Assembly (NCBI GenBank): GCA_023426435.1 | Contig: JAFAAS010000018.1 | Location: 3,490-67,489 of the forward strand | DNA length: 64,000 nt | Source of the DNA: Verrucomicrobiota bacterium | GTDB lineage: Bacteria > Verrucomicrobiota > Verrucomicrobiia > Opitutales > Opitutaceae | Direction of reading: 5' to 3' | Part shown: positions 1 to 64,000 of the stretch, piece by piece | Numbering within the stretch: the stretch's first letter is position 1 | Layout: every line of letters begins with the position of its first letter | The notes under the pieces: model-generated | Seen by the model: the letters and a program-made list of their open reading frames with translations, nothing else | Told to the model about the DNA's origin: nothing | Databases searched by the model: none | Program-made: the position numbers and the translations under genes

Positions 1-2
1 TG

Positions 3-299
3 CGGAGCGCCGATGGATCGTTTTCTGAGACGAAGATTGCCACGCTCTTCGGAGTCGAGATCTCGGCATTGAAGGGCTGGCACAGGGAAGCTGCATCCTT
101 TCACGACACCTTGAAAGCGCTCGCCGGGATTGCGGTTTGGCGCATCGCCACCGGCGGAGACGCAGAGATGTTCAGATTATGGCTGCGCACCCCCCATTGT
201 ATGTTAGAGAACAAATCGCCGGGATATTGGATCGAGCGCGGCCGCGCTGCGGTGATCGCGGACTTCGTCGCAGACGCTCTCGGCGGCAGCCCGAGCTGA
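3..299 (+). CDS. Xre-type HTH / DUF2384 antitoxin-like protein, 5' end outside the window
   Basis: The frame is open from base 3, and the track start at 69 is an internal TTG. ETKIATLFGVEISALKGW looks like an HTH. It is followed by FRLWLRTPHCMLENKSPGYWIERGRAAVIADFVADALGG, which matches the WL..P...L.g.sP signature of DUF2384 (ParS/MbcA-type antitoxin C-terminal domain). Confidence 0.6.
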   Translation, partial: RSADGSFSETKIATLFGVEISALKGWHREAASFHDTLKALAGIAVWRIATGGDAEMFRLWLRTPHCMLENKSPGYWIERGRAAVIADFVADALGGSPS

Positions 300-307
300 C
301 TCGCAAA

Positions 308-502
308 ATGAACGACTCACTCGAAGAAATCCGCAAATTGCTGCGCGAAGTTTTCACGACGCCGGCAGCAGTCGAAACTTGGCTCGACACCCCCGACCGC
401 CGCTTCGCTGGTCGCACGCCGCGCGAAGAACTCTCGACGCCGGGCGGCGCTGCACGCGTGCGCGCGCTCGTGCTAGCCGCGATACACGGCATCCCGCCGT
501 AA
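308..502 (+). CDS. Small stand-alone DUF2384-like protein (64 aa)
   Basis: An ATG at 308 lies inside the 137..502 ORF, 9 nt after the preceding stop. The product is MNDSLEEIRKLLREVFTTPAAVETWLDTPDRRFAGRTPREELSTPGGAARVRALVLAAIHGIPP. It repeats the WL.tP...f.GrtP.e.l....G...v...L pattern of DUF2384. Confidence 0.5.
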   Translation: MNDSLEEIRKLLREVFTTPAAVETWLDTPDRRFAGRTPREELSTPGGAARVRALVLAAIHGIPP

Positions 503-585
503 CGCCCGGCACCTCCGGCAGCCCGCCTCCCCTCGGCACCCCCGCACCCCGGCGTCCACAGCGCCCGCGGCGGCATCGCTCATCG

Positions 586-615
586 CGCTTTTTAGCGTCA
601 CGCTTTTTAGCGTCG
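586..615. repeat. Two tandem 15-nt copies, CGCTTTTTAGCGTCA and CGCTTTTTAGCGTCG, each an ACGCT-TTTT-AGCGT palindrome
   Basis: Read directly in the 204-bp gap between the DUF2384 genes and the 706 start. Confidence 0.85.
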
Positions 616-625
616 CCCTTGTCCT

Positions 626-652
626 GCGCGCGCGAGCGCGAGCGCGAGCGCG
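626..652. repeat. (GCGCGA)n microsatellite-like tract, 3 full units plus partial flanks
   Basis: Read directly as gcgcgcgcgagcgcgagcgcgagcgcg, about 55 bp upstream of the 706 ATG. Confidence 0.85.
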
Positions 653-705
653 GAGGGAGGGGGGCTCAGAGGCGGAATCGCGACGCGTTGTTATCGACGT
701 GTGCT

Positions 706-1830
706 ATGAATACTACTCAGCACGCGCAACAACACATCGTCGATCCAGCTCTCATTCCCGAAGAAGACAAAATCCCGCTCGGGCCCGTCGAGCACGGCGA
801 GCTTAGTCACGGAGACTGGAATGCTGGCGGGACAAAACGTTTTTGGGGCATGCGAAAGGGACGCCCGTATTTTGTTACGACTGAGAAATTTGCGGAATTA
901 ACCGCGCGCAAAAACGAAGACGAAGCGCGTCGTCGCGAAGAGCTTAAGGGCACGCTTCGTGGCGAGGCGCTGACTATGTTGTATCAAGCGCGTTCGCGCA
1001 GTCGCGACGAAGAGAACGGTATCTGCACGCTGACTGTAGAAGATATCGAACGCAAAATCATCGAGACGTGCGGCATTTGCCCGATCTTAAAGATTGCTTT
1101 TCAGAAACATACGAAATTCGCGATGTCGATCGATCGTGTGATCCCTGAATTGAAATATATCGCAGGGAACATTCGCATTATTGCCTTGATTTGCAACGAG
1201 TTGAAGGGCGCTGGAACGGACCCTGAGGTGCTCCGGAAACTTGGGCGATGGAAACTGTTTCTGGAAGCGCAGAACGCTGCTGATGCTGTGCAAGACGACG
1301 AGTCGTTTTTCGCGGCAAAAGTGAGCGATCACGTCGATGCGATCGCCGGCTTGCGGAGCGGAAAACCGCTCGTGCAATCGACGCACAAACCGAACCGTCG
1401 GTTCGGGCCGGAAGCATATGCTAAACGTTTGCTCGATAGCGCGTTGAAAAAGTTCAGCGCCGCGCCGAGCGGCGATGCGCTCACGATCGCCGACGTTCTC
1501 GATCTGCTCGCGCGCGCGGGCGGCCGCTGCCCTGTGACCGGCGTCCGGTTCGCTCGATCGAACGGCGTCGCTGGCACTGATCCGCGCGACCGCGCGGTTT
1601 TGCATGTTATCGTTGCATCCCGCGGTCTCGTTCGCGGCAACGTGCGCATCGTGAGCATTCGCGCATCTGAATACGCGCACAACGTGCTCACGTCTGCGCA
1701 AATTTTTGCGACAGCGGATTACATCGCGAGCAATCAGATCGAAGTGCGCGAGCATTACACGCAGCTCGCGCAGCAGAAGCCTGCTGCGGTCGAACAACCC
1801 GCAGCGGCGACGACGGAGGTCGCGCTATGA
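706..1830 (+). CDS. Protein with two tandem degenerate HNH-like (SIDR-type, phage HNH endonuclease-like) modules
   Basis: An ATG at 706 (MNTTQHAQQ) is preferred over the Arg/Pro-rich extension from 379. Module 1 is TLTVEDIERKIIETCGICPILKIAF...SIDRVIPELKYIAGNIRIIALICNELKG. Module 2 is ALTIADVLDLLARAGGRCPVTGVRF...VLHVIVASRGLVRGNVRIVSIRASE. Both follow the phage pattern CP..G..f...s.DRid...GY..gNv.viS..aN..K, with the catalytic His replaced. Confidence 0.6.
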   Translation: MNTTQHAQQHIVDPALIPEEDKIPLGPVEHGELSHGDWNAGGTKRFWGMRKGRPYFVTTEKFAELTARKNEDEARRREELKGTLRGEALTMLYQARSRSRDEENGICTLTVEDIERKIIETCGICPILKIAFQKHTKFAMSIDRVIPELKYIAGNIRIIALICNELKGAGTDPEVLRKLGRWKLFLEAQNAADAVQDDESFFAAKVSDHVDAIAGLRSGKPLVQSTHKPNRRFGPEAYAKRLLDSALKKFSAAPSGDALTIADVLDLLARAGGRCPVTGVRFARSNGVAGTDPRDRAVLHVIVASRGLVRGNVRIVSIRASEYAHNVLTSAQIFATADYIASNQIEVREHYTQLAQQKPAAVEQPAAATTEVAL

Positions 1831-2432
1831 GCTCCGATTTCGCGCCGCTCTCGCTGCTCAAGCACGCGTCTGAATGTCGCTCGTTTTTGCCTACGATCGT
1901 CGTCGATTCTCGCGAGCAAACGCCGCTCATTTTTTCACGCCTCGCTGCGCGATACCTGCGCGGCGAAGAGGGCGAAGGGCTCACGAGCGGAGACTACTCA
2001 ATTTCCGGACTCGAAGATCAGTTCGCAATCGAACGCAAATCTGTCGCTGATCTCGTCGCGTCTGTCACCCGCGAACGCGACCGCTTCTCCCGCGAACTGC
2101 ATCGACTTCGCGGCTACCGTTTCGCGCGCGTTGTCGTCACGGGAACTCGTGCGCAAATCGCAGCAGGGGAATATCGTTCGCGCGCAAATCCAGTCGCAGT
2201 GTTGCACAGCATTTCAGCCCTCGAGGCGCGCTACGGTATCCCGTTCGTGTTCGCCGGCGACGAGCATCGCGCCGCCGGCGCGATCGAGGGATGGGCTTAC
2301 TGGTTCGCTCGCGCGATCGTCGACGAGACGAACGACTTGATCCGCGGCATCCGCGCAACCGCCGCCGCCCCGGCCCCCTCCGAGCCCCCCGCGCCCGGGG
2401 CGGCGAACGGCGCTAGTGTTATTGCTGCGTGA
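1827..2432 (+). CDS. ERCC4-domain (XPF/Mus81-type) nuclease
   Basis: Contains VVDSREQ, GDYSI and IERKSVADLVASV, the ERCC4 nuclease signature (D.RE ... GDY ... ERK..DL..S). Its ATG overlaps the upstream stop as ATGA at 1827-1830. Confidence 0.8.
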   Translation: MSSDFAPLSLLKHASECRSFLPTIVVDSREQTPLIFSRLAARYLRGEEGEGLTSGDYSISGLEDQFAIERKSVADLVASVTRERDRFSRELHRLRGYRFARVVVTGTRAQIAAGEYRSRANPVAVLHSISALEARYGIPFVFAGDEHRAAGAIEGWAYWFARAIVDETNDLIRGIRATAAAPAPSEPPAPGAANGASVIAA

Positions 2433-2433
2433 A

Positions 2434-3318
2434 ATGAATTCGACTACGCAATCAACACCTACGATCTCTCCGGAAGCCATCGCCGCGGCCCGCGCTGCGA
2501 TTCTCGCCGAATTCGGCAACGACGTCACGTTCCGCATGTCGCACCTGCCCCCGGTCGTGCACCACGCCGCTCCTTCTCCCGCACCGGCACCGGCGCCTGC
2601 GGCAGCACCGGCAGCCCCGGTTCCGGCGGCAGCACCGGTAGCCAGCGTTCCGGTTCCCGCTGCTCCGGCACCGGTTCCGGTTCCGGGCGCGCAAGCCGGC
2701 GGCGACGAGCCGTATCGCTTGCCTTATCTCGTCGTCGTTCGTGGCAATGGCGAAGCGGTGAAGCGCCACCCGCGCTCGATGGGCTGCCTCGAGTATGACA
2801 AGCGCACGATTCTTGAAAAATGCTTAATGATACCCTTCGGTTTCAGGCGCTACTACGAAGAGTGCCGCCGCGGTGGCCGCCCGGTGCATTATCGCGACAA
2901 AAAACGCTGGTCGTGCTTCGCAGACGCATCGATTGAAGGCTACAACACGTTTTCGCGCGATCGGAATGCTGCGAATCTCGTCGATCCCGTCGGCGTCTTG
3001 GAATGCCTCGTTTCCGGGCCGCCGAGCGACGTCAGCGGGGATTTTTGGCTCGAGGTCGGCGATGCGCGCTATGCGCCGGCGCAAGTGCCGATGCGGCACG
3101 GGGAATACCGGCTGGTTTTCGACAAATTGCGCTCTGCTGGCGTGCGCGACGAAATCACCGGAATCCCGGTTTATTCGCGTATTCACGAGCTTGTGACAGC
3201 TGGGGACAAATTTGAGATCACGGCGAAACCCATCGCGCTAACGACAGATGCTGAACGCGAGCGAATCCGCAGTGCGATGACAGCGCTGTTGGGCGCGCGT
3301 TTTAAAAGCGGCCTCTGA
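2434..3318 (+). CDS. Hypothetical protein with an Ala/Pro-rich linker and an unrecognised C-terminal domain
   Basis: The ATG at 2434 lies 1 nt after the ERCC4 stop. A long PAPAPAPAAAPAAPVPAAAPVA linker (about 2570-2690) precedes a roughly 200-aa Cys- and Arg-containing domain with no motif I recognise. Composition is coding-like. Confidence 0.55.
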   Translation: MNSTTQSTPTISPEAIAAARAAILAEFGNDVTFRMSHLPPVVHHAAPSPAPAPAPAAAPAAPVPAAAPVASVPVPAAPAPVPVPGAQAGGDEPYRLPYLVVVRGNGEAVKRHPRSMGCLEYDKRTILEKCLMIPFGFRRYYEECRRGGRPVHYRDKKRWSCFADASIEGYNTFSRDRNAANLVDPVGVLECLVSGPPSDVSGDFWLEVGDARYAPAQVPMRHGEYRLVFDKLRSAGVRDEITGIPVYSRIHELVTAGDKFEITAKPIALTTDAERERIRSAMTALLGARFKSGL

Positions 3319-3367
3319 GCGGCACCGGCGGCGAAACGTTGACGCGCGGTAGTGTTAGTAAGAAGCG

Positions 3368-3757
3368 ATGAATACACCTACCGCGCCTGCTCCTTCTCGC
3401 TTCGCCTCAGCCATTTTCGGCAAACACGACGAAATGCAATGCATCTGGTCGCTCTGGTGGCTCTCTGTCGCCGCGCAGTCGCTCGATTTGCTGACGACGT
3501 GCAGCAATATCGCAATCGGCATGTCTGAAGCTAACCCTGTGTCCGCCGGCATCCTCGCCGCCCGCGGCGACATCGGATTCGCAGCGGCAAAGGTCGCAGT
3601 ATGCGCATTCGTCGCGTTTCTCGTTGTCTGCGTGCAACGCGGAGACGATCACAAAAAAGCGAGGGCGGCTCTCGCAATCGCGGTGTGCGTTGCGCTCACA
3701 ATGAGCGCGGTTTTCTGGAACGTCGCTGTCGCGTGTTACGCGCTGCTCGACGCTTGA
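3368..3757 (+). CDS. Small integral membrane protein, DUF5658-like
   Basis: Has 3-4 hydrophobic helices and the SEANPV motif (E.NP) typical of DUF5658. Confidence 0.5.
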   Translation: MNTPTAPAPSRFASAIFGKHDEMQCIWSLWWLSVAAQSLDLLTTCSNIAIGMSEANPVSAGILAARGDIGFAAAKVAVCAFVAFLVVCVQRGDDHKKARAALAIAVCVALTMSAVFWNVAVACYALLDA

Positions 3758-3803
3758 GGCGCAGCCGAAAAATCGATCGGTCGCGGTGTTGTTATCTGTC
3801 GAG

Positions 3804-4019
3804 ATGTCGCACTCAGCACTGACATCTGCCAGCAACTCGAATCGACTGCTCACTTCTAGCGAAGTAATGCAGCGACTCGGCTACAAATGCCGCAAAGCGT
3901 TTTGGCATCTCGTCTACTCACAAGGACTACCATGCGTGAGGCTTAACGCTCGTGTCATACGTTTCGCGCCTTCTGCAGTCGAAGCGTGGCTATGTCAGCG
4001 TAGCAGCGACGCGAATTAA
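3804..4019 (+). CDS. AlpA/excisionase-type HTH DNA-binding protein
   Basis: LLTSSEVMQRLGY...LPCVRLNARVIRFAPSAVEAWL matches the Phage_AlpA / MerR-like excisionase pattern. It is adjacent to and convergent with the integrase. The ATG at 3804 is preferred over the GTG at 3786. Confidence 0.65.
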   Translation: MSHSALTSASNSNRLLTSSEVMQRLGYKCRKAFWHLVYSQGLPCVRLNARVIRFAPSAVEAWLCQRSSDAN

Positions 4020-5488
4020 TCAGATGCGTCTGGCGTGAAGCTCGCAGGCGCAAGGTTCGCGAGCGCAATCATCGGATCCGCTGCTGCGATCTTCGCAGCT
4101 TTCGCCGCTTTCGCTGCCCGCGCTTTCGCGAGGTTTGCCGCGATCGCAGCCAGTTTTTTCGGCGATGCGCTTTTCCCGCCTGCGGCGCCGTTTTCGGCAG
4201 CGGTCTTTTGGGTGAGACGCTCGTAGTGCGTCCGGCAATACTCGGGCGTAAGCTGATACCATTCGAGCGCTTGAGCGTGATCGACTTCTGCGCGGTAGTG
4301 TCTGTGAATTTTAGCGACCGAAGTGCCTGCATCTGCCGCGATCGCATCGATCTTCTTTTCGATCTGCATGCGGTAGCTGATGTAACTGTGCCTGAAGCAA
4401 TTTTCGGGCAGCTTTAATCCAAGATTTTGCCCGATGGCTCGGATACGATCGAGCGCGTGCCTCTCGCAAATACATCCCTTTCGCTGCTCCTCCGGCACGG
4501 TCGCGAGCCATGCAGCAACCCATGGTAGAATTGGCACCTTTCGGCGCGACGGTGTGTTTATTTTCGCAGCTGTGACTCGCAAAAACGGAGACTCTGATTT
4601 GTCGGCTGGCTCGAGATGGATGTCGGACCAAAGCTGACGCAGTTGCTTGCGCGTCTTTTCGCCGCTCTGCGAATTGAGCTTCTTTTTCCCGCTACGTTTG
4701 CCGTGAATTTCATCACTGCGAACTCCTAAAGCGGCAACCGCAAGCGGAGCGACGTAATGCGGGTGATAGTCGCGCAAATACATCAGCAGCTGCCCGAGCG
4801 CTTTGGGCGTGCATACGCCCGGCGGCGAAGGATCCTCGCGAGCGCGATCAACACGCGAAATCGCGGTCACCTTTTCCGCCGGCAGATACTCTTTTCGGAG
4901 CGCCCAGTTCCAGAGTGCTGTCGCTTTTTTTCGCAGATCGTTGCGCGTCACGCCGTTGGCCCAGCGTTGAAAAAATATCTCTAACTCAGCTGGGCTGATC
5001 GTATCCAGAAACCGGCTACGGAATGCAGTCGGATCGTCTTTCTTCGCGAGCGGCGAGAGCTTTGCTCGATAGGTCCTCTCGTATTGCAACCCACGCGATT
5101 CTCCCGCCGCGATGAACTCGTCGATCGCGTCTTCGATTTTGATGCGATTGAACCCGAGCAGTTGCTTCTGCTCGTCCTTCGCCGCGCGCCACTCCCGCAA
5201 TGCAATTAGGGGTGTGGCATCGTTGCCGACGAGCTTGCGCAGCAGCAGGAGCTCGTCGCGGTCCTCTTTCGTCATTTGCGCAGATTGCACCTCGCCGACC
5301 GCTAACTTGCTCATGTGCAGATCGAGCGCGTCGCGCACTTTTTGAAGCTGCGTCGATTGCTTGATCGTCTTGCCGCCGCAAACTGCTTTGAACACGTAGC
5401 CGCTTGCACTCTCAGCGTGAACGAAACGGAAGATCGTTCCAGCGATCGGACCTTTCTTAACGTGAAGCGGAAATTCAGGTTTAGGCAT
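4016..5488 (-). CDS. Tyrosine site-specific recombinase (phage integrase family)
   Basis: Has the C-terminal catalytic region ...NCFRHSYISYRMQ... and ...GTSVAKIHRHYRA (R..H..R / HxxR...Y motifs), an N-terminal SAM-like/arm region, and an unusual Ala/Lys-rich tail (AKARAAKAAKAAKIAA). Confidence 0.9.
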   Translation of the reverse strand: MPKPEFPLHVKKGPIAGTIFRFVHAESASGYVFKAVCGGKTIKQSTQLQKVRDALDLHMSKLAVGEVQSAQMTKEDRDELLLLRKLVGNDATPLIALREWRAAKDEQKQLLGFNRIKIEDAIDEFIAAGESRGLQYERTYRAKLSPLAKKDDPTAFRSRFLDTISPAELEIFFQRWANGVTRNDLRKKATALWNWALRKEYLPAEKVTAISRVDRAREDPSPPGVCTPKALGQLLMYLRDYHPHYVAPLAVAALGVRSDEIHGKRSGKKKLNSQSGEKTRKQLRQLWSDIHLEPADKSESPFLRVTAAKINTPSRRKVPILPWVAAWLATVPEEQRKGCICERHALDRIRAIGQNLGLKLPENCFRHSYISYRMQIEKKIDAIAADAGTSVAKIHRHYRAEVDHAQALEWYQLTPEYCRTHYERLTQKTAAENGAAGGKSASPKKLAAIAANLAKARAAKAAKAAKIAAADPMIALANLAPASFTPDASD

Positions 5489-5864
5489 TGTTGAAGCGGG
5501 CCAGGTCAGCCTATCCAGAGATAACTAAGAATTTCTAAGAAGAACAGCGACTAATTCACACCTACAAGTCCCTTCTTTCCGTTGGTTTCTTGCAGAACCT
5601 AGTTGGCGGAAAGCCTTCGCATCTATCGTTCCGGTCGCGGTTTACGTCGTAGTTTGCCCGAGCGCGCAAAGCGCAGCTTAATTCCCCGTGAGGGCGCCAA
5701 CTCAACCTCTTCTCAGAGGTCAACATCGTCGGAATCCTCCGCGATCGTCGGCGCCCGGCGAACAACGACACAGCGCCCCGCCACGCTCCCGCCCACGGGG
5801 CCGTTCAACCCCATGAATTTCCCGCTGTTCGTCATTCCCGCACACGCCGTTTCCGTTGCGAAGA

Positions 5865-6719
5865 ATGAAGCCTCCCCACCCCGCTTTCCGTCTCGCGATC
5901 GCGATTTCCTGTCTCGCCGCCATCTCGATCCCCGCTGCCCATTCGAGTGAAGCCGCCGCTGAGACGCTGCGCGCCGGCAGCACGCTGATCGCCACCTCCG
6001 TCTATACACCCGAGGAAGATCAGTCGTTGCTCGAAGCCTTCGCCGATCTCCGCGTGTCCGATGTCAGCGACGGCATGGACGTCGCCGGCCTGAAAAACGT
6101 CGGTCTCGTCGATCCCGCCATCGCTCCACTCTGGCGCGACACCAAGAATTTCAAACATCGCGTCGTTGGCATCGCCGTCACCGCTCGCTACGTGCCCACT
6201 CAGCAGCCCCCCGCACCCGAAGGCGCCGCCCAACAGTTCAACCCGTGGATGGTGAACTGGTATCGCACACGCTCCTCCGAAGCGTTCCAGAAAGTCCTGC
6301 GTCCGGGCTCGGTCCTGGTGATCGAGGACGCCGCCGACGCCGACGTCGGCTCGATCGGCTCCAACAACATCATGTCCTGGCAACTCGCCGGCTGCGTGGG
6401 CGTCGTCACCAACGGCGGCGCGCGCGACACCGACGAGATCATCGCCCAGGAGGTCCCGCTCTACTACCGCCAGCCCGCCCGCGGCATCCGGCCAGGCCGC
6501 AACGATCTCGAATCCGTCAATCGACCCGTCGTCATCGGCGGCGTGCTCGTCAACCCCGGCGATGTCGTCGTCGCCGACGGCGATGGCGTGGTCGTCGTCC
6601 CCCGCGCCAAGGCCCAACTGGTCGCCGACTACGCGCGCTACACGCTCAACTGGGACAAGAACTCGCGCAAAAAACTCTACGAGCGCGCCGGGCGCCCCGC
6701 CGACGCATCCGTAAAATAA
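5865..6719 (+). CDS. RraA-family (RraA / HMG-aldolase fold) protein with an N-terminal signal peptide
   Basis: Contains ...DVSDGMDVAG..., VLVIEDAADADVGSIGSNNIMSWQLAGCVGVVTNGGARDTDEI and GDVVVADGDGVVVVP, the RraA/demethylmenaquinone-methyltransferase-like signature. The N-terminus MKPPHPAFRLAIAISCLAAISIPAAHS is signal-peptide-like. Confidence 0.75.
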   Translation: MKPPHPAFRLAIAISCLAAISIPAAHSSEAAAETLRAGSTLIATSVYTPEEDQSLLEAFADLRVSDVSDGMDVAGLKNVGLVDPAIAPLWRDTKNFKHRVVGIAVTARYVPTQQPPAPEGAAQQFNPWMVNWYRTRSSEAFQKVLRPGSVLVIEDAADADVGSIGSNNIMSWQLAGCVGVVTNGGARDTDEIIAQEVPLYYRQPARGIRPGRNDLESVNRPVVIGGVLVNPGDVVVADGDGVVVVPRAKAQLVADYARYTLNWDKNSRKKLYERAGRPADASVK

Positions 6720-6732
6720 CTACACCTTCGCA

Positions 6733-8175
6733 ATGTTACCCCGCCCGCCCCGCTCGCTCATCGGGTCCGCGTCGAAAACTTGCACGCTGCTCAGCTTCGC
6801 CGTTCTCGCCGCCGCCGCGCCGTTGCTCGTTGCCACCCCGGTCGGACCCGGCGTGCTGCGCGTTCATCCCGAAAACCCGCGTTGGGTGACCAACGACACG
6901 GGCCGCGCAATCTTCCTCACCGGCTCCCACACGTGGGCAACCGTGCAGGAGCGCCAGCTTCCTGAAACACCCAACTTCAACTTCGACGAGTGGCTCGATT
7001 TCACCACCGGCCACGGGCACAACTTCCTGCGCGTTTGGGTCTGGGAACACGCGTCGTGGATGCAGTTCACCGAGCGCATGGTCCGCTACTCGCCGACTAT
7101 CTACGAACGCACCGGTCCGGGCAACGCACTCGACGGCGAACCGAAGTTCGACCTCACGCGTTTCAACGACGCCTACTTCAGCCGCCTCCGCGAACGCGTG
7201 CTCCGCGCCAACAAGCGCGGCCTCTACGTCGCCGTCATGTTCTTCCAGGGCTTCAGCCTCGACAAAACCGGCGGAAAACCCGGCCTGCAGAAAGCCTACA
7301 ACGGCCACCCATATCACCGCGCCAACAACATCAACGGCATCGACGGCGATCCCAACGGCAGCGGCACCGGCCTGCAGGTTCACACGCTCGACAACCCCGC
7401 CGTCCTGAAAGTCCAGGAAGCCTACGTCCGGAAGATGATCGATACGCTCAACGACATCGACGGCCTCGTCTGGGAAATCGGCAACGAGCTCCACGAAAAC
7501 GCCGTCGATTTCCAATACTACTGGATCGACTTCATCAAAGCCTACGAACGCACCAAACCGAAACAACACCTCGTCGGACTCACCGGCGCGCACGTCACCA
7601 ACGAAAAGCTCTTCGCGAGCAACGCCGACTGGATCGCGCCCGAAAAACAGGACGGCTACCACCACGACATCCCCGACGCCGCAGGCCGCAAAGTCATCAT
7701 CATCGATACCGATCACATCGAGTGGCTGAAATCCCGCGAAGATCCGACCCTCCCCTGGCGCGCGCTGATGCGCGGGACGAGTTTCATCTACATGGACACC
7801 TACAAGGACGCCCGCTTCGGCTCGCCTCCCGAGCCCAATGCCGAGGAAGCCGAAATCCGCCGCCAAATGGGCTTCGCCGCGCGCTTCTCGCGTCAGATCG
7901 ATCTCGCGCGTTGCATCCCGCACCGCGAACTCACCTCGAGCGAACACTGCCTCGCGCATCCAGGCCATGAATACGCCGCCTTCGTGCGCGCCGGGGAAAA
8001 ACTCCAGCTCGACCTCAGCGCCGCCGTCGGCGCCAAGTTCCGCGTCACGTGGTTCGATGGCCAGACCGGAGAATCGCACCCCGCCGAAAACGTCACCGCC
8101 CGCGCCGACCTCATCCTCGAAAACCCCTTCCCCTCCCACGCCGCCGTCCACCTCCAGCGCATCGAGAAAAGGTAG
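6733..8175 (+). CDS. Secreted clan GH-A (GH5-like / DUF4038-like) glycoside hydrolase with a C-terminal collagenase-type beta-sandwich
   Basis: Has a signal peptide, NFLRVWVW, and LVWEIGNELHE (the NE acid/base motif of (beta/alpha)8 hydrolases). The C-terminal FRVTWFDGQTGES resembles the WFDPRTGE motif of the GH140-type gene at 43179. Confidence 0.65.
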   Translation: MLPRPPRSLIGSASKTCTLLSFAVLAAAAPLLVATPVGPGVLRVHPENPRWVTNDTGRAIFLTGSHTWATVQERQLPETPNFNFDEWLDFTTGHGHNFLRVWVWEHASWMQFTERMVRYSPTIYERTGPGNALDGEPKFDLTRFNDAYFSRLRERVLRANKRGLYVAVMFFQGFSLDKTGGKPGLQKAYNGHPYHRANNINGIDGDPNGSGTGLQVHTLDNPAVLKVQEAYVRKMIDTLNDIDGLVWEIGNELHENAVDFQYYWIDFIKAYERTKPKQHLVGLTGAHVTNEKLFASNADWIAPEKQDGYHHDIPDAAGRKVIIIDTDHIEWLKSREDPTLPWRALMRGTSFIYMDTYKDARFGSPPEPNAEEAEIRRQMGFAARFSRQIDLARCIPHRELTSSEHCLAHPGHEYAAFVRAGEKLQLDLSAAVGAKFRVTWFDGQTGESHPAENVTARADLILENPFPSHAAVHLQRIEKR

Positions 8176-8204
8176 GGCGAGGTGTCCCCACCGAGCCGCC
8201 CCCC

Positions 8205-10067
8205 TTACCACCCTCGCGGCTCCAAAATCTCCTTCTTCAAACTCGGCACATACCCGCCATAGCGCGGATGCGGCACACCGGCCGTTTCATCGATCGCCTT
8301 CACGCGCTCCTTCAAACTCGCCGCCTTCTCCTCGAGTTGATCGATCGCCTCCAACGCGCTCATCGCCACGAAAACTCCAACCTCGCTCGGATCCGCGTGC
8401 GCGCCCAACACCGCCAGCGCCGCCCCGCTCGAACTCTCGCCATACCGTGCCAGCGCCCGCGCCGCCGCCACGCGCACGAACGGCGACTCGTCCTTCAACG
8501 CCTCCTTCAACTCCTCTTCTGCGCTCCGCACCGCCGCTTCACCGCGCATCGAAAATCCCGATACCGCCCACGTCCGCACCGCGCTGTCGCCGTCGCGCAG
8601 CAGCTTTCGCAACGTCTCGACGTCCCCCAGACTCAATCCCGCCGCCAAATCCGCCGCCGCGAGGACGCGCCGCAACGGATACACCTCGCCATTCCTCGCC
8701 AGGTCGTAGGGCGATCCGCCCCGCGACCGCGCCACCATCTCGCCTTCTGGCAACAGGCAAACATCCCGCACGTCTCCTAAATGCTGATACAACGCCGCGC
8801 GCAACCGCGCCTTGATCGCCCGATGCTCCGCCGACTCCGCGAGATTCCGCACCTCGTCCGGATCCGCGGATAAATCATACAACTCCTCCGCCGCCCGCGG
8901 CGTCCGCCAGAACGCCGACTGCGCCTCGTTCGTCTTCCCCGACTCGAATTGTTCCCGCCACACGCGCGTCGTCGGCGTTTCGAATTGATACGCGATAAAC
9001 GGCCCCTGCGGCGTATCCAGCCGAAAATTACGCAGATAAACATACCGCCCGTCCGTCACGCTGCGCACCTCGTCCGCGCGCTCATCCATCCGCCCGCGCG
9101 CCCCAAACAAATACTCCACCGGCTCCCCCGCGAACTCTCCCGCAAACGCCCGCCCTTGCATCCATTCCGGCGCACGCATCCCCGCGAGGCTCAGCATGGT
9201 CGGCGCCAAATCCACAAAGCTCACCATCCGATCCGACCGGGCCCCCGGCTGATATTCCTCCGGCGCGAGATGCCGCCACTTCGGCGGAAAATAAACCACC
9301 AGCGGCACGTGCAACCCCGAGTTGCCCGGCCACCGCTTGCTCCGCGGCATCCCGCTCCCGTGATCCCCAAAATAAAACACGATCGTCTCCTCCGCCAGCC
9401 CCGCCTCCTCCAACTCCCGCAGCCGCGCGCCTGCGTCCGCATCCGCTTCGCTCACCTGGTCGTAATACTGCGCCCAATCCCGCCGCACTTCCGGCAAATC
9501 CGGATGATACGCCGGCACCCGCACTTTCGCCGGATCCGTCACAAGCCCATGCGGCCGGACCCGAATCTGCGACTCGTGACTCTTCATCGAATTGAACACC
9601 GCGAAGAACGGCTGCCCCGGGCCGCGCTTCCGCCAGTGCGCTTCCTTCGACGACTCGTCCCACGTCCGCTCCGTCTTCGGCAGATTGTAATCTTCCTTCT
9701 CGTTGTTCGTGCAGTAATACCCCGCCTCCCGCAGCAACTCCGGAAACATTTTCGCTCCCGCCGGCATCGGCACCATCGAGCGCATGTGCATCGCTCCCGT
9801 GCTATGCGCATACATCCCCGTGATCAGCGCAGTCCGCGCCGGCGCACACACTGGATGCACCGCCCAAACCTTCGTGAAAATCATCCCTCTCTTCGCCAGC
9901 GCATCGACATGCGGCGTCCGCGCCAGCTCATCCCCATAACACCCCATCTCCGGCCCATGATCCTCACTCGTCAGCCAAACCACATTCGGCCGCTCCGCCG
10001 CCACGCCCCACCCCGCCACCCCCAAGAAGCCCAACAAAAATCTAAGCATAAATATGTAATCCGTCAT
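8205..10067 (-). CDS. Cys-type sulfatase fused to C-terminal HEAT repeats
   Basis: Contains VVWLTSEDHGPEMGCYGD and PVCAPARTALITGMY (C-x-P-x-R formylglycine motif). The C-terminal 170 aa reads LLRDGDSAVRTWAV...LKDESPFVRVAAARALARYG, which is HEAT-like. The ATG at 10067 gives a signal peptide (MTDYIFMLRFLLGFLGVAGWGVAA). An alternative GTG at 10121 overlaps the upstream stop. Confidence 0.85.
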   Translation of the reverse strand: MTDYIFMLRFLLGFLGVAGWGVAAERPNVVWLTSEDHGPEMGCYGDELARTPHVDALAKRGMIFTKVWAVHPVCAPARTALITGMYAHSTGAMHMRSMVPMPAGAKMFPELLREAGYYCTNNEKEDYNLPKTERTWDESSKEAHWRKRGPGQPFFAVFNSMKSHESQIRVRPHGLVTDPAKVRVPAYHPDLPEVRRDWAQYYDQVSEADADAGARLRELEEAGLAEETIVFYFGDHGSGMPRSKRWPGNSGLHVPLVVYFPPKWRHLAPEEYQPGARSDRMVSFVDLAPTMLSLAGMRAPEWMQGRAFAGEFAGEPVEYLFGARGRMDERADEVRSVTDGRYVYLRNFRLDTPQGPFIAYQFETPTTRVWREQFESGKTNEAQSAFWRTPRAAEELYDLSADPDEVRNLAESAEHRAIKARLRAALYQHLGDVRDVCLLPEGEMVARSRGGSPYDLARNGEVYPLRRVLAAADLAAGLSLGDVETLRKLLRDGDSAVRTWAVSGFSMRGEAAVRSAEEELKEALKDESPFVRVAAARALARYGESSSGAALAVLGAHADPSEVGVFVAMSALEAIDQLEEKAASLKERVKAIDETAGVPHPRYGGYVPSLKKEILEPRGW

Positions 10068-10117
10068 TCGCGCCCCTTCGCGTCCCTTCGTGGTTAAAAG
10101 TCCCGGCTCGTTCGTCC

Positions 10118-11659
10118 TCACCGCGCATCCCGATTCACCGGCTCCTCCACCACCAACGCCGCCGGAAAATCCGCCGCCTCCGCCCCTCCGCGCGTCCTCA
10201 ACCGTTTATTGCTCAACCCGCCCATCGGCGCATTCAACGGAATCTCCATCCCGCCCAATTCATCCATCATCGCGTAAAGCCGTTTCTCCATGTCTACCGC
10301 CACGCTCCGATACTCCGCTTCATAAAGCAGATTTCTCTGCTCCCCCGGATCGTTCTGCAAATCATACAACTCATCCGCGTCCCACAGCCCGTAATAGGTG
10401 ATGTATTTATAACGCTCGCCGCGCAGCGCGAACACCGTCGGCGACTGCGGAAAATTCTTCTCCCAGTAATACACATACAGAAACTCCTTCCGCCACGGCA
10501 CCTCGCGCCCTTGCGCCAGCGGCAGAAAACTCCGCCCGTCCATGTGCGGCGGCGGCGCCAGCCCGCACGCTTCCAAAATCGTCGGCGCCACATCGATGTT
10601 CGCCACAACTTCCTCCACCACCTTCCCGCCTTCGAACAACGCCGGACACTGCATCACCATCGGCACGCGAATCGAGGTCTCATACGCCACGCGTTTGTCG
10701 ATCAACCCGTGCTCGCCAAACATGAATCCATTGTCGCCCATGTAGATCACCAGCGTGTCCTCATACACGCCCATCTTCTTCAACTGCTCCATTACGCGTC
10801 CGATGCTTTCATCCACCGCACTCAGCGTCTCGCAGTAGCGTTTGTAGTAACGCTCGATGTCCAACTCGCTGTGATACGGAAAATCCACCCCGTGCCAGCT
10901 GTTCCGCTGATCCACCACCCAACGCGGCCGATTCGTTTCCGGCAACGGCACCGCCTCCGACTCCGGCCTCTCAAACGGCACCTCCTGCAACGCCCCTTCA
11001 TGCCGCTCCGCCGGCGTGAAGTTCGCGTGCACCGCCTTGTGCGACAGATACAGGAAGAACGGCTTCTCGCCCGACCGCTGCTTCTCCAGCCAGTCGATCG
11101 CATAATCCGTCAACTCGTCCGTGATATAGCCTTTCTGCCGCACACGCTCGCCATCGACGTTCAACGTGTAATCCGGCCGCGGTGGCAAATACTCGCCTTG
11201 CCCGCGAAAACTCACCCAGTGATCGAACCCCGGACGCGGCTCATCCGAGTCCCCGCCCATGTGCCACTTCCCCACGAACGCCGTCGCATAACCCGCCTTC
11301 TGCAAATACTGCGGAAAGTAAACCGTCCCCGGCGGAATCGCACGGTTGTTGTCGATCACGCGATGCCGAAACGTGTAGAGCCCCGTCAAAATCGACGCCC
11401 GGCTCGGCGAACACAGCGAGGTCGTCACGAGCGCGTTTTTCAAATGCACGCCGTTCCGCGCCATCGCGTCCATCTGCGGAGTCCGCGCGAAGGGATGCCC
11501 CATGAAGCTCATCGCATCGTAACGATGATCGTCGCTCAGAATAAAAACGACATTCCTCGGTTTCGCCCCCGGTATCCGCTCCGGCACGACATCACGCGGG
11601 ACCGGGATCACCCCAAAAGCACTCGTTGCCGCCAGAACCAATAAAAACAGGAAACGCAT
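10118..11659 (-). CDS. Cys-type sulfatase (arylsulfatase / N-acetylglucosamine-6-sulfatase-like)
   Basis: Has the signal peptide MRFLFLLVLAATSAFG, then NVVFILSDDHRYD and SLCSPSRASILTGLY (C-x-P-x-R). Confidence 0.9.
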   Translation of the reverse strand: MRFLFLLVLAATSAFGVIPVPRDVVPERIPGAKPRNVVFILSDDHRYDAMSFMGHPFARTPQMDAMARNGVHLKNALVTTSLCSPSRASILTGLYTFRHRVIDNNRAIPPGTVYFPQYLQKAGYATAFVGKWHMGGDSDEPRPGFDHWVSFRGQGEYLPPRPDYTLNVDGERVRQKGYITDELTDYAIDWLEKQRSGEKPFFLYLSHKAVHANFTPAERHEGALQEVPFERPESEAVPLPETNRPRWVVDQRNSWHGVDFPYHSELDIERYYKRYCETLSAVDESIGRVMEQLKKMGVYEDTLVIYMGDNGFMFGEHGLIDKRVAYETSIRVPMVMQCPALFEGGKVVEEVVANIDVAPTILEACGLAPPPHMDGRSFLPLAQGREVPWRKEFLYVYYWEKNFPQSPTVFALRGERYKYITYYGLWDADELYDLQNDPGEQRNLLYEAEYRSVAVDMEKRLYAMMDELGGMEIPLNAPMGGLSNKRLRTRGGAEAADFPAALVVEEPVNRDAR

Positions 11660-11826
11660 CGTCGATCAGGGGTTCGCCGCGAACCAATCCAACCTCAACC
11701 GAACTTCAATCGAAACCCCGGATTCGTTCATCAGGTTGAAGCACGCCGCAGGTGGAGCCCGACGTCCCGTCGGGCTGATAACGTCACGTATCCAGTCCAG
11801 CCCCACGAGGACCTCGGGCTCCACCC

Positions 11827-13683
11827 TCACACCACCCCCGGCAAGAACCGCCACCGCACCTTCGCACAATACGCGCGATACTCCGGATCGAGCCCGAGAT
11901 GCCGTTCCTCCGTCCACGCGCGCAAAAAGTATATCAGCGCCAGCCCCAATAATCCCATCGCCCCGTGCTCCGCGAAAAACACCGCACCGACGACCCACCC
12001 CAAAATCTTCACCGTATAAGCTGGGTGCCGGCAAAACCGATACGGCCCAGACGTCACAATCCCGCGATTCGTCAGATTCGACGCCTTGAACCCCAACGCC
12101 ACCGACGCCCAAGCGAAAATCACCCAGCTCGCCGTGATCAACGCCTGTCCGATCGTCGCCCAAATCTCATGCTGCAGCCATCCGACCCGCAGCGACACAT
12201 TCCACGCATTCGCCGTGAACGGCTGAAACGAAACCGCATTGAACGGCGGATAACACCAGAGGCACACCATCCATCCGAGAAACGTCGGCTCCACCGACCG
12301 AATCCGATTCCGCAAAAACACCGCCTCAACCGTGTAGCCCACGCAAAAGACCGCCGTATCCACGAAAATGCACGCTTCGCGCAGGTAGCGGTTGATCAAC
12401 GGCCAGCTCCAATCGAGCGACCGCGTGAGGTTCGCCATGTGCTGCGAATTCTGAATCACCCACGCACACAGCAGCGGAATGAAAAATACCTTCACGCAAC
12501 ACGTGAGAAACCCCAGCTTCGCCGGCCCGCGCCACTCCCGCACCGCCGCGAACCGCAGCGCACGCTCCATCCGCAGCGGCAGTGAAAACACATACGCCGC
12601 AAACGCCGCATACTTGTCGTCCCGCCACGATGTCTCGCGGTCACAGAACCACGAATACACCGGCGACACCACGATCACCGCGACGCAGTAGAGATCCGCA
12701 ATCCCCAGCGGCAGCCACCCCTGCGGGGTGAAAAACCGCCGATACTCCGGCCCCAGCGTGAACGCTTTCGCGATATCAAAAAATCGGCCCACCCACGGCA
12801 ACTGCTGCAACACTCCACAAATCACCGGAAGTTCACGCAGCACCGCGTAACCGAGAAACAGCAGCCAGACACGCGCGATGAACTTTGCGACAAGACTCCC
12901 CACCGCGCCTCTCGGCTGCACGATCGCCAGCCACCCCAACGCCGCCAGTCCGCCCGCGGCCACCAGCCCCAGCAGGACCGGCTGCGGAATCGCTCCGCGC
13001 GCATAGTGAGCCGAACGAAAATCCATCCGCAGGCTGCCTTGCACGAGTTCCAACGAGCGCCCGCCGCCCGCGTCATCCTGCCGGTAAGCAAAAATCGGAT
13101 ACGTGTTGGTGAAATCCGTGTTCCGCCCCCGCACCCGCCACGAACGCACCGTCATCGCGGTTTCGTCCGCCAAGACTTCCACTTCCTCCGGCAACACCAG
13201 CGTCCAGCTTTCCGGCTCCGCCGCTTCGAGCGTGATCGTTCCTTCCTTCTGCAGGAACGGCGCTTTGACCTCCGCCGCCGACGATATCCGCCGCGGCGCA
13301 CCGGCATGAAACTCGCCGACATGCACGAGCGAGTAGCGTTGCCCGCCGTTGAAATACGCCACGCGCGCGATCAGCGGATAACTTCCCGGCATGGTCGGCC
13401 ACGCCACCTGAAACGGAAACCGCCGCGCCGCACCTGCGGCGATCGTGGCACCCTGCGCCGCCCGATACGACCGCGACTCCAGTTCGACCGACACCTCCGC
13501 CACGCGCAGCGGCGCCGACGCCGCGTTGCGCAGTGTGACCACTACATCGGTTCCGCGCGCATCGAGCGAAAGCTCGATGGAAACATCCGCCCCGCGCACG
13601 GCAGCAGCGCACGCGAACAGAAGAAGCGCCAACCAGGCACAGCGGATCGACACACGGGGCATACTCGCGAGCACGCTACTCAT
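11827..13683 (-). CDS. Signal peptide plus extracytoplasmic beta-rich domain plus polytopic membrane domain ending in an ICMT/PEMT-type methyltransferase module
   Basis: The C-terminus is GIVTSGPYRFCRHPAYTVKILGWVV...LRAWTEERHLGLDPEYRAYCAKVRWRFLPG. This matches the tGpYr.vRHPmY ... EE..L...fG.eY..Y signature of isoprenylcysteine carboxyl methyltransferase-family proteins. About 9 hydrophobic helices precede it. The N-terminal roughly 230 aa is soluble and beta-strand-like and follows a signal peptide. Confidence 0.7.
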   Translation of the reverse strand: MSSVLASMPRVSIRCAWLALLLFACAAAVRGADVSIELSLDARGTDVVVTLRNAASAPLRVAEVSVELESRSYRAAQGATIAAGAARRFPFQVAWPTMPGSYPLIARVAYFNGGQRYSLVHVGEFHAGAPRRISSAAEVKAPFLQKEGTITLEAAEPESWTLVLPEEVEVLADETAMTVRSWRVRGRNTDFTNTYPIFAYRQDDAGGGRSLELVQGSLRMDFRSAHYARGAIPQPVLLGLVAAGGLAALGWLAIVQPRGAVGSLVAKFIARVWLLFLGYAVLRELPVICGVLQQLPWVGRFFDIAKAFTLGPEYRRFFTPQGWLPLGIADLYCVAVIVVSPVYSWFCDRETSWRDDKYAAFAAYVFSLPLRMERALRFAAVREWRGPAKLGFLTCCVKVFFIPLLCAWVIQNSQHMANLTRSLDWSWPLINRYLREACIFVDTAVFCVGYTVEAVFLRNRIRSVEPTFLGWMVCLWCYPPFNAVSFQPFTANAWNVSLRVGWLQHEIWATIGQALITASWVIFAWASVALGFKASNLTNRGIVTSGPYRFCRHPAYTVKILGWVVGAVFFAEHGAMGLLGLALIYFLRAWTEERHLGLDPEYRAYCAKVRWRFLPGVV

Positions 13684-13813
13684 CCGGCCTCGTCGGTCAG
13701 TTTCGTTCGTCTAGATGAACAAATGAGCGGCCGAGCACGCGAACCCGCCGCGCCACCTTGTTCTCCAGTCGGGCGCGTCTCTGCCCCGCCCCCGCCGCTA
13801 AACCCCTTCCCTC

Positions 13814-15121
13814 GTGCCTCCGCTCTACCGCCTCCGCTCCGTTCCCGTTTCAACGCTCATCGCGTGGGCCTTGATCACCCTCGGCTGCACCCTGCGTCTC
13901 GCGAATCCCTTCCTTCCGGGCCACAACCCGCTCGACCAACTCTGGAGCGATCCCGCCCGCCATTGGAACAACGCCACCGACCTCCTCGGACGCACACCCC
14001 TGCACGCGATCAACCAAATCGGCTACCAGGTGTGGCTCGCGATGATCGCGAAATTCACACTCAACATCCCGCCGCTCGTCGCCGCTTATGCCGGCCTGCT
14101 CAGCGTGGCGAACACGTGGATCTGGTATCGCTTCTTCCGCGAGTTCTTCCGGCTGAAACTCACTGCGCTGATCGCGTGGATCGTTCTGCTCTACTGGCCT
14201 TCGTGGTTCGGCGCGTTTCGACTCTTCATGTCCGAAACGCTCTTCATCCCGCTCATCGGCCTGAGCCTCTGGATGACCTGGCGCTGCAAACGCAAAGCCA
14301 CCGTCGGCTCCTTCATTGCCATGGGACTGTGCTGGACCCTCGCCGGTCTCACCCGCGGCGTCGCGATTCCCATCGCCGCCGTGGTGACCCTTTACCTCTG
14401 GATCCTCCAGCCGCAAAAATTCACAAGGGCGCTCGGGCTCGGTCTTCCACTGTGCGCGATCCTGCTCGCATGCGCGTATCGCACTCACGCGCTGACCGGC
14501 ATCTTCCATCCGCTCTCCTCCGGTCACTACGATTATTCCTACGCCGTTTCCGGCAAAAAGACGGTGCATCTGAATTTCCACGACAACGGCACGACTCGCT
14601 ACACGTATTGGTTCGGCAGTCCGTCGATGAACGAGCAGCCCTTTCGGCCGTTCTCCGATTGGACAACCCAACGAGACGGCGCGCTCAACTTCTCCATCGA
14701 TCTCAACCATCAACGCGAATCCTGGAAGCAAGCATTCGCCGCCGTCGCTGCGACCAATCCGTCCTGGTGGCGCTGGCTGCCCGAAAATCTGATCTTCCTC
14801 TTCTTCGGCAGTTCGTGGCCGGACAACAATCCCGCGTTCTTCGTCGATCGTCTCAACATCCAGCTTCGCTGGTTTTTCGCCCCGCTGTTCGTCGCCACGT
14901 TCGCGATCCTCTGGACTTGCCGAAACAAACGCCGCCACGACTCCGCGTTGCTCGCGCTCGTCCTGCTCACCTGGTTCGTCGTGCAGGGCCTCACGCCCAT
15001 CGTCCTCAACGAAGGCCGCTATCGAAAACCCGTCGAAGCCCTCGTGCTCTGCGTCCCCCTTCTGCTCTGGGAGCGAAAGCGAGCCGTGCGCGCCGAAGTC
15101 CAGTCGGCGAATGCAGCGTAA
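13814..15121 (+). CDS. Polytopic membrane protein, GT-C (ArnT/PMT-like) glycosyltransferase candidate
   Basis: Starts with GTG. Has at least 10 hydrophobic helices and a layout like GT39/GT83-type lipid-linked sugar transferases. No catalytic motif could be confirmed by eye. Confidence 0.45.
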   Translation: MPPLYRLRSVPVSTLIAWALITLGCTLRLANPFLPGHNPLDQLWSDPARHWNNATDLLGRTPLHAINQIGYQVWLAMIAKFTLNIPPLVAAYAGLLSVANTWIWYRFFREFFRLKLTALIAWIVLLYWPSWFGAFRLFMSETLFIPLIGLSLWMTWRCKRKATVGSFIAMGLCWTLAGLTRGVAIPIAAVVTLYLWILQPQKFTRALGLGLPLCAILLACAYRTHALTGIFHPLSSGHYDYSYAVSGKKTVHLNFHDNGTTRYTYWFGSPSMNEQPFRPFSDWTTQRDGALNFSIDLNHQRESWKQAFAAVAATNPSWWRWLPENLIFLFFGSSWPDNNPAFFVDRLNIQLRWFFAPLFVATFAILWTCRNKRRHDSALLALVLLTWFVVQGLTPIVLNEGRYRKPVEALVLCVPLLLWERKRAVRAEVQSANAA

Positions 15122-15178
15122 ACTCGAAAGGTCCGGGGAGCTCAGAGCGGTTCGTAAATCCCCCGTCCATACTGTTCG

Positions 15179-15254
15179 CCGCAAAGAGGCGCAAAAGGCG
15201 CAAGGACCCATGCCTCGTCGATTCATCTTTGCGCCTTCTATGCCTCTTTGCGGC
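15179..15254. repeat. Imperfect 29-nt inverted repeat (REP-like element) between convergent genes
   Basis: The left arm is GCCGCAAAGAGGCGCAAAAGGCGCAAGGA (15179-15207). The reverse complement of 15226-15254 is GCCGCAAAGAGGCATAGAAGGCGCAAAGA, giving 25/29 matches with an 18-nt spacer. Confidence 0.75.
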
Positions 15255-15333
15255 TATAGGCGGCATTCTCGCTGATGCGCGGCCCGCTGTTGAGCGGGCC
15301 GACCCTGATCTGAATCAGGAAACTATCCGGGCG

Positions 15334-17856
15334 TCACGGAATCGCGAACGTAAGATCCAAACCGCTCCAGCTGCTGCTCGTGAGCGGACTGCTCTGGGTG
15401 TAGAGTGTCGTCCAGTTGGTGCCGTCGTTGGAGCCGGCGATCGTGAAGGTCGCCGGCGCGCGGTTCGCATCCGGCACGCGGATACGCACCGCCGTCGGCC
15501 TGACGGAAGTGCTGCCGAGGTTGAGCGCGAGATTGCCCGTCGTGCCCTGCAAATCCCAATAGCTCGAGGTCGCGGTGGAGTTGTCGTAGGCTTCCCACAG
15601 CGCCGTGCCCGTGCCGGTGATGTTCGCACTGTTTCCGCTGTAGTGAGGATTCGGATATGCCGTCGAGTTGACCATCCAGTCGATCTCGCCGATGCGGCCC
15701 CACGCTCCGCTCGTGCCCGAGTTTACCTGGAGACGGAATCGCGTATAGGTCGTGGCGGACGTGCCATTGGTCACCGCGACGGAATTGACCGTCACGCTGC
15801 CACTGCCCGAGAGCTTCTGCACCGTCACACTCGAGAGAAAGTTCGCCGGGAGCGTGAACGGGAACAGCGCCGTGCTTACGTTGCTGACTGCGCCTCCCGT
15901 GGTGACGGTGTGCGCCAGCGCGCCATGAACCAAAATCGCAAACGTGGCAGCGCCGCTCGTGGAATAGTTCACCTGGGCGTTGAAGTTTCCCCCGCTCGTG
16001 CTGCGGAACAGATACGAGGAGTGGTTGGTCACGCCGGTGATGGTGGCCGAACCAGTGGACGCCGCCTGGGCAATCTTCCACGCCGGCGAACAGGCCTGAT
16101 AGTTGGCGCCCGCGTAGGTGAAGGGCAGTGTCTGCCCGCTGTCCAGCACCGAGGCGGTATAGCTGGGTGCGTCGATGAGCGCGAGCGCGCGCGGGGTGTT
16201 GGTCGAGTGCGTGTCCGGGTGTATATAGCCGAAGCGATAATCCTGGTGCCAGACATAGCCGGTCTGGAAAGTGCCGCCCGCCTCCTCGAAAATTTCGTAG
16301 CTCTCGATCATCTCGTCATACATCCGGATATCGGAAAACGCCGGCTGCGCGAGCGGGTGGGCCACGCCGCTGCCCCGCGCATCGCCAAAATTCGGCATGC
16401 CTTCATAGCTTACGAAATGCACTCCGAAGGCCGCCCGCATTTTCGAGTTGAGCATCAATATGTTGTTTTTGTAGTCGGCCCGCACCATCTCGCCCGTGTT
16501 CCAGACGTTGTCGATCGTGGTGCCGGTGGCGGCGGAGCGATAGGTCGCCGGCCCCGCGCCCCAGAAGAAATAGGTGATCGGATGCGATTCGGTCAGCGTG
16601 TAATATGCGTTGGCCCAAGCCATGCCGTGCTGATCGTCGACTGCTTCGCGCTTGATTTGGTAGCACCAAAGCGGGCGCACTCGCGTCATCATCGCGCTGT
16701 CGCCGAAAACCGTCCGAAAAATCCGGCTCATCTCCACCGCCCGCCAGATCACATACCGAGCGCGCAGATCCCACCGCCTGGTGAAGATCGTGCTGGGCGT
16801 AGCCCAGCCATCGTGGTTGATGATATGATTTATATTGTTCGTCACCACCTGCTGGGCCTGCTCCAGCGCGTAGATGGATTGCGAGAAGGCGTAGTTATCG
16901 CCGTTGTTTTCGCCGCCGTTCCAGAGTTCGTTGCCGTATTCGACGTAGAGATTGAGGTTCGAATCGAGCGGCGGCCACACGGGGTTCGACTGCGTGGATG
17001 TATATGGATTCACGCCATCGCTGCCGTAGCGGAACGTCCGGGCCACCCGAGTCATGTAATCGGCATCCACCATCGCAGGCAGACAGATGTAGGCGTCGGT
17101 CTGGGTCGCGTTGGCGAACGCGATGATATACTCCCACGGCACCGACGTCGGTTTGTTCATGTTCGAGTTATAGGGATTCGGATGCTGACGGTTTTGGAAG
17201 CGGCCAGGCAGTCGGCGGGTGCTCCAGGTGGTCTCCGGGTTGGCGTTGATCGAAGAGGGGTCCATGTAGCGGACGATGTCGAACTGCGCGAACTGATCCC
17301 GGATCACGCGATCGACGATCTCCGTGGTTGCGTGCGACGTCGTCGAACCCGGCGAAATCGGGCGCATCAGCTTCACGTCGCGCACGCCGCCGGAGGTGTT
17401 GCTGAACAACAGGCGCAGATTCGTTTCGCCCGTCGAGGAAGCGAGCGAAAGCACGACAACGGAGGAGTTGGTCGACGCCGTGTAGGTATTGCTTTGCACG
17501 GTGATCGGCGCCGTCCCCTGCGCCGTGACGGTCGCCTGGCCCGTGAAATACAGGCGATAGGTGCCGGGGCGCGCATTGGGTTGGCCGGCCCACATCCAGA
17601 GACGCGCGTCCTGCGTGGGCCAGCCATTCGAGTCCACCGGCGCGGCGGACTCGGTGGTCGGCATCTGCCAGATGCGCTGCCCCGCCGTGTTTTGGACGAC
17701 GTCGGCCCACATCGGCGGCAGCCAGTCCTGCGACCAATGGATATTGATCGCCGCCACGCGCGGAGCCGCGTGCAGCGGCGTAGCGGCGACGGCAAGGATC
17801 GAACAGAAGACAAACAGCGAGCGAGCGCTCGCGAGCAGTTTGAGAAACGAGCTCAT
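15334..17856 (-). CDS. Secreted clan-GH-A-like hydrolase candidate plus beta-sandwich plus C-terminal F5/8 type C (discoidin/CBM32-like) domain
   Basis: The ATG at 17856 (MSSFLKLLASARSLFVFCSILAVAATPLHA) gives a signal peptide. Motifs are LYVEYGNELWN and VSYEGMPNFGD. The C-terminus is RFRLQV...IGEIDWMV...IAGSNDGTNWTTL, which is discoidin-like. It is a long-range paralogue of the 25883-27845 part of the giant gene. Confidence 0.75.
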   Translation of the reverse strand: MSSFLKLLASARSLFVFCSILAVAATPLHAAPRVAAINIHWSQDWLPPMWADVVQNTAGQRIWQMPTTESAAPVDSNGWPTQDARLWMWAGQPNARPGTYRLYFTGQATVTAQGTAPITVQSNTYTASTNSSVVVLSLASSTGETNLRLLFSNTSGGVRDVKLMRPISPGSTTSHATTEIVDRVIRDQFAQFDIVRYMDPSSINANPETTWSTRRLPGRFQNRQHPNPYNSNMNKPTSVPWEYIIAFANATQTDAYICLPAMVDADYMTRVARTFRYGSDGVNPYTSTQSNPVWPPLDSNLNLYVEYGNELWNGGENNGDNYAFSQSIYALEQAQQVVTNNINHIINHDGWATPSTIFTRRWDLRARYVIWRAVEMSRIFRTVFGDSAMMTRVRPLWCYQIKREAVDDQHGMAWANAYYTLTESHPITYFFWGAGPATYRSAATGTTIDNVWNTGEMVRADYKNNILMLNSKMRAAFGVHFVSYEGMPNFGDARGSGVAHPLAQPAFSDIRMYDEMIESYEIFEEAGGTFQTGYVWHQDYRFGYIHPDTHSTNTPRALALIDAPSYTASVLDSGQTLPFTYAGANYQACSPAWKIAQAASTGSATITGVTNHSSYLFRSTSGGNFNAQVNYSTSGAATFAILVHGALAHTVTTGGAVSNVSTALFPFTLPANFLSSVTVQKLSGSGSVTVNSVAVTNGTSATTYTRFRLQVNSGTSGAWGRIGEIDWMVNSTAYPNPHYSGNSANITGTGTALWEAYDNSTATSSYWDLQGTTGNLALNLGSTSVRPTAVRIRVPDANRAPATFTIAGSNDGTNWTTLYTQSSPLTSSSWSGLDLTFAIP

Positions 17857-18006
17857 GTTTAATGGGGTTGGGATTTCGGGAAGCTGGGAAAATGCTGCTG
17901 AAGGTGGAGCCCGACGTCCTCGTCGGGCGGGTTTGCGTGGTAGGGCGAGGCGTCTCGCCGAGCCGCGAGCATCCAACATGGCTCGCCAGGGACAGCTCGC
18001 TCCAGC

Positions 18007-19743
18007 TCACGGCACGAAGCGAATCGCGTCCGCGCAGGCGCGGTTCCCGTCGTTGGTGTTGGCGTCGATGACGACACTCGAACTGCTGTTCAATGTATGC
18101 CGTCCGAGGTGCACCCACGCGCCACCGCCAGTCTTCTGATTGACCGTGTAGTTCGTGTTGCCGCTCGCGTGATTGACGGTGTAGCGCACGCCGCTCGAGA
18201 GCCACGTCCAGTTCGTCGCGTAGCGCACATACACATCATACGAGCCGGCGAGATTCGGGCTGTAACGCGCCGTCGCGACACCATGGATCGACTGGTCATT
18301 GAAGGTGCGGAAATTCGCTCCGTGGTATCCGCCGCCGAGCGTTACGTTCCACCACGCGCCGATGAACGTCACCAACGACGAATCGTTGTCGACGATCACT
18401 TCGTTCGCGACGACTGGGGTAAATCGAACGGCGTCCGCGCACGCCCGCTGGCCGTCGCCTGTGTTGCCATCGACGACGACCGTCGAGTTGGCGTTTAACG
18501 TGTGCCGACCGAGCAACACCCACGTGCCGCCGCCGCTCTGCTGGTTCACCGGATACACCGCGCTGCCGCTCGCGTGATTCACCGTGTAGCGAACGCTGTT
18601 CGACGGCGTCGTCCAGCCGCTCGAATAGCGCACGTAAACATCATAAGTCCCGTTCGCAGTCGCAGGTGCGTAGGTGGCCGTCGCCACGCCGTAGCTTGCC
18701 TGATCGCTCACCGTGCGGAAATCAGCGCCCTGGAATCCGCTCCCCTCGGAGCGGTTCACCCACGCGCCGGTGTAGCTGAACTGCGGGTCGAGGTTGTCGA
18801 TCAGGATTTCGCCCGGATCCGTCCAGCGCATGCGACAGAGCCACACGCCGTCGTTGTTGTATCCGGCGACAAAATACTCGCCGTTGTGCTCGATCACCTC
18901 CGGCGCGTAATAGCCGTCGAATGAACCCGGCGTCATCTTGATGATCGGCTCGCCGTCGAAATCCATCGGATCCGCCGACGCCCACACGCTCATCTGCAGC
19001 CATTGGTAGTAGAGCCCGTTGCGCCACATCACGAACGGACTCTCCGGATTCACCACAGCGTTGACCGCGCTCAATCCGCTCCATGGGCCTTCGAGCACCG
19101 CGGCAGTGCGGGCGGCAACGTAGGCCGATGCGCCGCCCGTGCCGTTTTGCAGGAAGTAGGCATACCAGAGCCCGTCCACGCTGCGGTTATCGAGGATCAT
19201 CGTGTCGCGCGACATCGCGTAGAACGTAATGTCGCCGTCGAGGTCGTAATGCTGCGTGAAGTTCTTCCCGTCGGTGCTGATCAGGCAGTGCGCGCCGCCG
19301 CTGTTGTGAAACATATACCAGAGATTTCCGACGCGGAAACAGTGCGGCGCCTGCAATCTCCCCTGCGTGTAGCCCGGCGGACTCATGTCGGTCGTCCAAA
19401 AGATTCCCTGCGGCGTCCAATCCGCGCTTGTGAGACTCGTCGACTCCCAGCGATAGAAGAGCCGCGTGCTGCCGGGATAGGTCGTGTCGGCGATGCACGC
19501 AACCAGCTGCCAGGTGCCATCGGCGGCCTGATAGATCGTGAAGTCCTTCGTCATGTGAACGCCCAGATTGTTGTAGGGGCTCACATCCGGCCCGCGCGGC
19601 GCAATGCGCCACCAGCCGCCGTCAAGTCGCGGGACTTCGAGCGCGAACGAAACCGAGCAGAGGAAAACGAACAAAGATGCCAACGCGGTCCTTCCGCCCA
19701 AGACCGAGCGGCGACGAAAGTAAAACCAACCATTTGTAAGCAT
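18007..19743 (-). CDS. Secreted five-bladed beta-propeller (GH43/GH32-superfamily-like) protein with two C-terminal golvesin/CBM-like repeats
   Basis: The N-terminal half reads DFTIYQAADGTWQLVACI...LQAPHCFRVGNLWYMFHNSG...STDGKNF. The two C-terminal repeats of about 127 aa lie at roughly 18412-18807 and 18010-18400. Each ends in ...GNTGDGQRACADAVRFTP or ...NTNDGNRACADAIRFVP. Confidence 0.7.
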   Translation of the reverse strand: MLTNGWFYFRRRSVLGGRTALASLFVFLCSVSFALEVPRLDGGWWRIAPRGPDVSPYNNLGVHMTKDFTIYQAADGTWQLVACIADTTYPGSTRLFYRWESTSLTSADWTPQGIFWTTDMSPPGYTQGRLQAPHCFRVGNLWYMFHNSGGAHCLISTDGKNFTQHYDLDGDITFYAMSRDTMILDNRSVDGLWYAYFLQNGTGGASAYVAARTAAVLEGPWSGLSAVNAVVNPESPFVMWRNGLYYQWLQMSVWASADPMDFDGEPIIKMTPGSFDGYYAPEVIEHNGEYFVAGYNNDGVWLCRMRWTDPGEILIDNLDPQFSYTGAWVNRSEGSGFQGADFRTVSDQASYGVATATYAPATANGTYDVYVRYSSGWTTPSNSVRYTVNHASGSAVYPVNQQSGGGTWVLLGRHTLNANSTVVVDGNTGDGQRACADAVRFTPVVANEVIVDNDSSLVTFIGAWWNVTLGGGYHGANFRTFNDQSIHGVATARYSPNLAGSYDVYVRYATNWTWLSSGVRYTVNHASGNTNYTVNQKTGGGAWVHLGRHTLNSSSSVVIDANTNDGNRACADAIRFVP

Positions 19744-19800
19744 GGGGATGGTGCAGAGGCTGGTTGAAGCTCATCGGAAGGTTTTCTCCGCTGGAAAGCA

Positions 19801-19828
19801 GCACGCCGGCCGCGAAGGGCCGGCGTGC
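19801..19828 (-). terminator. GC-rich hairpin (11-bp perfect stem, 6-nt loop) 10 nt after the giant-gene stop
   Basis: The sequence is GCACGCCGGCC-GCGAAG-GGCCGGCGTGC. On the minus strand it is followed by TGCTTTCC, a weak T tract. Confidence 0.5.
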
Positions 19829-19837
19829 GCGTGAGGG

Positions 19838-20640
19838 TTACTCGCTGTCCGGTTGGACCAACGCGCCCTGGCCGTTGATCACCAATCGATCGCTGATCAC
19901 TTGTCCGTTCAACGTGCTGTTGCCGTTGATCGTCACAGTGCCGGACGGCGCTTCGACTTGGCCGTGAAGGTTGACGTTGCCATTCAGCGTCACACCGCCG
20001 TTCGCCACCCTCAACGTGAGCCACTCCGGATGATCGTTCGCACCGACGTTGCCGCTGAACGACACGCCTTGCGCGAGCGTGAGCATGACCGGTCCGACCA
20101 CCTGCACCGATGCGTTTCCGTTCACGACCAGGCCCTGCAGGTTGTAAACCGCCGGTTCCGTCGCGCCCGCCACACCCAGGATGATGCTGCTGTTGCCGTT
20201 GATCGTGATCGTGCCGTAAGTGCCCGCCGGAACCGTGCGCGTGCCGGCGTTGCCGTTCAGCGTCAGATTACGCACCTTGCTCCAGTTGCCGACGTTGTCG
20301 CTCGCTTTGTTGAGCGAGACATTCGTCGTCCCCGTCGGTGCTGGCGGCGCGGATACACTGGGCATCGCAATCGCATCGACACGACGCACCACATGCCGCA
20401 GCGCCGCGTTGCCATTGAGCGTGATGGTGTGATTCGACGGCGAGGCTTCGCCGCTCGCGTCAATCGTGCCGCCGTAAACGGGACGTCCATTCAGTCGCAC
20501 GGTCGGCGTGCCGCGGACGAGCAGGTCGCCAGAAACCCACGCGTTGCCATTCAGCGTCGTGCTTTCGGCATTCAACACCTGCACCGATCCGTCGAGTCCG
20601 CCATTGAGCGTCGGCGCGCGACGCACGAGCGCCGTCACCG
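19838..20640 (-). other. C-terminal (L/I/V)NGN-repeat tail, predicted beta-solenoid
   Basis: Recurrent TLNGNAWVSG, ITLNGNAAL, LTLNGNAGT, ITINGNSSI, VVNGNASV, VTLNGNVNL, VTINGNSTLNG and VINGQGAL. No PEP-CTERM or other sorting signal is visible at the end. Confidence 0.5.
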
Positions 20641-23600
20641 TGATCCGCAAGGTCTCGATCGCCGCACCGCTGTAGCTCGGCGAATCGATCGTCGCCTCGA
20701 CTTCATACGTGCCGGGCAGCGTCGGCGCTTCACTGCCGCCGCCATACGTGATCGTCACCGGCAAGCCCGCAGGCACTGTTGTCACACTGACGGACTTCGG
20801 CGTCCCGTCGTAAGCCTGGCGCAATCCGTGGAACGTGATCGTCGCCGTCGCTTCCGCGATCGTCAGCGTGCCCGTCGCCGAGCCGACATGATTCGGATCG
20901 GTCACCACCGCGTTCACCGTATAGCTGCCGACCTCCGAAGGCGCGGTGCTGCTGCCGTCGTAGGTCAACACGACCGCGAGTCCGGCCGGTGTCGTGGTCG
21001 CCGACGCAGCCTTGGGCGAGCCATCATAGGTATGGCTGAGATTGCCCAACGAAACCACCGCCACCGCCGGCGTGATCGTCAGCGTGCCCGTCGCCGAACC
21101 CGTGTAATTCGGATCGGCAATCGTCGCGACAACTGCATACGTGCCGACATTCGTCGGCGGCGTGCTGCTGCCGTCGTAAGTCACGTCGACATCCAATCCC
21201 GTCGGCGCGGTGGCAACGCTGACTGCGCGCGGCGCACCCGAATAGGTTTGCGAGAGATTGCCCAGCGTCACGCTCGCCTGCCCTGCGTCGATGACGAGCG
21301 TGAGCGATTGCGTGGCTTCGTCCGACGGATCTTCGACGCTGTCGCTATCCGCGACGCGAACCACGACGTTGCTTGTTCCCGCCGCAGTCGGAACGCCCGC
21401 GATCACGCCTTCCGTCGAGAGGGAAAGCCCGTCCGGCAGACTGCCCGACGCGATGCTCCACACGAGCGCACCATTCCCGCCGCTCGCGGAAAGCGTCTGC
21501 TCGTAGGCGACGCCCACCGTGCCATTGTCGAGCGTGGTCGTGCTGATCGTTGGCGCGGAGTTCGGCGAACCGGCGAGCCGCACCGAACCGAACAACAACG
21601 GATTCGACCACGCCTGATCGGCGGTGCCGAACCACGCGATCTTGCCGTCGCGCGTGGTGGAGCCCGGCGTGTCGTTGTCGTTGATCATCACTTCAAAGCC
21701 GATCACGTCACCGGCGGCCGGCGTCACGCCGAGCGTGCTCCACGGGAAGTGGAACTCCGCCGTATAACCACTCGCGGTCGTTTCGCTCGCAACCGTGATG
21801 CCCGCGAGCGACGGATTTCCGGACGCGGCTTCGAGCGCGCCGTTCCAACGATAGACGTATTGGCCGACGCCGGTTGAGTAGAACGTCTGCTTCGCGTTCG
21901 TCGCATCGATGTAGAGATCGACGCTGTCGAACATCCACTCGTTCGGATTCGAACCGGTGGTATCGGCCACCAGCACGTCATCCGTGACGTCGACAAACAC
22001 GTAGAGGCCGCTGGCGTCCCAAGTCGCGCGATACGTCGCACTGAGATCGGCCGGGCCACTCACCGTGCCGAGGCTGACATTGCCCAACGCGTGAGCCGTC
22101 GCCGCCGACCAGGCCTCGTCCGCCCCGACGCCATCGACGACGATCTCGCCGGTGGCGTGCTGAATCGAAATTTCGGATACCGACAAGGTGGCCGTTTCGC
22201 TCTGCACGCTGCCCGCCCCGTTCGAGGCAACCACATGGTAGGTGCTCCCATTCAGGGAGAGGTCGAGATCGCTCAACGTAAGCGTCGCCGCGGTTTCTCC
22301 GACGATCGGTTCGCCGTTGCGATACCACTGATACGTGATCGGCGGAGAACCGATGGCGAGGATCTGCAGCGTGACATTCGCGCCGCTGCCGACCGATGCG
22401 CCTTGCGGCTGCGTCACGATGATCGGCACCGACCCGGTGGCGCTGTCCGGATTCAGCTCAATCCAGTCCGTCAGCGCGCGATGCTTGTAGCTGAGCAGAT
22501 CGGGATAGCCGACCGAAGGCTTGCTGCCAAACGCGCGCAACGGCGACCAGCCTTGAGGATAGTTGTAATGCACGAACACCTCGAAGTAAGGCGCGATCGC
22601 GTCGAGGTAGTGCTTGTAGGCGGAATACATCACCGGATTCCGCGACGCGGCGTCGGCGAAATTCACGATGTGCTGTCCGCCTTCATAAGCGATGAGCGGA
22701 ATGCCGAGCGGCGACCAGACATTGTAATGCGTCTGGACGCGATTCATCACCGTCGTGTCGATGTCGTTGATCATTTGATCGAGGATGTCCGGCGCGCCGC
22801 CGTTGAGGCTGCCCCCGAAGTAGGGAGCGATTGAATACACATCGATCGTGCGACCGGTGGGGTTCGTCACCGGATCCGCGAGCGCGTCGCGGTGGAGCTT
22901 CGGGCTCTGCGACGCTCCGGCCTGACCAGCGAGAACATAAACGATCTGGTTGTTCGCATCGGCGCCGAAACCCGCGTCGAACGCGGCCTGCAGCTCCAAA
23001 GTGCGCTTCACGTAGAACCGCGCCCGGGCGAGCGAGGTGTCGTTCTGGCTGTAGGTCTCGGCGACGTTCTGGTGCAAGCCGAGCGCGAGACCTTGATCGC
23101 TCGCGTAAATCGCCTGCGCGAAATCGGCGTTCCAGACTTCGTTCGAATACTCGATGTAGATCTTCCGCTCCGGCTCGAGGTGCTGCTTGATGAGCGCGCC
23201 AAGTTGCGTCGCGTAGGCGTCGTTCACCGCGTGCGGAATCGTGAACCACATGTCGGCATCGAGGATGTTGCAGAGGCGAATCATCCACTCGACCGCCACT
23301 CCATGCGCGGCGCGGATGTTTTCCTCCTGGAAGTTCGGATTCACCGTCTGATTCTGATCGTCGGGCTGTTTCCGCTCCGACCAGTCGACCGTCCAGTTGT
23401 TGTTGGTCGCAACCCAGTCCATGAAACGCAGGACCTTGAACGGACGAATGTCGTCGAGGAACGCGTCGCTGAACGGGTTGCTGTTTTCGTAGTTCGCCCA
23501 TTCGGCGGCGAAGTTCACACCCTCGCGCCACATGCCGGCAGTGTCGCTCCACAGACCTGTGCCCAACTGCATCGATTTCACGGCAGGCTCGCCCGCGCCG

Positions 23601-26600
23601 GTGGTGAGTTGAACCGGCGTGCTCGCGGCGGACACGTTACCAAGGCCGTCGGTCGCAGTGATCGTCACCGTGTAAGTCGACTCCGGCGAGAAGCCGTGGA
23701 GCGTGATGTCCGTCGAAGTCGACGTGGTCCAGAACTCGTCGTTCACATAGATCGTGTAGATCGAGACGCCCGAGCCCGCGTCCGTGGACGGCGTCCAGCT
23801 CACGTTCGCCGTGAGGTCGCTCGTCGAGCTCACCGCCACGTTGCTGGGAACGGTCGGAGGATCCGTATCCAAATTTCCCGGAACGCTCGCGAACTCGAAC
23901 GTGCCCGCGAGGACCGACGGCGGTCCCGCGACGACGACTTCGGGATAGTCGCTTGAATTCAAGCCGGTGCGCTGAATCAGCGGCGTCCACGCCGTGCCAT
24001 CGTTCGAACCTTCGAGGCGAAATGCCGAAGCGAGGATGTAGCTCGGGATTTCGAGCCGCACACCGGTGATGTAAACCGGACCGTTGTTGAAGCGGACGGT
24101 CATCTCCTGCGGATTCACGTTGGCGACGTTGTTCGCGTCGGCGGTGTTGATATACCAATGCGAGTTGACGTTGCGGTCGAAGACGAACGCCGGGCGATCC
24201 TGCGCATTGATGTTAGCTGTGCTGCTGCTGATCGTGTAATCGGCATTGCCGGTGTTCGAGGTCGGCACCGTGAGCGGCAATTGGTTCTCGCCGGAGAGCA
24301 ATCGCATCTCGCGGAGGAAAACGCGTCCGGCATTCGTGCCGCTCGTCACGGCCGAGCCGTCGATCCAAAGTCGGAGGTATTGGTAGGGCTGGGCCACAGG
24401 AAGACCGCCCGAGGAAGAGCTGGAACTCGAGGAGCTTGAACTCGAAGAAGACGAACTCGACGAACTGGAAGAGCTGCTCGAACTCGAGGACGAAGAACTG
24501 CTCGAACTCGAAGACGAGCTGCTTGAGCTGGAGGACGACGAACTCGAGCTGCCACCGGGAGGCGGCGTGAATTCATACGTCGCCTGATCGACGCCGTCGA
24601 CGAGCGCGAAGTCGGGCAACGCGTCGTCGTCTTCGACGAGCGTCGTCCAGTTCGCGCCGTCGTTCGATCCGGAGATGCGCAGACCCGTGAGATTGTCGCT
24701 CCACGAGGCGCGCGAGATGCGGACGCCATTGGGCGAGATCGCGGTTTCGCCCAGATCCGCCGTGATGTGAACGGGCAACGGAGTCGTGCCGGAACTGATG
24801 AAGAAGAACGTCTGGTTCGATGCGTTGTTATGATCGAACACGCGCCACGCATTCCCGGGGAACGCGTAGTTGGACGTCACCACCACGCCCGCGGAGTTGT
24901 TGGACGTAAGCGGGGTCGTCGGATAACGCGTGCCGTCCACGAGCCATTCGATTTCGCCGATCTGAAGCTGGCCATTGCCCGCGAGCGCGGTCGCTTCGAA
25001 ACGCAGGTAGCGGTAACTCTCCGGTTCCGGCGGCGTGACGATGCCCGGCACATAACCCATCCGCGAGAGATCCATCTGGATGCTGCCGGTCGTGTTCGCG
25101 ACAAAGTAAACGCCGACCGCGTCCACGATCTCGCTCGTCGGCGCGATGGGCGCAGTGAACTCGACGGCGAAGTTGTTGCCGCCATTCGCCGTGAAATCCC
25201 ATTCCTGCCAGGTGGTCGCGGTCGTCGGCGCGAGCGGCCAGTCGCTGTCCGCCGTCGCAAACGATTCGACGGAGACGTAATACTTCCCGCCCGCGCGCAC
25301 GACTTTGTGAAACGCGCCTCCGGTGCCGGCGACCACGCGGGTCGACAACTCCAACTGCACGGTGTCGAACATGCCGGCGTCGCTCACCGGCCACAGCGCC
25401 ACCGCATGAGAGCGTTTCGCACCCGCGACGGCCGATTGAAAGCGAATCGCTTCGGGCGTGTCGTTGCGCAGCACCAGCGCAAGCACCGTCGAGCCAGGCG
25501 CAGGCGAAACATCGACGTCCATCACGAATCCGCCAAACGCGGCCGGCGCCGTGGCGCCAAAAGCGAGATCGCTTGTGCTGAAAGCGAGCAGTTCGCGCGT
25601 GTCGTTCGCGCCCGCATTGCCAAGTCCAAGATCGAGATCCGATGACACCGTGCCGTTCACCTGAACGTTGCTCGTCGTGTAGGCATTGAGCGTGCCGTCG
25701 AAGACGTGCGTCACCGTCACCGGCCCGCCACTCGACGAAGACGACGAGCTGCTGCTCGACGAAGAACTGGACGACGACGAACTCGAGGAGCTCGAACTGC
25801 TCGAGGACGATGAACTGCTCGAAGACGATGAGGACGAACTGCTGCTGGAGGAGCTCGAGGACGAGGAACTCGACGAAGACGACGTGCCGTCGGAGATCTC
25901 GACCGCGTTGACGGTGACGTCGCCGGTGCCGGCGATCTTCTGAACCGTCACACCGGAGAGGAAGTTCGCCGGGAGCGAGAATGCGTAGGCACTCGTCGAG
26001 GCATTGGAAACGGCGCCGGGCGTGTTGATGATTTCAACCAATTCTCCGTCGACCAGAATCGCGAAACTCGCGGCGCCTGAAGTCGAGTAGTTGATCGTCG
26101 CCGTGTAGTCGTCGCCCGCGACGCTGCGCATGAGATAACTCACGCGACGGCCGACGGCGGTGAGGACATTGGTGCCGTTGAACGGACTCACCGACCAGTA
26201 ATTGGTGCCCGTGAACGTGAACGGCAGCGTTTGCCCGATGTCGAGCGGACGCGCGTTGTTCGAGAGGCTGGCGTTGTAAAGCGCCATCGCGCGCGGCGTC
26301 TGATCCGAGTGCGTGCTCGGATCGATATGCCCGAAGCGGAAGTCTTGATGCCAGACGTAGGTCGTTTGGAAAACGCCACCGGTCTCCTCGAAGATCTCGT
26401 AGCTCTCGATCATCTCGGTGTAGAGCCGCGGATCGTAGAACGCCGGCTCCGCGAGCGGATGGGCCGCGGTCGAACCTTGCGGATCGCCGAACGCCGGACC
26501 GCCTTCGTAGGTGACGAACGGGATGCCGTAGGACGCGATCATGCGCGCATTGTTGGTCATCCGCGTCTTGAAGGTTTCGCGGTCCATCTGGCCGGTGGTC

Positions 26601-29410
26601 CAGACGCTGTCGATCGTCGCGCCCCCGGCCGCCGCACGGTAGTTGGCCGGACCCGCCCCCCAGAAGAAGTAACTCGGCGCAAGCCCTTCGGACGACGCGT
26701 AGTAGCCGCTGATGAAGTCGAGCCCATGAACGTCGTCGGTGTTGTTCTGCTTCACCTGATAACACCAGAGCGGGCGCACGCGCGTCATCATCTGGTCGGG
26801 AAACACCGCGCGGAACAAGCGGCTCATTTGCGACGCCCGATACGCGGAGTAACGCAGGCGCAGGTTGCCGCCATTGCTGCTGACCTGTCCCGTGGAGGCG
26901 ATGAATCCGTCGTAATTGAGCGGGTGATTCAGATCCGCGGTGACGAGCGCGATGCCGCGATTCGCGACGTAGGTGCTCTGCGGGAACGCGCCGCCCGTAT
27001 TCCAATTTTCATTACTGTATTCGACATAGAGTTTAAGCTCGGGATTGAGCGGCGCCCACACTGGATCCGCCTGCGGCTCCGTGTAGGGGTTCACGCCGTC
27101 GCTGCCGTAGCGGAACATCTGAGCGACCTTCGTGATGTAGTCGTCATCCGCCATCGCGGGGAGGCAGATGTAGGCGTCGGTCATCGTCGCATTCGCGATG
27201 GCGATGACGTATTCCCACGCGACGCCCGTCTCGCGCATGTTGGAGCCGGCAACGCTGTAGGAGATCCGGCGATTCTGGAACTTGTCCGGCAGCCGGCGAT
27301 CGCTCCACGCGATCTCCGGATTCGCGTTGATGTTGCTCGGATCCATGTAGCGGATGATGTCGAGCCGCGCGAGCTGGTCGCGCATGACGCGATCGACCAC
27401 TTCGCCGGGCGCGTGCGATTCCGTCGCGCCGGGAGCGATGGGGCGCATCAGCTTCACGTTGCGCACGCCGCCATTTGTATTCGTGAGGCTCATACGGAGT
27501 TCCGTGGTCGGGGCGATGAGCGAGAGGGTGACGACGGACGAATCGGTGTTCGCATCGTAAACATTGCTCTGCACGACCATCGCCGGACTCGTGAACGCAA
27601 CCGTCGCCTGCCCTTCAAAAGTCAGCGTGTAGGTGCCGAGACGCGGGTTGGGTTGATTGTGCCAGAGCCAGATCCGCGCATCGGCGGTCGGCCATCCGTC
27701 GGCGTCGACGGGAACCGGATCCTCGGTGCTCAACTGCGCCCAGATGCGAATGCCCGCGGTGTTTTGAAGCGCGTCGGCGAGAATCGGGGGCAGCCAGTCG
27801 CGCACCCAGTGGAGATTCGTCGCGGCAATGCGCGGCAGTCCGGTTTCGGGCGTCGGCGCGGGGAGCGGAACGACATTGACCGTCGCTTCGTCCGTGAAAC
27901 CGCCGTCGTCCGAGGTCACGCGGATCGTCGCGCTGCCGGTGGCTACGCCCGTGACACGACCGTCCTCGGTCACGGTTGCCACGCTCGGGTTCAAGCTCGT
28001 CCAGGTCACGTTCTTGTTGGCGGCGGCCTCGGGTTCCACCGTGACCGCGAACGGAACGGTTTGCCCGACGATCACATCGCGCGAGTCCGGCAAAATCGTC
28101 ACACTCGTGACCAGCGCCGGAACTACCTCAATGGCGGCTTGCGCGGTGAAATTCCCCTCCTCCGTCGTCACCGTGATCGTGGCGGAACCGACGGCGAGGG
28201 CGGTGACCAGGCCGTTGGCGTCGACCGTCGCAACCTCTTCGTCGGAACTCGACCACGTGACGTTCTTGTTGATTGAACTGCCGGGCTGGACCTCGGCGGT
28301 GAGTTGTCCGGTGTAGGAAACCTCGAGCGGAAGTTCGGTCGGCGACACGGTGACGCCCGTGACGGTTGGGAGTGTGACCGTGACGTCGGACGCGGCGGTG
28401 AAACCACCGTCCTCCGTCGTAACGGTGATCGCAGCCGTTCCAACGGCGACGGCGGTGACGGTGCCGGACGCGTCGACGGTGGCGACGTTTTCATCGGAAC
28501 TGCTCCACGTGACGTTCTTGTTCCGGGCGCTCTCCGGCACGATCTGCGCTTCGAGGATCCGCGAGTTTCCGGGCAACAGGAAGAACTCGGTCGGGGTCAC
28601 GCTTACATCGGACACGGCCGAGGACGCCCACCCCATGCGCGAGATGTCGTGCACGATCGCACTGTTCGAAGTCGCGACAAAATAGACCCCGATTGCGTCG
28701 ACCGTCGCCGCCGTGGGCGCAACCGGCGACGAGAACGTCACGGCGAAATTATTGCCGCCATTCGCCGTGAAATCCCACGGCTGCCATGTCGTGTTCGCCG
28801 TGGAGGAAAGAGGCCAATTGCCGTTGGTCGCGGAAAAACTCTCGACCGACACGTAATATTGTCCGGCCGCCCGCACGACCTTGTGGAACTGCCCGCCGCC
28901 GCCGAGCGTGACGCGGGTATCGAGGGTCAACAGCAGATCTTCGAACGCCGTATCGGTTGCGGTGGGCCACACGATGACGCCGTGGGCGCTTTTGGCGGCG
29001 GCGACATTGGCGTTGAAGCGAACGACGTCGGGATTGTCGTTTCCGCGCAACGCGATCGACGCGAGGAATTGATTCGGGGCCGTTTCGACATCGAAGCCCA
29101 TCGAGAAGCCGCCGAGACTCGCGGGGGCCGCACCTCCGAAGGCGAGCGTATCGAAATATCGTAACACGCGCGTGTCGTTCGCGCCGGCCGTGCCGAGTCC
29201 CAGATCGAGGCCGGTCGTCGCGGTGCCGCTGAGATTGGGATTCGACGTGCCGGTGTAGGCGTTGAGCGTGCCGTCGAACACGTAGGTTTGTGCGACGGCT
29301 TGGGCAGCGATGAACACGAGGGCCAGCACGGCGCCGGCGGAGCGGAAGAACGTGGCGCGCCGGCGGAGAGGCGCACACGAGCGATGATGATCGAAGGATG
29401 CGGTTTTCAT
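19838..29410 (-). CDS. Giant secreted multidomain carbohydrate-active/adhesin-like protein (3190 aa)
   Basis: The ATG at 29410 (MKTASFDHH...AVLALVFIAAQAVAQ) gives a signal peptide. The order from N to C is:
- novel domain A;
- 3 Big_2 domains;
- GH-A-like module 1;
- poly-Ser;
- domain A copy 2;
- discoidin;
- poly-Ser;
- discoidin;
- FN3;
- GH-A-like module 2;
- Ig (I-set-like);
- CBM9-like;
- He_PIG-like;
- 4 MBG-like domains;
- NGN-repeat tail. Confidence 0.85.
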   Translation of the reverse strand: MKTASFDHHRSCAPLRRRATFFRSAGAVLALVFIAAQAVAQTYVFDGTLNAYTGTSNPNLSGTATTGLDLGLGTAGANDTRVLRYFDTLAFGGAAPASLGGFSMGFDVETAPNQFLASIALRGNDNPDVVRFNANVAAAKSAHGVIVWPTATDTAFEDLLLTLDTRVTLGGGGQFHKVVRAAGQYYVSVESFSATNGNWPLSSTANTTWQPWDFTANGGNNFAVTFSSPVAPTAATVDAIGVYFVATSNSAIVHDISRMGWASSAVSDVSVTPTEFFLLPGNSRILEAQIVPESARNKNVTWSSSDENVATVDASGTVTAVAVGTAAITVTTEDGGFTAASDVTVTLPTVTGVTVSPTELPLEVSYTGQLTAEVQPGSSINKNVTWSSSDEEVATVDANGLVTALAVGSATITVTTEEGNFTAQAAIEVVPALVTSVTILPDSRDVIVGQTVPFAVTVEPEAAANKNVTWTSLNPSVATVTEDGRVTGVATGSATIRVTSDDGGFTDEATVNVVPLPAPTPETGLPRIAATNLHWVRDWLPPILADALQNTAGIRIWAQLSTEDPVPVDADGWPTADARIWLWHNQPNPRLGTYTLTFEGQATVAFTSPAMVVQSNVYDANTDSSVVTLSLIAPTTELRMSLTNTNGGVRNVKLMRPIAPGATESHAPGEVVDRVMRDQLARLDIIRYMDPSNINANPEIAWSDRRLPDKFQNRRISYSVAGSNMRETGVAWEYVIAIANATMTDAYICLPAMADDDYITKVAQMFRYGSDGVNPYTEPQADPVWAPLNPELKLYVEYSNENWNTGGAFPQSTYVANRGIALVTADLNHPLNYDGFIASTGQVSSNGGNLRLRYSAYRASQMSRLFRAVFPDQMMTRVRPLWCYQVKQNNTDDVHGLDFISGYYASSEGLAPSYFFWGAGPANYRAAAGGATIDSVWTTGQMDRETFKTRMTNNARMIASYGIPFVTYEGGPAFGDPQGSTAAHPLAEPAFYDPRLYTEMIESYEIFEETGGVFQTTYVWHQDFRFGHIDPSTHSDQTPRAMALYNASLSNNARPLDIGQTLPFTFTGTNYWSVSPFNGTNVLTAVGRRVSYLMRSVAGDDYTATINYSTSGAASFAILVDGELVEIINTPGAVSNASTSAYAFSLPANFLSGVTVQKIAGTGDVTVNAVEISDGTSSSSSSSSSSSSSSSSSSSSSSSSSSSSSSSSSSSSSSSSSSSSSSSSSSSGGPVTVTHVFDGTLNAYTTSNVQVNGTVSSDLDLGLGNAGANDTRELLAFSTSDLAFGATAPAAFGGFVMDVDVSPAPGSTVLALVLRNDTPEAIRFQSAVAGAKRSHAVALWPVSDAGMFDTVQLELSTRVVAGTGGAFHKVVRAGGKYYVSVESFATADSDWPLAPTTATTWQEWDFTANGGNNFAVEFTAPIAPTSEIVDAVGVYFVANTTGSIQMDLSRMGYVPGIVTPPEPESYRYLRFEATALAGNGQLQIGEIEWLVDGTRYPTTPLTSNNSAGVVVTSNYAFPGNAWRVFDHNNASNQTFFFISSGTTPLPVHITADLGETAISPNGVRISRASWSDNLTGLRISGSNDGANWTTLVEDDDALPDFALVDGVDQATYEFTPPPGGSSSSSSSSSSSSSSSSSSSSSSSSSSSSSSSSSSSSSSSSSSSSSSSGGLPVAQPYQYLRLWIDGSAVTSGTNAGRVFLREMRLLSGENQLPLTVPTSNTGNADYTISSSTANINAQDRPAFVFDRNVNSHWYINTADANNVANVNPQEMTVRFNNGPVYITGVRLEIPSYILASAFRLEGSNDGTAWTPLIQRTGLNSSDYPEVVVAGPPSVLAGTFEFASVPGNLDTDPPTVPSNVAVSSTSDLTANVSWTPSTDAGSGVSIYTIYVNDEFWTTSTSTDITLHGFSPESTYTVTITATDGLGNVSAASTPVQLTTGAGEPAVKSMQLGTGLWSDTAGMWREGVNFAAEWANYENSNPFSDAFLDDIRPFKVLRFMDWVATNNNWTVDWSERKQPDDQNQTVNPNFQEENIRAAHGVAVEWMIRLCNILDADMWFTIPHAVNDAYATQLGALIKQHLEPERKIYIEYSNEVWNADFAQAIYASDQGLALGLHQNVAETYSQNDTSLARARFYVKRTLELQAAFDAGFGADANNQIVYVLAGQAGASQSPKLHRDALADPVTNPTGRTIDVYSIAPYFGGSLNGGAPDILDQMINDIDTTVMNRVQTHYNVWSPLGIPLIAYEGGQHIVNFADAASRNPVMYSAYKHYLDAIAPYFEVFVHYNYPQGWSPLRAFGSKPSVGYPDLLSYKHRALTDWIELNPDSATGSVPIIVTQPQGASVGSGANVTLQILAIGSPPITYQWYRNGEPIVGETAATLTLSDLDLSLNGSTYHVVASNGAGSVQSETATLSVSEISIQHATGEIVVDGVGADEAWSAATAHALGNVSLGTVSGPADLSATYRATWDASGLYVFVDVTDDVLVADTTGSNPNEWMFDSVDLYIDATNAKQTFYSTGVGQYVYRWNGALEAASGNPSLAGITVASETTASGYTAEFHFPWSTLGVTPAAGDVIGFEVMINDNDTPGSTTRDGKIAWFGTADQAWSNPLLFGSVRLAGSPNSAPTISTTTLDNGTVGVAYEQTLSASGGNGALVWSIASGSLPDGLSLSTEGVIAGVPTAAGTSNVVVRVADSDSVEDPSDEATQSLTLVIDAGQASVTLGNLSQTYSGAPRAVSVATAPTGLDVDVTYDGSSTPPTNVGTYAVVATIADPNYTGSATGTLTITPAVAVVSLGNLSHTYDGSPKAASATTTPAGLAVVLTYDGSSTAPSEVGSYTVNAVVTDPNHVGSATGTLTIAEATATITFHGLRQAYDGTPKSVSVTTVPAGLPVTITYGGGSEAPTLPGTYEVEATIDSPSYSGAAIETLRITVTALVRRAPTLNGGLDGSVQVLNAESTTLNGNAWVSGDLLVRGTPTVRLNGRPVYGGTIDASGEASPSNHTITLNGNAALRHVVRRVDAIAMPSVSAPPAPTGTTNVSLNKASDNVGNWSKVRNLTLNGNAGTRTVPAGTYGTITINGNSSIILGVAGATEPAVYNLQGLVVNGNASVQVVGPVMLTLAQGVSFSGNVGANDHPEWLTLRVANGGVTLNGNVNLHGQVEAPSGTVTINGNSTLNGQVISDRLVINGQGALVQPDSE
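20640..21290 (-). other. Four tandem MBG-like (YxG..P ... TYdG...P..vGtY.V.a.i.dpNY.GsatgtLtI) domains (approximate bounds)
   Basis: Four repeats of ...LSQTYSGAPRAVSVATAPTGLDVDVTYDGSSTPPTNVGTYAVVATIADPNYTGSATGTLTITPA-type sequence. Confidence 0.65.
21565..22180 (-). other. CBM9-like carbohydrate-binding domain of the giant protein (approximate bounds)
   Basis: Contains GEIVVDGVGADEAWSAA..., ATWDASGLYVFVDVTDD, DSVDLYIDA and GYTAEFHFPWSTLG...GDVIGFEVMINDND. Confidence 0.6.
22440..23590 (-). other. GH-A-like catalytic module 2 of the giant protein (approximate bounds)
   Basis: Contains VLRFMDWVATNN, VEWMIRLCNILDADMWFTIPH, KIYIEYSNEVWN and IPLIAYEGGQH. This is the same motif order as module 1 but much more divergent. 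Confidence 0.65.
23610..23875 (-). other. Fibronectin type III domain of the giant protein (approximate bounds)
   Basis: PPTVPSNVAVSSTSDLTANVSWTPSTDAGSGVSIYTIYVNDEFW...YTVTITATDGLGNVSAAS is a classic FN3 pattern. Confidence 0.75.
24410..24550 (-). repeat. Poly-serine linker 2 (47 consecutive Ser codons)
   Basis: Counted from the DNA. It is flanked by PPPGG and GGLPVAQ and uses mixed Ser codons. Confidence 0.9.
25730..25882 (-). repeat. Poly-serine linker 1 (51 consecutive Ser codons)
   Basis: Counted from the DNA. It is flanked by DGT and GGPVTV and uses a mixture of TCN and AGY codons. Confidence 0.9.
25883..27845 (-). other. GH-A-like catalytic module 1 plus beta-sandwich of the giant protein (approximate bounds)
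   Basis: Contains LYVEYSNENWN and VTYEGGPAFGD. Long stretches are shared with the 15334-17856 product (TRVRPLWCYQ, YFFWGAGPA.YR, MIESYEIFEE.GG.FQT.YVWHQD.RFG). Confidence 0.7.
27870..28615 (-). other. Three tandem Big_2 (bacterial Ig-like group 2) domains within the giant protein (approximate bounds)
   Basis: Three repeats of the form V.P....L..G.....A.V.P..A.NKNVTW(S/T)S.......VD..G.VTA.A.G.A.ITVTT. Confidence 0.8.
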
Positions 29411-29799
29411 TTTAATGGGGGCTTCGCCGTGGGTTCGGAACGTCGCGCGCGCCCGGCCAAGGCGGCGTGAAGCACAGGCAGCGGCGGCGCTCACGGGGAG
29501 CGTTCGATGGGCGGAAAAAGAAGAAACGGGGCAGCAGCCGCACGGGCTGCAGGCGGGCCAAAACGGGGGCGAATCAGGGCGCTCCGCGTCAGGGGCATTC
29601 TAGACCGGTCAAATAGGAGGGCGATTTAGAGAAGGCGCGCTGGAGGAACAACGGGGCGGGGGGCGCAGCGACGAAGATGTCGCGAGGGGCGGAAAAGCGG
29701 GACGCTAACAATCGGAGTCCAAAAACCTGGAAGTAACAGTATCCTAACTTTGGAGACGAACGCGGGGTGCGGGTTGAACATGGGAACGGGAGAGCGGCA

Positions 29800-29820
29800 G
29801 CCCGGCCAAGCCAGCCGGGC
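29800..29820 (-). terminator. Hairpin (7-bp GC stem, 7-nt loop) about 20 nt after the TonB-receptor stop
   Basis: The sequence is GCCCGGC-CAAGCCA-GCCGGGC. There is no clear T tract. It separates the receptor from the 430-bp leader of the giant gene. Confidence 0.4.
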
Positions 29821-29841
29821 CGCCGCCATCTGCCCCACAAA

Positions 29842-32800
29842 CTAGAACGTGAACGAACTGGTGATCGCCCAGCTGCGACCTTCCTGGATGCGCATGGCAC
29901 CGGGCGTGCCGTCGGGTTGCGCGTTGAGCGGGATGAGTTTGTTCTTCCCGAACGCGTTGTAGACATTCAGCTGGATGCGCCAGTTGATCTTATCGGTGAG
30001 CCGGCGGCTGTAGCTGATCCACAGGTCCGCGCGCGTTTCCGAGTCGGTGTTGAACGGAGCACCGAGATTGGGAACTTCCATCCCGTTGCTGTCGACCATC
30101 GGCGCGTAGTCGTAAGTCGCACCGTCTTCGTAGCGGACGGCGCCGCCGAGACCGATGCCGCGGAGAGCGCCTTCCTGGAACGAGTAGTTCGTCACCAGGT
30201 TCGCACGCCATTCGCGGATCTCGGGTTGCTTCTGGCCGTTGAGATGGCGGATCAGGCTGTATTGCCCCCAGAACGGAGCCCACACGCGACCGAAGACACC
30301 TTGCGGATTATTCGGCTGGCTGAAGATCGGCATATCGCCGGCCGGCGTGTTGCGGAAACGGTCGTCGATGAACTCGAGGAAGTTCACGAGCGACTCGCCC
30401 GGCACGCGGTCACGGATCGCTTCAGTCTTCGACGCGTTGATGGCGACGCGCCAGTTCGGCAGCGGATTCGCGGTGAACTCGATCTCGAGACCCTTGGAGA
30501 CCGAGTCCTCCGTGAACACGTGCGTGCCCGGACGACGGAGACGCACGGGATTGCTCGGCCCGTCGGGTCCGAACAGCGAGCCCTGCCAAACCGTCGCCGG
30601 CCCGAACTTCGGGAACGTCGCGTTCAAGTCGGCGAGGAAATCCCCGTAAGCGGGCATCACGACATTCATGAGCGCGTCAGGCCCACCTTTCGCGTCGGGG
30701 AAGCCCGTCGGCTGAATTTCGCCACGAAGCAGACGTCCGTAGGTTTCGGCCGAGGACCACATCGCTTGTTCGAACTGGAACCAGTTCGACAAGCTCCGCG
30801 TGAGCGTCGCGTCGCTGACCGATGTTTTGTATTTCGTCAGGCGAAGCGAGTAGCGGTTGTCCTTCGTCGCGAGGAGCACGCCGTAGTCGGTCGTCTTGCC
30901 CGCGGGCGGAGGAAGAAGATCGCCGAAGAAATCGGTGCGGCCGGCGGAAGGCTGGAAGGATTCACCCTTGTTGTAGAACAATGTGACCTTCAGCGGCAGG
31001 CGGTCTTCGCCGAGCATCTTGTGGAGGTGGGAAACCACGCTCCAGTTGCGCGATTCGACCGTTTGCGTCTGCGGCGTGACCGCATCGAAGTTGAACACCG
31101 AGGGATCGACATTCGCGTGGCTGTCGGCGCGATTCGGCGCGGTGAAGATCACCGCTTCGGATTTGTCCTCGCGCCAGCCGTAGGTGGCGACGATCGAATC
31201 TTTCCAGAAATGCCCCTGCCACACGGCGACGAGCGACTCGACGTTGAAGCGGTTCAACGTCGCGGAGAGCGTCGAGTAGTCGAGGCTCGCCTGCGTGCCG
31301 TCGAGCGGATCGATGAGGTTGAAGGTGCCGGTGGTCCAACCGCGGTAGTTCGCCGGGTTCTGTGACTGCGTGGTGTATTGCGTCTGGTTGAAGCCAATGC
31401 CCGGCGCCCACGGATCGCCCGGATTCACCGAGGCGGGGGCAGTCCAGGTCGTATCGAAATAACGGATAGACTGACTGCCGGCGGGCGGAACGACGTAAGC
31501 ATCGACGTTGCTCAGGTGCAGGCCATTCGCGAGCGAGGCGCCGCGCAGATCGCCGCTGATGTAGTAGCGGGGATTGATGCGCGCCGGAACGCCGCTGATC
31601 GCCGCCGCGCTGCCGATGAGCGAGGTGAACGCGGCGTCGGGCTGGCGCAATTGGAACGTGCGCAGCTCGGAGTCGCGATTGTCCTCCATCGCAACACCGG
31701 TCAGGCGATGCTTGCCGAGGATGCGGGCGAAGAGGTTGTCGTTGTTGCGAGCGAAGTTGTGCTCGCCGAAGAGCTGGGCGCGGAAGGCTTCGCGCTCGGT
31801 GCGGATCAGACGATTGCCACCGAGTGCCTCTTCCTCGACGTAGGCGCGGCCGACGTTCGGGTTCGGCGTGTTGTCGGGATTGACCTCGTTGATGTCGATC
31901 TTGATGCGGTTCCACCACGAGAGAATGCCGGTCTGCCCGCTCGTGCTTTCTTCGCGATGATACGTCACGTCGTAGCCGAGGCGGTTGTCGAGGAACGTCT
32001 GCGAAAGGCTGACATCCCAGGTGTCCCAGTCGGTGAACTCACGCTTGTTGGGGCCATCGAGGAGCTTGTTGTAGAAGTCGAAGATCCGCGGGTCGGTGAT
32101 GGCCTTCGCATCGTAAGCGCCGATGCTGTAGAACGGAAGTTGTTCGCCTTGGGCGTAAGCCGCGGAGTTCTCGATCCAGAACGGCGAGAATGAGCGTCCC
32201 CAGATCGTCGTGTTGGTCGCGCCGACAAGGTTTCCGTTCGGCAGACGATCGACACCGACAACCTGGCCGGACGAGGTCAGCGCGCCCTGCGCGAGAACGT
32301 TGGGATAGATCCAGTGCGGAGCCTGACCGGCCCCGTTGAAAACATAGCGCGGCCCCAACTCGAAAATCGGAGCGAGCCACGGATTGTAGTTCGGATCGGT
32401 CGTCGCGTTGTTGAAGAGGTAGGGATTCACCGTCTGCCCGCCCTGCCCTCCCTCCGAACGCGGCACGAAGAACGGCGTGATCTGATCGATCGGCGCAACG
32501 AACCGCGGCCGATTGCTGTCGATTTTGCCGTGCTCGAAATTCGCCGAGATCTGGAGCGTGTTGGCGCGATTGTTCAGGAAACCGGGACGGTAAGTCACGG
32601 CGCCATACACGCGCTCGTCATCCTCAAACGCCGGATCCTGACGAAACTTCTGATGATCGCCGAGCAGCGCGATGCGGACCGCGAGCTCCTGCGGGATGAG
32701 CACGTGGTTGTAATTCAACGACGCGCGCTTGCTGCCAAATTGATCGTAACGAAGTTCGACCGCGCCCGACGTGCGATTCACGTTGGCCTGGTCGGTCGTG

Positions 32801-33402
32801 GCATTCACCACGCCCGCCGGACTGCCCAAACCGAAGAGGATGGCGTTCGGTCCGCGTTGAAGATCGACGCGACTGACATTGTAGCCGTCCCACGGCACGT
32901 CGGTGAGGAAGTAGTTGCGGGTGTTGTCGGCGGCAGTGAGACCGCGCACGCGGGTGTTGGCATTCGGGTTGCCGAAACCGTTCTGCTCCTCCGTGCGTTC
33001 CGAGCCGATGCTCGCGCCGGAGAAATTGCCGCGGGGGCCGCCCACTTCCGTTCCGACCACATACGCGAGCAGCGTCTCGTTATCGGTCGCACCGATGTCC
33101 TGAAGAAACTCCTTCGTGACAACCGAGATCGCGGAACCGACGTCAGCGAGATCGGTGCGGATGCGCGTGCCAGCGAGCGTGTCGGCAGCTTGATATCCAC
33201 GGTCGCGTTCGGACGAGACCGTGAACGGCGACAACACGATCACTTCATCTTCTAGAGCCTCGGCCGTTGGCGCGGGCGCCGCGGATTGCGCGTGGAGCGA
33301 GCCGATGCCGACAGCGGCAGCCAACAAGGCGGACAACGGAGTTCGCCTGGTCGCGAAAAGCCGGGCGTGTGTGGCCCGGTCGGGATTTCTGATTTGATGC
33401 AT
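29842..33402 (-). CDS. TonB-dependent outer-membrane receptor (1186 aa)
   Basis: The ATG at 33402 gives a signal peptide (...LLAAAVGIGSLHAQS). The plug begins VIVLSPFTVSSERDRGYQAADTLAGTRIRTDL. A long beta-barrel follows, and the C-terminus ...WAITSSFTF ends in an aromatic residue. Confidence 0.85.
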   Translation of the reverse strand: MHQIRNPDRATHARLFATRRTPLSALLAAAVGIGSLHAQSAAPAPTAEALEDEVIVLSPFTVSSERDRGYQAADTLAGTRIRTDLADVGSAISVVTKEFLQDIGATDNETLLAYVVGTEVGGPRGNFSGASIGSERTEEQNGFGNPNANTRVRGLTAADNTRNYFLTDVPWDGYNVSRVDLQRGPNAILFGLGSPAGVVNATTDQANVNRTSGAVELRYDQFGSKRASLNYNHVLIPQELAVRIALLGDHQKFRQDPAFEDDERVYGAVTYRPGFLNNRANTLQISANFEHGKIDSNRPRFVAPIDQITPFFVPRSEGGQGGQTVNPYLFNNATTDPNYNPWLAPIFELGPRYVFNGAGQAPHWIYPNVLAQGALTSSGQVVGVDRLPNGNLVGATNTTIWGRSFSPFWIENSAAYAQGEQLPFYSIGAYDAKAITDPRIFDFYNKLLDGPNKREFTDWDTWDVSLSQTFLDNRLGYDVTYHREESTSGQTGILSWWNRIKIDINEVNPDNTPNPNVGRAYVEEEALGGNRLIRTEREAFRAQLFGEHNFARNNDNLFARILGKHRLTGVAMEDNRDSELRTFQLRQPDAAFTSLIGSAAAISGVPARINPRYYISGDLRGASLANGLHLSNVDAYVVPPAGSQSIRYFDTTWTAPASVNPGDPWAPGIGFNQTQYTTQSQNPANYRGWTTGTFNLIDPLDGTQASLDYSTLSATLNRFNVESLVAVWQGHFWKDSIVATYGWREDKSEAVIFTAPNRADSHANVDPSVFNFDAVTPQTQTVESRNWSVVSHLHKMLGEDRLPLKVTLFYNKGESFQPSAGRTDFFGDLLPPPAGKTTDYGVLLATKDNRYSLRLTKYKTSVSDATLTRSLSNWFQFEQAMWSSAETYGRLLRGEIQPTGFPDAKGGPDALMNVVMPAYGDFLADLNATFPKFGPATVWQGSLFGPDGPSNPVRLRRPGTHVFTEDSVSKGLEIEFTANPLPNWRVAINASKTEAIRDRVPGESLVNFLEFIDDRFRNTPAGDMPIFSQPNNPQGVFGRVWAPFWGQYSLIRHLNGQKQPEIREWRANLVTNYSFQEGALRGIGLGGAVRYEDGATYDYAPMVDSNGMEVPNLGAPFNTDSETRADLWISYSRRLTDKINWRIQLNVYNAFGKNKLIPLNAQPDGTPGAMRIQEGRSWAITSSFTF

Positions 33403-33711
33403 GGGGTTATGTCTGGGTTGTGATGAGCACTCGCGCTGTAGCGGACGCGCAGTGCAAAACGGGTTGGGACTAAGCGGCGGGCATCTGCGGAAAGGCGGTC
33501 TTTCAAAAGGGGCCGCGGGCGGCGCCACCGCGGGAGGCGTCGTGCGGCAGGGGAATGGGCGGAGTCTCGCTCAACTTTCGTCCGCCTCAACCGCCTCACA
33601 ATTCTTCCGGTTGAACAAATCGCGCGCGACCGACGCGTTTCGACCGTTGTCACATGTTTTCGGATACGACCGGCCCGCGGGCGAATGGGCTGCTCCGGTC
33701 CGCGGAGGACG

Positions 33712-35496
33712 TCACCACACGAACAGCAAACGCGTGCCAAGCCACGTGGCGACCACGAGCCCGATCGACGCGAGCGCGATCCGCAACATTCCACGATAAT
33801 ACCACGGAAGTTTCCGCTCGTGCCTCAGTTCGAGCGCGCTGCCAGATCCGAAAATTTTGTCCTGCGCATCGAGCTCATCCAGCCGCCGCAGCTCCGCTTC
33901 ATCGATCGATTCCGGGCCGGCTGGCACCAAGCCGGCGTCGACGAGCGCCGGCAGCTTGATCCCGGCTCGCACCAGCCGGGCTTCGTCGCCGACCGGCGTG
34001 TTCAACACCACATGAAAACGTCGCACCCGCGCGTCGTCCTCACGTCCCCCGAGCCAAGTGCCCGCCAGCATTCCCACCAGCGATGCGGCCGTGGAGACGA
34101 AAACCGTCATGGCGAACGACCGCTCCGCCGCAACCAGCCAGCTCACCTCATCGGTCAACGCGGTCGCGACCGATACCGCCAGATACCCGAGCGAACCGGC
34201 GAGCAGCGAGCACCATGCGCCCAAACGGTTCGAACGCCGCCACAACACCGCGAAGTAAATCGGAATGCCGAGAAAGCTCAGCAGGTTGAAGGCGAGTTTG
34301 ATGTATTGAGAAATCGAGGACAGCCACAGCGTCGACAGCGCCGCGAACAAGATCGACGCGCCCACCCAGATTCGCGCCGCTTTCAGATACTCCGACGCCG
34401 GCCGCCCTTTCGCGATAAAACGCCGATAGATGAAATCCACGAACATCGCCGACGAAGTCGTCGCATACGTCCCGGCACTCGACATCGCCGCCGCGAAGAA
34501 ACTCGCCAGCAAGAGGCCGATGAACATCGGCGGCAGGATCCGCTGCATCACGATCCCCCACCCCAATTCCGGGTCGGCCTGAAGCGCGGCGGCAAGCTCC
34601 GGCGCTTCGACGCTCAGCACGTCCCGCTGATAGATCAGAAATTGGATCCCGTAGAGCGCGAACAGCAGCGTGATGACGCGCTTCCACAAATGGCCCCAAC
34701 CGCACTGGGTCGCCGCGCGCTCGTCGCGCGAAACGGCGATCCAGTTGTAGATCCACGGCGCCGCGATTCCGCCGACGAGCGCCGCCACGTTCAGCGCAAT
34801 CACCGTTTCCAGGCCCATCGCCGGCGAAGTCATGTTCCAGGTTTCGTCCGGCAGCGCGCGCAAGGCTGGCAGCCCGCCCGACTCCTTCCAGAGAAACGGC
34901 AGTCCGACAAAGCCGAGAATCAACAGGCACATGAGTCCTTGGAAAATATCGTTGATCAGCGTCGACATCATCCCGCCAGCGCAGACGTAAACACCCACCA
35001 CGATTGCGATCAGCCAGACGTGAAACTGCACGTTCGCCGCAGGTTCTTCGAAAATCGGCATCATGCCCGCGAGAATCTTTCCGACCGCGAGCAGGAACAT
35101 CCCGATGAAGAGCACGCAAAGCGTCCCCGCGACGAATCCATAAAAGCCCGCGAGTCGCTCGCCATAGCGCATCGCGATGAACTCGGCCGCATTGTAAACG
35201 CGCGCGCGCCGATAGTAGGTCGCGAACGCGTAGTAGATCGGCGTCGCGAAAAGGAAACTCCACCAATACCACACGCCCGAGAGCCCGCCTTCATAACCGC
35301 CGCGCGCGACGACCACCGCTTCGTTGCCTGCGATCGCCGAGGCGAAAACGAAGATGAACGAGACCCACGGGCCCCATTTGCCGCCGGCGACGAGAAAATC
35401 TCCGAGCGTCTTCGTGCGCCGCCCGCCCACGATCACGCCGAAATACAGCACGGCCGCGAAGTAGAGTCCCAAAACCGTCCAATCGAGCCAGTGCAT
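33712..35496 (-). CDS. Sodium:solute symporter (SSS/SLC5 family) with an extra C-terminal soluble segment and terminal helix
   Basis: The N-terminus MHWLDWTVLGLYFAAVLYFGVIVGGRRTKTLGDFLVAGGKWGPW is typical of the SSS family. It has at least 13 helices. The C-terminal roughly 110 aa are soluble and followed by one more hydrophobic helix. Confidence 0.85.
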   Translation of the reverse strand: MHWLDWTVLGLYFAAVLYFGVIVGGRRTKTLGDFLVAGGKWGPWVSFIFVFASAIAGNEAVVVARGGYEGGLSGVWYWWSFLFATPIYYAFATYYRRARVYNAAEFIAMRYGERLAGFYGFVAGTLCVLFIGMFLLAVGKILAGMMPIFEEPAANVQFHVWLIAIVVGVYVCAGGMMSTLINDIFQGLMCLLILGFVGLPFLWKESGGLPALRALPDETWNMTSPAMGLETVIALNVAALVGGIAAPWIYNWIAVSRDERAATQCGWGHLWKRVITLLFALYGIQFLIYQRDVLSVEAPELAAALQADPELGWGIVMQRILPPMFIGLLLASFFAAAMSSAGTYATTSSAMFVDFIYRRFIAKGRPASEYLKAARIWVGASILFAALSTLWLSSISQYIKLAFNLLSFLGIPIYFAVLWRRSNRLGAWCSLLAGSLGYLAVSVATALTDEVSWLVAAERSFAMTVFVSTAASLVGMLAGTWLGGREDDARVRRFHVVLNTPVGDEARLVRAGIKLPALVDAGLVPAGPESIDEAELRRLDELDAQDKIFGSGSALELRHERKLPWYYRGMLRIALASIGLVVATWLGTRLLFVW

Positions 35497-35597
35497 GATG
35501 AAGGTCTCCTCAATTTTTCCGCCGAAAATTGAGCGGGGCTCCGCCCTGCCCTCCTCGTGCTGCGATGTTCACCTTCGGCGTCACGAACATCGCCCCT

Positions 35598-36536
35598 TCA
35601 CACCGCGTGCATCAGCCCCCGCAGATAACCCGCGGCGAACAAGCGGCCGAGCATTTCGTAACCGGGCGTCTCGTTCGTCTCGCCCGCCATCGACGGCGCG
35701 TGATCCGGCCGCACCGTTCCGCGATACCCGACCTCTTTCAACACGCGAAACACCGCCGCCATGTCGATCTGGCCGTTGTCATGCCAGGTCTCGACGAAGT
35801 GCTCCGCCGTGCCGCGCACATTGCGCGCGTGGAAGAAAAAAATCTTCTCCGCGAGCGATCGAATCCCGCCCAGCAGATCAATCCCGGCCGGTGAAAACGA
35901 TCCCACGCAGTAACAAATTCCGTTCGCCTTGCTCGGCACCAGATCGACCACGCGACGAAACGCCTCGTTCGAAATGATGATTTGATCCTGCCCGTTCACG
36001 GACGGCAGCGGCGGATCGTCCGGATGAAGCGCGAGCTTGATCCCCGCGTCTTCCGCGACCGGCACGACTTCCTCGAGAAAACGTTTCAGGTTGTCCCACA
36101 ACTTCGCCGCCGGCGTCGGTTGGGCGGGACGTCCGTCAGCATCCGTGACATTGCGCCCGATGTTGCGCAGATCGAACTCCGTCACTTTCGCGCCACCGCG
36201 CTCGAGCACCTCCGCACTCGTGCGCTGCCAATCTTCGGCCGGCATCCAGTTGTAGCAGAGAACGGTCATCTCCGTTTCGGCCATGTTGCGAATGAGCGTT
36301 TTGAAATCCTCCACCTGCTTCGCCCGGCCCGGCAGATCGTGCACAAAAGCGAGATGCGGAATCTTCCGCTCGATGTGCGTGAGGCGGATGCCGAACGATT
36401 CGACGCGACGCTTCATCCCTCGCAGCCGCTCCACGTCGAGTCCGGGATACGCCAGCACGAGTTCTTCGACCCCGACCTGCGCGGTCAATTGAAGATTCCG
36501 CTCGGTGAGCGGATTCACGATCATGGAAAGACGCAT
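35598..36536 (-). CDS. uxuA: Mannonate dehydratase
   Basis: TVLCYNWMPAEDWQRTS, VVPVAEDAGIKLALHPDDPP, FFFHARNV, VRPDHAPSM and TPGYEMLGRL align by eye with E. coli UxuA ([62 protein letters not shown]). The ATG at 36536 (MRLSMIVNPL) is preferred over the long extension to 36782. Confidence 0.8.
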   Translation of the reverse strand: MRLSMIVNPLTERNLQLTAQVGVEELVLAYPGLDVERLRGMKRRVESFGIRLTHIERKIPHLAFVHDLPGRAKQVEDFKTLIRNMAETEMTVLCYNWMPAEDWQRTSAEVLERGGAKVTEFDLRNIGRNVTDADGRPAQPTPAAKLWDNLKRFLEEVVPVAEDAGIKLALHPDDPPLPSVNGQDQIIISNEAFRRVVDLVPSKANGICYCVGSFSPAGIDLLGGIRSLAEKIFFFHARNVRGTAEHFVETWHDNGQIDMAAVFRVLKEVGYRGTVRPDHAPSMAGETNETPGYEMLGRLFAAGYLRGLMHAV

Positions 36537-36606
36537 AAACAACAGGGGTTCGGGGCGCGGAATCCACTCAGCCGATTCGTCGCGGGCGAACAATCTCACG
36601 CGGATT

Positions 36607-36625
36607 CGTCCGGATGAACCGGACG
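36607..36625. promoter_or_regulatory. Inverted repeat CGTCCGG-ATGAA-CCGGACG in the uxuA / propeller divergent promoter
   Basis: A perfect 7-bp inverted repeat lies about 70 bp from both start codons. GATTCGTC also occurs twice, at 36574-36581 and 36603-36610. Confidence 0.35.
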
Positions 36626-36699
36626 TCTGTTGCGCGAGCTGCGATCTTCTCAACGCTCCGCCTGCTTCCATTCCGGCCCGCGGCCCAAGCCCCTTTGCC

Positions 36700-38619
36700 A
36701 TGTCCTCCCGACTTTTCTCCGCCCTCCTCACCGTCGCCACACTCAGCGTCAGCACCGCGGCCGAACCCATCATGGTGCCCACGATCGAGGGCGACTGGTG
36801 GCAAGTCGCCGGTCAGCCCGATCTCGGCCCGCTGAACAGTCCGCGCCAGCAACCGGTCGACTTCGCGATCTGGCAGGCGCGCGACGGCACGTGGCAACTC
36901 TGGTCGTGCATCCGCTACACGTCGGACCCGAAAAACACGCGCGTTCTTTTTCGCTGGGAAGGCCGTGAACTCACGCAGCCCGACTGGACGCCGATGGGCG
37001 TGGCCCAAAAAGCCGATCCGTCCGTCGGCGAGTTCGAGGGCCGCATCGGCGCGCCGCACGTCGTCGAGGAAGGCGGACGCTACGTGATGTTTTACCACAG
37101 CGCCGGCTTCCACGCGCAGGTCAGCGACGATGGGAAACATTTCACCCGCCAGCTCGCGCCCGACGGCTCGGCCCGAATCTTCGGCGCCGATCCAGGCACC
37201 TACGGGCGCGATATCATGCTCACGCGGATACAGGACCAATGGCACGGCTACTACGGCGGGTCCACGCCGGATCCCACCGGCAAGCACTACGCCGCCGTTT
37301 TCGTGAAGATCGCCAAAACGGATTCGCTCTTTGGCGAGTGGGGCGACGAGTTCATCGTGAACTCCGAAGGCCAGGCCGGCAGCGGCGGCTACAACGCCGA
37401 ATGTCCGCAGGTGATCTTCCGCCACGGCTGGTATTACCTCTTTCGCACCGAGGTTTACGGCGCCAACAACCGCACTCATATCTACCGCTCCAAGTCGCCC
37501 TACAAGTTCGGCATCGACTCGGACGTGTATCACGTCGGCACCCTTCCGATCGCCGCGCCGGAGATCTTCGAGTATCAGGGCAACGACTACGTCGCCGCGC
37601 TCAATCCGGGTCTCGACGGGATTCGCGTCGCACGGCTCGGCTGGACCGAATCGACCGCCGAGGTCTCCGCCACCTCGCCGGTGGCGGCAAGCAAACCCGC
37701 CGCGCGTCCGATGAAGCCTTCGCTAGCTCCCGAAACTCTGTTGCTCGCCACGCCGCCCGAACTCCCGCCGGAGCTGCGCAGCCCTCGCGCGGAAGTCGCC
37801 GAACACACGCTTTTCCCCGACGCGCAGGGCACCTGGCATCTCTGGGCTTCTATTCGCAACACCGCCGCGGGCGATGTTCTCGGCCATTGGGAATCGAAGG
37901 ATTTCTTCTCCGACAGCGCCTGGCGTTGGACCGGTGAAATCGCGCGCGGCGATCGCTCCGCCGCCGCCAATATTCGTGCTTCACTCCGTTCGCCCGTTGT
38001 CGCGCAACACGACGGCCGGTGGTGGAGACTCCATAGCGAGCCCTCCAACGATCGCGACGCGACGGAGCGTCGCATCGTCGCGAGCGTTTCAGCCGACGGA
38101 CGCGCGTGGTCGCCCTATCGCGGCGCCGACGGAGGATCACAGGTCTTTTCCGGACCGGGAGCCGCTCGCGATCCATTCCTTGTTCGTTTCGGCGACACTT
38201 GGCACTGCTACTACACCGGAGACTACGACAACGACGAACGAAACTCCGCCGTCTATGTCCGCACATCGCTCGATCTGCTCGAGTGGTCCGAGCCAAAGAT
38301 CGTTCACGAAGATTACGAGCCGGTCGGCGGGCGCCGCGCAGACACCCACGAATCGCCCATCGTCGTTCAGCGCGCGGGCTGGTATTATTTGTTCCGCACC
38401 GCCGGCGGTGACGGAACTTACGTCTATCGCAGCCGGGATCCGCTCGATTTCGGACGCGGCTACATGGTCAACAAAGCCGTCGCCAAACTCCCGCTCACTT
38501 CGCCGGAACTCGTGGTCGGTCCCGATGGACGCGATTACGTGACATCCTCCCGCGACGAAGCAGGAGCACGCATTCGGATGTATCGACTTATCTGGGACAA
38601 CAGCGAGGCTGCACAATGA
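36700..38619 (+). CDS. Secreted protein with two tandem GH43/GH32-superfamily-like beta-propeller modules
   Basis: The ATG at 36700 (MSSRLFSALLTVATLSVSTAA) gives a signal peptide. Module 1 reads DFAIWQARDGTWQLWSCI...IGAPHVVEEGGRYVMFYHS...RHGWYYLFRTEVYGANNRTHIYRSKSPYKFG. Module 2 reads ...GTWHLWASI...RDPFLVRFGDTWHCYYTG...RAGWYYLFRTAGGDGTYVYRSRDPLDFG. Confidence 0.7.
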   Translation: MSSRLFSALLTVATLSVSTAAEPIMVPTIEGDWWQVAGQPDLGPLNSPRQQPVDFAIWQARDGTWQLWSCIRYTSDPKNTRVLFRWEGRELTQPDWTPMGVAQKADPSVGEFEGRIGAPHVVEEGGRYVMFYHSAGFHAQVSDDGKHFTRQLAPDGSARIFGADPGTYGRDIMLTRIQDQWHGYYGGSTPDPTGKHYAAVFVKIAKTDSLFGEWGDEFIVNSEGQAGSGGYNAECPQVIFRHGWYYLFRTEVYGANNRTHIYRSKSPYKFGIDSDVYHVGTLPIAAPEIFEYQGNDYVAALNPGLDGIRVARLGWTESTAEVSATSPVAASKPAARPMKPSLAPETLLLATPPELPPELRSPRAEVAEHTLFPDAQGTWHLWASIRNTAAGDVLGHWESKDFFSDSAWRWTGEIARGDRSAAANIRASLRSPVVAQHDGRWWRLHSEPSNDRDATERRIVASVSADGRAWSPYRGADGGSQVFSGPGAARDPFLVRFGDTWHCYYTGDYDNDERNSAVYVRTSLDLLEWSEPKIVHEDYEPVGGRRADTHESPIVVQRAGWYYLFRTAGGDGTYVYRSRDPLDFGRGYMVNKAVAKLPLTSPELVVGPDGRDYVTSSRDEAGARIRMYRLIWDNSEAAQ

Positions 38620-38655
38620 TTTCGCCGATGCGGCGCGCCGCCTTCCTTCAATTTC

Positions 38656-41559
38656 ATGAGCATGCGATTTAGTCGTCGCGATTTTCTCCGTATGGCCGGA
38701 TTCGCGACGATCGGACTGCCCGGAGCAGAACCGGGCACACCTTCAGTGCGTGCGGCAGGCACTCCGGCCGCCGCCAACGAGCCTCTGGCCCAGCCAGTTT
38801 GGTGCGACGACCACGGGTCGGGACGAAATGTTTTCGCGCATTTCCGCCTCGCCTTTGTGCTGAACGAAGCACCCGCCGACGCCTGGCTCCACCTTTTCGC
38901 GGATACGCGTTATCGCCTCCGGGTGAACGGTGAGATCGTGAGTTACGGCCCCGCCGCGTTTCTCGTCGAGCATCCCGAATACGATTCCATCGATCTCGCG
39001 CGCTGGCTGCGCGTCGGCGAAAACGAGCTGACGGTCGAGGTCAACTCACGCGGCGATACGTCGTTCCAGGCGGAGCGATCCCGTGGAGGTTTCGTCGCTT
39101 GGGGCGGGGCTCACGGTGCAAATTCCGCATTGCTCGCCGATTTCTCCACCCCCGGCGAATGGCACGTTAGGCGCGCGGATGCGTGGGCGCCTGAAGCGCC
39201 GCCGTTTAGTTTTGCGCAAGGCCCCGTCGAAATCGTCGACCTTTCTCGCCTGCCCGCGCACGGCAACGTCGTCGACGGCAGCACTTCCGATTGGCAGAAG
39301 CCGGTTTTCGCGGACCGCCGGGCTTGGGGAACGCTGTCTCCTCGGTCCGTGCCTCGGCCGGTATTGGATTTTTGGATTCCGCAGCGAATCGCGACACTCG
39401 CGCCTCTGGCAAGTTCGCTCACTCGCGTCTCCGCCAACCGGAGCTTGCCCGTTTCCGAACGCCCGGAACGCGGCCAGCGTTTCGCCTGCGCCATGTGGCT
39501 GCACGCGCCTTCTGCGCTCAGCACTCACCTGTCCGTCACGCCGGGAGAATTCTGGCTCAACGGCCTGCCCCTCGTTCAATCCGCCTCGTCCATGCGTCCG
39601 CTCGAGGCACGGTTCCCGATCGAGCTGCGCGCCGGTTGGAATCTCCTCTATGGCGAACTTCCGCCGCTTGCGCGAACTCTCGGCGTGATCGTCGGCTGGC
39701 CGCGTGAACATCCCCTGCGAGCCGCTTCGCATCCGCGCGACGATGCGCCGGAGAATCGCATCCGCTTCACTCCGCTGCTCTCCCCCGAACGCCTCCCTTC
39801 CATTCGCAGCGATGTGCCCGCCACGGAGGCCGGGCTCGAGCGGTTCGGCGAGTTGTTCGATGAAGGCGATATCCACACTTCATTCCCTTCACGCGAGATC
39901 GCTTGGGATCAACCCGTCGCGGCCATCGTCGAACGCCCCGACGAGATTGCGCCGCGGGAAATACCGCTCAGCGCAGCGGGCGAAGGTGTCGTGGTTTACG
40001 ATTTCGGACGCGAGTTCATCGGCCACATTTCGATCGAGATCGATTCGCCCGCCGGCGGCACGATCGACGTCGCCAACGAAGAACTGCTGCAAACCAACGG
40101 GGCCGTGCGGATGTTCCGGCCCAACCCGGGCATCAATCCCGTCGATCGGATTCACCTCCGCCCGGGCCTGAATCGCTGGGAAGGGTTCCACGCCCGCGGT
40201 GGTCGCTACGTCCAGCTGACCGTTCGCTCGAGCGGTCCCGTCACCCTTCGTCGCCTCGGGCTGCGCAATGCGCTCGTGCCCGTGCCGACAAGCGGCGCGT
40301 TTTCGTGCAACGACGACGTGTTCAACTGGGCGTGGGACACCGGCATCGCAACGCTCGAAGCGAGCCTCACCGACGGCTGGGTCGATCCGTGGCGGGAACA
40401 GGGCCTCTACATCGGCGACGTGCTCGTGGAGTATCTGGCGCATCGTATCTGGACGCGCGATACGACGCACATCGTGCGCGCGCTGCGCATGTGGGCCCGC
40501 AGCCAGCTGCCCGACGGGCAACTCCAGGCCGTCGTGCCGGCGTGGTTTCGACGCGCGCATGCCGACTACACCCTGCTGTGGATCGTCATCCTGCGCGACT
40601 ACGTCAGCCACACGGGAGATCGCGAGCTCGCGCAGGAACTTTGGCCGACAGTCGAGCGCATCTGGTCGAGTCCCACCTGGCGCTCGGGTCCGCGCGGTCT
40701 CTGGACCGCCGACGGCATGAATGTCTTCGGCGATTGGGGCGCGACCGAAGCGTCGATCGAAGGCGACGCCAACGGCATCCTCAACGCGTTTCGCGTCGGT
40801 GCGCTGCAAGCCAGCGCGGAGCTCGCCGAAACCATCGGCAAAAGCGAGCGCGCGGAGGCGTTTCGCCGCGAACGCGAGAGCGTAGCCGCGGCGTTTCGCG
40901 ACGTCTTGTGGGATCCCTCCCGCAATGCCTTCGCTCCCGGTCTGCGTGGCGGCGTTTTCGTCGACACCGCCTCAGCGCACGCCAACGCGCTCGCGCTTCT
41001 TTACCGCATCGCCTCACCCGATCAGGAAGCCGGCGCCCTCGCCACGGTGCGAACCGCGATCGAAAAAGCCGCGTCCGATCCCGGGCATTGTCACCGTCGC
41101 GGCGGCCACATCGAACTCTACTTCCTCCATTACGTGCTCGAACTGCTGGCCGATCGCGGACTTCTCGCGGAGGCGGAAACCATCATCCGCCGCTTCTGGG
41201 GTCTGCAGCGTGACCACGGCGCGTGGTGTTTGTGGGAAGCTTTTTACCGCGGACTCCGAAAAGAAGACAGTCAATGCCACGGCTGGGCCGCGGGCCCGAG
41301 CGTGTATTTCCATCGCACCGTTCTCGGCATTCAAACGGAGGCCGACCGCGTCACGATCGTCCCGCGCGCCGCAAGTCTCAGGCAGGCTCGGGGCGTTCAC
41401 CCGCACCCGCAAGGCGACGTCGTCGTCGAATGGCGGATCGAAAACGAAACGTTCTATCTCGATGTCGAACTGCCGGCGGGTCTGGCCCACGACGTGCGGC
41501 CCGGGCCGGCGTTTTCCCATCTCGAGCCGCGCGTTACGATCCGCACCCGCACCCCCTAG
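38656..41559 (+). CDS. GH78-like (alpha-L-rhamnosidase-type, six-hairpin) glycoside hydrolase with a Tat-type signal
   Basis: MSMRFSRRDFLRMAGFATIG is a twin-arginine motif. The N-terminal part ...LHLFADTRYRLRVNGEIVSYGP...IDLARWLRVGENELTVEV looks like a Bac_rhamnosid_N domain. The later part ...WVDPWREQGLYIGDV... and CHGWAAGPSVYFHRTVLGIQ is (alpha/alpha)6-like. The family call is by eye only. Confidence 0.55.
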   Translation: MSMRFSRRDFLRMAGFATIGLPGAEPGTPSVRAAGTPAAANEPLAQPVWCDDHGSGRNVFAHFRLAFVLNEAPADAWLHLFADTRYRLRVNGEIVSYGPAAFLVEHPEYDSIDLARWLRVGENELTVEVNSRGDTSFQAERSRGGFVAWGGAHGANSALLADFSTPGEWHVRRADAWAPEAPPFSFAQGPVEIVDLSRLPAHGNVVDGSTSDWQKPVFADRRAWGTLSPRSVPRPVLDFWIPQRIATLAPLASSLTRVSANRSLPVSERPERGQRFACAMWLHAPSALSTHLSVTPGEFWLNGLPLVQSASSMRPLEARFPIELRAGWNLLYGELPPLARTLGVIVGWPREHPLRAASHPRDDAPENRIRFTPLLSPERLPSIRSDVPATEAGLERFGELFDEGDIHTSFPSREIAWDQPVAAIVERPDEIAPREIPLSAAGEGVVVYDFGREFIGHISIEIDSPAGGTIDVANEELLQTNGAVRMFRPNPGINPVDRIHLRPGLNRWEGFHARGGRYVQLTVRSSGPVTLRRLGLRNALVPVPTSGAFSCNDDVFNWAWDTGIATLEASLTDGWVDPWREQGLYIGDVLVEYLAHRIWTRDTTHIVRALRMWARSQLPDGQLQAVVPAWFRRAHADYTLLWIVILRDYVSHTGDRELAQELWPTVERIWSSPTWRSGPRGLWTADGMNVFGDWGATEASIEGDANGILNAFRVGALQASAELAETIGKSERAEAFRRERESVAAAFRDVLWDPSRNAFAPGLRGGVFVDTASAHANALALLYRIASPDQEAGALATVRTAIEKAASDPGHCHRRGGHIELYFLHYVLELLADRGLLAEAETIIRRFWGLQRDHGAWCLWEAFYRGLRKEDSQCHGWAAGPSVYFHRTVLGIQTEADRVTIVPRAASLRQARGVHPHPQGDVVVEWRIENETFYLDVELPAGLAHDVRPGPAFSHLEPRVTIRTRTP

Positions 41560-41598
41560 GGAACGCCTCTCGGAAGCATCCGCTTGGGAGGCGGTTTC

Positions 41599-43020
41599 TT
41601 ACTTCCGGCCCGCCTGCCCGGCCGGCTCACTCTTCGGCTGAGCCGGAGCGTCGGTAGCCTCTTTCGCCCTACGTTTCACCAGGCCCGTCTTCTCCCAGTG
41701 CGCGAAGAGATACAAATAGCCGATGCCAACCAATCCCATGATGAAGAGGTAGTGGTAAGCGGCCATGTAGTTGTAGCGTCCTTCGGGCAAACCGTAGAGC
41801 CAACCGGAGCTGAACGAAATCCACAGCCCCATCGAGTTCGCCTGCACGAAGTTCACGAGGCCGAAAACGATCGCCAGTCCGCACGAGAGCGTGCCGAGAC
41901 GATTCGTCGATACGTAGTCGAAGAGCAACGGCACCGCCGCAACGATCATGATCTTCGCGACCGCCCCACGAATCAGCCCAAGCAAAATCACCATGTGAAA
42001 CGGCGGCAGCGCATTGGGCGCGATATATTCGGCGTAGATGTAGAAAAACACCTTCAGCCCGAGCACCACGGCCAGTCCGATCTTGAGCAACACCAGCCGG
42101 TCGAACTTGTCGGAGGCCCAGCCTCCCAACGGCACGACCATCAGCGCGATCAACATGCCGTAGCTCATGATCTCGCCGTATTCGGCTTTTGAATATCCCC
42201 ACTGGTCCGTCACGAGCAGCGGCTCGAATTGCTCGAGTCCCACCCAGAGATTCATCACCACGTAGCCCAGCCCAAAGAGCGGCAGGAGTTCGCGCGAAAA
42301 CAGACCCTTCAACAGACTCCAGATTTTCACCTCCCGGAACGGCAGCGCTTCGGCATCGGCCGGCTTCACTTCCTCGACGCAGCACCACAACAACACCGCG
42401 GCACCGATCAGGATCAGCGCATTGACCACGTAGATCAGCGTCTCGCCCGTGAAGGTGAACCCGCCCGGCAGCAGATAGGTTCGGTCGAACTGGCCGATCA
42501 GGACGTAAAAGAAAAAGATGAAAAACCCGCTCTGGATCCACTGCCGGATCGCTCCAGCCCGGCCGCGCTGCGCCGGAGGGATCACCTCCATTGTCAATGG
42601 TTCGAACGGATGGACCAGGTGGAATGCCAGCTGGTAAACGAGCACGCTCGCGGCGAAGCCCCACAGAAACGAGATGTGCGGCAGAAACAGCGAAATGATC
42701 CCCGCCGACAAAAATCCAACGATGAGAAACGGCCGCCTCCGCCCGTAACGCGTCCAGATCCGGTCGCTCACGAGCGAGCCGATCGAGCCCGTAAGCAATC
42801 CGCACGCGAAATTCAGGCTCGTGATAAAACCGATCAGCGCCGGATCGCTCGTGAACTTCCGCAGCGAAAACACCATCGCCGACTTGCTCAGCTGGTTGTG
42901 CACTTCATAACACATCCAGGGCAGCAGGATGATCGCTACCGTGAGCCACGACACCTTCGGCTGTTGCGTCAGAATCTTCTTCATCGCTCGCCTCGGCACG
43001 AACGCAGGCGTAAAGGACAT
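41599..43020 (-). CDS. MFS transporter, glycoside-pentoside-hexuronide (GPH/MelB-like) type
   Basis: Has 12 hydrophobic helices and SDRIWTRYGRRRPFLIVG (the D..G.rRPf motif of the GPH family). Confidence 0.75.
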   Translation of the reverse strand: MSFTPAFVPRRAMKKILTQQPKVSWLTVAIILLPWMCYEVHNQLSKSAMVFSLRKFTSDPALIGFITSLNFACGLLTGSIGSLVSDRIWTRYGRRRPFLIVGFLSAGIISLFLPHISFLWGFAASVLVYQLAFHLVHPFEPLTMEVIPPAQRGRAGAIRQWIQSGFFIFFFYVLIGQFDRTYLLPGGFTFTGETLIYVVNALILIGAAVLLWCCVEEVKPADAEALPFREVKIWSLLKGLFSRELLPLFGLGYVVMNLWVGLEQFEPLLVTDQWGYSKAEYGEIMSYGMLIALMVVPLGGWASDKFDRLVLLKIGLAVVLGLKVFFYIYAEYIAPNALPPFHMVILLGLIRGAVAKIMIVAAVPLLFDYVSTNRLGTLSCGLAIVFGLVNFVQANSMGLWISFSSGWLYGLPEGRYNYMAAYHYLFIMGLVGIGYLYLFAHWEKTGLVKRRAKEATDAPAQPKSEPAGQAGRK

Positions 43021-43178
43021 GAGAGTCGGGACTTCGCACTCATTGCGCAGCCATTAACCTTGGGGGTGGAAAGCATCACCGGGTTAGTCTGCTAGGGAAA
43101 CTACATCGTCCAGCGAGTAAGACCAACGCCCTCTCGTTCGTCCGGATGCACAGCACAACGCAGTGCGTCCATCCCCGG

Positions 43179-44666
43179 CTAGGGGCTCCCGGCCGTGTCT
43201 CGCGTCGGAGCCGCTCCCGGCGGCAGGTAGTTCGCCGCCTCATCGTCGATCACCAACACCCAGTCCGGCCCGCCCCACTCGGGCCGCACGCGCTGTTCCT
43301 CATGCCGTCTGTAGCGGCCCGTGTTATTCGTTTCACCGATCAATCGCGCTTCGCCCGTCCGCGGATCAAACCACCACGCTCGCAAGCGCTCACCGGCAAT
43401 CACGGACGTATCGATCTCAAGGTCTCGTGAAATCGGCAGATAGATCATGATGGTCGTCGCATTCTTCTGCCCCGCGCTTCCGTCGCGCGTCACCTGAACA
43501 TGATCGGTGTCCATGCCGAGATCCTTCACGAGGCTTTGATCCGGTAACCGCGATAAGAATGGCCGCGATTCGATCAGCGCGCGCAGGTGCTGCATTTGAC
43601 CGGCACCGGGCGCGTTCAAACCCTCCTGCCAGCTCGTCGAAACATCCAGGATCGGTGTGTCATGCCCGGGCCGATACACCTGCCAGACGCTGTGATGGCC
43701 GTAAGTGTGACCAAACGCCCCGGCGAATATCGCCCAATACGCCGCCTTCCGCACATCGTAGTCCGTGAAACGGGGATTCGCCGGATCGAACGCCGCCGGA
43801 TGATCTTCGTAAGCCGGTTCCGCATCGAACACCGGCCGGACCGGCTGCGCGTCATACTCGCGCTCGATCATCTGCCAGTTGCGTGTCGAGAACCGCGCGT
43901 GGCCCGACTGGATCAGGTTAAAATCCAGCCACGGCGCATCCCGCCAATATCGCGCGGCCGACGCGTAGCCCTGGCAGTGATACGTCATCAGCGAGCGCGT
44001 ATCGTGCTTTCGAATACCCGCGGCCAGCGCGTTCCAGATGGCCTCGTGGCCGGCGGGACTGCGATCGCCGCCGAGCATCCAAATCACGTTGGTCCGGTCG
44101 CGATACCGCTGTCCGAGAAACTCGCCATACGCGTGAGCGTTCTCGACGTTGAACGGATGGTAGTTCTTGAAGCGCGGATGAGGTTTGTCCTCCACGTGCG
44201 ATCCCCAGGTCGGCAACAGCGCCACGTAGAGCCCGCGCTCTTCCGCCCGTTGCAGGGTGTAGTCCACGAGTTCGAAAAACGCTTCGTTCGGCCGCGCGGG
44301 ATTTAGCGCGTGCAAGGGCAAATGCCCCTCGCGATTCGGCGTCTCCAGTCCATCGAGCTCGCCGAGGATCACGCATTGCACGACCGTGAACCGCTTCCCC
44401 GCCCGGTCGGCGAGGTAGCGATCGATCTCGCCGCGATCCATGCGATACAGCATCTGCCAGGCAGTATCGCCAAGATAGAAGAACGGGACGCTTTCCTCCG
44501 CTACGAGGAAGCGCCCGTTCTCGCTCGCCGCCAACCGTGGCAACGCTGCCGTCGCCACGGGCGTGAGCGCTATCAACAGAAGGAAAACGCACCCGGCCAG
44601 CGTGAACGACCGGCGGCAACCCACCGCCCAGCCGCTTCCCCGATGCCGTTCGTTTTCCTTCATCAC
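43179..44666 (-). CDS. DUF4038/GH140-type (beta/alpha)8 hydrolase with a C-terminal collagenase-like beta-sandwich
   Basis: Has a signal peptide, PFFYLGDTAWQMLYRMDRGEIDRYLADRAGKRFTVVQ (DUF4038 signature), LLPTWGSHV, and the C-terminal IMIYLPISRDLEIDTS...LRAWWFDPRTGEA. It starts 3 nt after the TonB-receptor stop. Confidence 0.7.
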   Translation of the reverse strand: MMKENERHRGSGWAVGCRRSFTLAGCVFLLLIALTPVATAALPRLAASENGRFLVAEESVPFFYLGDTAWQMLYRMDRGEIDRYLADRAGKRFTVVQCVILGELDGLETPNREGHLPLHALNPARPNEAFFELVDYTLQRAEERGLYVALLPTWGSHVEDKPHPRFKNYHPFNVENAHAYGEFLGQRYRDRTNVIWMLGGDRSPAGHEAIWNALAAGIRKHDTRSLMTYHCQGYASAARYWRDAPWLDFNLIQSGHARFSTRNWQMIEREYDAQPVRPVFDAEPAYEDHPAAFDPANPRFTDYDVRKAAYWAIFAGAFGHTYGHHSVWQVYRPGHDTPILDVSTSWQEGLNAPGAGQMQHLRALIESRPFLSRLPDQSLVKDLGMDTDHVQVTRDGSAGQKNATTIMIYLPISRDLEIDTSVIAGERLRAWWFDPRTGEARLIGETNNTGRYRRHEEQRVRPEWGGPDWVLVIDDEAANYLPPGAAPTRDTAGSP

Positions 44667-44669
44667 TGA

Positions 44670-47612
44670 CTAAAAGCTAAGCGTCGCCGTCAGCCGATAC
44701 GTGCGCGGAACCGGCAGATAGACGGTGTAAGCCACGCCGTCACGCAAGAGTCCGCGATCTTCGAATGTCTGGCGAACTGCGCCCGACGGCTCCGCGCCTG
44801 CCACCGGCTGCGGATCTTGCAAATCGAAAAGGTTGTCGATGTTGAGCTGCAGCTTCAGCCGGAAGCGGTCGTTGAGTTTGCGATGGTAGGAAATCATCGC
44901 GTTCCCGAGGAAGTAGTCCGGCGCGTAGACAGGTTGTTCGTCCGTCACCGTGCGATACGCGATCAGCGATCTGCCGCGATATTGCACACCAGCTCCAAAC
45001 GCGAGGCCCTTCAGCGGCCCGTCATTGTTGAAGGCGTAGCGGCCAAAGAAATTGGCCGTCGTTTCACGGTCCTGGAACGGCGAGCGACCTTCAGGCGCCG
45101 TCAGCACCACCATCAAATCGTCGAGCCCTTGAATCAGGCTGCCCACCGTTGAGCCGGCCGGCACGCCTGGCTGCTCGATCGGGGTGCTTTGATCCGCGGC
45201 GAGCCAGGTCGCACGGTTGTCCGCCAGATACTTTTTGCCCCACGGGAAAAGGCGGCTGCTGACCGTTTCCGCATTCTTGTAGTTGAACGTGAGCGTGATT
45301 TGCGGCGTCGGGTTGGCGGTAAGCTCGAACTCGTAGCCTTCGCTCTGGAGGCTGCGCGTGTCGCGGCCACCGAGATCCACCGTCTGCCCCATCGCGTTCC
45401 AGATCGCTTCCGACCATACGAAGAAGTTTCCGTCCATCGCCACGTTCTGATTCGCATCCGCCGTCTCATACCAACCGAGCGACGCACCGATCTTGCCGTC
45501 AAACAGCCAGAACTTCACGCCCGCATCCGTGCCTTCGCCGGAACGATTGCCGATCGAGGTGAGATTGCCGATCGGCCCAATGACTTCGTCGGCGCCGTTG
45601 TCCTGAAAATTGTTCGCGCGATTATAATAGAGCGACAACCGGTTCGGCAGCACGTGGAAGACCACGCCGCGCGTGAAGGTGTCGCCTTTCACCGAACGGA
45701 GCAGCCCGCTGCGCTGAAACCCGCGCACCGCGGCCGTGCCCGGCTCCGTCGCCGGCGTGGAATTATAAAGATCCTCCTCATCCGTGCGCCAGCCGAACAG
45801 CCCGACAATGCGGTCGTCCCAGAAATAATTCTGCATCGCGAACATCGAGGTCTGCGTCTCGTTGCGGCTCCACTCCCAGATGCGATTCTCGAGCGACGGC
45901 TGCACCATGGCTCCCGACCGATTCGCCATTGGGCGGACGCCGGCCGACGCGAGCGCGGCGAAGGGATCGCCCATGCCACGGTCCACCTCGTTCGCCGCGA
46001 ACGGGTCGTAGTAGTTGCCCCAGAAGATGCGGTTGTCGTTGTGGAAATACGAAGGCTGCGCCCGCGTGGAATGGCTGTTCACCCAACGGCCGGTGCGCCG
46101 CTCGCTTTCGTAACCTTTTTCCGAATACAAGGCGGCCAGCCGGTGGTGGCCGAGAATGCGGGCCCAGCGCGAGTTCTCCAGCACCTCTTCGAAATTGAGG
46201 GTGTAGGCTGCCGTCGCGCGGCGCTCCTCGCGGAAATACTTCCGCCAGATATGGCTGTCCTGGCCAAAGCCTCCGTTCGAGATGAGCACCGTCTTCCCAA
46301 AGTTCGGGTTCGTCACCATTCCGGTCTGCACTCCATTGGCATCGAAGGTCGGAAGATATGAGTTCGCGTCCTTCCGAACCCGATACGTCCCGAAATTCAT
46401 CGGCGAAATGATGCTTCGCTGCTCATACTCACCCGACGCGGCGAGTTCGATGAAGAGGTTGCGCCCGATCTGCTGCTCGATGAACACGCTGCCAACCTTC
46501 GCGTCCGAGTCGCTGCGCGCGCCCGCGCCGAGCGGGTTCGCGTTGCGTGGCACCACGCTGAAATCGAGCACGTTCGGCGGGGTGTTGAGGCCCGGGATCG
46601 CCGGCGTGGCGCCATCCGACCAGCGAAACTGCTGCGTGCCGGCGTTCCACACGAACTGATCCGCCCACACGCCGTCCGACATGAAAACAATCGCGCCGCC
46701 CGCTGCATTTACGGTGCCGGCGGGAGCCGTGCCCCAGGTGCTCGCGGTGTGGGCACCAGGCGAACCGGCGAGTTCCCAGCCGAGGTAGGCTTCGAAAGGC
46801 GTCCACGGACGCGCCCGGTTTTCCGAAATATCCATCCGCTCCGCCTCCACGCGAATGGTGGTCTTCTGGAACGGCCGCCATGTGCCGGCGATCGCCCCGC
46901 CCTTCTTGTCCTGAAATTCGAAATCGCGATAGCCCTCCTTCTCCTGCCACAAGGCGTTCACGCGCACCGCAGCCTTCTCGCCGAGCGTTTGGTTGTAATC
47001 GAGCGACGCACGACGCTCGCCAAAACTTCCCGCCGACAACTGCACCGAGCCGAAATCGCGATCAGTCCGTGCGCTCTTGGTCGTCGAGTTGATGATGCCC
47101 GCGGGCGAGCCGATGCCGAAAAGCACCGAGTTCGGACCGCGCGAGAAATCGAGTCGTTCGGTGTTGTAGAAATCAATGTTCAAACCCGTCGCCATGTAAT
47201 TGCGCGCTCGACCTGCGCCCGAGATGCCGCGCATGCGCGTTTGGAAATTGTTTTCGACGATGCCGTTTCCGGTCGTGTCGTAATCGGTCACCGTGTTTAC
47301 CGCGAACTCGAGCGCGTCGTTCACCGTCACCGCTCCCAGATCGTCGAGGAGCTCTTTCGTGAACACCGAGATCGGCGCCGCGAGATCTTTCAAATCGGTG
47401 TTGAGACGGCTGCCGGCCAACGTGCTCGCAGCCGCGTAGCCTTGGTCTTTTTTGCTGCTCACCACGAAGGTGGAGAGCTCGACGATGTCTTGCTCGCGAG
47501 CGCCGGAATCGTTTGCGGCGGATTGCGCGAAAGCCGACAGATTCAGCGCGGCAGCGCCGAGTGCGGCTGCGCTCCAGCTTCGGAGCGAACGCGGAGTGAG
47601 GGAGTAGTTCAT
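44670..47612 (-). CDS. TonB-dependent outer-membrane receptor (980 aa)
   Basis: The ATG at 47612 (MNYSLTPRSLRSWSAAALGAAALNLSAFAQS) gives a signal peptide. The plug is IVELSTFVVSSKKDQGYAAASTLAGSRLNTDL. The C-terminus is ...YRLTATLSF. Confidence 0.85.
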   Translation of the reverse strand: MNYSLTPRSLRSWSAAALGAAALNLSAFAQSAANDSGAREQDIVELSTFVVSSKKDQGYAAASTLAGSRLNTDLKDLAAPISVFTKELLDDLGAVTVNDALEFAVNTVTDYDTTGNGIVENNFQTRMRGISGAGRARNYMATGLNIDFYNTERLDFSRGPNSVLFGIGSPAGIINSTTKSARTDRDFGSVQLSAGSFGERRASLDYNQTLGEKAAVRVNALWQEKEGYRDFEFQDKKGGAIAGTWRPFQKTTIRVEAERMDISENRARPWTPFEAYLGWELAGSPGAHTASTWGTAPAGTVNAAGGAIVFMSDGVWADQFVWNAGTQQFRWSDGATPAIPGLNTPPNVLDFSVVPRNANPLGAGARSDSDAKVGSVFIEQQIGRNLFIELAASGEYEQRSIISPMNFGTYRVRKDANSYLPTFDANGVQTGMVTNPNFGKTVLISNGGFGQDSHIWRKYFREERRATAAYTLNFEEVLENSRWARILGHHRLAALYSEKGYESERRTGRWVNSHSTRAQPSYFHNDNRIFWGNYYDPFAANEVDRGMGDPFAALASAGVRPMANRSGAMVQPSLENRIWEWSRNETQTSMFAMQNYFWDDRIVGLFGWRTDEEDLYNSTPATEPGTAAVRGFQRSGLLRSVKGDTFTRGVVFHVLPNRLSLYYNRANNFQDNGADEVIGPIGNLTSIGNRSGEGTDAGVKFWLFDGKIGASLGWYETADANQNVAMDGNFFVWSEAIWNAMGQTVDLGGRDTRSLQSEGYEFELTANPTPQITLTFNYKNAETVSSRLFPWGKKYLADNRATWLAADQSTPIEQPGVPAGSTVGSLIQGLDDLMVVLTAPEGRSPFQDRETTANFFGRYAFNNDGPLKGLAFGAGVQYRGRSLIAYRTVTDEQPVYAPDYFLGNAMISYHRKLNDRFRLKLQLNIDNLFDLQDPQPVAGAEPSGAVRQTFEDRGLLRDGVAYTVYLPVPRTYRLTATLSF

Positions 47613-47774
47613 AGTGCGCGGACGGGGTCTGGTTTGCTCGGGCAGGAAAGCGGGCCTGCCTTTGCCTTCACGTAGGCCGCATGCCTCTCCCCGCCAACGG
47701 CGCGAAATCTGATCCTGTTTAAATCCCGATCCGTTCGCTGCGAAATACCCCGCCAAAAACTGCGCTTCGGCGCG

Positions 47775-48803
47775 TCAGCGACGCCGATTCGGCAGGGTCA
47801 AACCCTCGTGCCACTGCGGCTCGATGAGAAGTTTTCGCTGCACCTTCGGCACGCCCCACTCGTCCTCATTCATCGCCGCGACGAGCGCATCCACTCCGAC
47901 ACTACCGATGTTGCTCGTCTCGCGCTCCACCCCCGTGAGTTCGGGCGATTCTGCAACCACTACGCCGAGGCCTGCGAAGGCCACATCGCCGGGGACGCTC
48001 CGGCCCGTCGACAAGATCCACTCGTAGACTCGCGAGATGAAACCGATCACGACCTCCGGCTTGTAGCGGTCGAGCCATCGCACGAAGCTGTCGCGATCGC
48101 GATGATCGCTCGTGAGCAGCGGGATTCGGTCTGCGGCTCGCAACCAGTCCTGCTGCGAGGCCAGCGACGCGCCCAGTCGCGCAGCGTCATCGAACGCCCG
48201 CGGTTGGTGCGACAAAATCGCGCCGCCCACGCGGCGATAACCGCGATCGATCACCGTCCGCCAAACCACGCGTGTCGCCTGAAAAGTATCCGGCGCAATG
48301 GTGTGAAACGGCACCTCGACCCAACCCACATCCAGGCACACGACCGTGAATTTTTCCGCCGGCAGCTCGAGAATGCTCGGCCCCTCGATATTGGCGAACT
48401 GCGGCACCAGCAACCCACGGATCCCGCGGTGATGCAGCACGCGACTCGCTGCTCCGATCGTGGCATAATCCGCGAGGTCGAAATCGTTCAGGATGTAGCC
48501 GCGTTCCTCCGCGCGCCGCTTGGCCGCCGCCAGAAATCGGCGATGCGTGTCGTGATTCTCCATTCGGCTGTCGACCAGATATCCGAGCACCGCACCGCTC
48601 CCCGTCTCGTGCCCCGCCCAACGCTGCCGCGCCAGCGTCGCGAGCGCCGGATCCGGCCGGTAGCCGAGTTTCTCCGCCATCGCCCGCACCGCGAGGCGCG
48701 TCGCTTTGGCGATGCTCGGATGATGACGCAGCGCCAGCGAAACGGTTGCCTTGCTGAGTTTGAGCCGCCGGCCGATGTCCTCCTGCGTGACGCGCCGATT
48801 CAT
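47775..48803 (-). CDS. LacI-family transcriptional regulator (paralogue 1)
   Basis: The N-terminal HTH is VTQEDIGRRLKLSKATVSLALRHHPSIAKATRLAVRAMAEKLGYRPDP. A periplasmic-binding-protein-like effector domain follows. Confidence 0.85.
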   Translation of the reverse strand: MNRRVTQEDIGRRLKLSKATVSLALRHHPSIAKATRLAVRAMAEKLGYRPDPALATLARQRWAGHETGSGAVLGYLVDSRMENHDTHRRFLAAAKRRAEERGYILNDFDLADYATIGAASRVLHHRGIRGLLVPQFANIEGPSILELPAEKFTVVCLDVGWVEVPFHTIAPDTFQATRVVWRTVIDRGYRRVGGAILSHQPRAFDDAARLGASLASQQDWLRAADRIPLLTSDHRDRDSFVRWLDRYKPEVVIGFISRVYEWILSTGRSVPGDVAFAGLGVVVAESPELTGVERETSNIGSVGVDALVAAMNEDEWGVPKVQRKLLIEPQWHEGLTLPNRRR

Positions 48804-48824
48804 GTATCCACCGCGCGGATGCGC

Positions 48825-49937
48825 TTAGCCCCGTTGCCGCACCGCAGCGGTTTTCCGCTTCGTCCGGGGCGCTGTGGAAGAGGTCGAGCGCTCCGCGTTC
48901 GGCTTCCCTTGCGCCGGCGCTCGCGCCAGCAGCGTCGTTCCTTCGTGCCACTCCGGCTCGAGCAACAACACCTGCTGCGCCTCGGGCAGGCCCCAGTTGT
49001 TGTCCAGCATCTGGGAAATCAAAAAGTCCACTGCGCTCCGCGCCACCAAGTCGGTCTGCAAGCTCACCCCGGAATAGGTCTCGTGCGGCCAGGCGTGCAA
49101 CGACGCGAGGCCGATGTCCTCCGGCACGCGATAGCCCGCCTCCGTCAGCCACCGATATGGTTTCGCTGCAATGAGCGATATGATCACGTCCGGCCGGTGC
49201 TTCTTCACCCACGCCAGGAACGCATCGCGATCGCTTGGCGGACAAAGCAGGAACGGCACCCGATCTTCCTCTGCCACAAGTTCCATCTGCTCCGCATACG
49301 AGGCGCCGAGCCGCGCAAAATCGTCGACCGCTACCGGCTGGTGCCGAAACAGCGCCGCACCGATGCGTCGGTAGCCTCGCTTCACCACTTGCTGCCACGC
49401 GAGCCGTGCCCCTTCGAACTTGTCCGGAGTCACGATATGAAATGCCGTGCGCAACCAGCCGATCGAACAACCGACGACCGTAAACCTCTCCCACTGGAAA
49501 TCGTGCAGGTCCGGGTCCACTTCGGGCGGCATCGTGGGCAAAATCACCCCGCGGATCCCACGATTGAAGAGCACCTTGCTCGCAGCCGCACCGTTCGGAT
49601 ACGCCGACAGGTCGAATTCCACCAGATTGTAGCCTCGCTCCTCCGCTCGCTTCCGCGCCCCAGCCAGATGACGTCGCTGCAAATCGAACTCGGGCCTCTT
49701 CTTGTGCACGAGATACACCAACGTCACTCCGCGATCCGTTTCCTGGTTCGCCCAGCGATGCCGCGAGAGCATCGCAATCGCCGGATCCGGCCGATAACCC
49801 ATCTTCTCCGCCATCTCGACGATCTTGCGGCGCGTGTCCTCCGGGAGCCGCGGGCTCCCGCGCAGAGCCAGCGACACCGTCGATTTGTCGAAGCCGGTTT
49901 TCTCCCCGATATCGCGGTGGGTGACGCGTTGATTCAT
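48825..49937 (-). CDS. LacI-family transcriptional regulator (paralogue 2) with a basic C-terminal tail
   Basis: The ATG is at 49937. The HTH is VTHRDIGEKTGFDKSTVSLALRGSPRLPEDTRRKIVEMAEKMGYRPDP. The C-terminal tail is ...KPNAERSTSSTAPRTKRKTAAVRQRG. Confidence 0.85.
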   Translation of the reverse strand: MNQRVTHRDIGEKTGFDKSTVSLALRGSPRLPEDTRRKIVEMAEKMGYRPDPAIAMLSRHRWANQETDRGVTLVYLVHKKRPEFDLQRRHLAGARKRAEERGYNLVEFDLSAYPNGAAASKVLFNRGIRGVILPTMPPEVDPDLHDFQWERFTVVGCSIGWLRTAFHIVTPDKFEGARLAWQQVVKRGYRRIGAALFRHQPVAVDDFARLGASYAEQMELVAEEDRVPFLLCPPSDRDAFLAWVKKHRPDVIISLIAAKPYRWLTEAGYRVPEDIGLASLHAWPHETYSGVSLQTDLVARSAVDFLISQMLDNNWGLPEAQQVLLLEPEWHEGTTLLARAPAQGKPNAERSTSSTAPRTKRKTAAVRQRG

Positions 49938-49942
49938 CGGGA

Positions 49943-49973
49943 TGACAACGAGTGACAACGGCACCCCTTGTCA
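49943..49973. promoter_or_regulatory. TGACAACG-ag-TGACAACG-gcacccc-TTGTCA repeat cluster directly upstream of LacI paralogue 2
   Basis: Direct repeats lie at 49943-49950 and 49953-49960, with an inverted half-site at 49968-49973. The cluster begins 6 nt upstream of the ATG at 49937. Confidence 0.4.
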
Positions 49974-50072
49974 ATCGCCGGGCGCCGCCACCCGCTGCTC
50001 GAGCGGCGACAAGGCTCCAACACGTTGACCGCTGCAGCCAGAAACAGCGACGACGCCCCTCGCCTCACGATC

Positions 50073-51548
50073 TCACCTTCGCGCCGTGAATGCTTCGCGT
50101 GCGAATTTCAGTGCGTCCGCATCCGCCCCGAGATCGCGCGCCGCATTTGCGTAGGGCAGCATCTCCTTCAGTTCGACCGCTCGCCCGCGCGCCGGCGAAT
50201 GGTCGGCCAAACGGAAATCGCCGCTCTGCGCCGCCACAAAACGCGGATCCTCCACCAAGGTCGCCTGGCGACCAAACGCCCGCGACACCCCGTAACGCGA
50301 CGTCGAATCCGTCGGCTCCGCGACCTTCGCCACCCACGGAAACACCAAATTCCCCTGCACGCTCGCGTGCGTCACGGTCGCATTGTCGTCGTCCTCCTTC
50401 AGCTGAACGCTGCCGATGCCAAACGCGCCGCTGTCCACGACGATGTTGTTGACCACCGTGATCGCCTCCGCGACCGGCGAGCGCAAATCGATGCCGCCCG
50501 TTCCGCCCGCCCAGTGCCCGACCGCGCCGTTTTGAACGAGGGTGTTGTGGGCAATCACAATATCGCGGCGCGGACCGTCGAGCCCCCACCGTCCAAAATA
50601 AACGCCCGAACCGCGCGTGCGAACGAAGACATTGTTGTGCACCCAAACCTTGCGCATCCACGCGCCTTCGCCTTCGCACGATAGCACCACGCCCCACTCG
50701 CAGTCTTCGACGTAGTTGTGGTCAAACGACACATTCTCGAGCATCCCATACCACGCGTCGGCATACAGGCCCTGACGATGCACGCGCCGAACGATGTTGT
50801 GGTGAACGCGTCCGTCGCGCGACGCTTCCTTCACGTCGATCCCTTCCTTGTGGCTGTCGTGAATGTGATTCCACGCGACTTCGAAATCGCTCACGCCGCC
50901 CAGCGAGATGGCCTCATGCGGTGCTTCGCGCGGCTTGGGCTTCGACATGTCGCGCATATCGAGGTTGTTCGCATCGGTGACCGTATTTCGCAGGATCCGA
51001 ATGTGGTGTGTATTCCATGCGCCGATACCGCAGGAATGCGTGTGCTCCGTCCGGCAGCCGACGATATCCACGTGATGGCTCGGTCCGCGAACGAAGATCC
51101 CCATCGCCAGCGAGTTCTTCACCGTCAGCCCTTCGATCCGCACATACGACGGCCCTTCCACGTGCACCATGCCGGTGCCGCCAAGTCGCGCGCTCACCTG
51201 CGGCGTATGTTTCCAATCGCTGCCATCGATGATCGCCTCACCATCGCCCGCGGACTTGATGACCACCCACGCATCTTCGCGACCGCCCGGCCCGAGACGC
51301 AGCGGCTCCGTTAATCGATAGGTGCCCGCCTTCAACAGCAGCGTGTCGCCTGGCTGCAGTTGCTTCACCGCGTGATGCAGCGACGTGAACGGCCGATTTG
51401 CCGTGCCCTCGCCAGGTTCAGTTGCATCGGAAGCGGCCGGCGCCGCGTAAAGCTCGCGCGCCTGCACGGATGAAAACACGGCCATCAGGGCGAGGCCCAA
51501 TGCGGCGAATAAGCGTCGTGGAAACGTCAGGGAGGAGGTGGGTGACAT
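50073..51548 (-). CDS. Secreted right-handed parallel beta-helix repeat protein (pectate-lyase fold; lyase or glycosidase)
   Basis: Has a signal peptide. RPFTSLHHAVKQLQPGDTLLLKAGTYRLTEPLRL is the typical N-terminal cap of beta-helix enzymes. The body shows repeated ...N.V.D....GI... turns. Confidence 0.65.
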   Translation of the reverse strand: MSPTSSLTFPRRLFAALGLALMAVFSSVQARELYAAPAASDATEPGEGTANRPFTSLHHAVKQLQPGDTLLLKAGTYRLTEPLRLGPGGREDAWVVIKSAGDGEAIIDGSDWKHTPQVSARLGGTGMVHVEGPSYVRIEGLTVKNSLAMGIFVRGPSHHVDIVGCRTEHTHSCGIGAWNTHHIRILRNTVTDANNLDMRDMSKPKPREAPHEAISLGGVSDFEVAWNHIHDSHKEGIDVKEASRDGRVHHNIVRRVHRQGLYADAWYGMLENVSFDHNYVEDCEWGVVLSCEGEGAWMRKVWVHNNVFVRTRGSGVYFGRWGLDGPRRDIVIAHNTLVQNGAVGHWAGGTGGIDLRSPVAEAITVVNNIVVDSGAFGIGSVQLKEDDDNATVTHASVQGNLVFPWVAKVAEPTDSTSRYGVSRAFGRQATLVEDPRFVAAQSGDFRLADHSPARGRAVELKEMLPYANAARDLGADADALKFAREAFTARR

Positions 51549-51580
51549 GATGTAGTTGGAAATTGATTACACGCAGGACC

Positions 51581-53056
51581 TCAGCGCACCGGCAGCGGTA
51601 GAAAATCCCAGTCGAGCGTCATCTTCTCCGCCAGCGCGAGCTTCAGTTCCTGCTCCACTTCGGCATACGCGGGATCGCCCGCCACGTTGTTCATCTCGGC
51701 CGGATCCCGTTCGAGATCGTAGAGCTCATACGTCGGCCGCGGCGTGAAGTAGGCTTTCACGAATTTGGCCTCGAGCGTTCCGGCCGCGTGCGCCGCCGTG
51801 ATCTCCTTCCAACTCGGCTGCCCCACGCTGTCGATCGGCGCCACCGGCGCGTTCGGCGTGCAGTTGTAGATCAGCTTGTAGCGCTCCGACCGAATCGCCC
51901 GCGACAGATCGAAGGTCGCCGCCGGCATGTCCGGCCGCATTCCGCCGTCGCCGCCGTGCGGCCCGCGTTGCGCAAAAATATACCGCCGGTCCTCACGCGC
52001 TTCGTCTCCGCGCAACAGCTTCAAGAAGCTTACGCCGCTCATCTCCTTCGGCGCCTTCACCCCCGCCGCATCGAGCATCGTCGGCGCAATGTCCTCGCCC
52101 GAGATCAACGCCTTCGTGCTCGTGCCCGGTTGCACCACGCCGGGCCAACGCACGAGCAGCGGCACCGCGATTCCCGGATCGTGCAGCGCCCCTTTCCCAT
52201 GCGGAAAAGCCATGCCGTTGTCGCCCATGAACACGACCAGCGTGTTCTCGTCCAAACCGCGCGCCCGCAACACCTCGAGCACGTCCGCGATGTCCGTATC
52301 GAGATGTTCGATCTCCGCGATATGCCGCGCAAGGTCGCCGCGCACGCCGGGCAAATCCGGCAGATAATCCGGCACATCGAGCTTCGACGCATCCGGCAGC
52401 CCCTGCGGCCCGCGCAGCGTCCACACGTGATGCGGATCCGAAAAATTCAGCCAGAAGAACCAGGGCTGCCCTTCCGGCACTTTCTCCAAAAACGAATTCA
52501 GCTTCCCGCCGAAATCCTCCATCTCGCCCGGCTCCTGCGAATAGTTGAACCTCCGCTCGAAGCTCCGCAGATCGTGCTCGCCGATCAGCGCCCAAATGTT
52601 CGGCGTGCGCTCCGCGAATTTCTTCTCCGGACCGTCGAGATGATGATAACGCCCCGCCACGCCCGTGAAATAACCGGCCTCATGCCGCAACACGTCCGGC
52701 AGTGTCACCACATCCGGCGGCAGCGGCGCTGTAAACCTCACCATCCGCGCCGCCACGGGCGACCGCCCGCTCATCAACGACGCGCGCGAGGGCACGCACG
52801 AGGGCGATGTCACAAACGCTCGGTCCGCCCGCAGGCCTTGCGCCGCGAGCCGGTCGAGAGTCGGCGTGCGCACGTCCTTGTTTCCATAGGCGCCGAGATA
52901 CGGATAACTGTGATCGTCGGAGAGCAGAAACAGGATGTTCGGCTTCTTCGGGGAAGCATTCGCATCCTTAGCCGTTGCAGCCCGCGCCGCCGCCAGCGAG
53001 CAAAACGCCGTCAGCAAGCCGAGCACCGTGAAAGAGAGCCGAGTCATTGGGGTCAT
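51581..53056 (-). CDS. Cys-type sulfatase
   Basis: Has a signal peptide (MTPMTRLSFTVLGLLTAFCSLAAARA), then NILFLLSDDHSYPYLGAYGN and SPSCVPSRASLMSGRSP (C-x-P-x-R). Confidence 0.9.
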   Translation of the reverse strand: MTPMTRLSFTVLGLLTAFCSLAAARAATAKDANASPKKPNILFLLSDDHSYPYLGAYGNKDVRTPTLDRLAAQGLRADRAFVTSPSCVPSRASLMSGRSPVAARMVRFTAPLPPDVVTLPDVLRHEAGYFTGVAGRYHHLDGPEKKFAERTPNIWALIGEHDLRSFERRFNYSQEPGEMEDFGGKLNSFLEKVPEGQPWFFWLNFSDPHHVWTLRGPQGLPDASKLDVPDYLPDLPGVRGDLARHIAEIEHLDTDIADVLEVLRARGLDENTLVVFMGDNGMAFPHGKGALHDPGIAVPLLVRWPGVVQPGTSTKALISGEDIAPTMLDAAGVKAPKEMSGVSFLKLLRGDEAREDRRYIFAQRGPHGGDGGMRPDMPAATFDLSRAIRSERYKLIYNCTPNAPVAPIDSVGQPSWKEITAAHAAGTLEAKFVKAYFTPRPTYELYDLERDPAEMNNVAGDPAYAEVEQELKLALAEKMTLDWDFLPLPVR

Positions 53057-53143
53057 GCGGTTCGGAATTCCCCACGCAACACCCCTCCGCCCATCGAGCA
53101 AGCGCCGCGTCGTTCATCCCGGCTACCAACCGCGTCAGCCCGT

Positions 53144-55168
53144 TCACCAGCGGACCACGATCGTCTTTTCTCCGCCCGTCGGCAGCCGGCACGTGATCCG
53201 CCCTGACTCCGCGTCGAACGCATGGCGAATCTCCGCTCCGTCGCACTCCAGCGCCCGCGGAGCCTCCTTCGCCCACGCCACGAATTCCCCTCCGTCCCGC
53301 AAGCGGACGCGACACTCCTTCGCGCCCGTCCAACTCCGCGCCACCACCGCTCCCGTGCTGTTGAACTTGTCCGCCAGCCCGAGCGCCGCGAAGCCGTTTT
53401 GTATCGGAGCAAACGATACGAGCTCCCACTCCAGCTCCGCCAGCCGCACGACCGCAACCTCCTCGCGCCCGCACCTCCACACGCGTCCGCTCCGGTGCGC
53501 CAACGCCGCGAACTCGTCGCCCGCCAGTCCTTCCACGTTCTTCGGCGCCACCGTGCCTTCAATCGGATCACGGGTCGTGCACCCGGGCCCGTGTTGCACA
53601 TGGAAGAGTCCCACGATCCCCGCATCTCCGTTTCGGTTGAACACCTTGAACAACACCCGCTCATTCCTCGCGTCCGCGAAAAGGCTGTCCCGCGTCGGCC
53701 GGCCCGGCTGATCCGCCCGCAGCACGGTGCCATCCGTCAGCACGAGTTTCCTCATGAGATCGAAGTCGTGCTCGCCCGGCTTGTCCGACACATACACCGG
53801 CCCGCCCGACACCGCTCGCGCCGCGGCGTGAAATGCCCCCGCCGCATGCGCCGATTGAAACATGTCCCAATCGGGCAGGATAAACTCACCGAACCACAGG
53901 CTCGTGTGCGCATTGTTCAACACGTGCTCACCATGCGTCTCCGGCCGCGTCGGATAAAAATCGTCCGACGTCCGCAGCACCGTCGAATCCGCCGCGAGAT
54001 ACGCCGCCTCCATCGTGCAAGACATGCAGTTGATCAATCGTCCGCCGAAGTGACGCCCCACCGACGCCTCGAGCGCCGTCCGATACGCTCGCGCCAGCGC
54101 CACCCGTCCGCCCTGCCCCGCCGACACCGCTTCGAGCATCGCTTGATTATCGACTTTCACTCCGTCCACGCCCTGGGCCGCGAGTGTCCGGTGATAATCG
54201 TTATAAAACGCCGCGACCTTCCCGGCCGACGGCACACCCACCACCGCGCCCCACGGCCGCACATTCCAGCTCGGATCCATCTTCAACATCCCGGGCCCGA
54301 AAGCCCGCGCAACCGTCCGCGGCTCATACGCAGCCAGCCGCCTCTCATCGAGCCCGCCCCAATATCCCATCAGCGCGTGCCACACCATGAAGCATTCGAT
54401 GTGAAACTCCTCCTTCGCCAACCGCACCAACGGCGCAAGGTCGCCGCCGAAACGTTCGTTCGGTGCCAAACTCGCCAGTCGCTCCTCGCCGCTTTCCGCC
54501 GTTTCCACCGACTGCCAGCCGTCATCGAGAATCATCCAGCGCGGCGGCACGCCGCCCGCGGCAAACGAGATCAGTCCCGCCCGCACCTTCTCCGCCGACA
54601 CCTCGCGATAAAACGCGTCCCACGTGCACCAGCCGAAGAGATCGACGAAATCCGGTTCCTTCTTCTCCTCGCGCAGCCGTCCGCCACTCACCCGCCCTTT
54701 CACCGCCCGCGCTCCTCGATTCACCAGTTCGAAGGGATCGCCACCGGACCCAACCCACAGCGCCACGCCGCCCGTGGTCACGACTTGCGGATCGCCCGTC
54801 TCCGCGCCGACGACGATCCCCTCCGCACTTCCGCGCAGCGAAAATCGCGTTCCGCCATCCAGCAGCGGAACGATCAACGCCAGCTTCCCGTCTTCCAACT
54901 CCATCAGCAGCCATTGCGTCTCCCACTCGATCTGCTCCTCCTTCGCGCCGAACTGTGCCTTCATCCAGAAGGGCCGGTGCCGAAAACCTCCCGTGAACCG
55001 CTTCAATCCTCTCACGCGCCCCAGCAAGAACTCCTGATAGCACGCCGGCCGATCGCTCGACGCCCGCAAATACGCTCCGCCTTCCGACGCGCCTTCCACG
55101 GTCTTCCACTCCGCCGGCCACGTCTCGAACAACTCCTCCACCACGCTCCCGCGCCACTCGGTTTTCAT
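53144..55168 (-). CDS. GH36-type alpha-galactosidase / raffinose-synthase (Sip1) family protein, no signal peptide
   Basis: Contains WCTWDAFY, PRWMILDDGWQS, INCMSCTMEA, RTSDDFYP, LPDWDMFQS and GGPVYVSD, the raffinose-synthase/GH36 signature. The ATG at 55168 overlaps the upstream stop as ATGA. Confidence 0.8.
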   Translation of the reverse strand: MKTEWRGSVVEELFETWPAEWKTVEGASEGGAYLRASSDRPACYQEFLLGRVRGLKRFTGGFRHRPFWMKAQFGAKEEQIEWETQWLLMELEDGKLALIVPLLDGGTRFSLRGSAEGIVVGAETGDPQVVTTGGVALWVGSGGDPFELVNRGARAVKGRVSGGRLREEKKEPDFVDLFGWCTWDAFYREVSAEKVRAGLISFAAGGVPPRWMILDDGWQSVETAESGEERLASLAPNERFGGDLAPLVRLAKEEFHIECFMVWHALMGYWGGLDERRLAAYEPRTVARAFGPGMLKMDPSWNVRPWGAVVGVPSAGKVAAFYNDYHRTLAAQGVDGVKVDNQAMLEAVSAGQGGRVALARAYRTALEASVGRHFGGRLINCMSCTMEAAYLAADSTVLRTSDDFYPTRPETHGEHVLNNAHTSLWFGEFILPDWDMFQSAHAAGAFHAAARAVSGGPVYVSDKPGEHDFDLMRKLVLTDGTVLRADQPGRPTRDSLFADARNERVLFKVFNRNGDAGIVGLFHVQHGPGCTTRDPIEGTVAPKNVEGLAGDEFAALAHRSGRVWRCGREEVAVVRLAELEWELVSFAPIQNGFAALGLADKFNSTGAVVARSWTGAKECRVRLRDGGEFVAWAKEAPRALECDGAEIRHAFDAESGRITCRLPTGGEKTIVVRW

Positions 55169-56622
55169 AATGATTTCTTCTCCGGAAATCCCCGCGGCAA
55201 ACGATCCGACGGCGTCACATCCGAGGTCTCTTGCCACCAATCCAGCATCCGCCGCTCCAGCTGCGCGCGCACCTCTGCCGATGCGGGATCCTCGTAACGG
55301 TTCACCAACTCCTGCGGATCCGACCGCAAATCATACAGCTCCGACACCCCCAGCCGCCGATGAATCAGCTTGTGCGTCGCCGATCGCACCATCGTCGCCC
55401 GGCACACGCTCAGCGGCTGATCCTGCTGCAGTTTTCCTTTCGCATAGTAGATGTTCGTCGGATCCTTGAAAATCGGATCCGAATCCACCCGGCCCTCAAA
55501 GCTCAAGGGCTCATGCGGATCGTAACCGCCTTCCGCAAACGCGCACCGTTCCGGATCCCCCGCCGATCCGCGCAACTGCGGTCCCAGATCGCGTCCGAAT
55601 TGTGGATACGCCGGCGCCCTCCCGGCCAGGCCGAGCAACGTCGCGGGCAAGTCCAACAACTCCACGAGGTCGCTCACGACATGACCGCGCGCCCCGCCCG
55701 GCACTCGCACGACGAGGGGCACACGCGTCATCGTGTCGTCGAGCGCATTCGGCCACTTTTCCACCAATCCGAAATCTCCCGCCCAATCGCCGTGATCGCT
55801 GAAGAACACGATCGCGGTGTCTCCCGCGAGACCCGCCGCCTCAACCGCATCGAGCATCCGCCCGAACAACGCATCCACCACCCCAATCATCCCGAGATAC
55901 ACCGCATTGATTTTTCGCATCAACGCCGGATCCGTCTCGTCCAGTCGCCGGCTCTGACGAATGAGCCGGTGAAAATCCGGTTTGTTCGGCAGTTCCGCCG
56001 GCCGCAGCGGCGGCAACGCATCCGGATCGATCAGATCATGCCAGGGCGCCGGCGCATGATACGGCGGATGCGGAAATGACAGGCTCAGCCACATCGCAAA
56101 CGGCCGCTTCGGCCGCGTCCGCAGATACTCGATCGCGCCGTCCACCGTGCGATAATCGTTCAACTCTTCGATACTCCTCGCGGTCGCTTCATGGAGAAAA
56201 CTCGCATGGCGCGGGTCGTCCGGCCGAAACGGGTTCCGCCCGCTCGATTTCGCCGCCGGCAGCGAACTGCGATCGCCCACGCGGAAATCGTCCACACTCC
56301 GCTCGAAGGCATCGGGCGAAAGCGTGTCGTTCTTCCCACCCCAAATCACCTCGTAGCCCGCATCGCGAAATCCGCGCAGCAGGTTCGGTTCATCCGCGCG
56401 CAAGGGATTCCACAGCGTCCGGTGCCCGCGCACGTGCGGATACCATCCCGTCATGAACGAACATCGCGAGGGCGTGCAGACCGGATGCTGCGCATGGCAT
56501 TGATCGAAACGCACGCCTTCCGCCGCAAACCGATCGATGTTCGGCGTCGGCGCGAGCGGATGCCCATAGCAGCCGATCGATTCCGCGCGCATCTCGTCCG
56601 GATTGAAGAGAATGAAATTCAT
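55165..56622 (-). CDS. Cys-type sulfatase lacking any signal peptide
   Basis: Begins directly in the catalytic core as MNFILFNPDEMRAESIGCYGH, then HPVCTPSRCSFMTGWYPH (C-x-P-x-R). The ORF cannot be extended upstream. Its ATG overlaps the upstream stop as ATGA at 56619-56622. Confidence 0.85.
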   Translation of the reverse strand: MNFILFNPDEMRAESIGCYGHPLAPTPNIDRFAAEGVRFDQCHAQHPVCTPSRCSFMTGWYPHVRGHRTLWNPLRADEPNLLRGFRDAGYEVIWGGKNDTLSPDAFERSVDDFRVGDRSSLPAAKSSGRNPFRPDDPRHASFLHEATARSIEELNDYRTVDGAIEYLRTRPKRPFAMWLSLSFPHPPYHAPAPWHDLIDPDALPPLRPAELPNKPDFHRLIRQSRRLDETDPALMRKINAVYLGMIGVVDALFGRMLDAVEAAGLAGDTAIVFFSDHGDWAGDFGLVEKWPNALDDTMTRVPLVVRVPGGARGHVVSDLVELLDLPATLLGLAGRAPAYPQFGRDLGPQLRGSAGDPERCAFAEGGYDPHEPLSFEGRVDSDPIFKDPTNIYYAKGKLQQDQPLSVCRATMVRSATHKLIHRRLGVSELYDLRSDPQELVNRYEDPASAEVRAQLERRMLDWWQETSDVTPSDRLPRGFPEKKSL

Positions 56623-59600
56623 CGGCTCAAAACTCCTCCATTTTCCCGCAACACTTCGCGCAGCGTGAGATCCACCAGCCTAAAGTCTTCCGGCTGCAAA
56701 CGCGTCACCATCACGAAGCCGCGCATATCGAGCCCAACCAGCCCAACCCGATAACGCTTCTCGTCCTCGAGCTCGTCCGGCTCCGGCAACGGCGAGATCC
56801 TGATTCTCGTTCCTTCACTTTTACCAATCGCCATTTTCAGTTCCGCACCCGACAGCGTCATCGTCGCGAGTCGATGGCCAAACGAAAACGCCGCGAGATC
56901 GGCCACCCGCGTTTCCTCCGCGTGCTTCCACGGCGCCCGCTCACCCGACGCATCTTCCTGCACCACGAAATCGCACCCCAACGCTCGCCGCATCCGCCCG
57001 GCCGCCCAGTCCTTCGCCTCACCTTCAATCGCCGGCGAATCCGCGTATCCACGTTCCCACTTCCATCGGCTGTCCATCCGCCGCGCGGCCACCAGCCGTC
57101 CTTCGCGATCCGCCACCACCAAATCCGGCGCCGGCTCCCGACTCGCATTCAACGCCACCAGCACACCGTTCGCATCGTAAAGCGACGCGTCGCTCGCCGC
57201 GACCCAGTAAACCAGCCGTTTCGGATGCTCCGGGTTGAAATGCAACAGCCCAAACCCGCGCCCGGCCCACGCCCAGCTCTCGCCGTCGCTCGCCGTCACC
57301 ACGCCGGCGTTTTCATCTACTTCGATCGCCATTCGCCCTGCCATTCGCGCCGCCACGCTGTTCTCCGCTGCAGATCCCAGCAGGATGACATTCGCCTTCG
57401 CCAAGTCCTCCTCCGTCACCTCGCCATCCGCCTTCACCGGCAACCCGCCAAACATCATCCGCGGTGCCGACTCCGACGTCCCTGGCGCGAATCGCGACCG
57501 ACCGCTGAGCGCCTCAGCCATCGTCTTCAATCGCCCGGTCACCTCCGGCGAGCCCTGCGTCCCATACACCATCATCATCGGTTCGCCGTGATAAAGCGCC
57601 GTCGCTCCTCCCGGGAAATGCAGTCTGAAACTCGTTTCCTCCGGCCGCCCGGTGACCACTCGCGTCCCCTCTTCATCGTCGACCACAAACACCGCCTTCG
57701 GCAGCGGCGGCTCGAATCGCGCGAGCAGTTTCGCATTCACCGCCACAACCATCGCCTGCTCGAAATCCGCCGGCGACTTGTCCAACGCGATTTTTATCAC
57801 CCGCGCGTTTTCCATCGTCACATGCAGCGCGTTGCCGCCGTCGAAACGCGCGTCGATGCGCGCCGGCGCCCCCGCTGCTCCCCACTCCTCCACCCGCGCC
57901 CAATACGCCCCGCGCGCGAGTTCATCCGTCGCCGTGTAAATCACTCGCTGCACCGCTCCTGTCGACATCCGCATGCGGCCCTCGCGCCACGCTCGCATCG
58001 CCGCGCGTCCTTCGCTCCAACGGCCAAACTGATGCCCCAGCCCGGTCGTCTCCGCCAAAATCGCCGCGCCGCCCGCCTCGTTCAACCGCCGCACGCCCGC
58101 GCGCGCGCCCGACACCGGCACCACATAATCGTCGTCGCTGTGCAACGCATAGGTCGGCAGGTTCAACATATTCTCCGTCGGCAAATGCGCCGCCGATCCC
58201 GCCCACGGCACCGCCGTCGCCCAGCGATCCGGGTGACGCGCTCCAAGCGTGAACGTCCCATACCCGCCCATGCTGCCGCCGGTCAGGTGAATCTCGTCTT
58301 CCGCAATCCGCCAGTGACGTCGCACGTAGTCGGTCGCCTCCAACACATCGACTTCCGACAACTCGATATAACCTCCCGTGCGCCCGCGCCCATTGACGAA
58401 CAACTCGAACACCGGCTCCCGCTGCGCCTCGCCCCAACGCGATCCATGCGTTCCTCCCGCGCCATGCATGTTCACCACCAGCGGCCATTCGCGATCCGGC
58501 GTATAAGCATCGGGGATACGCAGCGTGAACGGCTGCCCGCTGCCATCCACCTCCGACCGATACGCCCACTCGATCGCCCCGCGCTGCCGCACGAACGCAT
58601 TCGCATCGTCCGCCAACGCTCCCCGCCAGCGCGCCACGCGATACGCCTGCATCGCCAGGTCCGCATCGTCTGCGTTCTCCATCGCGAGCGCCGCCTCCAG
58701 TTTTTCCGCCAAATACGCGAACCAGCCCGCCGTCGCCGACCACGACGGTTCCGCCTCCGCCTCCCGCGCCAATCCGAGTTGCTGACGTGCAAAACCAGCC
58801 TCGTCTCCCACGGCCAGGAAAGCCGTCTCGCCCGCCAGCGACTTCGACGCCTCCGCGCGCGCCAGCACGCCATACGCGCCTTCCGGCACTTCAATCGTCG
58901 CAACCTCACCGGCCGCCATTTTCCGATCGAACATCACCCTCCCGTCCGCCGCCCGCACCGTCACCCGCTGTTTCAATTCGGGAAATAGAGTTTCGTCATG
59001 GTTGAACCCCGCCGCCACTCCCACGCGCCACACCGAACCGGCTCGCTCCCGCGACGCGACTCTCGGCTGCAATTGCAGCGTCGGCTCGAGCAACGCGCGC
59101 GCCTTCGCCCGCGGCAACACTTCCACCGCCGTGCCCCAGCCGGGCCCATTCTGCTCGACTTTCACCAGCAGCGCATTGCGTCCGCGCTGGAGCTTCGCCC
59201 GAAATGGCTCCTCGCGCAGTCTCACTCCGCGCCCACCCGCCACCCACGCGATGTGCACCGGCTCGCCATTCACCCACACTTTTCCGCCATCGTCCGACCC
59301 GAAGAAAAACGTGACCGTCTGCGCTTCGGGCGAATCCACCCACGCGAACAAATACGCCACACGCCGCTGCCCGTCGCCAAAGAGCTGCGTCAAATCCACC
59401 ACCCCATTCGCCTTCGCGACGAACCGTTGCGCCGCAATTCCCCCGTCCACCTTTGTCTCCGTGGTAAAGACCGCCCTCCGCTCTCCACCCAAACCCGTCA
59501 GAAAATCGCGTCCAAATCCCGCACGCGTGTAACCCTCCGGCGTTGGCCGGTCCAGGGGTTCGCTCGGGAACGGTCCCACCACCAGCCATTCGCGCACGTA

Positions 59601-59738
59601 GCCGTCGGCCGCGTCATGAACAATTGGATACACCGGCGCCTCCGCGGCGCGCGCGCCGGGCATTGCACCGGCCACGGCCGTCGCGATCGCGACCATCAAG
59701 CTCCGCCAACGCCGTCGGATTAAAGGGGATGAGTGCAT
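56619..59738 (-). CDS. Secreted multidomain protein with a central alpha/beta-hydrolase (esterase / S9-peptidase-like) domain
   Basis: Has the signal peptide ...MVAIATAVAGAMPGARAAEA. The N-terminal GSDDGGKVWVNGEPV...ALLVKVEQNG is a PA14/lectin-like beta-sandwich. The core contains PLVVNMHGAGGTHG, IHLTGGSMGGYGT (G-x-S-x-G nucleophile elbow) and LHSDDDYVVP. The C-terminal roughly 400 aa are unassigned. Confidence 0.7.
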   Translation of the reverse strand: MHSSPLIRRRWRSLMVAIATAVAGAMPGARAAEAPVYPIVHDAADGYVREWLVVGPFPSEPLDRPTPEGYTRAGFGRDFLTGLGGERRAVFTTETKVDGGIAAQRFVAKANGVVDLTQLFGDGQRRVAYLFAWVDSPEAQTVTFFFGSDDGGKVWVNGEPVHIAWVAGGRGVRLREEPFRAKLQRGRNALLVKVEQNGPGWGTAVEVLPRAKARALLEPTLQLQPRVASRERAGSVWRVGVAAGFNHDETLFPELKQRVTVRAADGRVMFDRKMAAGEVATIEVPEGAYGVLARAEASKSLAGETAFLAVGDEAGFARQQLGLAREAEAEPSWSATAGWFAYLAEKLEAALAMENADDADLAMQAYRVARWRGALADDANAFVRQRGAIEWAYRSEVDGSGQPFTLRIPDAYTPDREWPLVVNMHGAGGTHGSRWGEAQREPVFELFVNGRGRTGGYIELSEVDVLEATDYVRRHWRIAEDEIHLTGGSMGGYGTFTLGARHPDRWATAVPWAGSAAHLPTENMLNLPTYALHSDDDYVVPVSGARAGVRRLNEAGGAAILAETTGLGHQFGRWSEGRAAMRAWREGRMRMSTGAVQRVIYTATDELARGAYWARVEEWGAAGAPARIDARFDGGNALHVTMENARVIKIALDKSPADFEQAMVVAVNAKLLARFEPPLPKAVFVVDDEEGTRVVTGRPEETSFRLHFPGGATALYHGEPMMMVYGTQGSPEVTGRLKTMAEALSGRSRFAPGTSESAPRMMFGGLPVKADGEVTEEDLAKANVILLGSAAENSVAARMAGRMAIEVDENAGVVTASDGESWAWAGRGFGLLHFNPEHPKRLVYWVAASDASLYDANGVLVALNASREPAPDLVVADREGRLVAARRMDSRWKWERGYADSPAIEGEAKDWAAGRMRRALGCDFVVQEDASGERAPWKHAEETRVADLAAFSFGHRLATMTLSGAELKMAIGKSEGTRIRISPLPEPDELEDEKRYRVGLVGLDMRGFVMVTRLQPEDFRLVDLTLREVLRENGGVLSR

Positions 59739-59745
59739 CGCAGCC

Positions 59746-59761
59746 GTTCAAGTATTCGAAC
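59746..59761. promoter_or_regulatory. Related imperfect palindrome GTTCAAGTATTCGAAC
   Basis: Shares the GTTCA / (T)GAAC outer half-sites with the 59790 palindrome. It lies 8 bp upstream of the 59738 ATG, and the two centres are 44 bp apart. Confidence 0.35.
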
Positions 59762-59789
59762 GCCGTCCCCTCGCCACAACGGCTCCTCC

Positions 59790-59805
59790 GTTCATCGCGA
59801 TGAAC
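59790..59805. promoter_or_regulatory. Perfect 16-bp palindrome GTTCATCGCGATGAAC, a candidate LacI-type operator
   Basis: Read directly. It lies in the divergent region, 52 bp upstream of the 59738 start and 205 bp upstream of the LacI start at 60010. The central CG is as in LacI-family operators. Confidence 0.45.
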
Positions 59806-60009
59806 GAACCCCGGCACGCGCTCCGGCGCCCGCCGCCACCGGTTCTTCGATTCCGCCGCGGACGTTTCCGTGTTCAACCAGAGGGATTTCGCCCCGTTGG
59901 CGAATCGCTCCAGACCCGCTTTCCTCTCCCGCCATGCGACGCTCTGCGATACTCTCTCGCACGGCTTCGCTTCGTCTCACCGTCTAACGCAAGGTTCGAG
60001 CCTCTCTCG

Positions 60010-61053
60010 ATGCGCGCCACACTCGCCGATATCTCCGGCCAGACCGGCTACGCGAAATCCACGATTTCGATCGCGCTGCGCAACGATCCTCGCCTCCCGC
60101 CCGCGACGCGACACGAGATTCAGGAAGTCGCGAAGCGACTCGGCTATCGCCCCGACCCCAGTCTCTCCGCGATCGCCGCGACGCGTTGGCGCCGCGCCGA
60201 ACACTCGTCCGGCCTCACGCTCGCCTGTTTGCTTGATTCGCAAACTCCCGCCCTCCGCGTTCTCCAGGCTTATCTCGATGCCGCTCACGACCGCGCGACC
60301 GCTCTCGGCTATACCGCAGCGCGCTTCGATCTTCGCGCTTACCCCAACCCGCGCTCGCTCTGCCGCGTCCTCGTCCAACGCGGCGTCCGCGGCGTGCTCA
60401 TCCCGCCCGTTTACACTCCCGAACTTCTCCGCGACTTCGACTGGTCGCTCTTCGCCGGCGTGAACTGCGGCCAGGGTCTCTGGCGGCCGCCGTATCACGT
60501 GGTCAACACCGACGTCTTCGCCGCCGTGCAGATCGCTTTGCGCGAATGCCTCGCCGCCGGCTACCGTCGCATCGGTGCGGCGTTGTTCGTCCACTGTCAC
60601 ACGGCCGACGACGACGCTCGTCGTTTCGGCGCCGCGTTTCTGGAAATCGCCCACACCACCCCCGGACGCGCGGAGATTCTCCCTCTCGAGTCGGCCCCCG
60701 AAGACCGCGCGGCGTTTCTCGATTGGGTGGTTCGAAAAAAGCCGGAAGCCATCGTGGCGCTTCACTCCGGCGCCGCGCGCTGGTTGCGCGAGGCCGGCTA
60801 TCGCATTCCTCAGGACATCGCCGTCGTTTGCCTTGGCGATACGCCCCGCCCCGAGCTGGCTCATATCAATCCCCAACTCGCCGATGTCGGCCGCGTCGCG
60901 GTCGAAATGCTCGACAGCGCCCTTCGCCACAACGAGATCGGCCCGCCGTCCCGCCCGCGCGTGGTGCTTGTCACACCCGAATGGATACCGGGCTCCACCC
61001 TCGGCCGTCGCGCCCCGGCGCAAGCTGCAGCGCGGAGCTGTGGCCCGCATTGA
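60010..61053 (+). CDS. LacI-family transcriptional regulator (paralogue 3)
   Basis: The ATG is at 60010. The HTH is ATLADISGQTGYAKSTISIALRNDPRLPPATRHEIQEVAKRLGYRPDP. It belongs to the same subfamily as the 47775 and 48825 genes. Confidence 0.85.
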   Translation: MRATLADISGQTGYAKSTISIALRNDPRLPPATRHEIQEVAKRLGYRPDPSLSAIAATRWRRAEHSSGLTLACLLDSQTPALRVLQAYLDAAHDRATALGYTAARFDLRAYPNPRSLCRVLVQRGVRGVLIPPVYTPELLRDFDWSLFAGVNCGQGLWRPPYHVVNTDVFAAVQIALRECLAAGYRRIGAALFVHCHTADDDARRFGAAFLEIAHTTPGRAEILPLESAPEDRAAFLDWVVRKKPEAIVALHSGAARWLREAGYRIPQDIAVVCLGDTPRPELAHINPQLADVGRVAVEMLDSALRHNEIGPPSRPRVVLVTPEWIPGSTLGRRAPAQAAARSCGPH

Positions 61054-61091
61054 ACGTCGTCGAGAGAGTCGTCCGACTCGAAGCCGTCCGC

Positions 61092-63857
61092 TCAGAACGA
61101 ATACGTTGCCGTCAGGAAAATTTCGCGCGGGTTCTTGTAGAGGATCGTTCCGCCTTCCTGGTCGTAGGCCTGCGAGATGATGCCGACGCGTTGCACCATG
61201 TCGTTTTGAAAAACATTGCGCACGTTGAGCTGCAGCCGCAGTTCGCGACGATCGCGCAGGTTCCAGCGATAGCCGGCCGTGAAATCCGCCGTATAATCCG
61301 CGTCGCCTTGGTATTCTTCGATCACACCGTCGCCATTCGCGTCGTCGTAACCGATCACCGAGGGTCCGAGGTAACGCACGCCGCCGCCGATCGAGAGCCC
61401 CGCGAGGCGCGTCCCGGCCGCGAACTCGTAATTCGTGAAGAGATTCGCCGTGTATTCGCTCTCGCCCAGCTGCCGCTGCCCGTCGCGCACAAACGAAACC
61501 AGGATCGGGTCGATCGTCGCGATCGCCTGCGCCACCTGACCATTCGGATCCAACGCACCGCCCGACTGCGCCAGCCACTCGTCGCGTTTCGCGGCGTAGA
61601 GGGCCTTGTAATTCAACCCCTGATTCGAAAGCAGCGTGCGCTTCTTCGCCGCATTGAACGTCAGACGCCACTGATCGGTCAGATTCGCCGTCAGCTCGAA
61701 CTCGTAGCCCTTGCCCTGCGTGTCCGTGGTGTCTTGAAACGCCGTCGTGTAGGCGCCCGGTTCGAGCAGGTTCACGATCACCGCGGTCTGCGTCACCACC
61801 GTGCCAAACCAGAAGAAGGTCCGATTCAACTCGGCCGTTTCATAATAACCCGCCGAACCCTGCAGCCGTCCGTTCAACAACCGGAAGCGCAACCCATAGT
61901 CCGTGCCTTCGCCCGCCCGCGGCGGAATCGCCGTCAACGACCACCGCCCATCGCTCCCGAGCGTCGGCACCCGGTTCGACTGGTTGTTAAAGTTCTCCGA
62001 CTTGTTCGCGTAGGCGTAGAGTCCTTCGACGATCTTCAGCGTCGCGCCGTAGGTCTTCGTGTTGCGCCCCGCCGGCGGATCGAAGGGTCCGTAGTCGCCT
62101 GTCACGTAGAAACTCCCCCGATCGTCCTGGGCGCGTCCCGCCCTCCGCCGCGTCTTGAATTCGTCATTGCGCAATCCGCCGATCAACGTGAGTCGATCAC
62201 CAAGGAACCGGCTCACCATCGAAATCTGCCGATAGTCCTGCCGCACGATCTCGTCGCGCAACTGCCCGCCTTGCCACACGAGAAAACCAATGTCCGTCCC
62301 CGGCGCCCGATTCGCGTTGTCACGAGCGGTGTATTGCGGCGCGTCGCCTGTATTCAAATAAACGCGACGATAGACGCGGTGCGCATCGTTCGTGATCGGC
62401 AGGTTCGGCGCCGCCGTGCGGTTGAAATCCGTTTGCCGGGCCGTCTCCGACGTCGAGTTTTCCTCGCGCCGTCCCAGCAGCCCCGCGATCTGGTGCTTGC
62501 CCCACACCTCGCCGAAATCGAATTCGTAGGATGCCGTCAGCCGATAATCGTCGGAGTGCAACTCCTGATGCACTTTCTGCCAGTTGCCCTGCACGAAGGG
62601 CTGCCCCACATTCGGATTCGGCTGCCCGTTCGGCAATTGTTCGTTCGGATCGATCCGCACCTGATACGAGCCGCCACCCACGCCGCCTTGGATCAAAAAC
62701 GGCCGGTTCAGATCGATCGCATAATCCATCTTGTTATAGGCCGCCTCGATGAAGAGCTTATCGAACAACCGCTGCTCGACGAAGATCGAATAGTTTCGCC
62801 CGCTCGTGTCGTTCCGATCGTCCGGCCCGTTGAAATTTTGATGCCGCCTCAACATCGGCTCGAGCGCGCTGCCGCGATCCGTGTTCGTCATCGCCATGCC
62901 GGTCCAGTTCATCACCTGCCCTGAACTTGTGTCGTAGATCAGAATCGGGATCGTGCCCATGCTCGTCACCGTCGTGTCGCCCGCCGGAAGCGGACCGCGC
63001 GCCACGGGAATCGTGTTTCCCGACCAACCGGAATAATAGTCGAGCAGCGGAAATCGCCGCGCAATGTTGCGATCCTGATCCAGCCGCTCGGCATCGAGCC
63101 GGATGGTCGTGTCGCGCCACGGGCGGAACGTCACCGCGCCGTGGATACCGCGCCGTTTCGTGAAACCGTAGTTGATCCAGCTGTCGCTCTCGTCCCACAC
63201 GGCATTGATGCGCGCCGACAGCTTTTTATCCCAGAGGATCTGATTCCAATCGAGCGTCGCGCGATACGCATCGCGCGTGCCGATGCGCCCGCTCACCGCG
63301 CCGATGTTGCCGTTGAAATTCGCGCGCTTCGTCGTGGTATTGACGATGCCGCCGGGCGTGCCCGTCCCGAACAGGATCGAGTTCGGCCCGCGCGCGAAGT
63401 CGAGGCGCTCGACGTTGTAAGCGTCGGAGGCCACCGACCAGGGAAAGAAATTTCGCGTCGCCGTGCCTGATACAAATCCGCGGAAACTCACGCCGGTGTT
63501 GCCGAAGATATTCGCCTCGAAGTTGGCCGACGGAGAATTTTGAAACTGCGGCGTCGCGTTGAGCGCGTAGAGCGACGCTTCCATCACGTCGCCCGCCGCG
63601 ATGTCGTTCAGAAAGTCGCGCGTGAACACCGACACCGCCGCCGGCGTCGTGAGCAGATCCGTATTGAGACGGCTGCCCGCGAGCGTGTTCGTGGCAACGT
63701 AGCCGCGATCACGCGTGGTGCTGACGGTGAACGGCGACAGTTCTATAATCTCGTCGGCGCTCGCAGGATCTGTCTGGGCGTGCCCCAGCGTTCCAAAAAC
63801 CGACGCGAAAACAGCAGCGGCCAACGGTGAGGTTCGACGAGAGAAGGAGGGCAACAT
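61092..63857 (-). CDS. TonB-dependent outer-membrane receptor (921 aa)
   Basis: The ATG at 63857 (MLPSFSRRTSPLAAAVFASVFGTLGHAQT) gives a signal peptide. The plug is IIELSPFTVSTTRDRGYVATNTLAGSRLNTDL. The C-terminus is ...IFLTATYSF. Confidence 0.85.
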   Translation of the reverse strand: MLPSFSRRTSPLAAAVFASVFGTLGHAQTDPASADEIIELSPFTVSTTRDRGYVATNTLAGSRLNTDLLTTPAAVSVFTRDFLNDIAAGDVMEASLYALNATPQFQNSPSANFEANIFGNTGVSFRGFVSGTATRNFFPWSVASDAYNVERLDFARGPNSILFGTGTPGGIVNTTTKRANFNGNIGAVSGRIGTRDAYRATLDWNQILWDKKLSARINAVWDESDSWINYGFTKRRGIHGAVTFRPWRDTTIRLDAERLDQDRNIARRFPLLDYYSGWSGNTIPVARGPLPAGDTTVTSMGTIPILIYDTSSGQVMNWTGMAMTNTDRGSALEPMLRRHQNFNGPDDRNDTSGRNYSIFVEQRLFDKLFIEAAYNKMDYAIDLNRPFLIQGGVGGGSYQVRIDPNEQLPNGQPNPNVGQPFVQGNWQKVHQELHSDDYRLTASYEFDFGEVWGKHQIAGLLGRREENSTSETARQTDFNRTAAPNLPITNDAHRVYRRVYLNTGDAPQYTARDNANRAPGTDIGFLVWQGGQLRDEIVRQDYRQISMVSRFLGDRLTLIGGLRNDEFKTRRRAGRAQDDRGSFYVTGDYGPFDPPAGRNTKTYGATLKIVEGLYAYANKSENFNNQSNRVPTLGSDGRWSLTAIPPRAGEGTDYGLRFRLLNGRLQGSAGYYETAELNRTFFWFGTVVTQTAVIVNLLEPGAYTTAFQDTTDTQGKGYEFELTANLTDQWRLTFNAAKKRTLLSNQGLNYKALYAAKRDEWLAQSGGALDPNGQVAQAIATIDPILVSFVRDGQRQLGESEYTANLFTNYEFAAGTRLAGLSIGGGVRYLGPSVIGYDDANGDGVIEEYQGDADYTADFTAGYRWNLRDRRELRLQLNVRNVFQNDMVQRVGIISQAYDQEGGTILYKNPREIFLTATYSF

Positions 63858-63956
63858 AAGGGTCCTGAAACAGTTGAGGGTAAATCCATCAGCGGCTCCG
63901 CCGCGGGGCATCGCGCGCAGATTCTGCGCTCTTCCTCACACCTCAATTCCCGCGCC

Positions 63957-63972
63957 ATCGAAACCGTTCGAT
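63957..63972. promoter_or_regulatory. Palindrome ATCGAA-ACCG-TTCGAT about 100 bp upstream of the TonB-receptor start
   Basis: Perfect 6-bp inverted half-sites with a 4-nt spacer, read directly. Confidence 0.3.
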
Positions 63973-64000
63973 AGACATAGCCGTTGGCCGGATCGGAAAA

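Follow-up and report, generated by a model that had tools for sequence, protein, structure and literature searches.

A prophage gene trio with a stand-alone ERCC4-type nuclease, a duplicated HNH-like protein and an uncharacterised phage protein as a probable recombination block

The closest described counterparts of the locus reported here are the exo-bet-gam genes of lambda Red, the RecET genes of Rac, the erf region of P22 and the duf2800-gp2.5-polA replication module (PMC8093625), in which a nuclease is co-transcribed with a protein that anneals or binds ssDNA. The nuclease of such modules, exemplified by lambda Exo, RecE and the Cas4-like enzymes, is a 5’-3’ exonuclease of the PD-(D/E)XK type. 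Nucleases of the XPF/ERCC4 type are represented by archaeal Hef/XPF and by eukaryotic XPF-ERCC1 and Rad1-Rad10, and, as proteins of about 145-200 aa with a single ERCC4 domain, by the phrog_3490 family in replication/recombination settings of phages and mobile elements (e.g., gp42 of Bacillus phage phi105 and gp75 of Halorubrum virus HRTV-27). A literature search recovered no biochemical or functional study of a phage ERCC4 nuclease, and none of an ERCC4-SSAP pair.

We examined a three-gene locus of this general kind within a 64,000-nt stretch of a Verrucomicrobiota contig, referred to as the window. Its genes, all on the forward strand, encode P1 (706-1830, with ATG at 706 and TGA at 1828-1830; 374 aa), P2 (1827-2432, with ATG at 1827 and TGA at 2430-2432; 201 aa) and P3 (2434-3318, with ATG at 2434; 294 aa), and independent gene calls on the source contig returned the same three genes. 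As in the described modules, the trio combines a nuclease with a probable ssDNA-annealing or -binding protein and is located beside xis and int among the early genes of a temperate phage; the gp2.5 slot is held by relatives of P3, and a sister element carries ERF in the same cluster. The trio differs from those modules in that its nuclease is an XPF/ERCC4-type endonuclease, no match to a known SSAP or SSB family was obtained for its candidate annealing protein, and an extra, HNH-like gene is present.

The tight packing of the three reading frames noted in a preliminary description of this DNA was borne out by direct reading of the sequence. The P1/P2 junction (1815-1830, +) consists of a GGAGG at 1815-1819, a 7-nt spacer and an ATGA stop/start overlap at 1827-1830, and the P2/P3 junction (2430-2436, +) of a TGA, a single nucleotide (2433) and an ATG. 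Direct reading detected no Shine-Dalgarno sequence before the P3 start, and the arrangement of this second junction is consistent with termination-reinitiation. The same description had taken the packing to suggest stoichiometric co-expression; however, overlaps and 1-nt gaps of this kind are commonplace in operons and do not show a stoichiometric complex.

That description had also placed the trio on an integrative element, and integrase and xis-like genes are indeed present, but judged by its gene content the element is more than this, namely a prophage, since a lambda GpA-type large terminase (GpA_ATPase plus GpA_nuclease) lies about 8.5 kb upstream of the trio, a primase-like 563-aa protein is encoded in the element, and the xis-like and int genes come after the trio. 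Directly after the trio come a DUF5658 gene, a gene for an AlpA/excisionase-like HTH_17 protein (3786-4019, +; 77 aa; Pfam HTH_17, 6e-7), which has its homologue in the corresponding gene of the sister element, and a gene for a tyrosine-recombinase-type integrase (4016-5488, -; 490 aa; phrog_1, 1.2e-4) that is divergent from the Pfam models. No tRNA was found at the prophage ends and no flanking direct repeat within 20 kb. An 18-nt motif common to the sister element, TTCCCCGTGAGGGCGCCA, lies just beyond the 5’ end of the integrase gene (5682-5699, +) and is a candidate attachment-site core; it is single-copy. Neither ERF nor gp2.5 nor Sak4 was detected in the window plus the 10 kb upstream of it.

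The best-defined member of the trio is P2, whose sole Pfam domain is ERCC4 (PF02732; 36.9 bits against a cut-off of 24) and which also matched phrog_3490 (2e-19) and the Hef nuclease domain 1j22 (E = 6e-5). The intact catalytic motifs claimed earlier were upheld: D27, R29, E30, D56, E69, R70, K71 and D75 are invariant in an alignment of 11 sequences, giving the signature D.RE ... GD ... ERKx3D. These features show P2 to be a stand-alone XPF/ERCC4-type endonuclease with an intact active site, predicted to be catalytically competent. It shares its nuclease fold and its GDxnERKx3D active site with Hef/XPF and XPF-ERCC1/Rad1-Rad10, but lacks their helicase domain and their (HhH)2 dimerisation domain and has no recognisable ERCC1-like partner. 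With the phrog_3490 nucleases it shares the catalytic motif and the setting, and it differs from them by a short insertion (ARYLRGEEGEG), by a Pro/Ala-rich C-terminal tail (residues about 165-201) and by its neighbours P1 and P3, which are unique to the source contig. By the known specificity of its family, the substrate of P2 would be branched DNA (e.g., flaps, forks or junctions) arising in phage replication or recombination.

Such nucleases had been described as uncommon in bacteria. In phages and mobile elements, stand-alone forms proved not to be rare, as three scans yielded 97 further loci with P2 relatives. The closest relatives in reference genomes (50% identity) are in Opitutales metagenome-assembled genomes, where the gene lies directly 3’ of genes for a primase-polymerase and PolA; others adjoin a Sak4-Gam-primase group, or a RecD2-like helicase and a primase-helicase, and in phi105 the order is SSB-primase-x-ERCC4. 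Across these loci, RecD2-like helicases, primases, PolA and ERF or Sak4 annealing proteins recur as neighbours, in combinations that vary widely.

P1 consists, by its sequence, of two tandem copies of a phage HNH/endonuclease-VII-like module, with module 1 at about 958-1263 (+) and module 2 at about 1411-1695 (+). The phrog_3322 ‘endonuclease’ profile matched it in two stretches (2e-19), its two halves aligned with each other (BLASTP, E = 7e-5), and a single-module protein of the sister element matched both halves (E = 3e-11 and 1e-4); the internal duplication proposed in the preliminary description is therefore beyond chance. Weaker profile matches were to phrog_1035 (endonuclease VII; 4e-10) and phrog_3118 (3e-5), and no Pfam or NCBIfam model matched, including the Pfam HNH and Endonuclease_7 models. 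A word-indexed search with full-length P1 returned no protein besides P1 itself, a scan of viral contigs gave no match, and a single-sequence AlphaFold2 model reached a pLDDT of 39.

Like T4 endonuclease VII and the phage HNH proteins of phrog_1035 and phrog_3322, the P1 modules keep the framework of the beta-beta-alpha-metal finger (CP.xG ... GN ... N..K), but the general-base His is replaced by Arg in module 1 (D143-R144) and the DH pair is lost in module 2 (H300-V301), in agreement with the earlier reading of DH as DR or absent. The four-Cys zinc site (CxxC ... CxxC) is likewise incomplete, with C122, C125 and C163 in module 1 and C275 only in module 2. In an alignment of the subfamily, LD[K/R] stands in place of DH and AN in place of CN: this site reads D-K or D-R in the phage relatives and D-C in the sister protein, whereas a true endonuclease VII aligned with them retains DH. 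Because Lys, Arg or Cys occupies the catalytic His position throughout this phage subfamily, the loss is not a decay particular to the P1 gene. The role of P1 is the least certain of the trio; a DNA-binding accessory protein or a relic homing endonuclease appears more likely than an active nuclease.

P3 comprises a short N-terminal segment (2434-2559, +), a Pro/Ala linker (2560-2694, +; about residues 43-87) and a C-terminal domain (2695-3315, +). The linker and the unrecognised domain noted previously were both found as described, with no match to P3 in Pfam, PHROG, PADLOC or NCBIfam. A word-indexed search with the full-length protein returned P3 alone, the linker having probably saturated the candidate list, but an exhaustive search with the C-terminal domain placed it in an uncharacterised phage family of about 260-aa proteins. 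This family comprises 31 proteins from a profile search and 3 more from the exhaustive search, all from uncultured phages; annotated phages searched by tblastn contained no match to P3 or to the family member P0031. Large repeat proteins matching only a stretch of roughly 30 P3 residues were discarded as spurious.

The other members of the P3 family share one genomic position. In six of six distinct contigs the family gene comes after those for an SNF2-like helicase and a DUF2800 exonuclease and precedes a small gene and PolA; PDDEXK_5 (missing in one) and a primase come next, with an integrase nearby. The family thus lies between DUF2800 and PolA and occupies the Gp2.5 slot of the published module, and in the one such module scanned against PHROGs no other ssDNA-binding or annealing family was matched. 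P3 itself lies 3’ of the ERCC4 gene and, unlike its relatives, is paired with neither DUF2800 nor PolA. From the gene position of these relatives we infer that P3 may be an ssDNA-binding or annealing protein. The comparisons of sequence and fold did not add to this: none of the 31 family members matched DUF2815 (PF10991) at E <= 1, and hhalign gave probabilities of 2.6% against a seven-member T7 gp2.5 alignment and 0.06% against a four-member ERF alignment. The AlphaFold2 model of P3 had a mean pLDDT of 70.5, with core blocks mostly at about 78-93, and Foldseek found no fold match to it in the PDB (best E = 0.4), nor did a sequence-profile search of the PDB give a match. Its fold matches in BFVD were to uncharacterised phage proteins, those named SSB or SSAP being weak (E > 0.3); one weak match was to Pf-WMP4 gp22, whose gene lies in a replication region and has no PHROG. 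An acidic C-terminal tail is absent from P3.

The sister element (L062-L064) carries, in order, genes for the P1-like single-module protein, ERF, a 118-aa protein, an ERCC4 nuclease, AlpA and an integrase, an order that differs from that of the trio in the window. Its ERCC4 protein is 55% identical to P2 and its integrase 48% identical to that of the window over 447 aa. The exact P1-P2-P3 trio was found on the source contig only: none of the 97 other ERCC4 loci carries a P3 relative nearby, and no ERCC4 or P1-like gene was detected near any P3-family gene. Overall, the domain calls of the preliminary description and its option of a replication/recombination module stood, the latter through the phage modules in which P2 and P3 relatives lie and through ERF in the sister element, while its conserved stoichiometric cassette and its alternative of a defence system did not, falling to two conditions that the description had itself named as refuting: the trio does not co-occur elsewhere, and relatives of P2 and of P3 each map consistently to ordinary phage replication/recombination modules.

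Taken together, we consider it probable, with some reserve, that the trio is the recombination/DNA-processing block in the rightward early operon of this temperate prophage. The neighbourhood agrees with such a block: a terminase lies upstream, a single gene separates the trio from the xis-like and int genes, ERF is encoded in the sister element’s cluster, and ERCC4 relatives sit beside Sak4, ERF, Gam, helicases and primases. The block would adjoin the excisionase and integrase genes at about the position held by exo-bet-gam in lambda and erf in P22, and the gene overlap and 1-nt gap would let the genes be co-translated, as is usual in phage early operons. P3 would bind single strands or pair complementary ones, a role suggested by the place of its family in the Gp2.5 slot of duf2800-X-polA modules and by ERF in the sister cluster, and P2 would trim flaps or resolve branches after annealing by P3, so that the two might form a minimal single-strand-annealing machine. 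This proposed division of labour between annealing protein and flap-cutting nuclease would formally parallel that of eukaryotic Rad52 with XPF-ERCC1/Rad1-Rad10 in single-strand annealing.

A possible but rather unlikely alternative is that the genes are co-transcribed neighbours with independent jobs: P1 a decayed, duplicated homing endonuclease, P2 a branch-resolving nuclease for replication or packaging, and P3 a protein unrelated to ssDNA, e.g., a replisome accessory or a host-takeover factor. Such independence fits the phage P1-type modules, each a free-standing gene (about 145-170 aa) inserted among DNA-metabolism genes of various kinds, and it fits the variety of P2 partners, the lack of conservation of the trio and the failure of profile and fold comparisons to link P3 to a known SSB or SSAP. 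Yet the sister element has kept a P1-like and an ERCC4 gene together at about 50% protein identity, and the P3 family holds one slot in all six contexts, with no further SSB or SSAP in the one module scanned against PHROGs; the close packing of the trio, weak evidence in itself, is also consistent with a common function of the operon.

Defence cargo is often carried at prophage ends near int. A hitherto undescribed system against phages or plasmids, in which an inactive HNH-like sensor or targeting subunit directs the ERCC4 nuclease and P3 acts as a regulator, would accord with a nuclease that looks active, two unannotated partners and two small Xre/MbcA/ParS-type antitoxin-like genes just upstream of the trio, but it is very improbable, because the three genes were not found together elsewhere, PADLOC-DB v2 gave no match at E <= 0.1 for P1, P2 or P3, and the relatives of P2 and P3 lie consistently inside phage replication/recombination modules rather than defence islands, with an ERF annealing protein in the sister element’s own cluster.

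If the trio is a prophage recombination block, it reveals no new kind of defence system but an ordinary functional unit made of unusual parts, with an XPF/ERCC4 endonuclease where well-studied modules use a 5’-3’ exonuclease and a probable annealing or binding protein from a family absent from Pfam and PHROGs. It would then supply a candidate eighth family for the phage SSAP/SSB repertoire, from which recombineering tools are drawn, and the pair would offer a simple bacterial-virus system for the cooperation of an annealing protein with an XPF-type flap nuclease. A bolder proposal, which we put forward tentatively and hold to be doubtful, is that the P3 family is a new ssDNA-binding/annealing family, recruited here beside an XPF/ERCC4 flap endonuclease that the sister element pairs with the Rad52-like ERF, in a phage annealing-protein-plus-XPF pathway mirroring eukaryotic Rad52 with XPF-ERCC1 in single-strand annealing. 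As the family has no Pfam or PHROG model and no fold match in the PDB, its structure would differ from those of the known families.

The promoter and terminator scan gave nothing usable, and Rfam had no match in the window, L001 or L063. The intergenic DNA 5’ of P1 contains repeats (583-652, +) made up of two 15-nt copies of TCGCGCTTTTTAGCG, each a small palindrome, followed by (GCGAGC)x4.5, a possible operator or regulatory region.

The three adjoining plus-strand genes P1, P2 and P3 (706-3318) are best read as a variant of a prophage recombination module. Two of its parts are notable: the nuclease partner is of the ERCC4 type, and the slot of the single-strand annealing or ssDNA-binding protein (SSAP/SSB) is taken by a member of an undescribed family. 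The genes encode an HNH-like protein (P1; 706-1830, 374 aa), the ERCC4 nuclease (P2; 1827-2432, 201 aa) and a third protein (P3; 2434-3318, 294 aa). They lie exactly where the preliminary description placed them, overlap and 1-nt gap included, and were recovered when genes were called independently on the source contig (metagenome scaffold ERZ28598286; 121,910 bp). P1 and P2 have a stop/start ATGA in common (1827-1830), with GGAGG 7 nt ahead of the P2 start codon, and a single base separates the P2 stop from the P3 start, before which sequence inspection found no Shine-Dalgarno motif. The overlap and gap indicate co-translation but do not demonstrate a stoichiometric complex. The intergenic region before P1 (583-652) carries the 15-nt TCGCGCTTTTTAGCG twice in tandem, both copies being small palindromes (CGCT-TTTT-AGCG), and then (GCGAGC)x4.5; these repeats could be an operator or regulatory site.

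The element carrying the trio, previously termed integrative, is specifically a prophage, with a lambda GpA-type large terminase upstream of the trio and AlpA-like and integrase genes downstream. The terminase gene (610 aa), found in stretches extending the window upstream (L001 and L122), is oriented opposite to P1 and lies some 8.5 kb ahead of it. Towards the trio it is followed by an opposite-strand block of genes of 117, 563, 231, 91 and 88 aa; the 563-aa product has primase-like relatives that flank ERCC4 elsewhere. Diverging from the 88-aa gene, a rightward operon begins with a 104-aa gene, a 161-aa gene, three 34-nt direct repeats and a metallophosphoesterase gene, and continues with two small Xre/MbcA/ParS-C-like proteins, P1, P2, P3, a DUF5658 membrane protein and an AlpA-like HTH protein, next to which lies the integrase gene in reverse orientation. 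The trio therefore lies in the part of the early region closest to int, the place of exo-bet-gam in lambda and of erf in P22. The integrase (4016-5488, minus strand; 490 aa) gave a weak match to phrog_1 (1.2e-4) and none to Pfam Phage_integrase models at E <= 0.05; it appears to represent a divergent integrase lineage, although a tyrosine-recombinase-like C-terminal RHS...HRHY motif can be discerned by eye. The tandem Xre/MbcA/ParS C-terminal toxin-binding (DUF2384) pair (69-299 and 308-502, plus strand) consists of a 115-aa protein starting upstream of the window, with a weak DUF2384 match, and a 64-aa protein (E 2.7e-10). Beside the pair, no gene for a toxin of the RES or ART type can be recognised, and P1 is the next gene, across a 204-nt gap.

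P2 scored 36.9 bits against Pfam ERCC4 (cut-off 24), and also matched phrog_3490 'ERCC4-type nuclease' (2e-19), the Pyrococcus Hef nuclease domain (1j22) and, weakly, the NCBIfam Hef and Xpf models. Eight residues (D27, R29, E30, D56, E69, R70, K71 and D75) are invariant in an alignment of P2 with ten relatives, so the D.RE / GD / ERKx3D active site is intact, as first read. P2 contains neither a (HhH)2 nor a helicase domain; its nuclease domain stands alone, followed by a tail rich in Pro and Ala. Scans of three collections, together with two annotated phages, yielded 97 further ERCC4 loci (28 viral, 9 from reference genomes, 58 metagenomic and the 2 phages). The closest genome matches are Opitutales MAGs (50% identity), where a primase-polymerase gene and a large PolA-type polymerase gene precede the ERCC4 gene, the latter by 13 nt. 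The module around a viral relative (44% identical) consists of Sak4-like SSAP, Mu Gam, primase, primase/helicase and ERCC4, and the order in phi105 is SSB, primase, one further gene, ERCC4. A RecD2-like helicase occurs immediately upstream of ERCC4 in five further loci, with a recognisable primase-helicase downstream in 3/5. A local survey covering the full set of 99 ERCC4 loci counted as neighbours a RecD2-like helicase (11/99), primase-helicase (10/99), ERF (4/99), and Sak4, PolA and Gam (2/99 each).

The best metagenomic relatives of P2 (55% identity, full length) belong to three near-identical copies of one sister element (L062-L064), whose integrase is 48% identical to that of the window over 447 aa and whose AlpA-like gene is homologous to the window's. 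Its gene order is probable metallophosphoesterase, P1-like, ERF, a 118-aa gene, ERCC4, AlpA and integrase, the first of these being assigned by inspection of its sequence. The P1-like gene encodes a single module (HMM E 3.7e-17), and the ERF-family annealing protein matched 1,314 phage records by tblastn, the listed ones annotated as Erf (best E 4e-28). P1-like and ERCC4 genes have thus been kept together across about 50% protein divergence, whereas the third partner differs: the sister element has a classical SSAP, the window P3. Neither the window nor the adjoining 10 kb upstream yielded an ERF, gp2.5 or Sak4 gene. The DUF5658 gene (3368-3757, plus strand; 129 aa), between P3 and the excisionase-like gene, has no equivalent at that place in the sister element, and may therefore be a moron.

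P1 had no match in Pfam or NCBIfam, and matched phrog_3322 'endonuclease' over two stretches (2e-19), phrog_1035 'endonuclease VII' (4e-10) and phrog_3118 'HNH endonuclease'. The internal duplication first proposed is supported by alignment of the two halves with each other (E 7e-5) and by the sister protein, which matches both (E 3e-11 and 1e-4). When both modules were aligned with four free-standing phage relatives and one true endonuclease VII, module 1 showed SIDRV at the place of IDH and module 2 had lost the motif wholly, confirming the reported replacement or absence of DH. The phage relatives carry LD-K or LD-R at this position and the sister protein ID-C, so that lack of the catalytic His characterises the subfamily as a whole. 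Nor is the zinc site complete (3 Cys in module 1, 1 in module 2); a single-sequence AlphaFold2 model was unusable (pLDDT 39). In phages, such modules occur as genes of about 145-170 aa among DNA-metabolism genes, including gp2.5-like SSB, exonucleases, phosphoesterase and endonuclease VII.

P3 matched nothing in Pfam, PHROG, PADLOC or NCBIfam, and a word-indexed search returned P3 alone. An exhaustive HMMER search with its C-terminal domain identified six proteins of about 260 aa (27-36% identity); large repeat proteins also retrieved were discarded as spurious, their matches being short. A profile search enlarged the family to 31 proteins, all unannotated and none matching Pfam DUF2815 or PHROGs. 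All six contexts examined are phage-like contigs of 27-55 kb with the core order SNF2-like helicase, DUF2800 PD-(D/E)XK exonuclease, P3-family gene, ~70-aa gene, DNA polymerase A. The region 3' of the core is more variable, with PDDEXK_5 (missing from one context), a DUF5906 primase, an integrase nearby and usually a dGTP diphosphohydrolase-like gene, replaced by a dNMP kinase in one phage (L005). This order matches the conserved phage module duf2800-gp2.5-polA (PMC8093625), and the P3 family thus occupies the normal slot of the Gp2.5 ssDNA-binding/annealing protein; in the one module scanned against PHROGs, none of the other genes had an SSB or SSAP family match. Alignment with hhalign gave probabilities of 2.6% for gp2.5 and 0.06% for ERF, and a PDB profile search for P3 found nothing. 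The AlphaFold2 model of the C-terminal domain (31 sequences; mean pLDDT 70.5, core blocks mostly 78-93) matched no PDB fold (best E 0.4) and resembles uncharacterised phage proteins in BFVD (E about 1e-4). The function assigned to P3 therefore derives from gene position, and not from sequence or fold. The P3-family phages (L005, L007-L012 and L045) are uncultured, make up a coherent group with contigs of about 27-55 kb, and have a helicase-DUF2800-X-PolA-primase module in common; several carry a DUF932 gene, two encode giant proteins (>2,300 aa) bearing ART-PolyVal or T4_Y16D domains, and the contig of one family copy has been assigned to an Ilumatobacteraceae MAG.

Judging from its gene position, P3 would bind or anneal ssDNA. 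P2 would cut the resulting flaps, forks or junctions, and the two together would support recombination-dependent replication or repair of phage DNA; P1 may serve as a DNA-binding accessory without catalytic activity, or be a relic homing endonuclease. Such a division of labour would resemble that of Rad52 with XPF-ERCC1/Rad1-Rad10, which acts in eukaryotic single-strand annealing. The relatives of P2 and P3 are embedded in replication/recombination modules, and the sister cluster includes ERF. In HMM searches, the other ERCC4 genes all lacked a P3-family neighbour, and the other P3-family genes lacked neighbours of the ERCC4 or P1-like kind. This uniqueness of the trio, and the lack of a sequence or fold link between P3 and known SSBs/SSAPs, would fit three mere neighbours with independent roles, a less likely reading. 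The alternative of a novel cassette acting in defence is very improbable, since PADLOC was negative for all three proteins, the trio does not recur and the contexts of its relatives are phage replication modules, so that it falls by the refuting conditions of the preliminary description; of the two functions initially considered, the recombination module is the one retained.

Just past the integrase 5' end, the 18-nt TTCCCCGTGAGGGCRCCA occurs at 5682-5699 and in the sister element (L063 6927-6944); it ends in CACCA or GCCA, resembling a tRNA 3' end, and is a candidate att core. ARAGORN and Rfam detected no RNA gene there, and no second copy was found within the 20 kb examined. The three 34-nt repeats (CTTAAGTCGGGCGTTTATGT...GTGGCCCA; L001 5946-6156), with spacings of 52 and 125 nt, lie between the 161-aa and metallophosphoesterase genes, about 1.4-1.6 kb before the window begins; they are iteron-like and may be an origin or operator array. 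Further upstream, two 95-nt direct repeats (L001 578-672 and 761-855; 95% identical), each bounded by inverted C5/G5-rich arms (CCCCCAGCTCCCCCAGC ... GCTGGGGGAACTGGGGG), lie between the terminase-adjoining 117-aa gene and the 563-aa gene. An imperfect tandem repeat at 24434-24547 (period about 42-45 nt, 2.6 copies), rich in GAACTCGA(G/C)GA, probably encodes an acidic Leu/Glu/Asp-rich repeat unrelated to the trio.

Follow-up and report, generated by a model that had tools for sequence, protein, structure and literature searches.

Three related modules encoded in a 64,000-nucleotide stretch of DNA from a Verrucomicrobiota bacterium (the window) are, in our judgement, quite likely to be glycoside hydrolases of clan GH-A type that are secreted and act with retention, belonging to a large family without a characterised member. 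One is carried by a stand-alone gene (gene A), while the other two (modules B and C) are embedded in a single giant gene. These and the neighbouring features discussed below are:

15334-17856, minus strand: gene A, 840 aa, stop codon within the coordinates (open reading frame and translation; gene prediction on the source contig also gives 840 aa)
17767-17856, minus strand: gene A signal peptide, residues 1-30 (MSSFLKLL...PLHA/A), read from the sequence, with a putative cleavage site
17347-17766, minus strand: gene A residues 31-170, strand 1 (VAAINIHW) and β-sandwich insert (DSSP of the model)
16147-17346, minus strand: gene A residues 171-570, remainder of the (β/α)8 barrel (model and homologue alignment)
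15757-16134, minus strand: gene A residues 575-700, CBM6-like β-sandwich (family profile against solved CBM6 modules; model)
15337-15744, minus strand: gene A residues 705-840, discoidin-like domain, F5/8 type C (Pfam PF22633, E 3.1e-5, below the curated cut-off)
19838-29413, minus strand: giant gene, about 3,190 aa from M28 (translation, Pfam and gene call)
25883-27859, minus strand: module B, giant residues 546-1204, composed of the same parts as gene A residues 24-699
22445-23578, minus strand: module C, giant residues 1973-2350, barrel only, from a larger subfamily
18007-19743, minus strand: gene between the giant gene and gene A, Golvesin_C (Pfam PF25275, E 1.4e-44)
29842-33528, minus strand: TonB-dependent receptor directly upstream of the giant gene (Pfam Plug domain)
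8205-10121 and 10118-11659, minus strand: two adjacent S1-type sulfatases (Pfam Sulfatase, E 9.5e-38 and 2.6e-61)

The start of gene A was set at 17856, not at the upstream ATG at 17979, in agreement with a separate gene prediction for the source contig. The giant open reading frame reaches up to a GTG at 29494, from which its residues are numbered throughout; as the gene is called at 3,190 aa on the source contig, M28 at 29413 is the likely start. Both proteins carry N-terminal signal sequences. In gene A, the signal peptide is followed by strand 1, an inserted β-sandwich, the (β/α)8 barrel, a CBM6-like domain and a discoidin-like domain. The giant protein comprises, in order, a signal peptide, an unknown domain (X1), three Big_2 domains, module B, a poly-Ser stretch, a repeat of X1 and a discoidin domain; these are followed by a second poly-Ser stretch, a discoidin-like domain, fn3, module C, an Ig domain, CBM9, three MBG domains and a C-terminal repeat region. 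Pfam matches agree with a first-pass annotation of this DNA, which had described CBM-type domains (CBM9, discoidin) around the modules in a locus with sulfatases.

Sequence comparison indicates common ancestry of all three copies. Using BLASTP with the 840-aa product of 15334-17856 (minus strand) as the query and open reading frame 19838-29494 (minus strand) as the subject, we found 385 identities in 678 aligned positions (57%; E = 0) between gene A residues 24-699 and giant residues 546-1204. This upholds a collinearity of about 650 aa, with half or more of the positions identical, that had been noticed by eye, and the alignment contains each of the identical blocks listed at that time (TRVRPLWCYQ, YFFWGAGPA.YR, MIESYEIFEE.GG.FQT.YVWHQD.RFG, GQTLPF and NYSTSGAA.FAILV). 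A hidden Markov model (HMM) of the A type (A1) matches module B with an E value of 1.8e-213. Module C is more divergent (23% identical to gene A across some 200 aa; E 3e-13) and has the motif order previously described for it, from (L/I)R(F/Y)MD through V.WE...N....D....(I/L)P and (I/V)EY(G/S)NE.WN to YEG. HMMs built family-wise from homologues find the other copies with E values of 1e-32 to 1e-42, while alignment of the A and C subfamily profiles with hhalign gives a probability of 100% (E 4.6e-57) over 323 columns, which is the whole barrel. On these comparisons, the two subfamilies are homologous. Scanning all six frames of the window with tblastn and HMMs returned exactly three copies and no fourth.

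The 650-aa region had been taken for one catalytic module; its homology stands, but it is composite, consisting of strand 1, the inserted β-sandwich, the barrel and the CBM6-like domain, of which the barrel is the sole part common to module C. By sequence similarity and predicted β-sandwich fold, the C-terminal part of the region, which includes the NYSTSGAA.FAILV block in gene A, would be a CBM6 member. Positions 572-690 of the A-family profile match the CBM6 of 8zvk (E 4.6e-11), those of 2y8k, 5la2 and 5g56 (about 1e-7) and also 1uxz, and the gene A model has a β-sandwich at 549-667. The discoidin-like domain of gene A, modelled with low confidence, shares 33% identity with giant residues 1493-1626 (E 1e-11). 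Gene A seems to stem from an ancient duplication of part of the giant gene (module B and a discoidin domain) and is absent at the corresponding position in two closely related genomes.

We used AlphaFold to generate models of gene A (pLDDT 83, pTM 0.81) and module C (pLDDT 90.5, pTM 0.91, eight strands). Both are predicted to form a (β/α)8 barrel of eight strand/helix repeats. The β-sandwich insert of gene A, of about 80 residues, occupies the loop from strand 1 to helix 1, where DSSP assigns a strand at 5-8 and then strands over 54-134 (mature numbering; pLDDT >90). In the models, an Arg, an Asn-Glu pair and a second Glu stand at the ends of strands 2, 4 and 7, respectively. These are R196 (IVRYMD), N309-E310 (YVEYGNELWN) and E485 (SYEG) in gene A, or R166, N279, E280 and E455 in mature numbering, and R2023 (VLRFMD), N2118-E2119 (YIEYSNEVWN) and E2271 (AYEGGQH) in module C. 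Asn-Glu directly follows strand 273-277 of gene A (mature numbering) and strand 153-157 of module C; the second Glu directly follows strand 450-453 of gene A and, as E312 in query numbering, strand 308-310 of module C. The codons lie at 16927-16929 (E310) and 16402-16404 (E485) in gene A, at 23138-23140 (E2119) and 22682-22684 (E2271) in module C, and at 27008-27010 and 26504-26506 for the predicted acid/base (E829) and nucleophile (E997) of module B.

The Arg, Asn-Glu and Glu are invariant in 58 A-type and 65 C-type homologues at about 30% identity. Members of the C subfamily also have His and Tyr residues after strands 3 and 6, respectively, which we take to be signature residues of clan GH-A. 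The structural hallmarks of this clan, namely the barrel fold, an Asn-Glu just past strand 4 and a Glu just past strand 7, are present in both models. The proposal that NE and a later Glu represent a clan GH-A arrangement is thus borne out by predicted TIM barrels with two catalytically placed Glu residues and by the invariance of these residues.

Foldseek likewise places the modules among clan GH-A enzymes. The best 50 PDB matches of module C are all TIM-barrel glycosidases, nearly all from clan GH-A, with GH51, GH79, GH53, GH26, GH5 and GH1 represented and GH51 6d25 as the best match (E 2e-8, TM 0.53-0.57). The whole gene A model matches GH5-CBM6, GH2, GH30, GH26 and GH10 structures with low TM values because the query is multi-domain; the clean result comes from the single-domain module C model only.

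The A/B subfamily (gene A and module B) is distinguished by the strand-1 insert, an extra loop of about 18 residues after helix 3 (RYGSDGVNPYT...) and a CBM6-like domain fused after the barrel. The C subfamily is larger, consists of the barrel only and is missing the strand-1 insert. At 50% identity, the superfamily comprises 10,702 clusters (E ≤ 1e-3), or 5,121 at E ≤ 1e-30, from Verrucomicrobiota, Bacteroidota, Planctomycetota, Burkholderiales, Cyanobacteria, Chloroflexota, Paenibacillus and others, in bacteria from soil, freshwater, sludge and compost. Accessory parts of the relatives include CBM6/35, malectin, PA14, ricin and T9SS tails. The closest stand-alone relative, at 50% identity, is encoded among housekeeping genes in a Puniceicoccaceae metagenome-assembled genome, a setting that is uninformative.

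We compared the modules with established families at the levels of sequence, profile and fold. No catalytic-domain match was found in Pfam (2025) for gene A and the giant protein at E ≤ 0.01 or for 65 family members at E ≤ 1, and none in NCBIfam (2026) at E ≤ 0.1; the modelled families to which the modules have no Pfam/NCBIfam match include GH1, 2, 5, 10, 26, 30, 39, 42, 51, 53, 79 and 140, among others. Searching 177,635 PDB sequences (2026) with phmmer and hmmsearch at E values up to 10, we found that the A profile matches CBM6 only and no catalytic part, and that neither module C nor its profile has a match. There was no similarity to solved GH families including GH50, GH86, GH157, GH158, GH164 and GH167, as far as each is represented among the PDB sequences. 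Against a threshold of TM > 0.7 with recognisable identity for a close fold match, the best value obtained was TM 0.57 at 10% identity. Source databases name family members 'hypothetical protein' or by accessory domains only, and literature searches on the sequence motifs and on the Pontiella locus-tag prefix found nothing relevant. That no CAZy family was recognised in the first-pass annotation therefore holds for Pfam, NCBIfam and PDB sequences, none of which gives a confident HMM match to an established GH family; CAZy/dbCAN was outside the comparison and a GH number may already exist.

The best Foldseek matches of module C (E 2e-8 to 1e-5, probability 1.0) are GH51 α-L-arabinofuranosidases (6d25, 2vrk) and the GH79 β-glucuronidase/heparanase family (3vny, 5bwi, 7pr9), which, like module C, have a (β/α)8 barrel in which strand 4 is followed by Asn-Glu and strand 7 by Glu. 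However, 10-14% identity, TM 0.47-0.57 and an rmsd of 6-7 Å correspond to the level seen between families within a clan, and neither family has a sequence, profile or Pfam match to the modules. GH51 and GH79 also carry a C-terminal β-sandwich, unlike module C. The top match of the whole gene A model is the GH5_34 arabinoxylanase CtXyl5A (2y8k, 5g56, 5la0), with a whole-model TM of only about 0.2-0.3. In both, a CBM6-type β-sandwich comes straight after a GH-A barrel, but the gene A barrel has no Pfam Cellulase (PF00150) match and no sequence-level similarity to CtXyl5A, and it has an additional β-sandwich inserted after strand 1.

A precedent is EngU, a metagenomic β-glucanase of clan GH-A that was Pfam-unassignable when found and founded family GH148; its barrel is interrupted by a CBM4 inserted between strand 4 and helix 4, its motifs are INNEN (acid/base) and VTEYN (nucleophile), and it has weak similarity to GH42 (PMC5725463). 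Gene A and module B likewise have a barrel broken by a β-sandwich, here after strand 1. Compared by published motifs only, GH148 was set aside, as the modules read EY(S/G)NE.WN and YEG(G/M) and have no GH42 Pfam match. We also set aside GH168, an endo-1,3-fucanase family acting on a sulfated glycan, whose catalytic pair is of the GH29/GH107-like type (D172/E243) and differs from the NE...E of the modules. A recently created agarase family of GH-A type is GH140-like, but the modules lack the GH140 (PF13204) match that a neighbouring gene has. A GH86-like Paenibacillus agarase was set aside because the modules show no similarity to GH86 in the PDB.

These comparisons bear on the possibility that the modules are ordinary members of an existing CAZy family that has neither a Pfam/NCBIfam model nor a structure, such as GH147, GH169, GH111 or one introduced in 2023-2026, which we regard as unlikely. 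The comparison covered Pfam, NCBIfam and the PDB, several TIM-barrel families were without a structure in 2021 (GH71, GH96, GH111, GH147, GH148, GH151, GH157, GH168 and GH169), and GH-A-type families continue to be created. However, a GH-numbered family with over 10,000 clusters would usually have a Pfam/NCBIfam model or be reflected in source names, and GH148, GH168 and the GH140-like agarases do not fit. We favour a real, probably uncharacterised GH-A-type family, and put at roughly even chances that this large family, spanning many bacterial phyla, has no CAZy number or characterised member.

The surroundings of the giant gene resemble a catabolic locus. A TonB-dependent receptor, an SSF transporter, UxuA, a GH43-like protein and GH78 are conserved with it in two orthologous loci, and the receptor is kept beside the giant gene in loci L004 and L089 with 91-94% identity. 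With 33% identity over 326 aa (E 7e-40), the N-terminal domain encoded by 18007-19743 is a paralogue of the GH43-like protein whose gene lies at 36505-38619; both the gene at 18007-19743 and gene A are missing from the two orthologous loci. LacI regulators are encoded in the window and also beside relatives from Verrucomicrobiota. The sulfatase pair at 8205-11659 comprises the sulfatases nearest to the modules; others are encoded at 51581-53101 and 55165-56622. A PMT_2-like membrane protein and an ICMT-family protein, which are not catabolic, lie downstream and are conserved with the giant gene.

For a wider view, open reading frames were called in 80 (A/B subfamily) and 83 (C subfamily) related loci and compared by BLASTP with the proteins of the window. 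Within 8 kb, sulfatase, GH78 and GH43 genes are all absent from the 80 A/B loci, and among the 83 C loci a sulfatase occurs in three and GH78 in four. Such neighbours were therefore rejected as a general trait of the family. All-against-all clustering of neighbours gave no cluster present in more than seven loci. The recurrent neighbours in the 80 loci, named from cluster representatives read from sequence and mainly from Burkholderiales, are Wzx-like flippases, Wzy-like proteins, GT2, GT4 and WecB-type transferases, each found in at most six loci. With no conserved gene neighbourhood across the family, the substrate is not inferable from context, and it probably differs between members. The family gives no backing to the earlier suggestion of a sulfated or otherwise unusual glycan, given the sulfatase counts above, the varied habitats and the exopolysaccharide clusters; the sulfated-glycan idea comes from this locus only.

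The same neighbourhoods raise the question of whether the modules act on the cell's own surface polysaccharide or exopolysaccharide, in trimming, chain-length control or release, and not on an external nutrient glycan. PslG, a GH39 enzyme of clan GH-A, and BcsZ are hydrolases encoded in the Psl and cellulose synthesis clusters, respectively. Some A-subfamily members are similarly encoded inside Wzx/Wzy-type polysaccharide synthesis clusters, P0011 within one of Wzz, Wzy, Wzx and glycosyltransferase genes; the only recurrent neighbours in the 80 loci are of the polysaccharide-synthesis type, and the PMT_2-like and ICMT-family genes are conserved here. No sequence relationship to PslG-type hydrolases was detected, however, and the copies in the window have surroundings of catabolic appearance, in which TonB-dependent receptors and further glycoside hydrolases are encoded. 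The conserved context of the giant gene here and in both orthologous loci, the LacI regulators, the many CBMs, which are typical of foraging enzymes, and the rarity of each biosynthetic neighbour make a self-glycan role rather improbable. Finally, that the barrels are catalytically dead binding or structural domains is very hard to credit: enzymatic activity in the family is predicted only and gene A has YEGM in place of the family consensus YEGG beside the nucleophile, but the three copies and the 58 and 65 homologues, at about 30% identity, all keep the Asn-Glu, the nucleophile Glu and the Arg of strand 2 without exception, as is typical of an active site maintained by selection.

As clan GH-A enzymes, the modules would by analogy hydrolyse glycosidic bonds with retention of configuration. 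The Glu of Asn-Glu at the end of strand 4 (E310 in gene A; E829 and E2119 in the giant protein) would be the general acid/base and the Glu at the end of strand 7 (E485; E997 and E2271) the nucleophile of a double displacement, and the linkage cleaved would most probably be β-D-glycosidic or its stereochemical equivalent. What they act on, and how the work is shared with the products of neighbouring genes, is more speculative. Borne on extracellular proteins rich in binding domains (CBM6-like, discoidin, CBM9 and Ig-like), the modules may depolymerise a complex polysaccharide outside the cell; the adjacent TonB-dependent receptor, a probable importer of the released oligosaccharides, and the SSF transporter would take up the fragments, and GH43-like, GH78, sulfatase and UxuA pathway enzymes would process them further. 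The presence of GH78, UxuA and sulfatases here and in Pontiella and Draconibacterium loci suggests that the substrate is possibly a rhamnose- and uronic-acid-containing, partly sulfated glycan; bacterial exopolysaccharides are other possible candidates.

As fold and chemistry are conventional, the value of these modules lies in enzyme discovery and annotation, not in new concepts: they are a good lead for finding enzymes, but their biology is not of a novel kind. Provided that the family is indeed unclassified, some 10,700 clusters now bear the label 'hypothetical', and its members would be invisible to CAZyme-based profiling of genomes and metagenomes. A single biochemical characterisation would name all of them and could reveal an unrecognised glycan-degrading activity. 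Should there be no CAZy number, the characterisation of either gene A or module C would establish a GH family in its own right, whose specificity might also be new.

Two genes of the window (GC ~62%) carry the modules examined here:

15334-17856, minus strand: gene A, 840 aa; gene calling done independently on the source metagenome contig has the same start
From 19838, with an ORF extending up to a GTG at 29494, minus strand: giant gene, 3,190 aa in the independent call

The length of the giant protein in the independent call places its start at M28 (position 29413); residue numbers for its domains are counted here from the GTG at 29494. A BLASTP alignment of 678 aa (57% identity, E = 0) pairs gene A residues 24-699 with giant residues 546-1204 (module B; window 25883-27859). 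This bears out the collinearity proposed in the first-pass annotation, and all the sequence blocks quoted there are present in the alignment. The third, more divergent copy that it described was also recovered: giant residues 1973-2350 (module C; window 22445-23578) match the middle of gene A at 23% identity across 200 residues (BLASTP, E 3e-13). HMMs built from the homologues of each family cross-detected the modules (E 1e-32 to 1e-42), giving exactly three copies and no fourth in any frame of the window.

Alignments were made from 58 gene A homologues and 65 module C homologues, each ~26-40% identical to its query. Invariant positions in both sets included Arg in (I/L)R(Y/F)MD, Asn-Glu in EY(S/G)NE.WN and Glu in YEG. 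AlphaFold models of gene A and module C both show (beta/alpha)8 barrels, in which the Asn-Glu directly follows strand 4 and the other Glu directly follows strand 7. An Asn-Glu after strand 4 and a Glu after strand 7 define the retaining glycosidases of clan GH-A, and the earlier reading of these residues as acid/base and nucleophile agrees with both the alignments and the models. Residues at the catalytic positions are kept in all three window copies, the predicted pairs being:

Gene A: E310 and E485
Module B: E829 and E997
Module C: E2119 and E2271

On the basis of sequence and predicted structure, the window encodes, in three copies, a predicted glycosidase barrel of clan GH-A type that is probably retaining and belongs to a very large family.

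The ~650-aa collinear unit shared by gene A and the giant protein is a composite of several domains, as seen in the model of mature gene A (pLDDT 83, pTM 0.81; mature numbering):

Residues 5-8: first barrel strand
Residues 54-134: beta-sandwich insert
Up to ~residue 540: the other seven strand/helix units, completing the (beta/alpha)8 barrel
Residues 549-667: second beta-sandwich
C-terminal domain: poorly modelled

Thus, the first-pass description of this unit as a catalytic module holds for the barrel, but the unit also contains the inserted sandwich and a CBM6-like domain. The latter is the second sandwich, for which the family profile matched solved CBM6 modules (E 4.6e-11 to 1e-7) and in which the previously quoted NYSTSGAA.FAILV block falls. 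The C-terminal domain is discoidin-like, with a match to Pfam PF22633 under the cut-off and 33% identity to the first discoidin domain of the giant protein. Module C was modelled as a clean single barrel (pLDDT 90.5, pTM 0.91) with neither the sandwich insert nor the CBM6-like domain, and an 18-residue loop is also missing from it.

The first-pass annotation had recognised no CAZy family for these modules, and our searches likewise returned no established glycoside hydrolase (GH) family from Pfam, NCBIfam or PDB sequences. Pfam matched only accessory domains of the window proteins (Big_2, fn3, I-set, CBM9, MBG and discoidin), while NCBIfam gave no relevant match. Even with the threshold relaxed to E ≤ 1, Pfam returned no GH family for any of 65 family members, and the catalytic part matched nothing in the PDB sequence library at E ≤ 10, whether single sequences or either family profile were used. 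A Foldseek search of the PDB with module C retrieved GH51, GH79, GH53, GH26, GH5 and GH1 structures (10-14% identity, TM 0.4-0.57, best E 2e-8), the level of similarity expected between different families within one clan. The whole gene A model matched GH5-CBM6, GH2, GH30, GH26 and GH10 structures. Neither of the outcomes that the first-pass annotation had named as refuting its reading was thus seen: no confident HMM match to a characterised GH family came from these libraries, and the predicted structures do have the barrel with its two Glu residues.

Three further candidates were considered. A newly reported agarase family is GH140-like, and the modules give no GH140 match in Pfam. Judged by published descriptions, GH168 has an Asp/Glu catalytic pair, and GH148 differs in both catalytic motifs and insertion point. 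We found no Pfam model, NCBIfam model, solved structure or characterised member for the module family.

The subfamilies represented by gene A and module C are clearly homologous along the full length of the barrel (hhalign probability 100%, E 4.6e-57, 323 columns). Searching 1.84 billion representatives with the C-subfamily profile yielded 10,702 clusters (50% identity) at E ≤ 1e-3 and 5,121 at E ≤ 1e-30. Many of the proteins retrieved are 2,000-3,300 residues long and match at several places, and several barrel copies per giant protein may be common in the family. Among cluster representatives P0241-P0375, many top matches carry 2-5 stretches each, which are either separate domains or split matches. 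All source names are 'hypothetical protein' or refer to accessory domains only. A scan of species genomes identified at least 557 family loci, with listed hosts including Verrucomicrobiota, Gammaproteobacteria, Burkholderiales (Sphaerotilus, Malikia and Comamonas badia), Paenibacillus, Ktedonobacteria, Gemmataceae, Cyanobacteria, Acidobacteriota and Armatimonadota, among others. Among the scan matches listed, the closest relative of gene A was from a Puniceicoccaceae MAG (50% identity). One Bacteroidota locus (L002, 4893-19223) encodes four ~1,000-aa paralogues, all carrying fn3 and a T9SS tail; three form a tandem array, from which one opposite-strand gene separates the fourth, and GH2, GH28, sugar kinase and sugar transporter genes adjoin them. 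A-subfamily membership was verified for 10001-13063 (P0040) and inferred for the other three from their like size and domains.

We compared the window with MAG GCA_023416735.1 (loci L004/L005) and a compost-metagenome contig (L089). Both have a 435-aa gene and an ICMT-family gene directly after the giant gene, and neither has gene A or the gene at 18007-19743 (together 15334-19743) at that position. Gene A shows the same identity (57%) to module B whether that module is taken from the giant gene of the window or from its orthologues, so it appears from sequence to be an old paralogue, comprising module B plus a discoidin domain, rather than a recent duplicate; an orthologue of gene A itself occurs elsewhere (87% identity). 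The gene at 18007-19743 is likewise a paralogue of a locus gene: its N-terminal 300 residues share 33% identity with the GH43-like protein at 36505-38619. Lying between the giant gene and gene A, it encodes Golvesin_C plus an N-terminal domain whose type occurs twice in the 36505-38619 protein, where only the second copy weakly matches Pfam GH43. Window 11827-15226 holds a 618-aa ICMT/PEMT-family membrane protein gene and the ~435-aa gene, neighbours of the giant gene in 3/3 related genomes; for the latter, the orthologue shows a weak match to PMT_2 glycosyltransferases.

The giant protein has further features, all on the minus strand:

28619-29290 (residues ~69-292): ~225-residue repeat domain, copy 1, ahead of the Big_2 repeats
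25040-25720 (residues ~1259-1485): copy 2, after module B
25727-25882 and 24395-24562: a pair of unbroken poly-serine linkers, each ~50 residues long, between giant blocks
19841-20614 (residues ~2961-3218): C-terminal ~260 residues with LNGNA/VNGN-type repeats, after three MBG domains

Neither the ~225-residue domain nor the C-terminal repeat region matched Pfam. Copies of the former cross-align at 56% identity (tblastn, giant against the L004/L005 orthologue), and the latter could be a beta-helical anchor. The orthologue on the compost contig is intact (85% identity over 3,192 aa). That of the MAG (L004 10001-19458; L005 611-10068) is covered by two overlapping gene calls of 961 and 2,191 aa that break within the module B barrel, owing to a frameshift or to misassembly.

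The first-pass annotation also suggested a sulfated or otherwise unusual glycan as substrate. The window locus is indeed rich in sulfatase and glycan genes, with four sulfatases, three TonB-dependent receptors, an SSF transporter, UxuA, GH43-like, GH78, GH140-like and GH36-like genes, two LacI regulators and a beta-helix protein. Next to the giant gene, the set of TonB-dependent receptor, SSF, UxuA, GH43-like and GH78 genes is conserved in an orthologous locus. One sulfatase (8205-10121) is fused, unusually, to HEAT repeats at its C-terminus (PF13646, residues 502-578). However, the association does not extend to the family: no sulfatase, GH78 or GH43 was found within 8 kb in 80 A-subfamily loci, and among 83 C-subfamily loci sulfatases occurred in 3 and GH78 in 4. 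A Pontiella desulfatans C-subfamily locus has GH78 with a sulfatase called nearby, and a Draconibacterium SusC/D locus has both. No neighbour family recurred in more than 7 of the 80 and 83 loci. Gene context across the family therefore does not point to one substrate, which is probably not uniform among members; the sulfated-glycan reading draws its support from the window locus. The recurrent A-subfamily neighbours, named by reading their sequences, resemble a Wzx-type flippase, a Wzy-type protein and glycosyltransferases, and one family member sits within an exopolysaccharide synthesis cluster. A-subfamily members lie within Wzx/Wzy/Wzz/glycosyltransferase clusters at L003 (1-23591), L019, L063 and L073, a placement that suggests a role in processing the organism's own exopolysaccharide.

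The core GH-A reading survived every test run. Fold and mechanism are conventional, and the module family represents a solid lead for enzyme discovery rather than a surprise.
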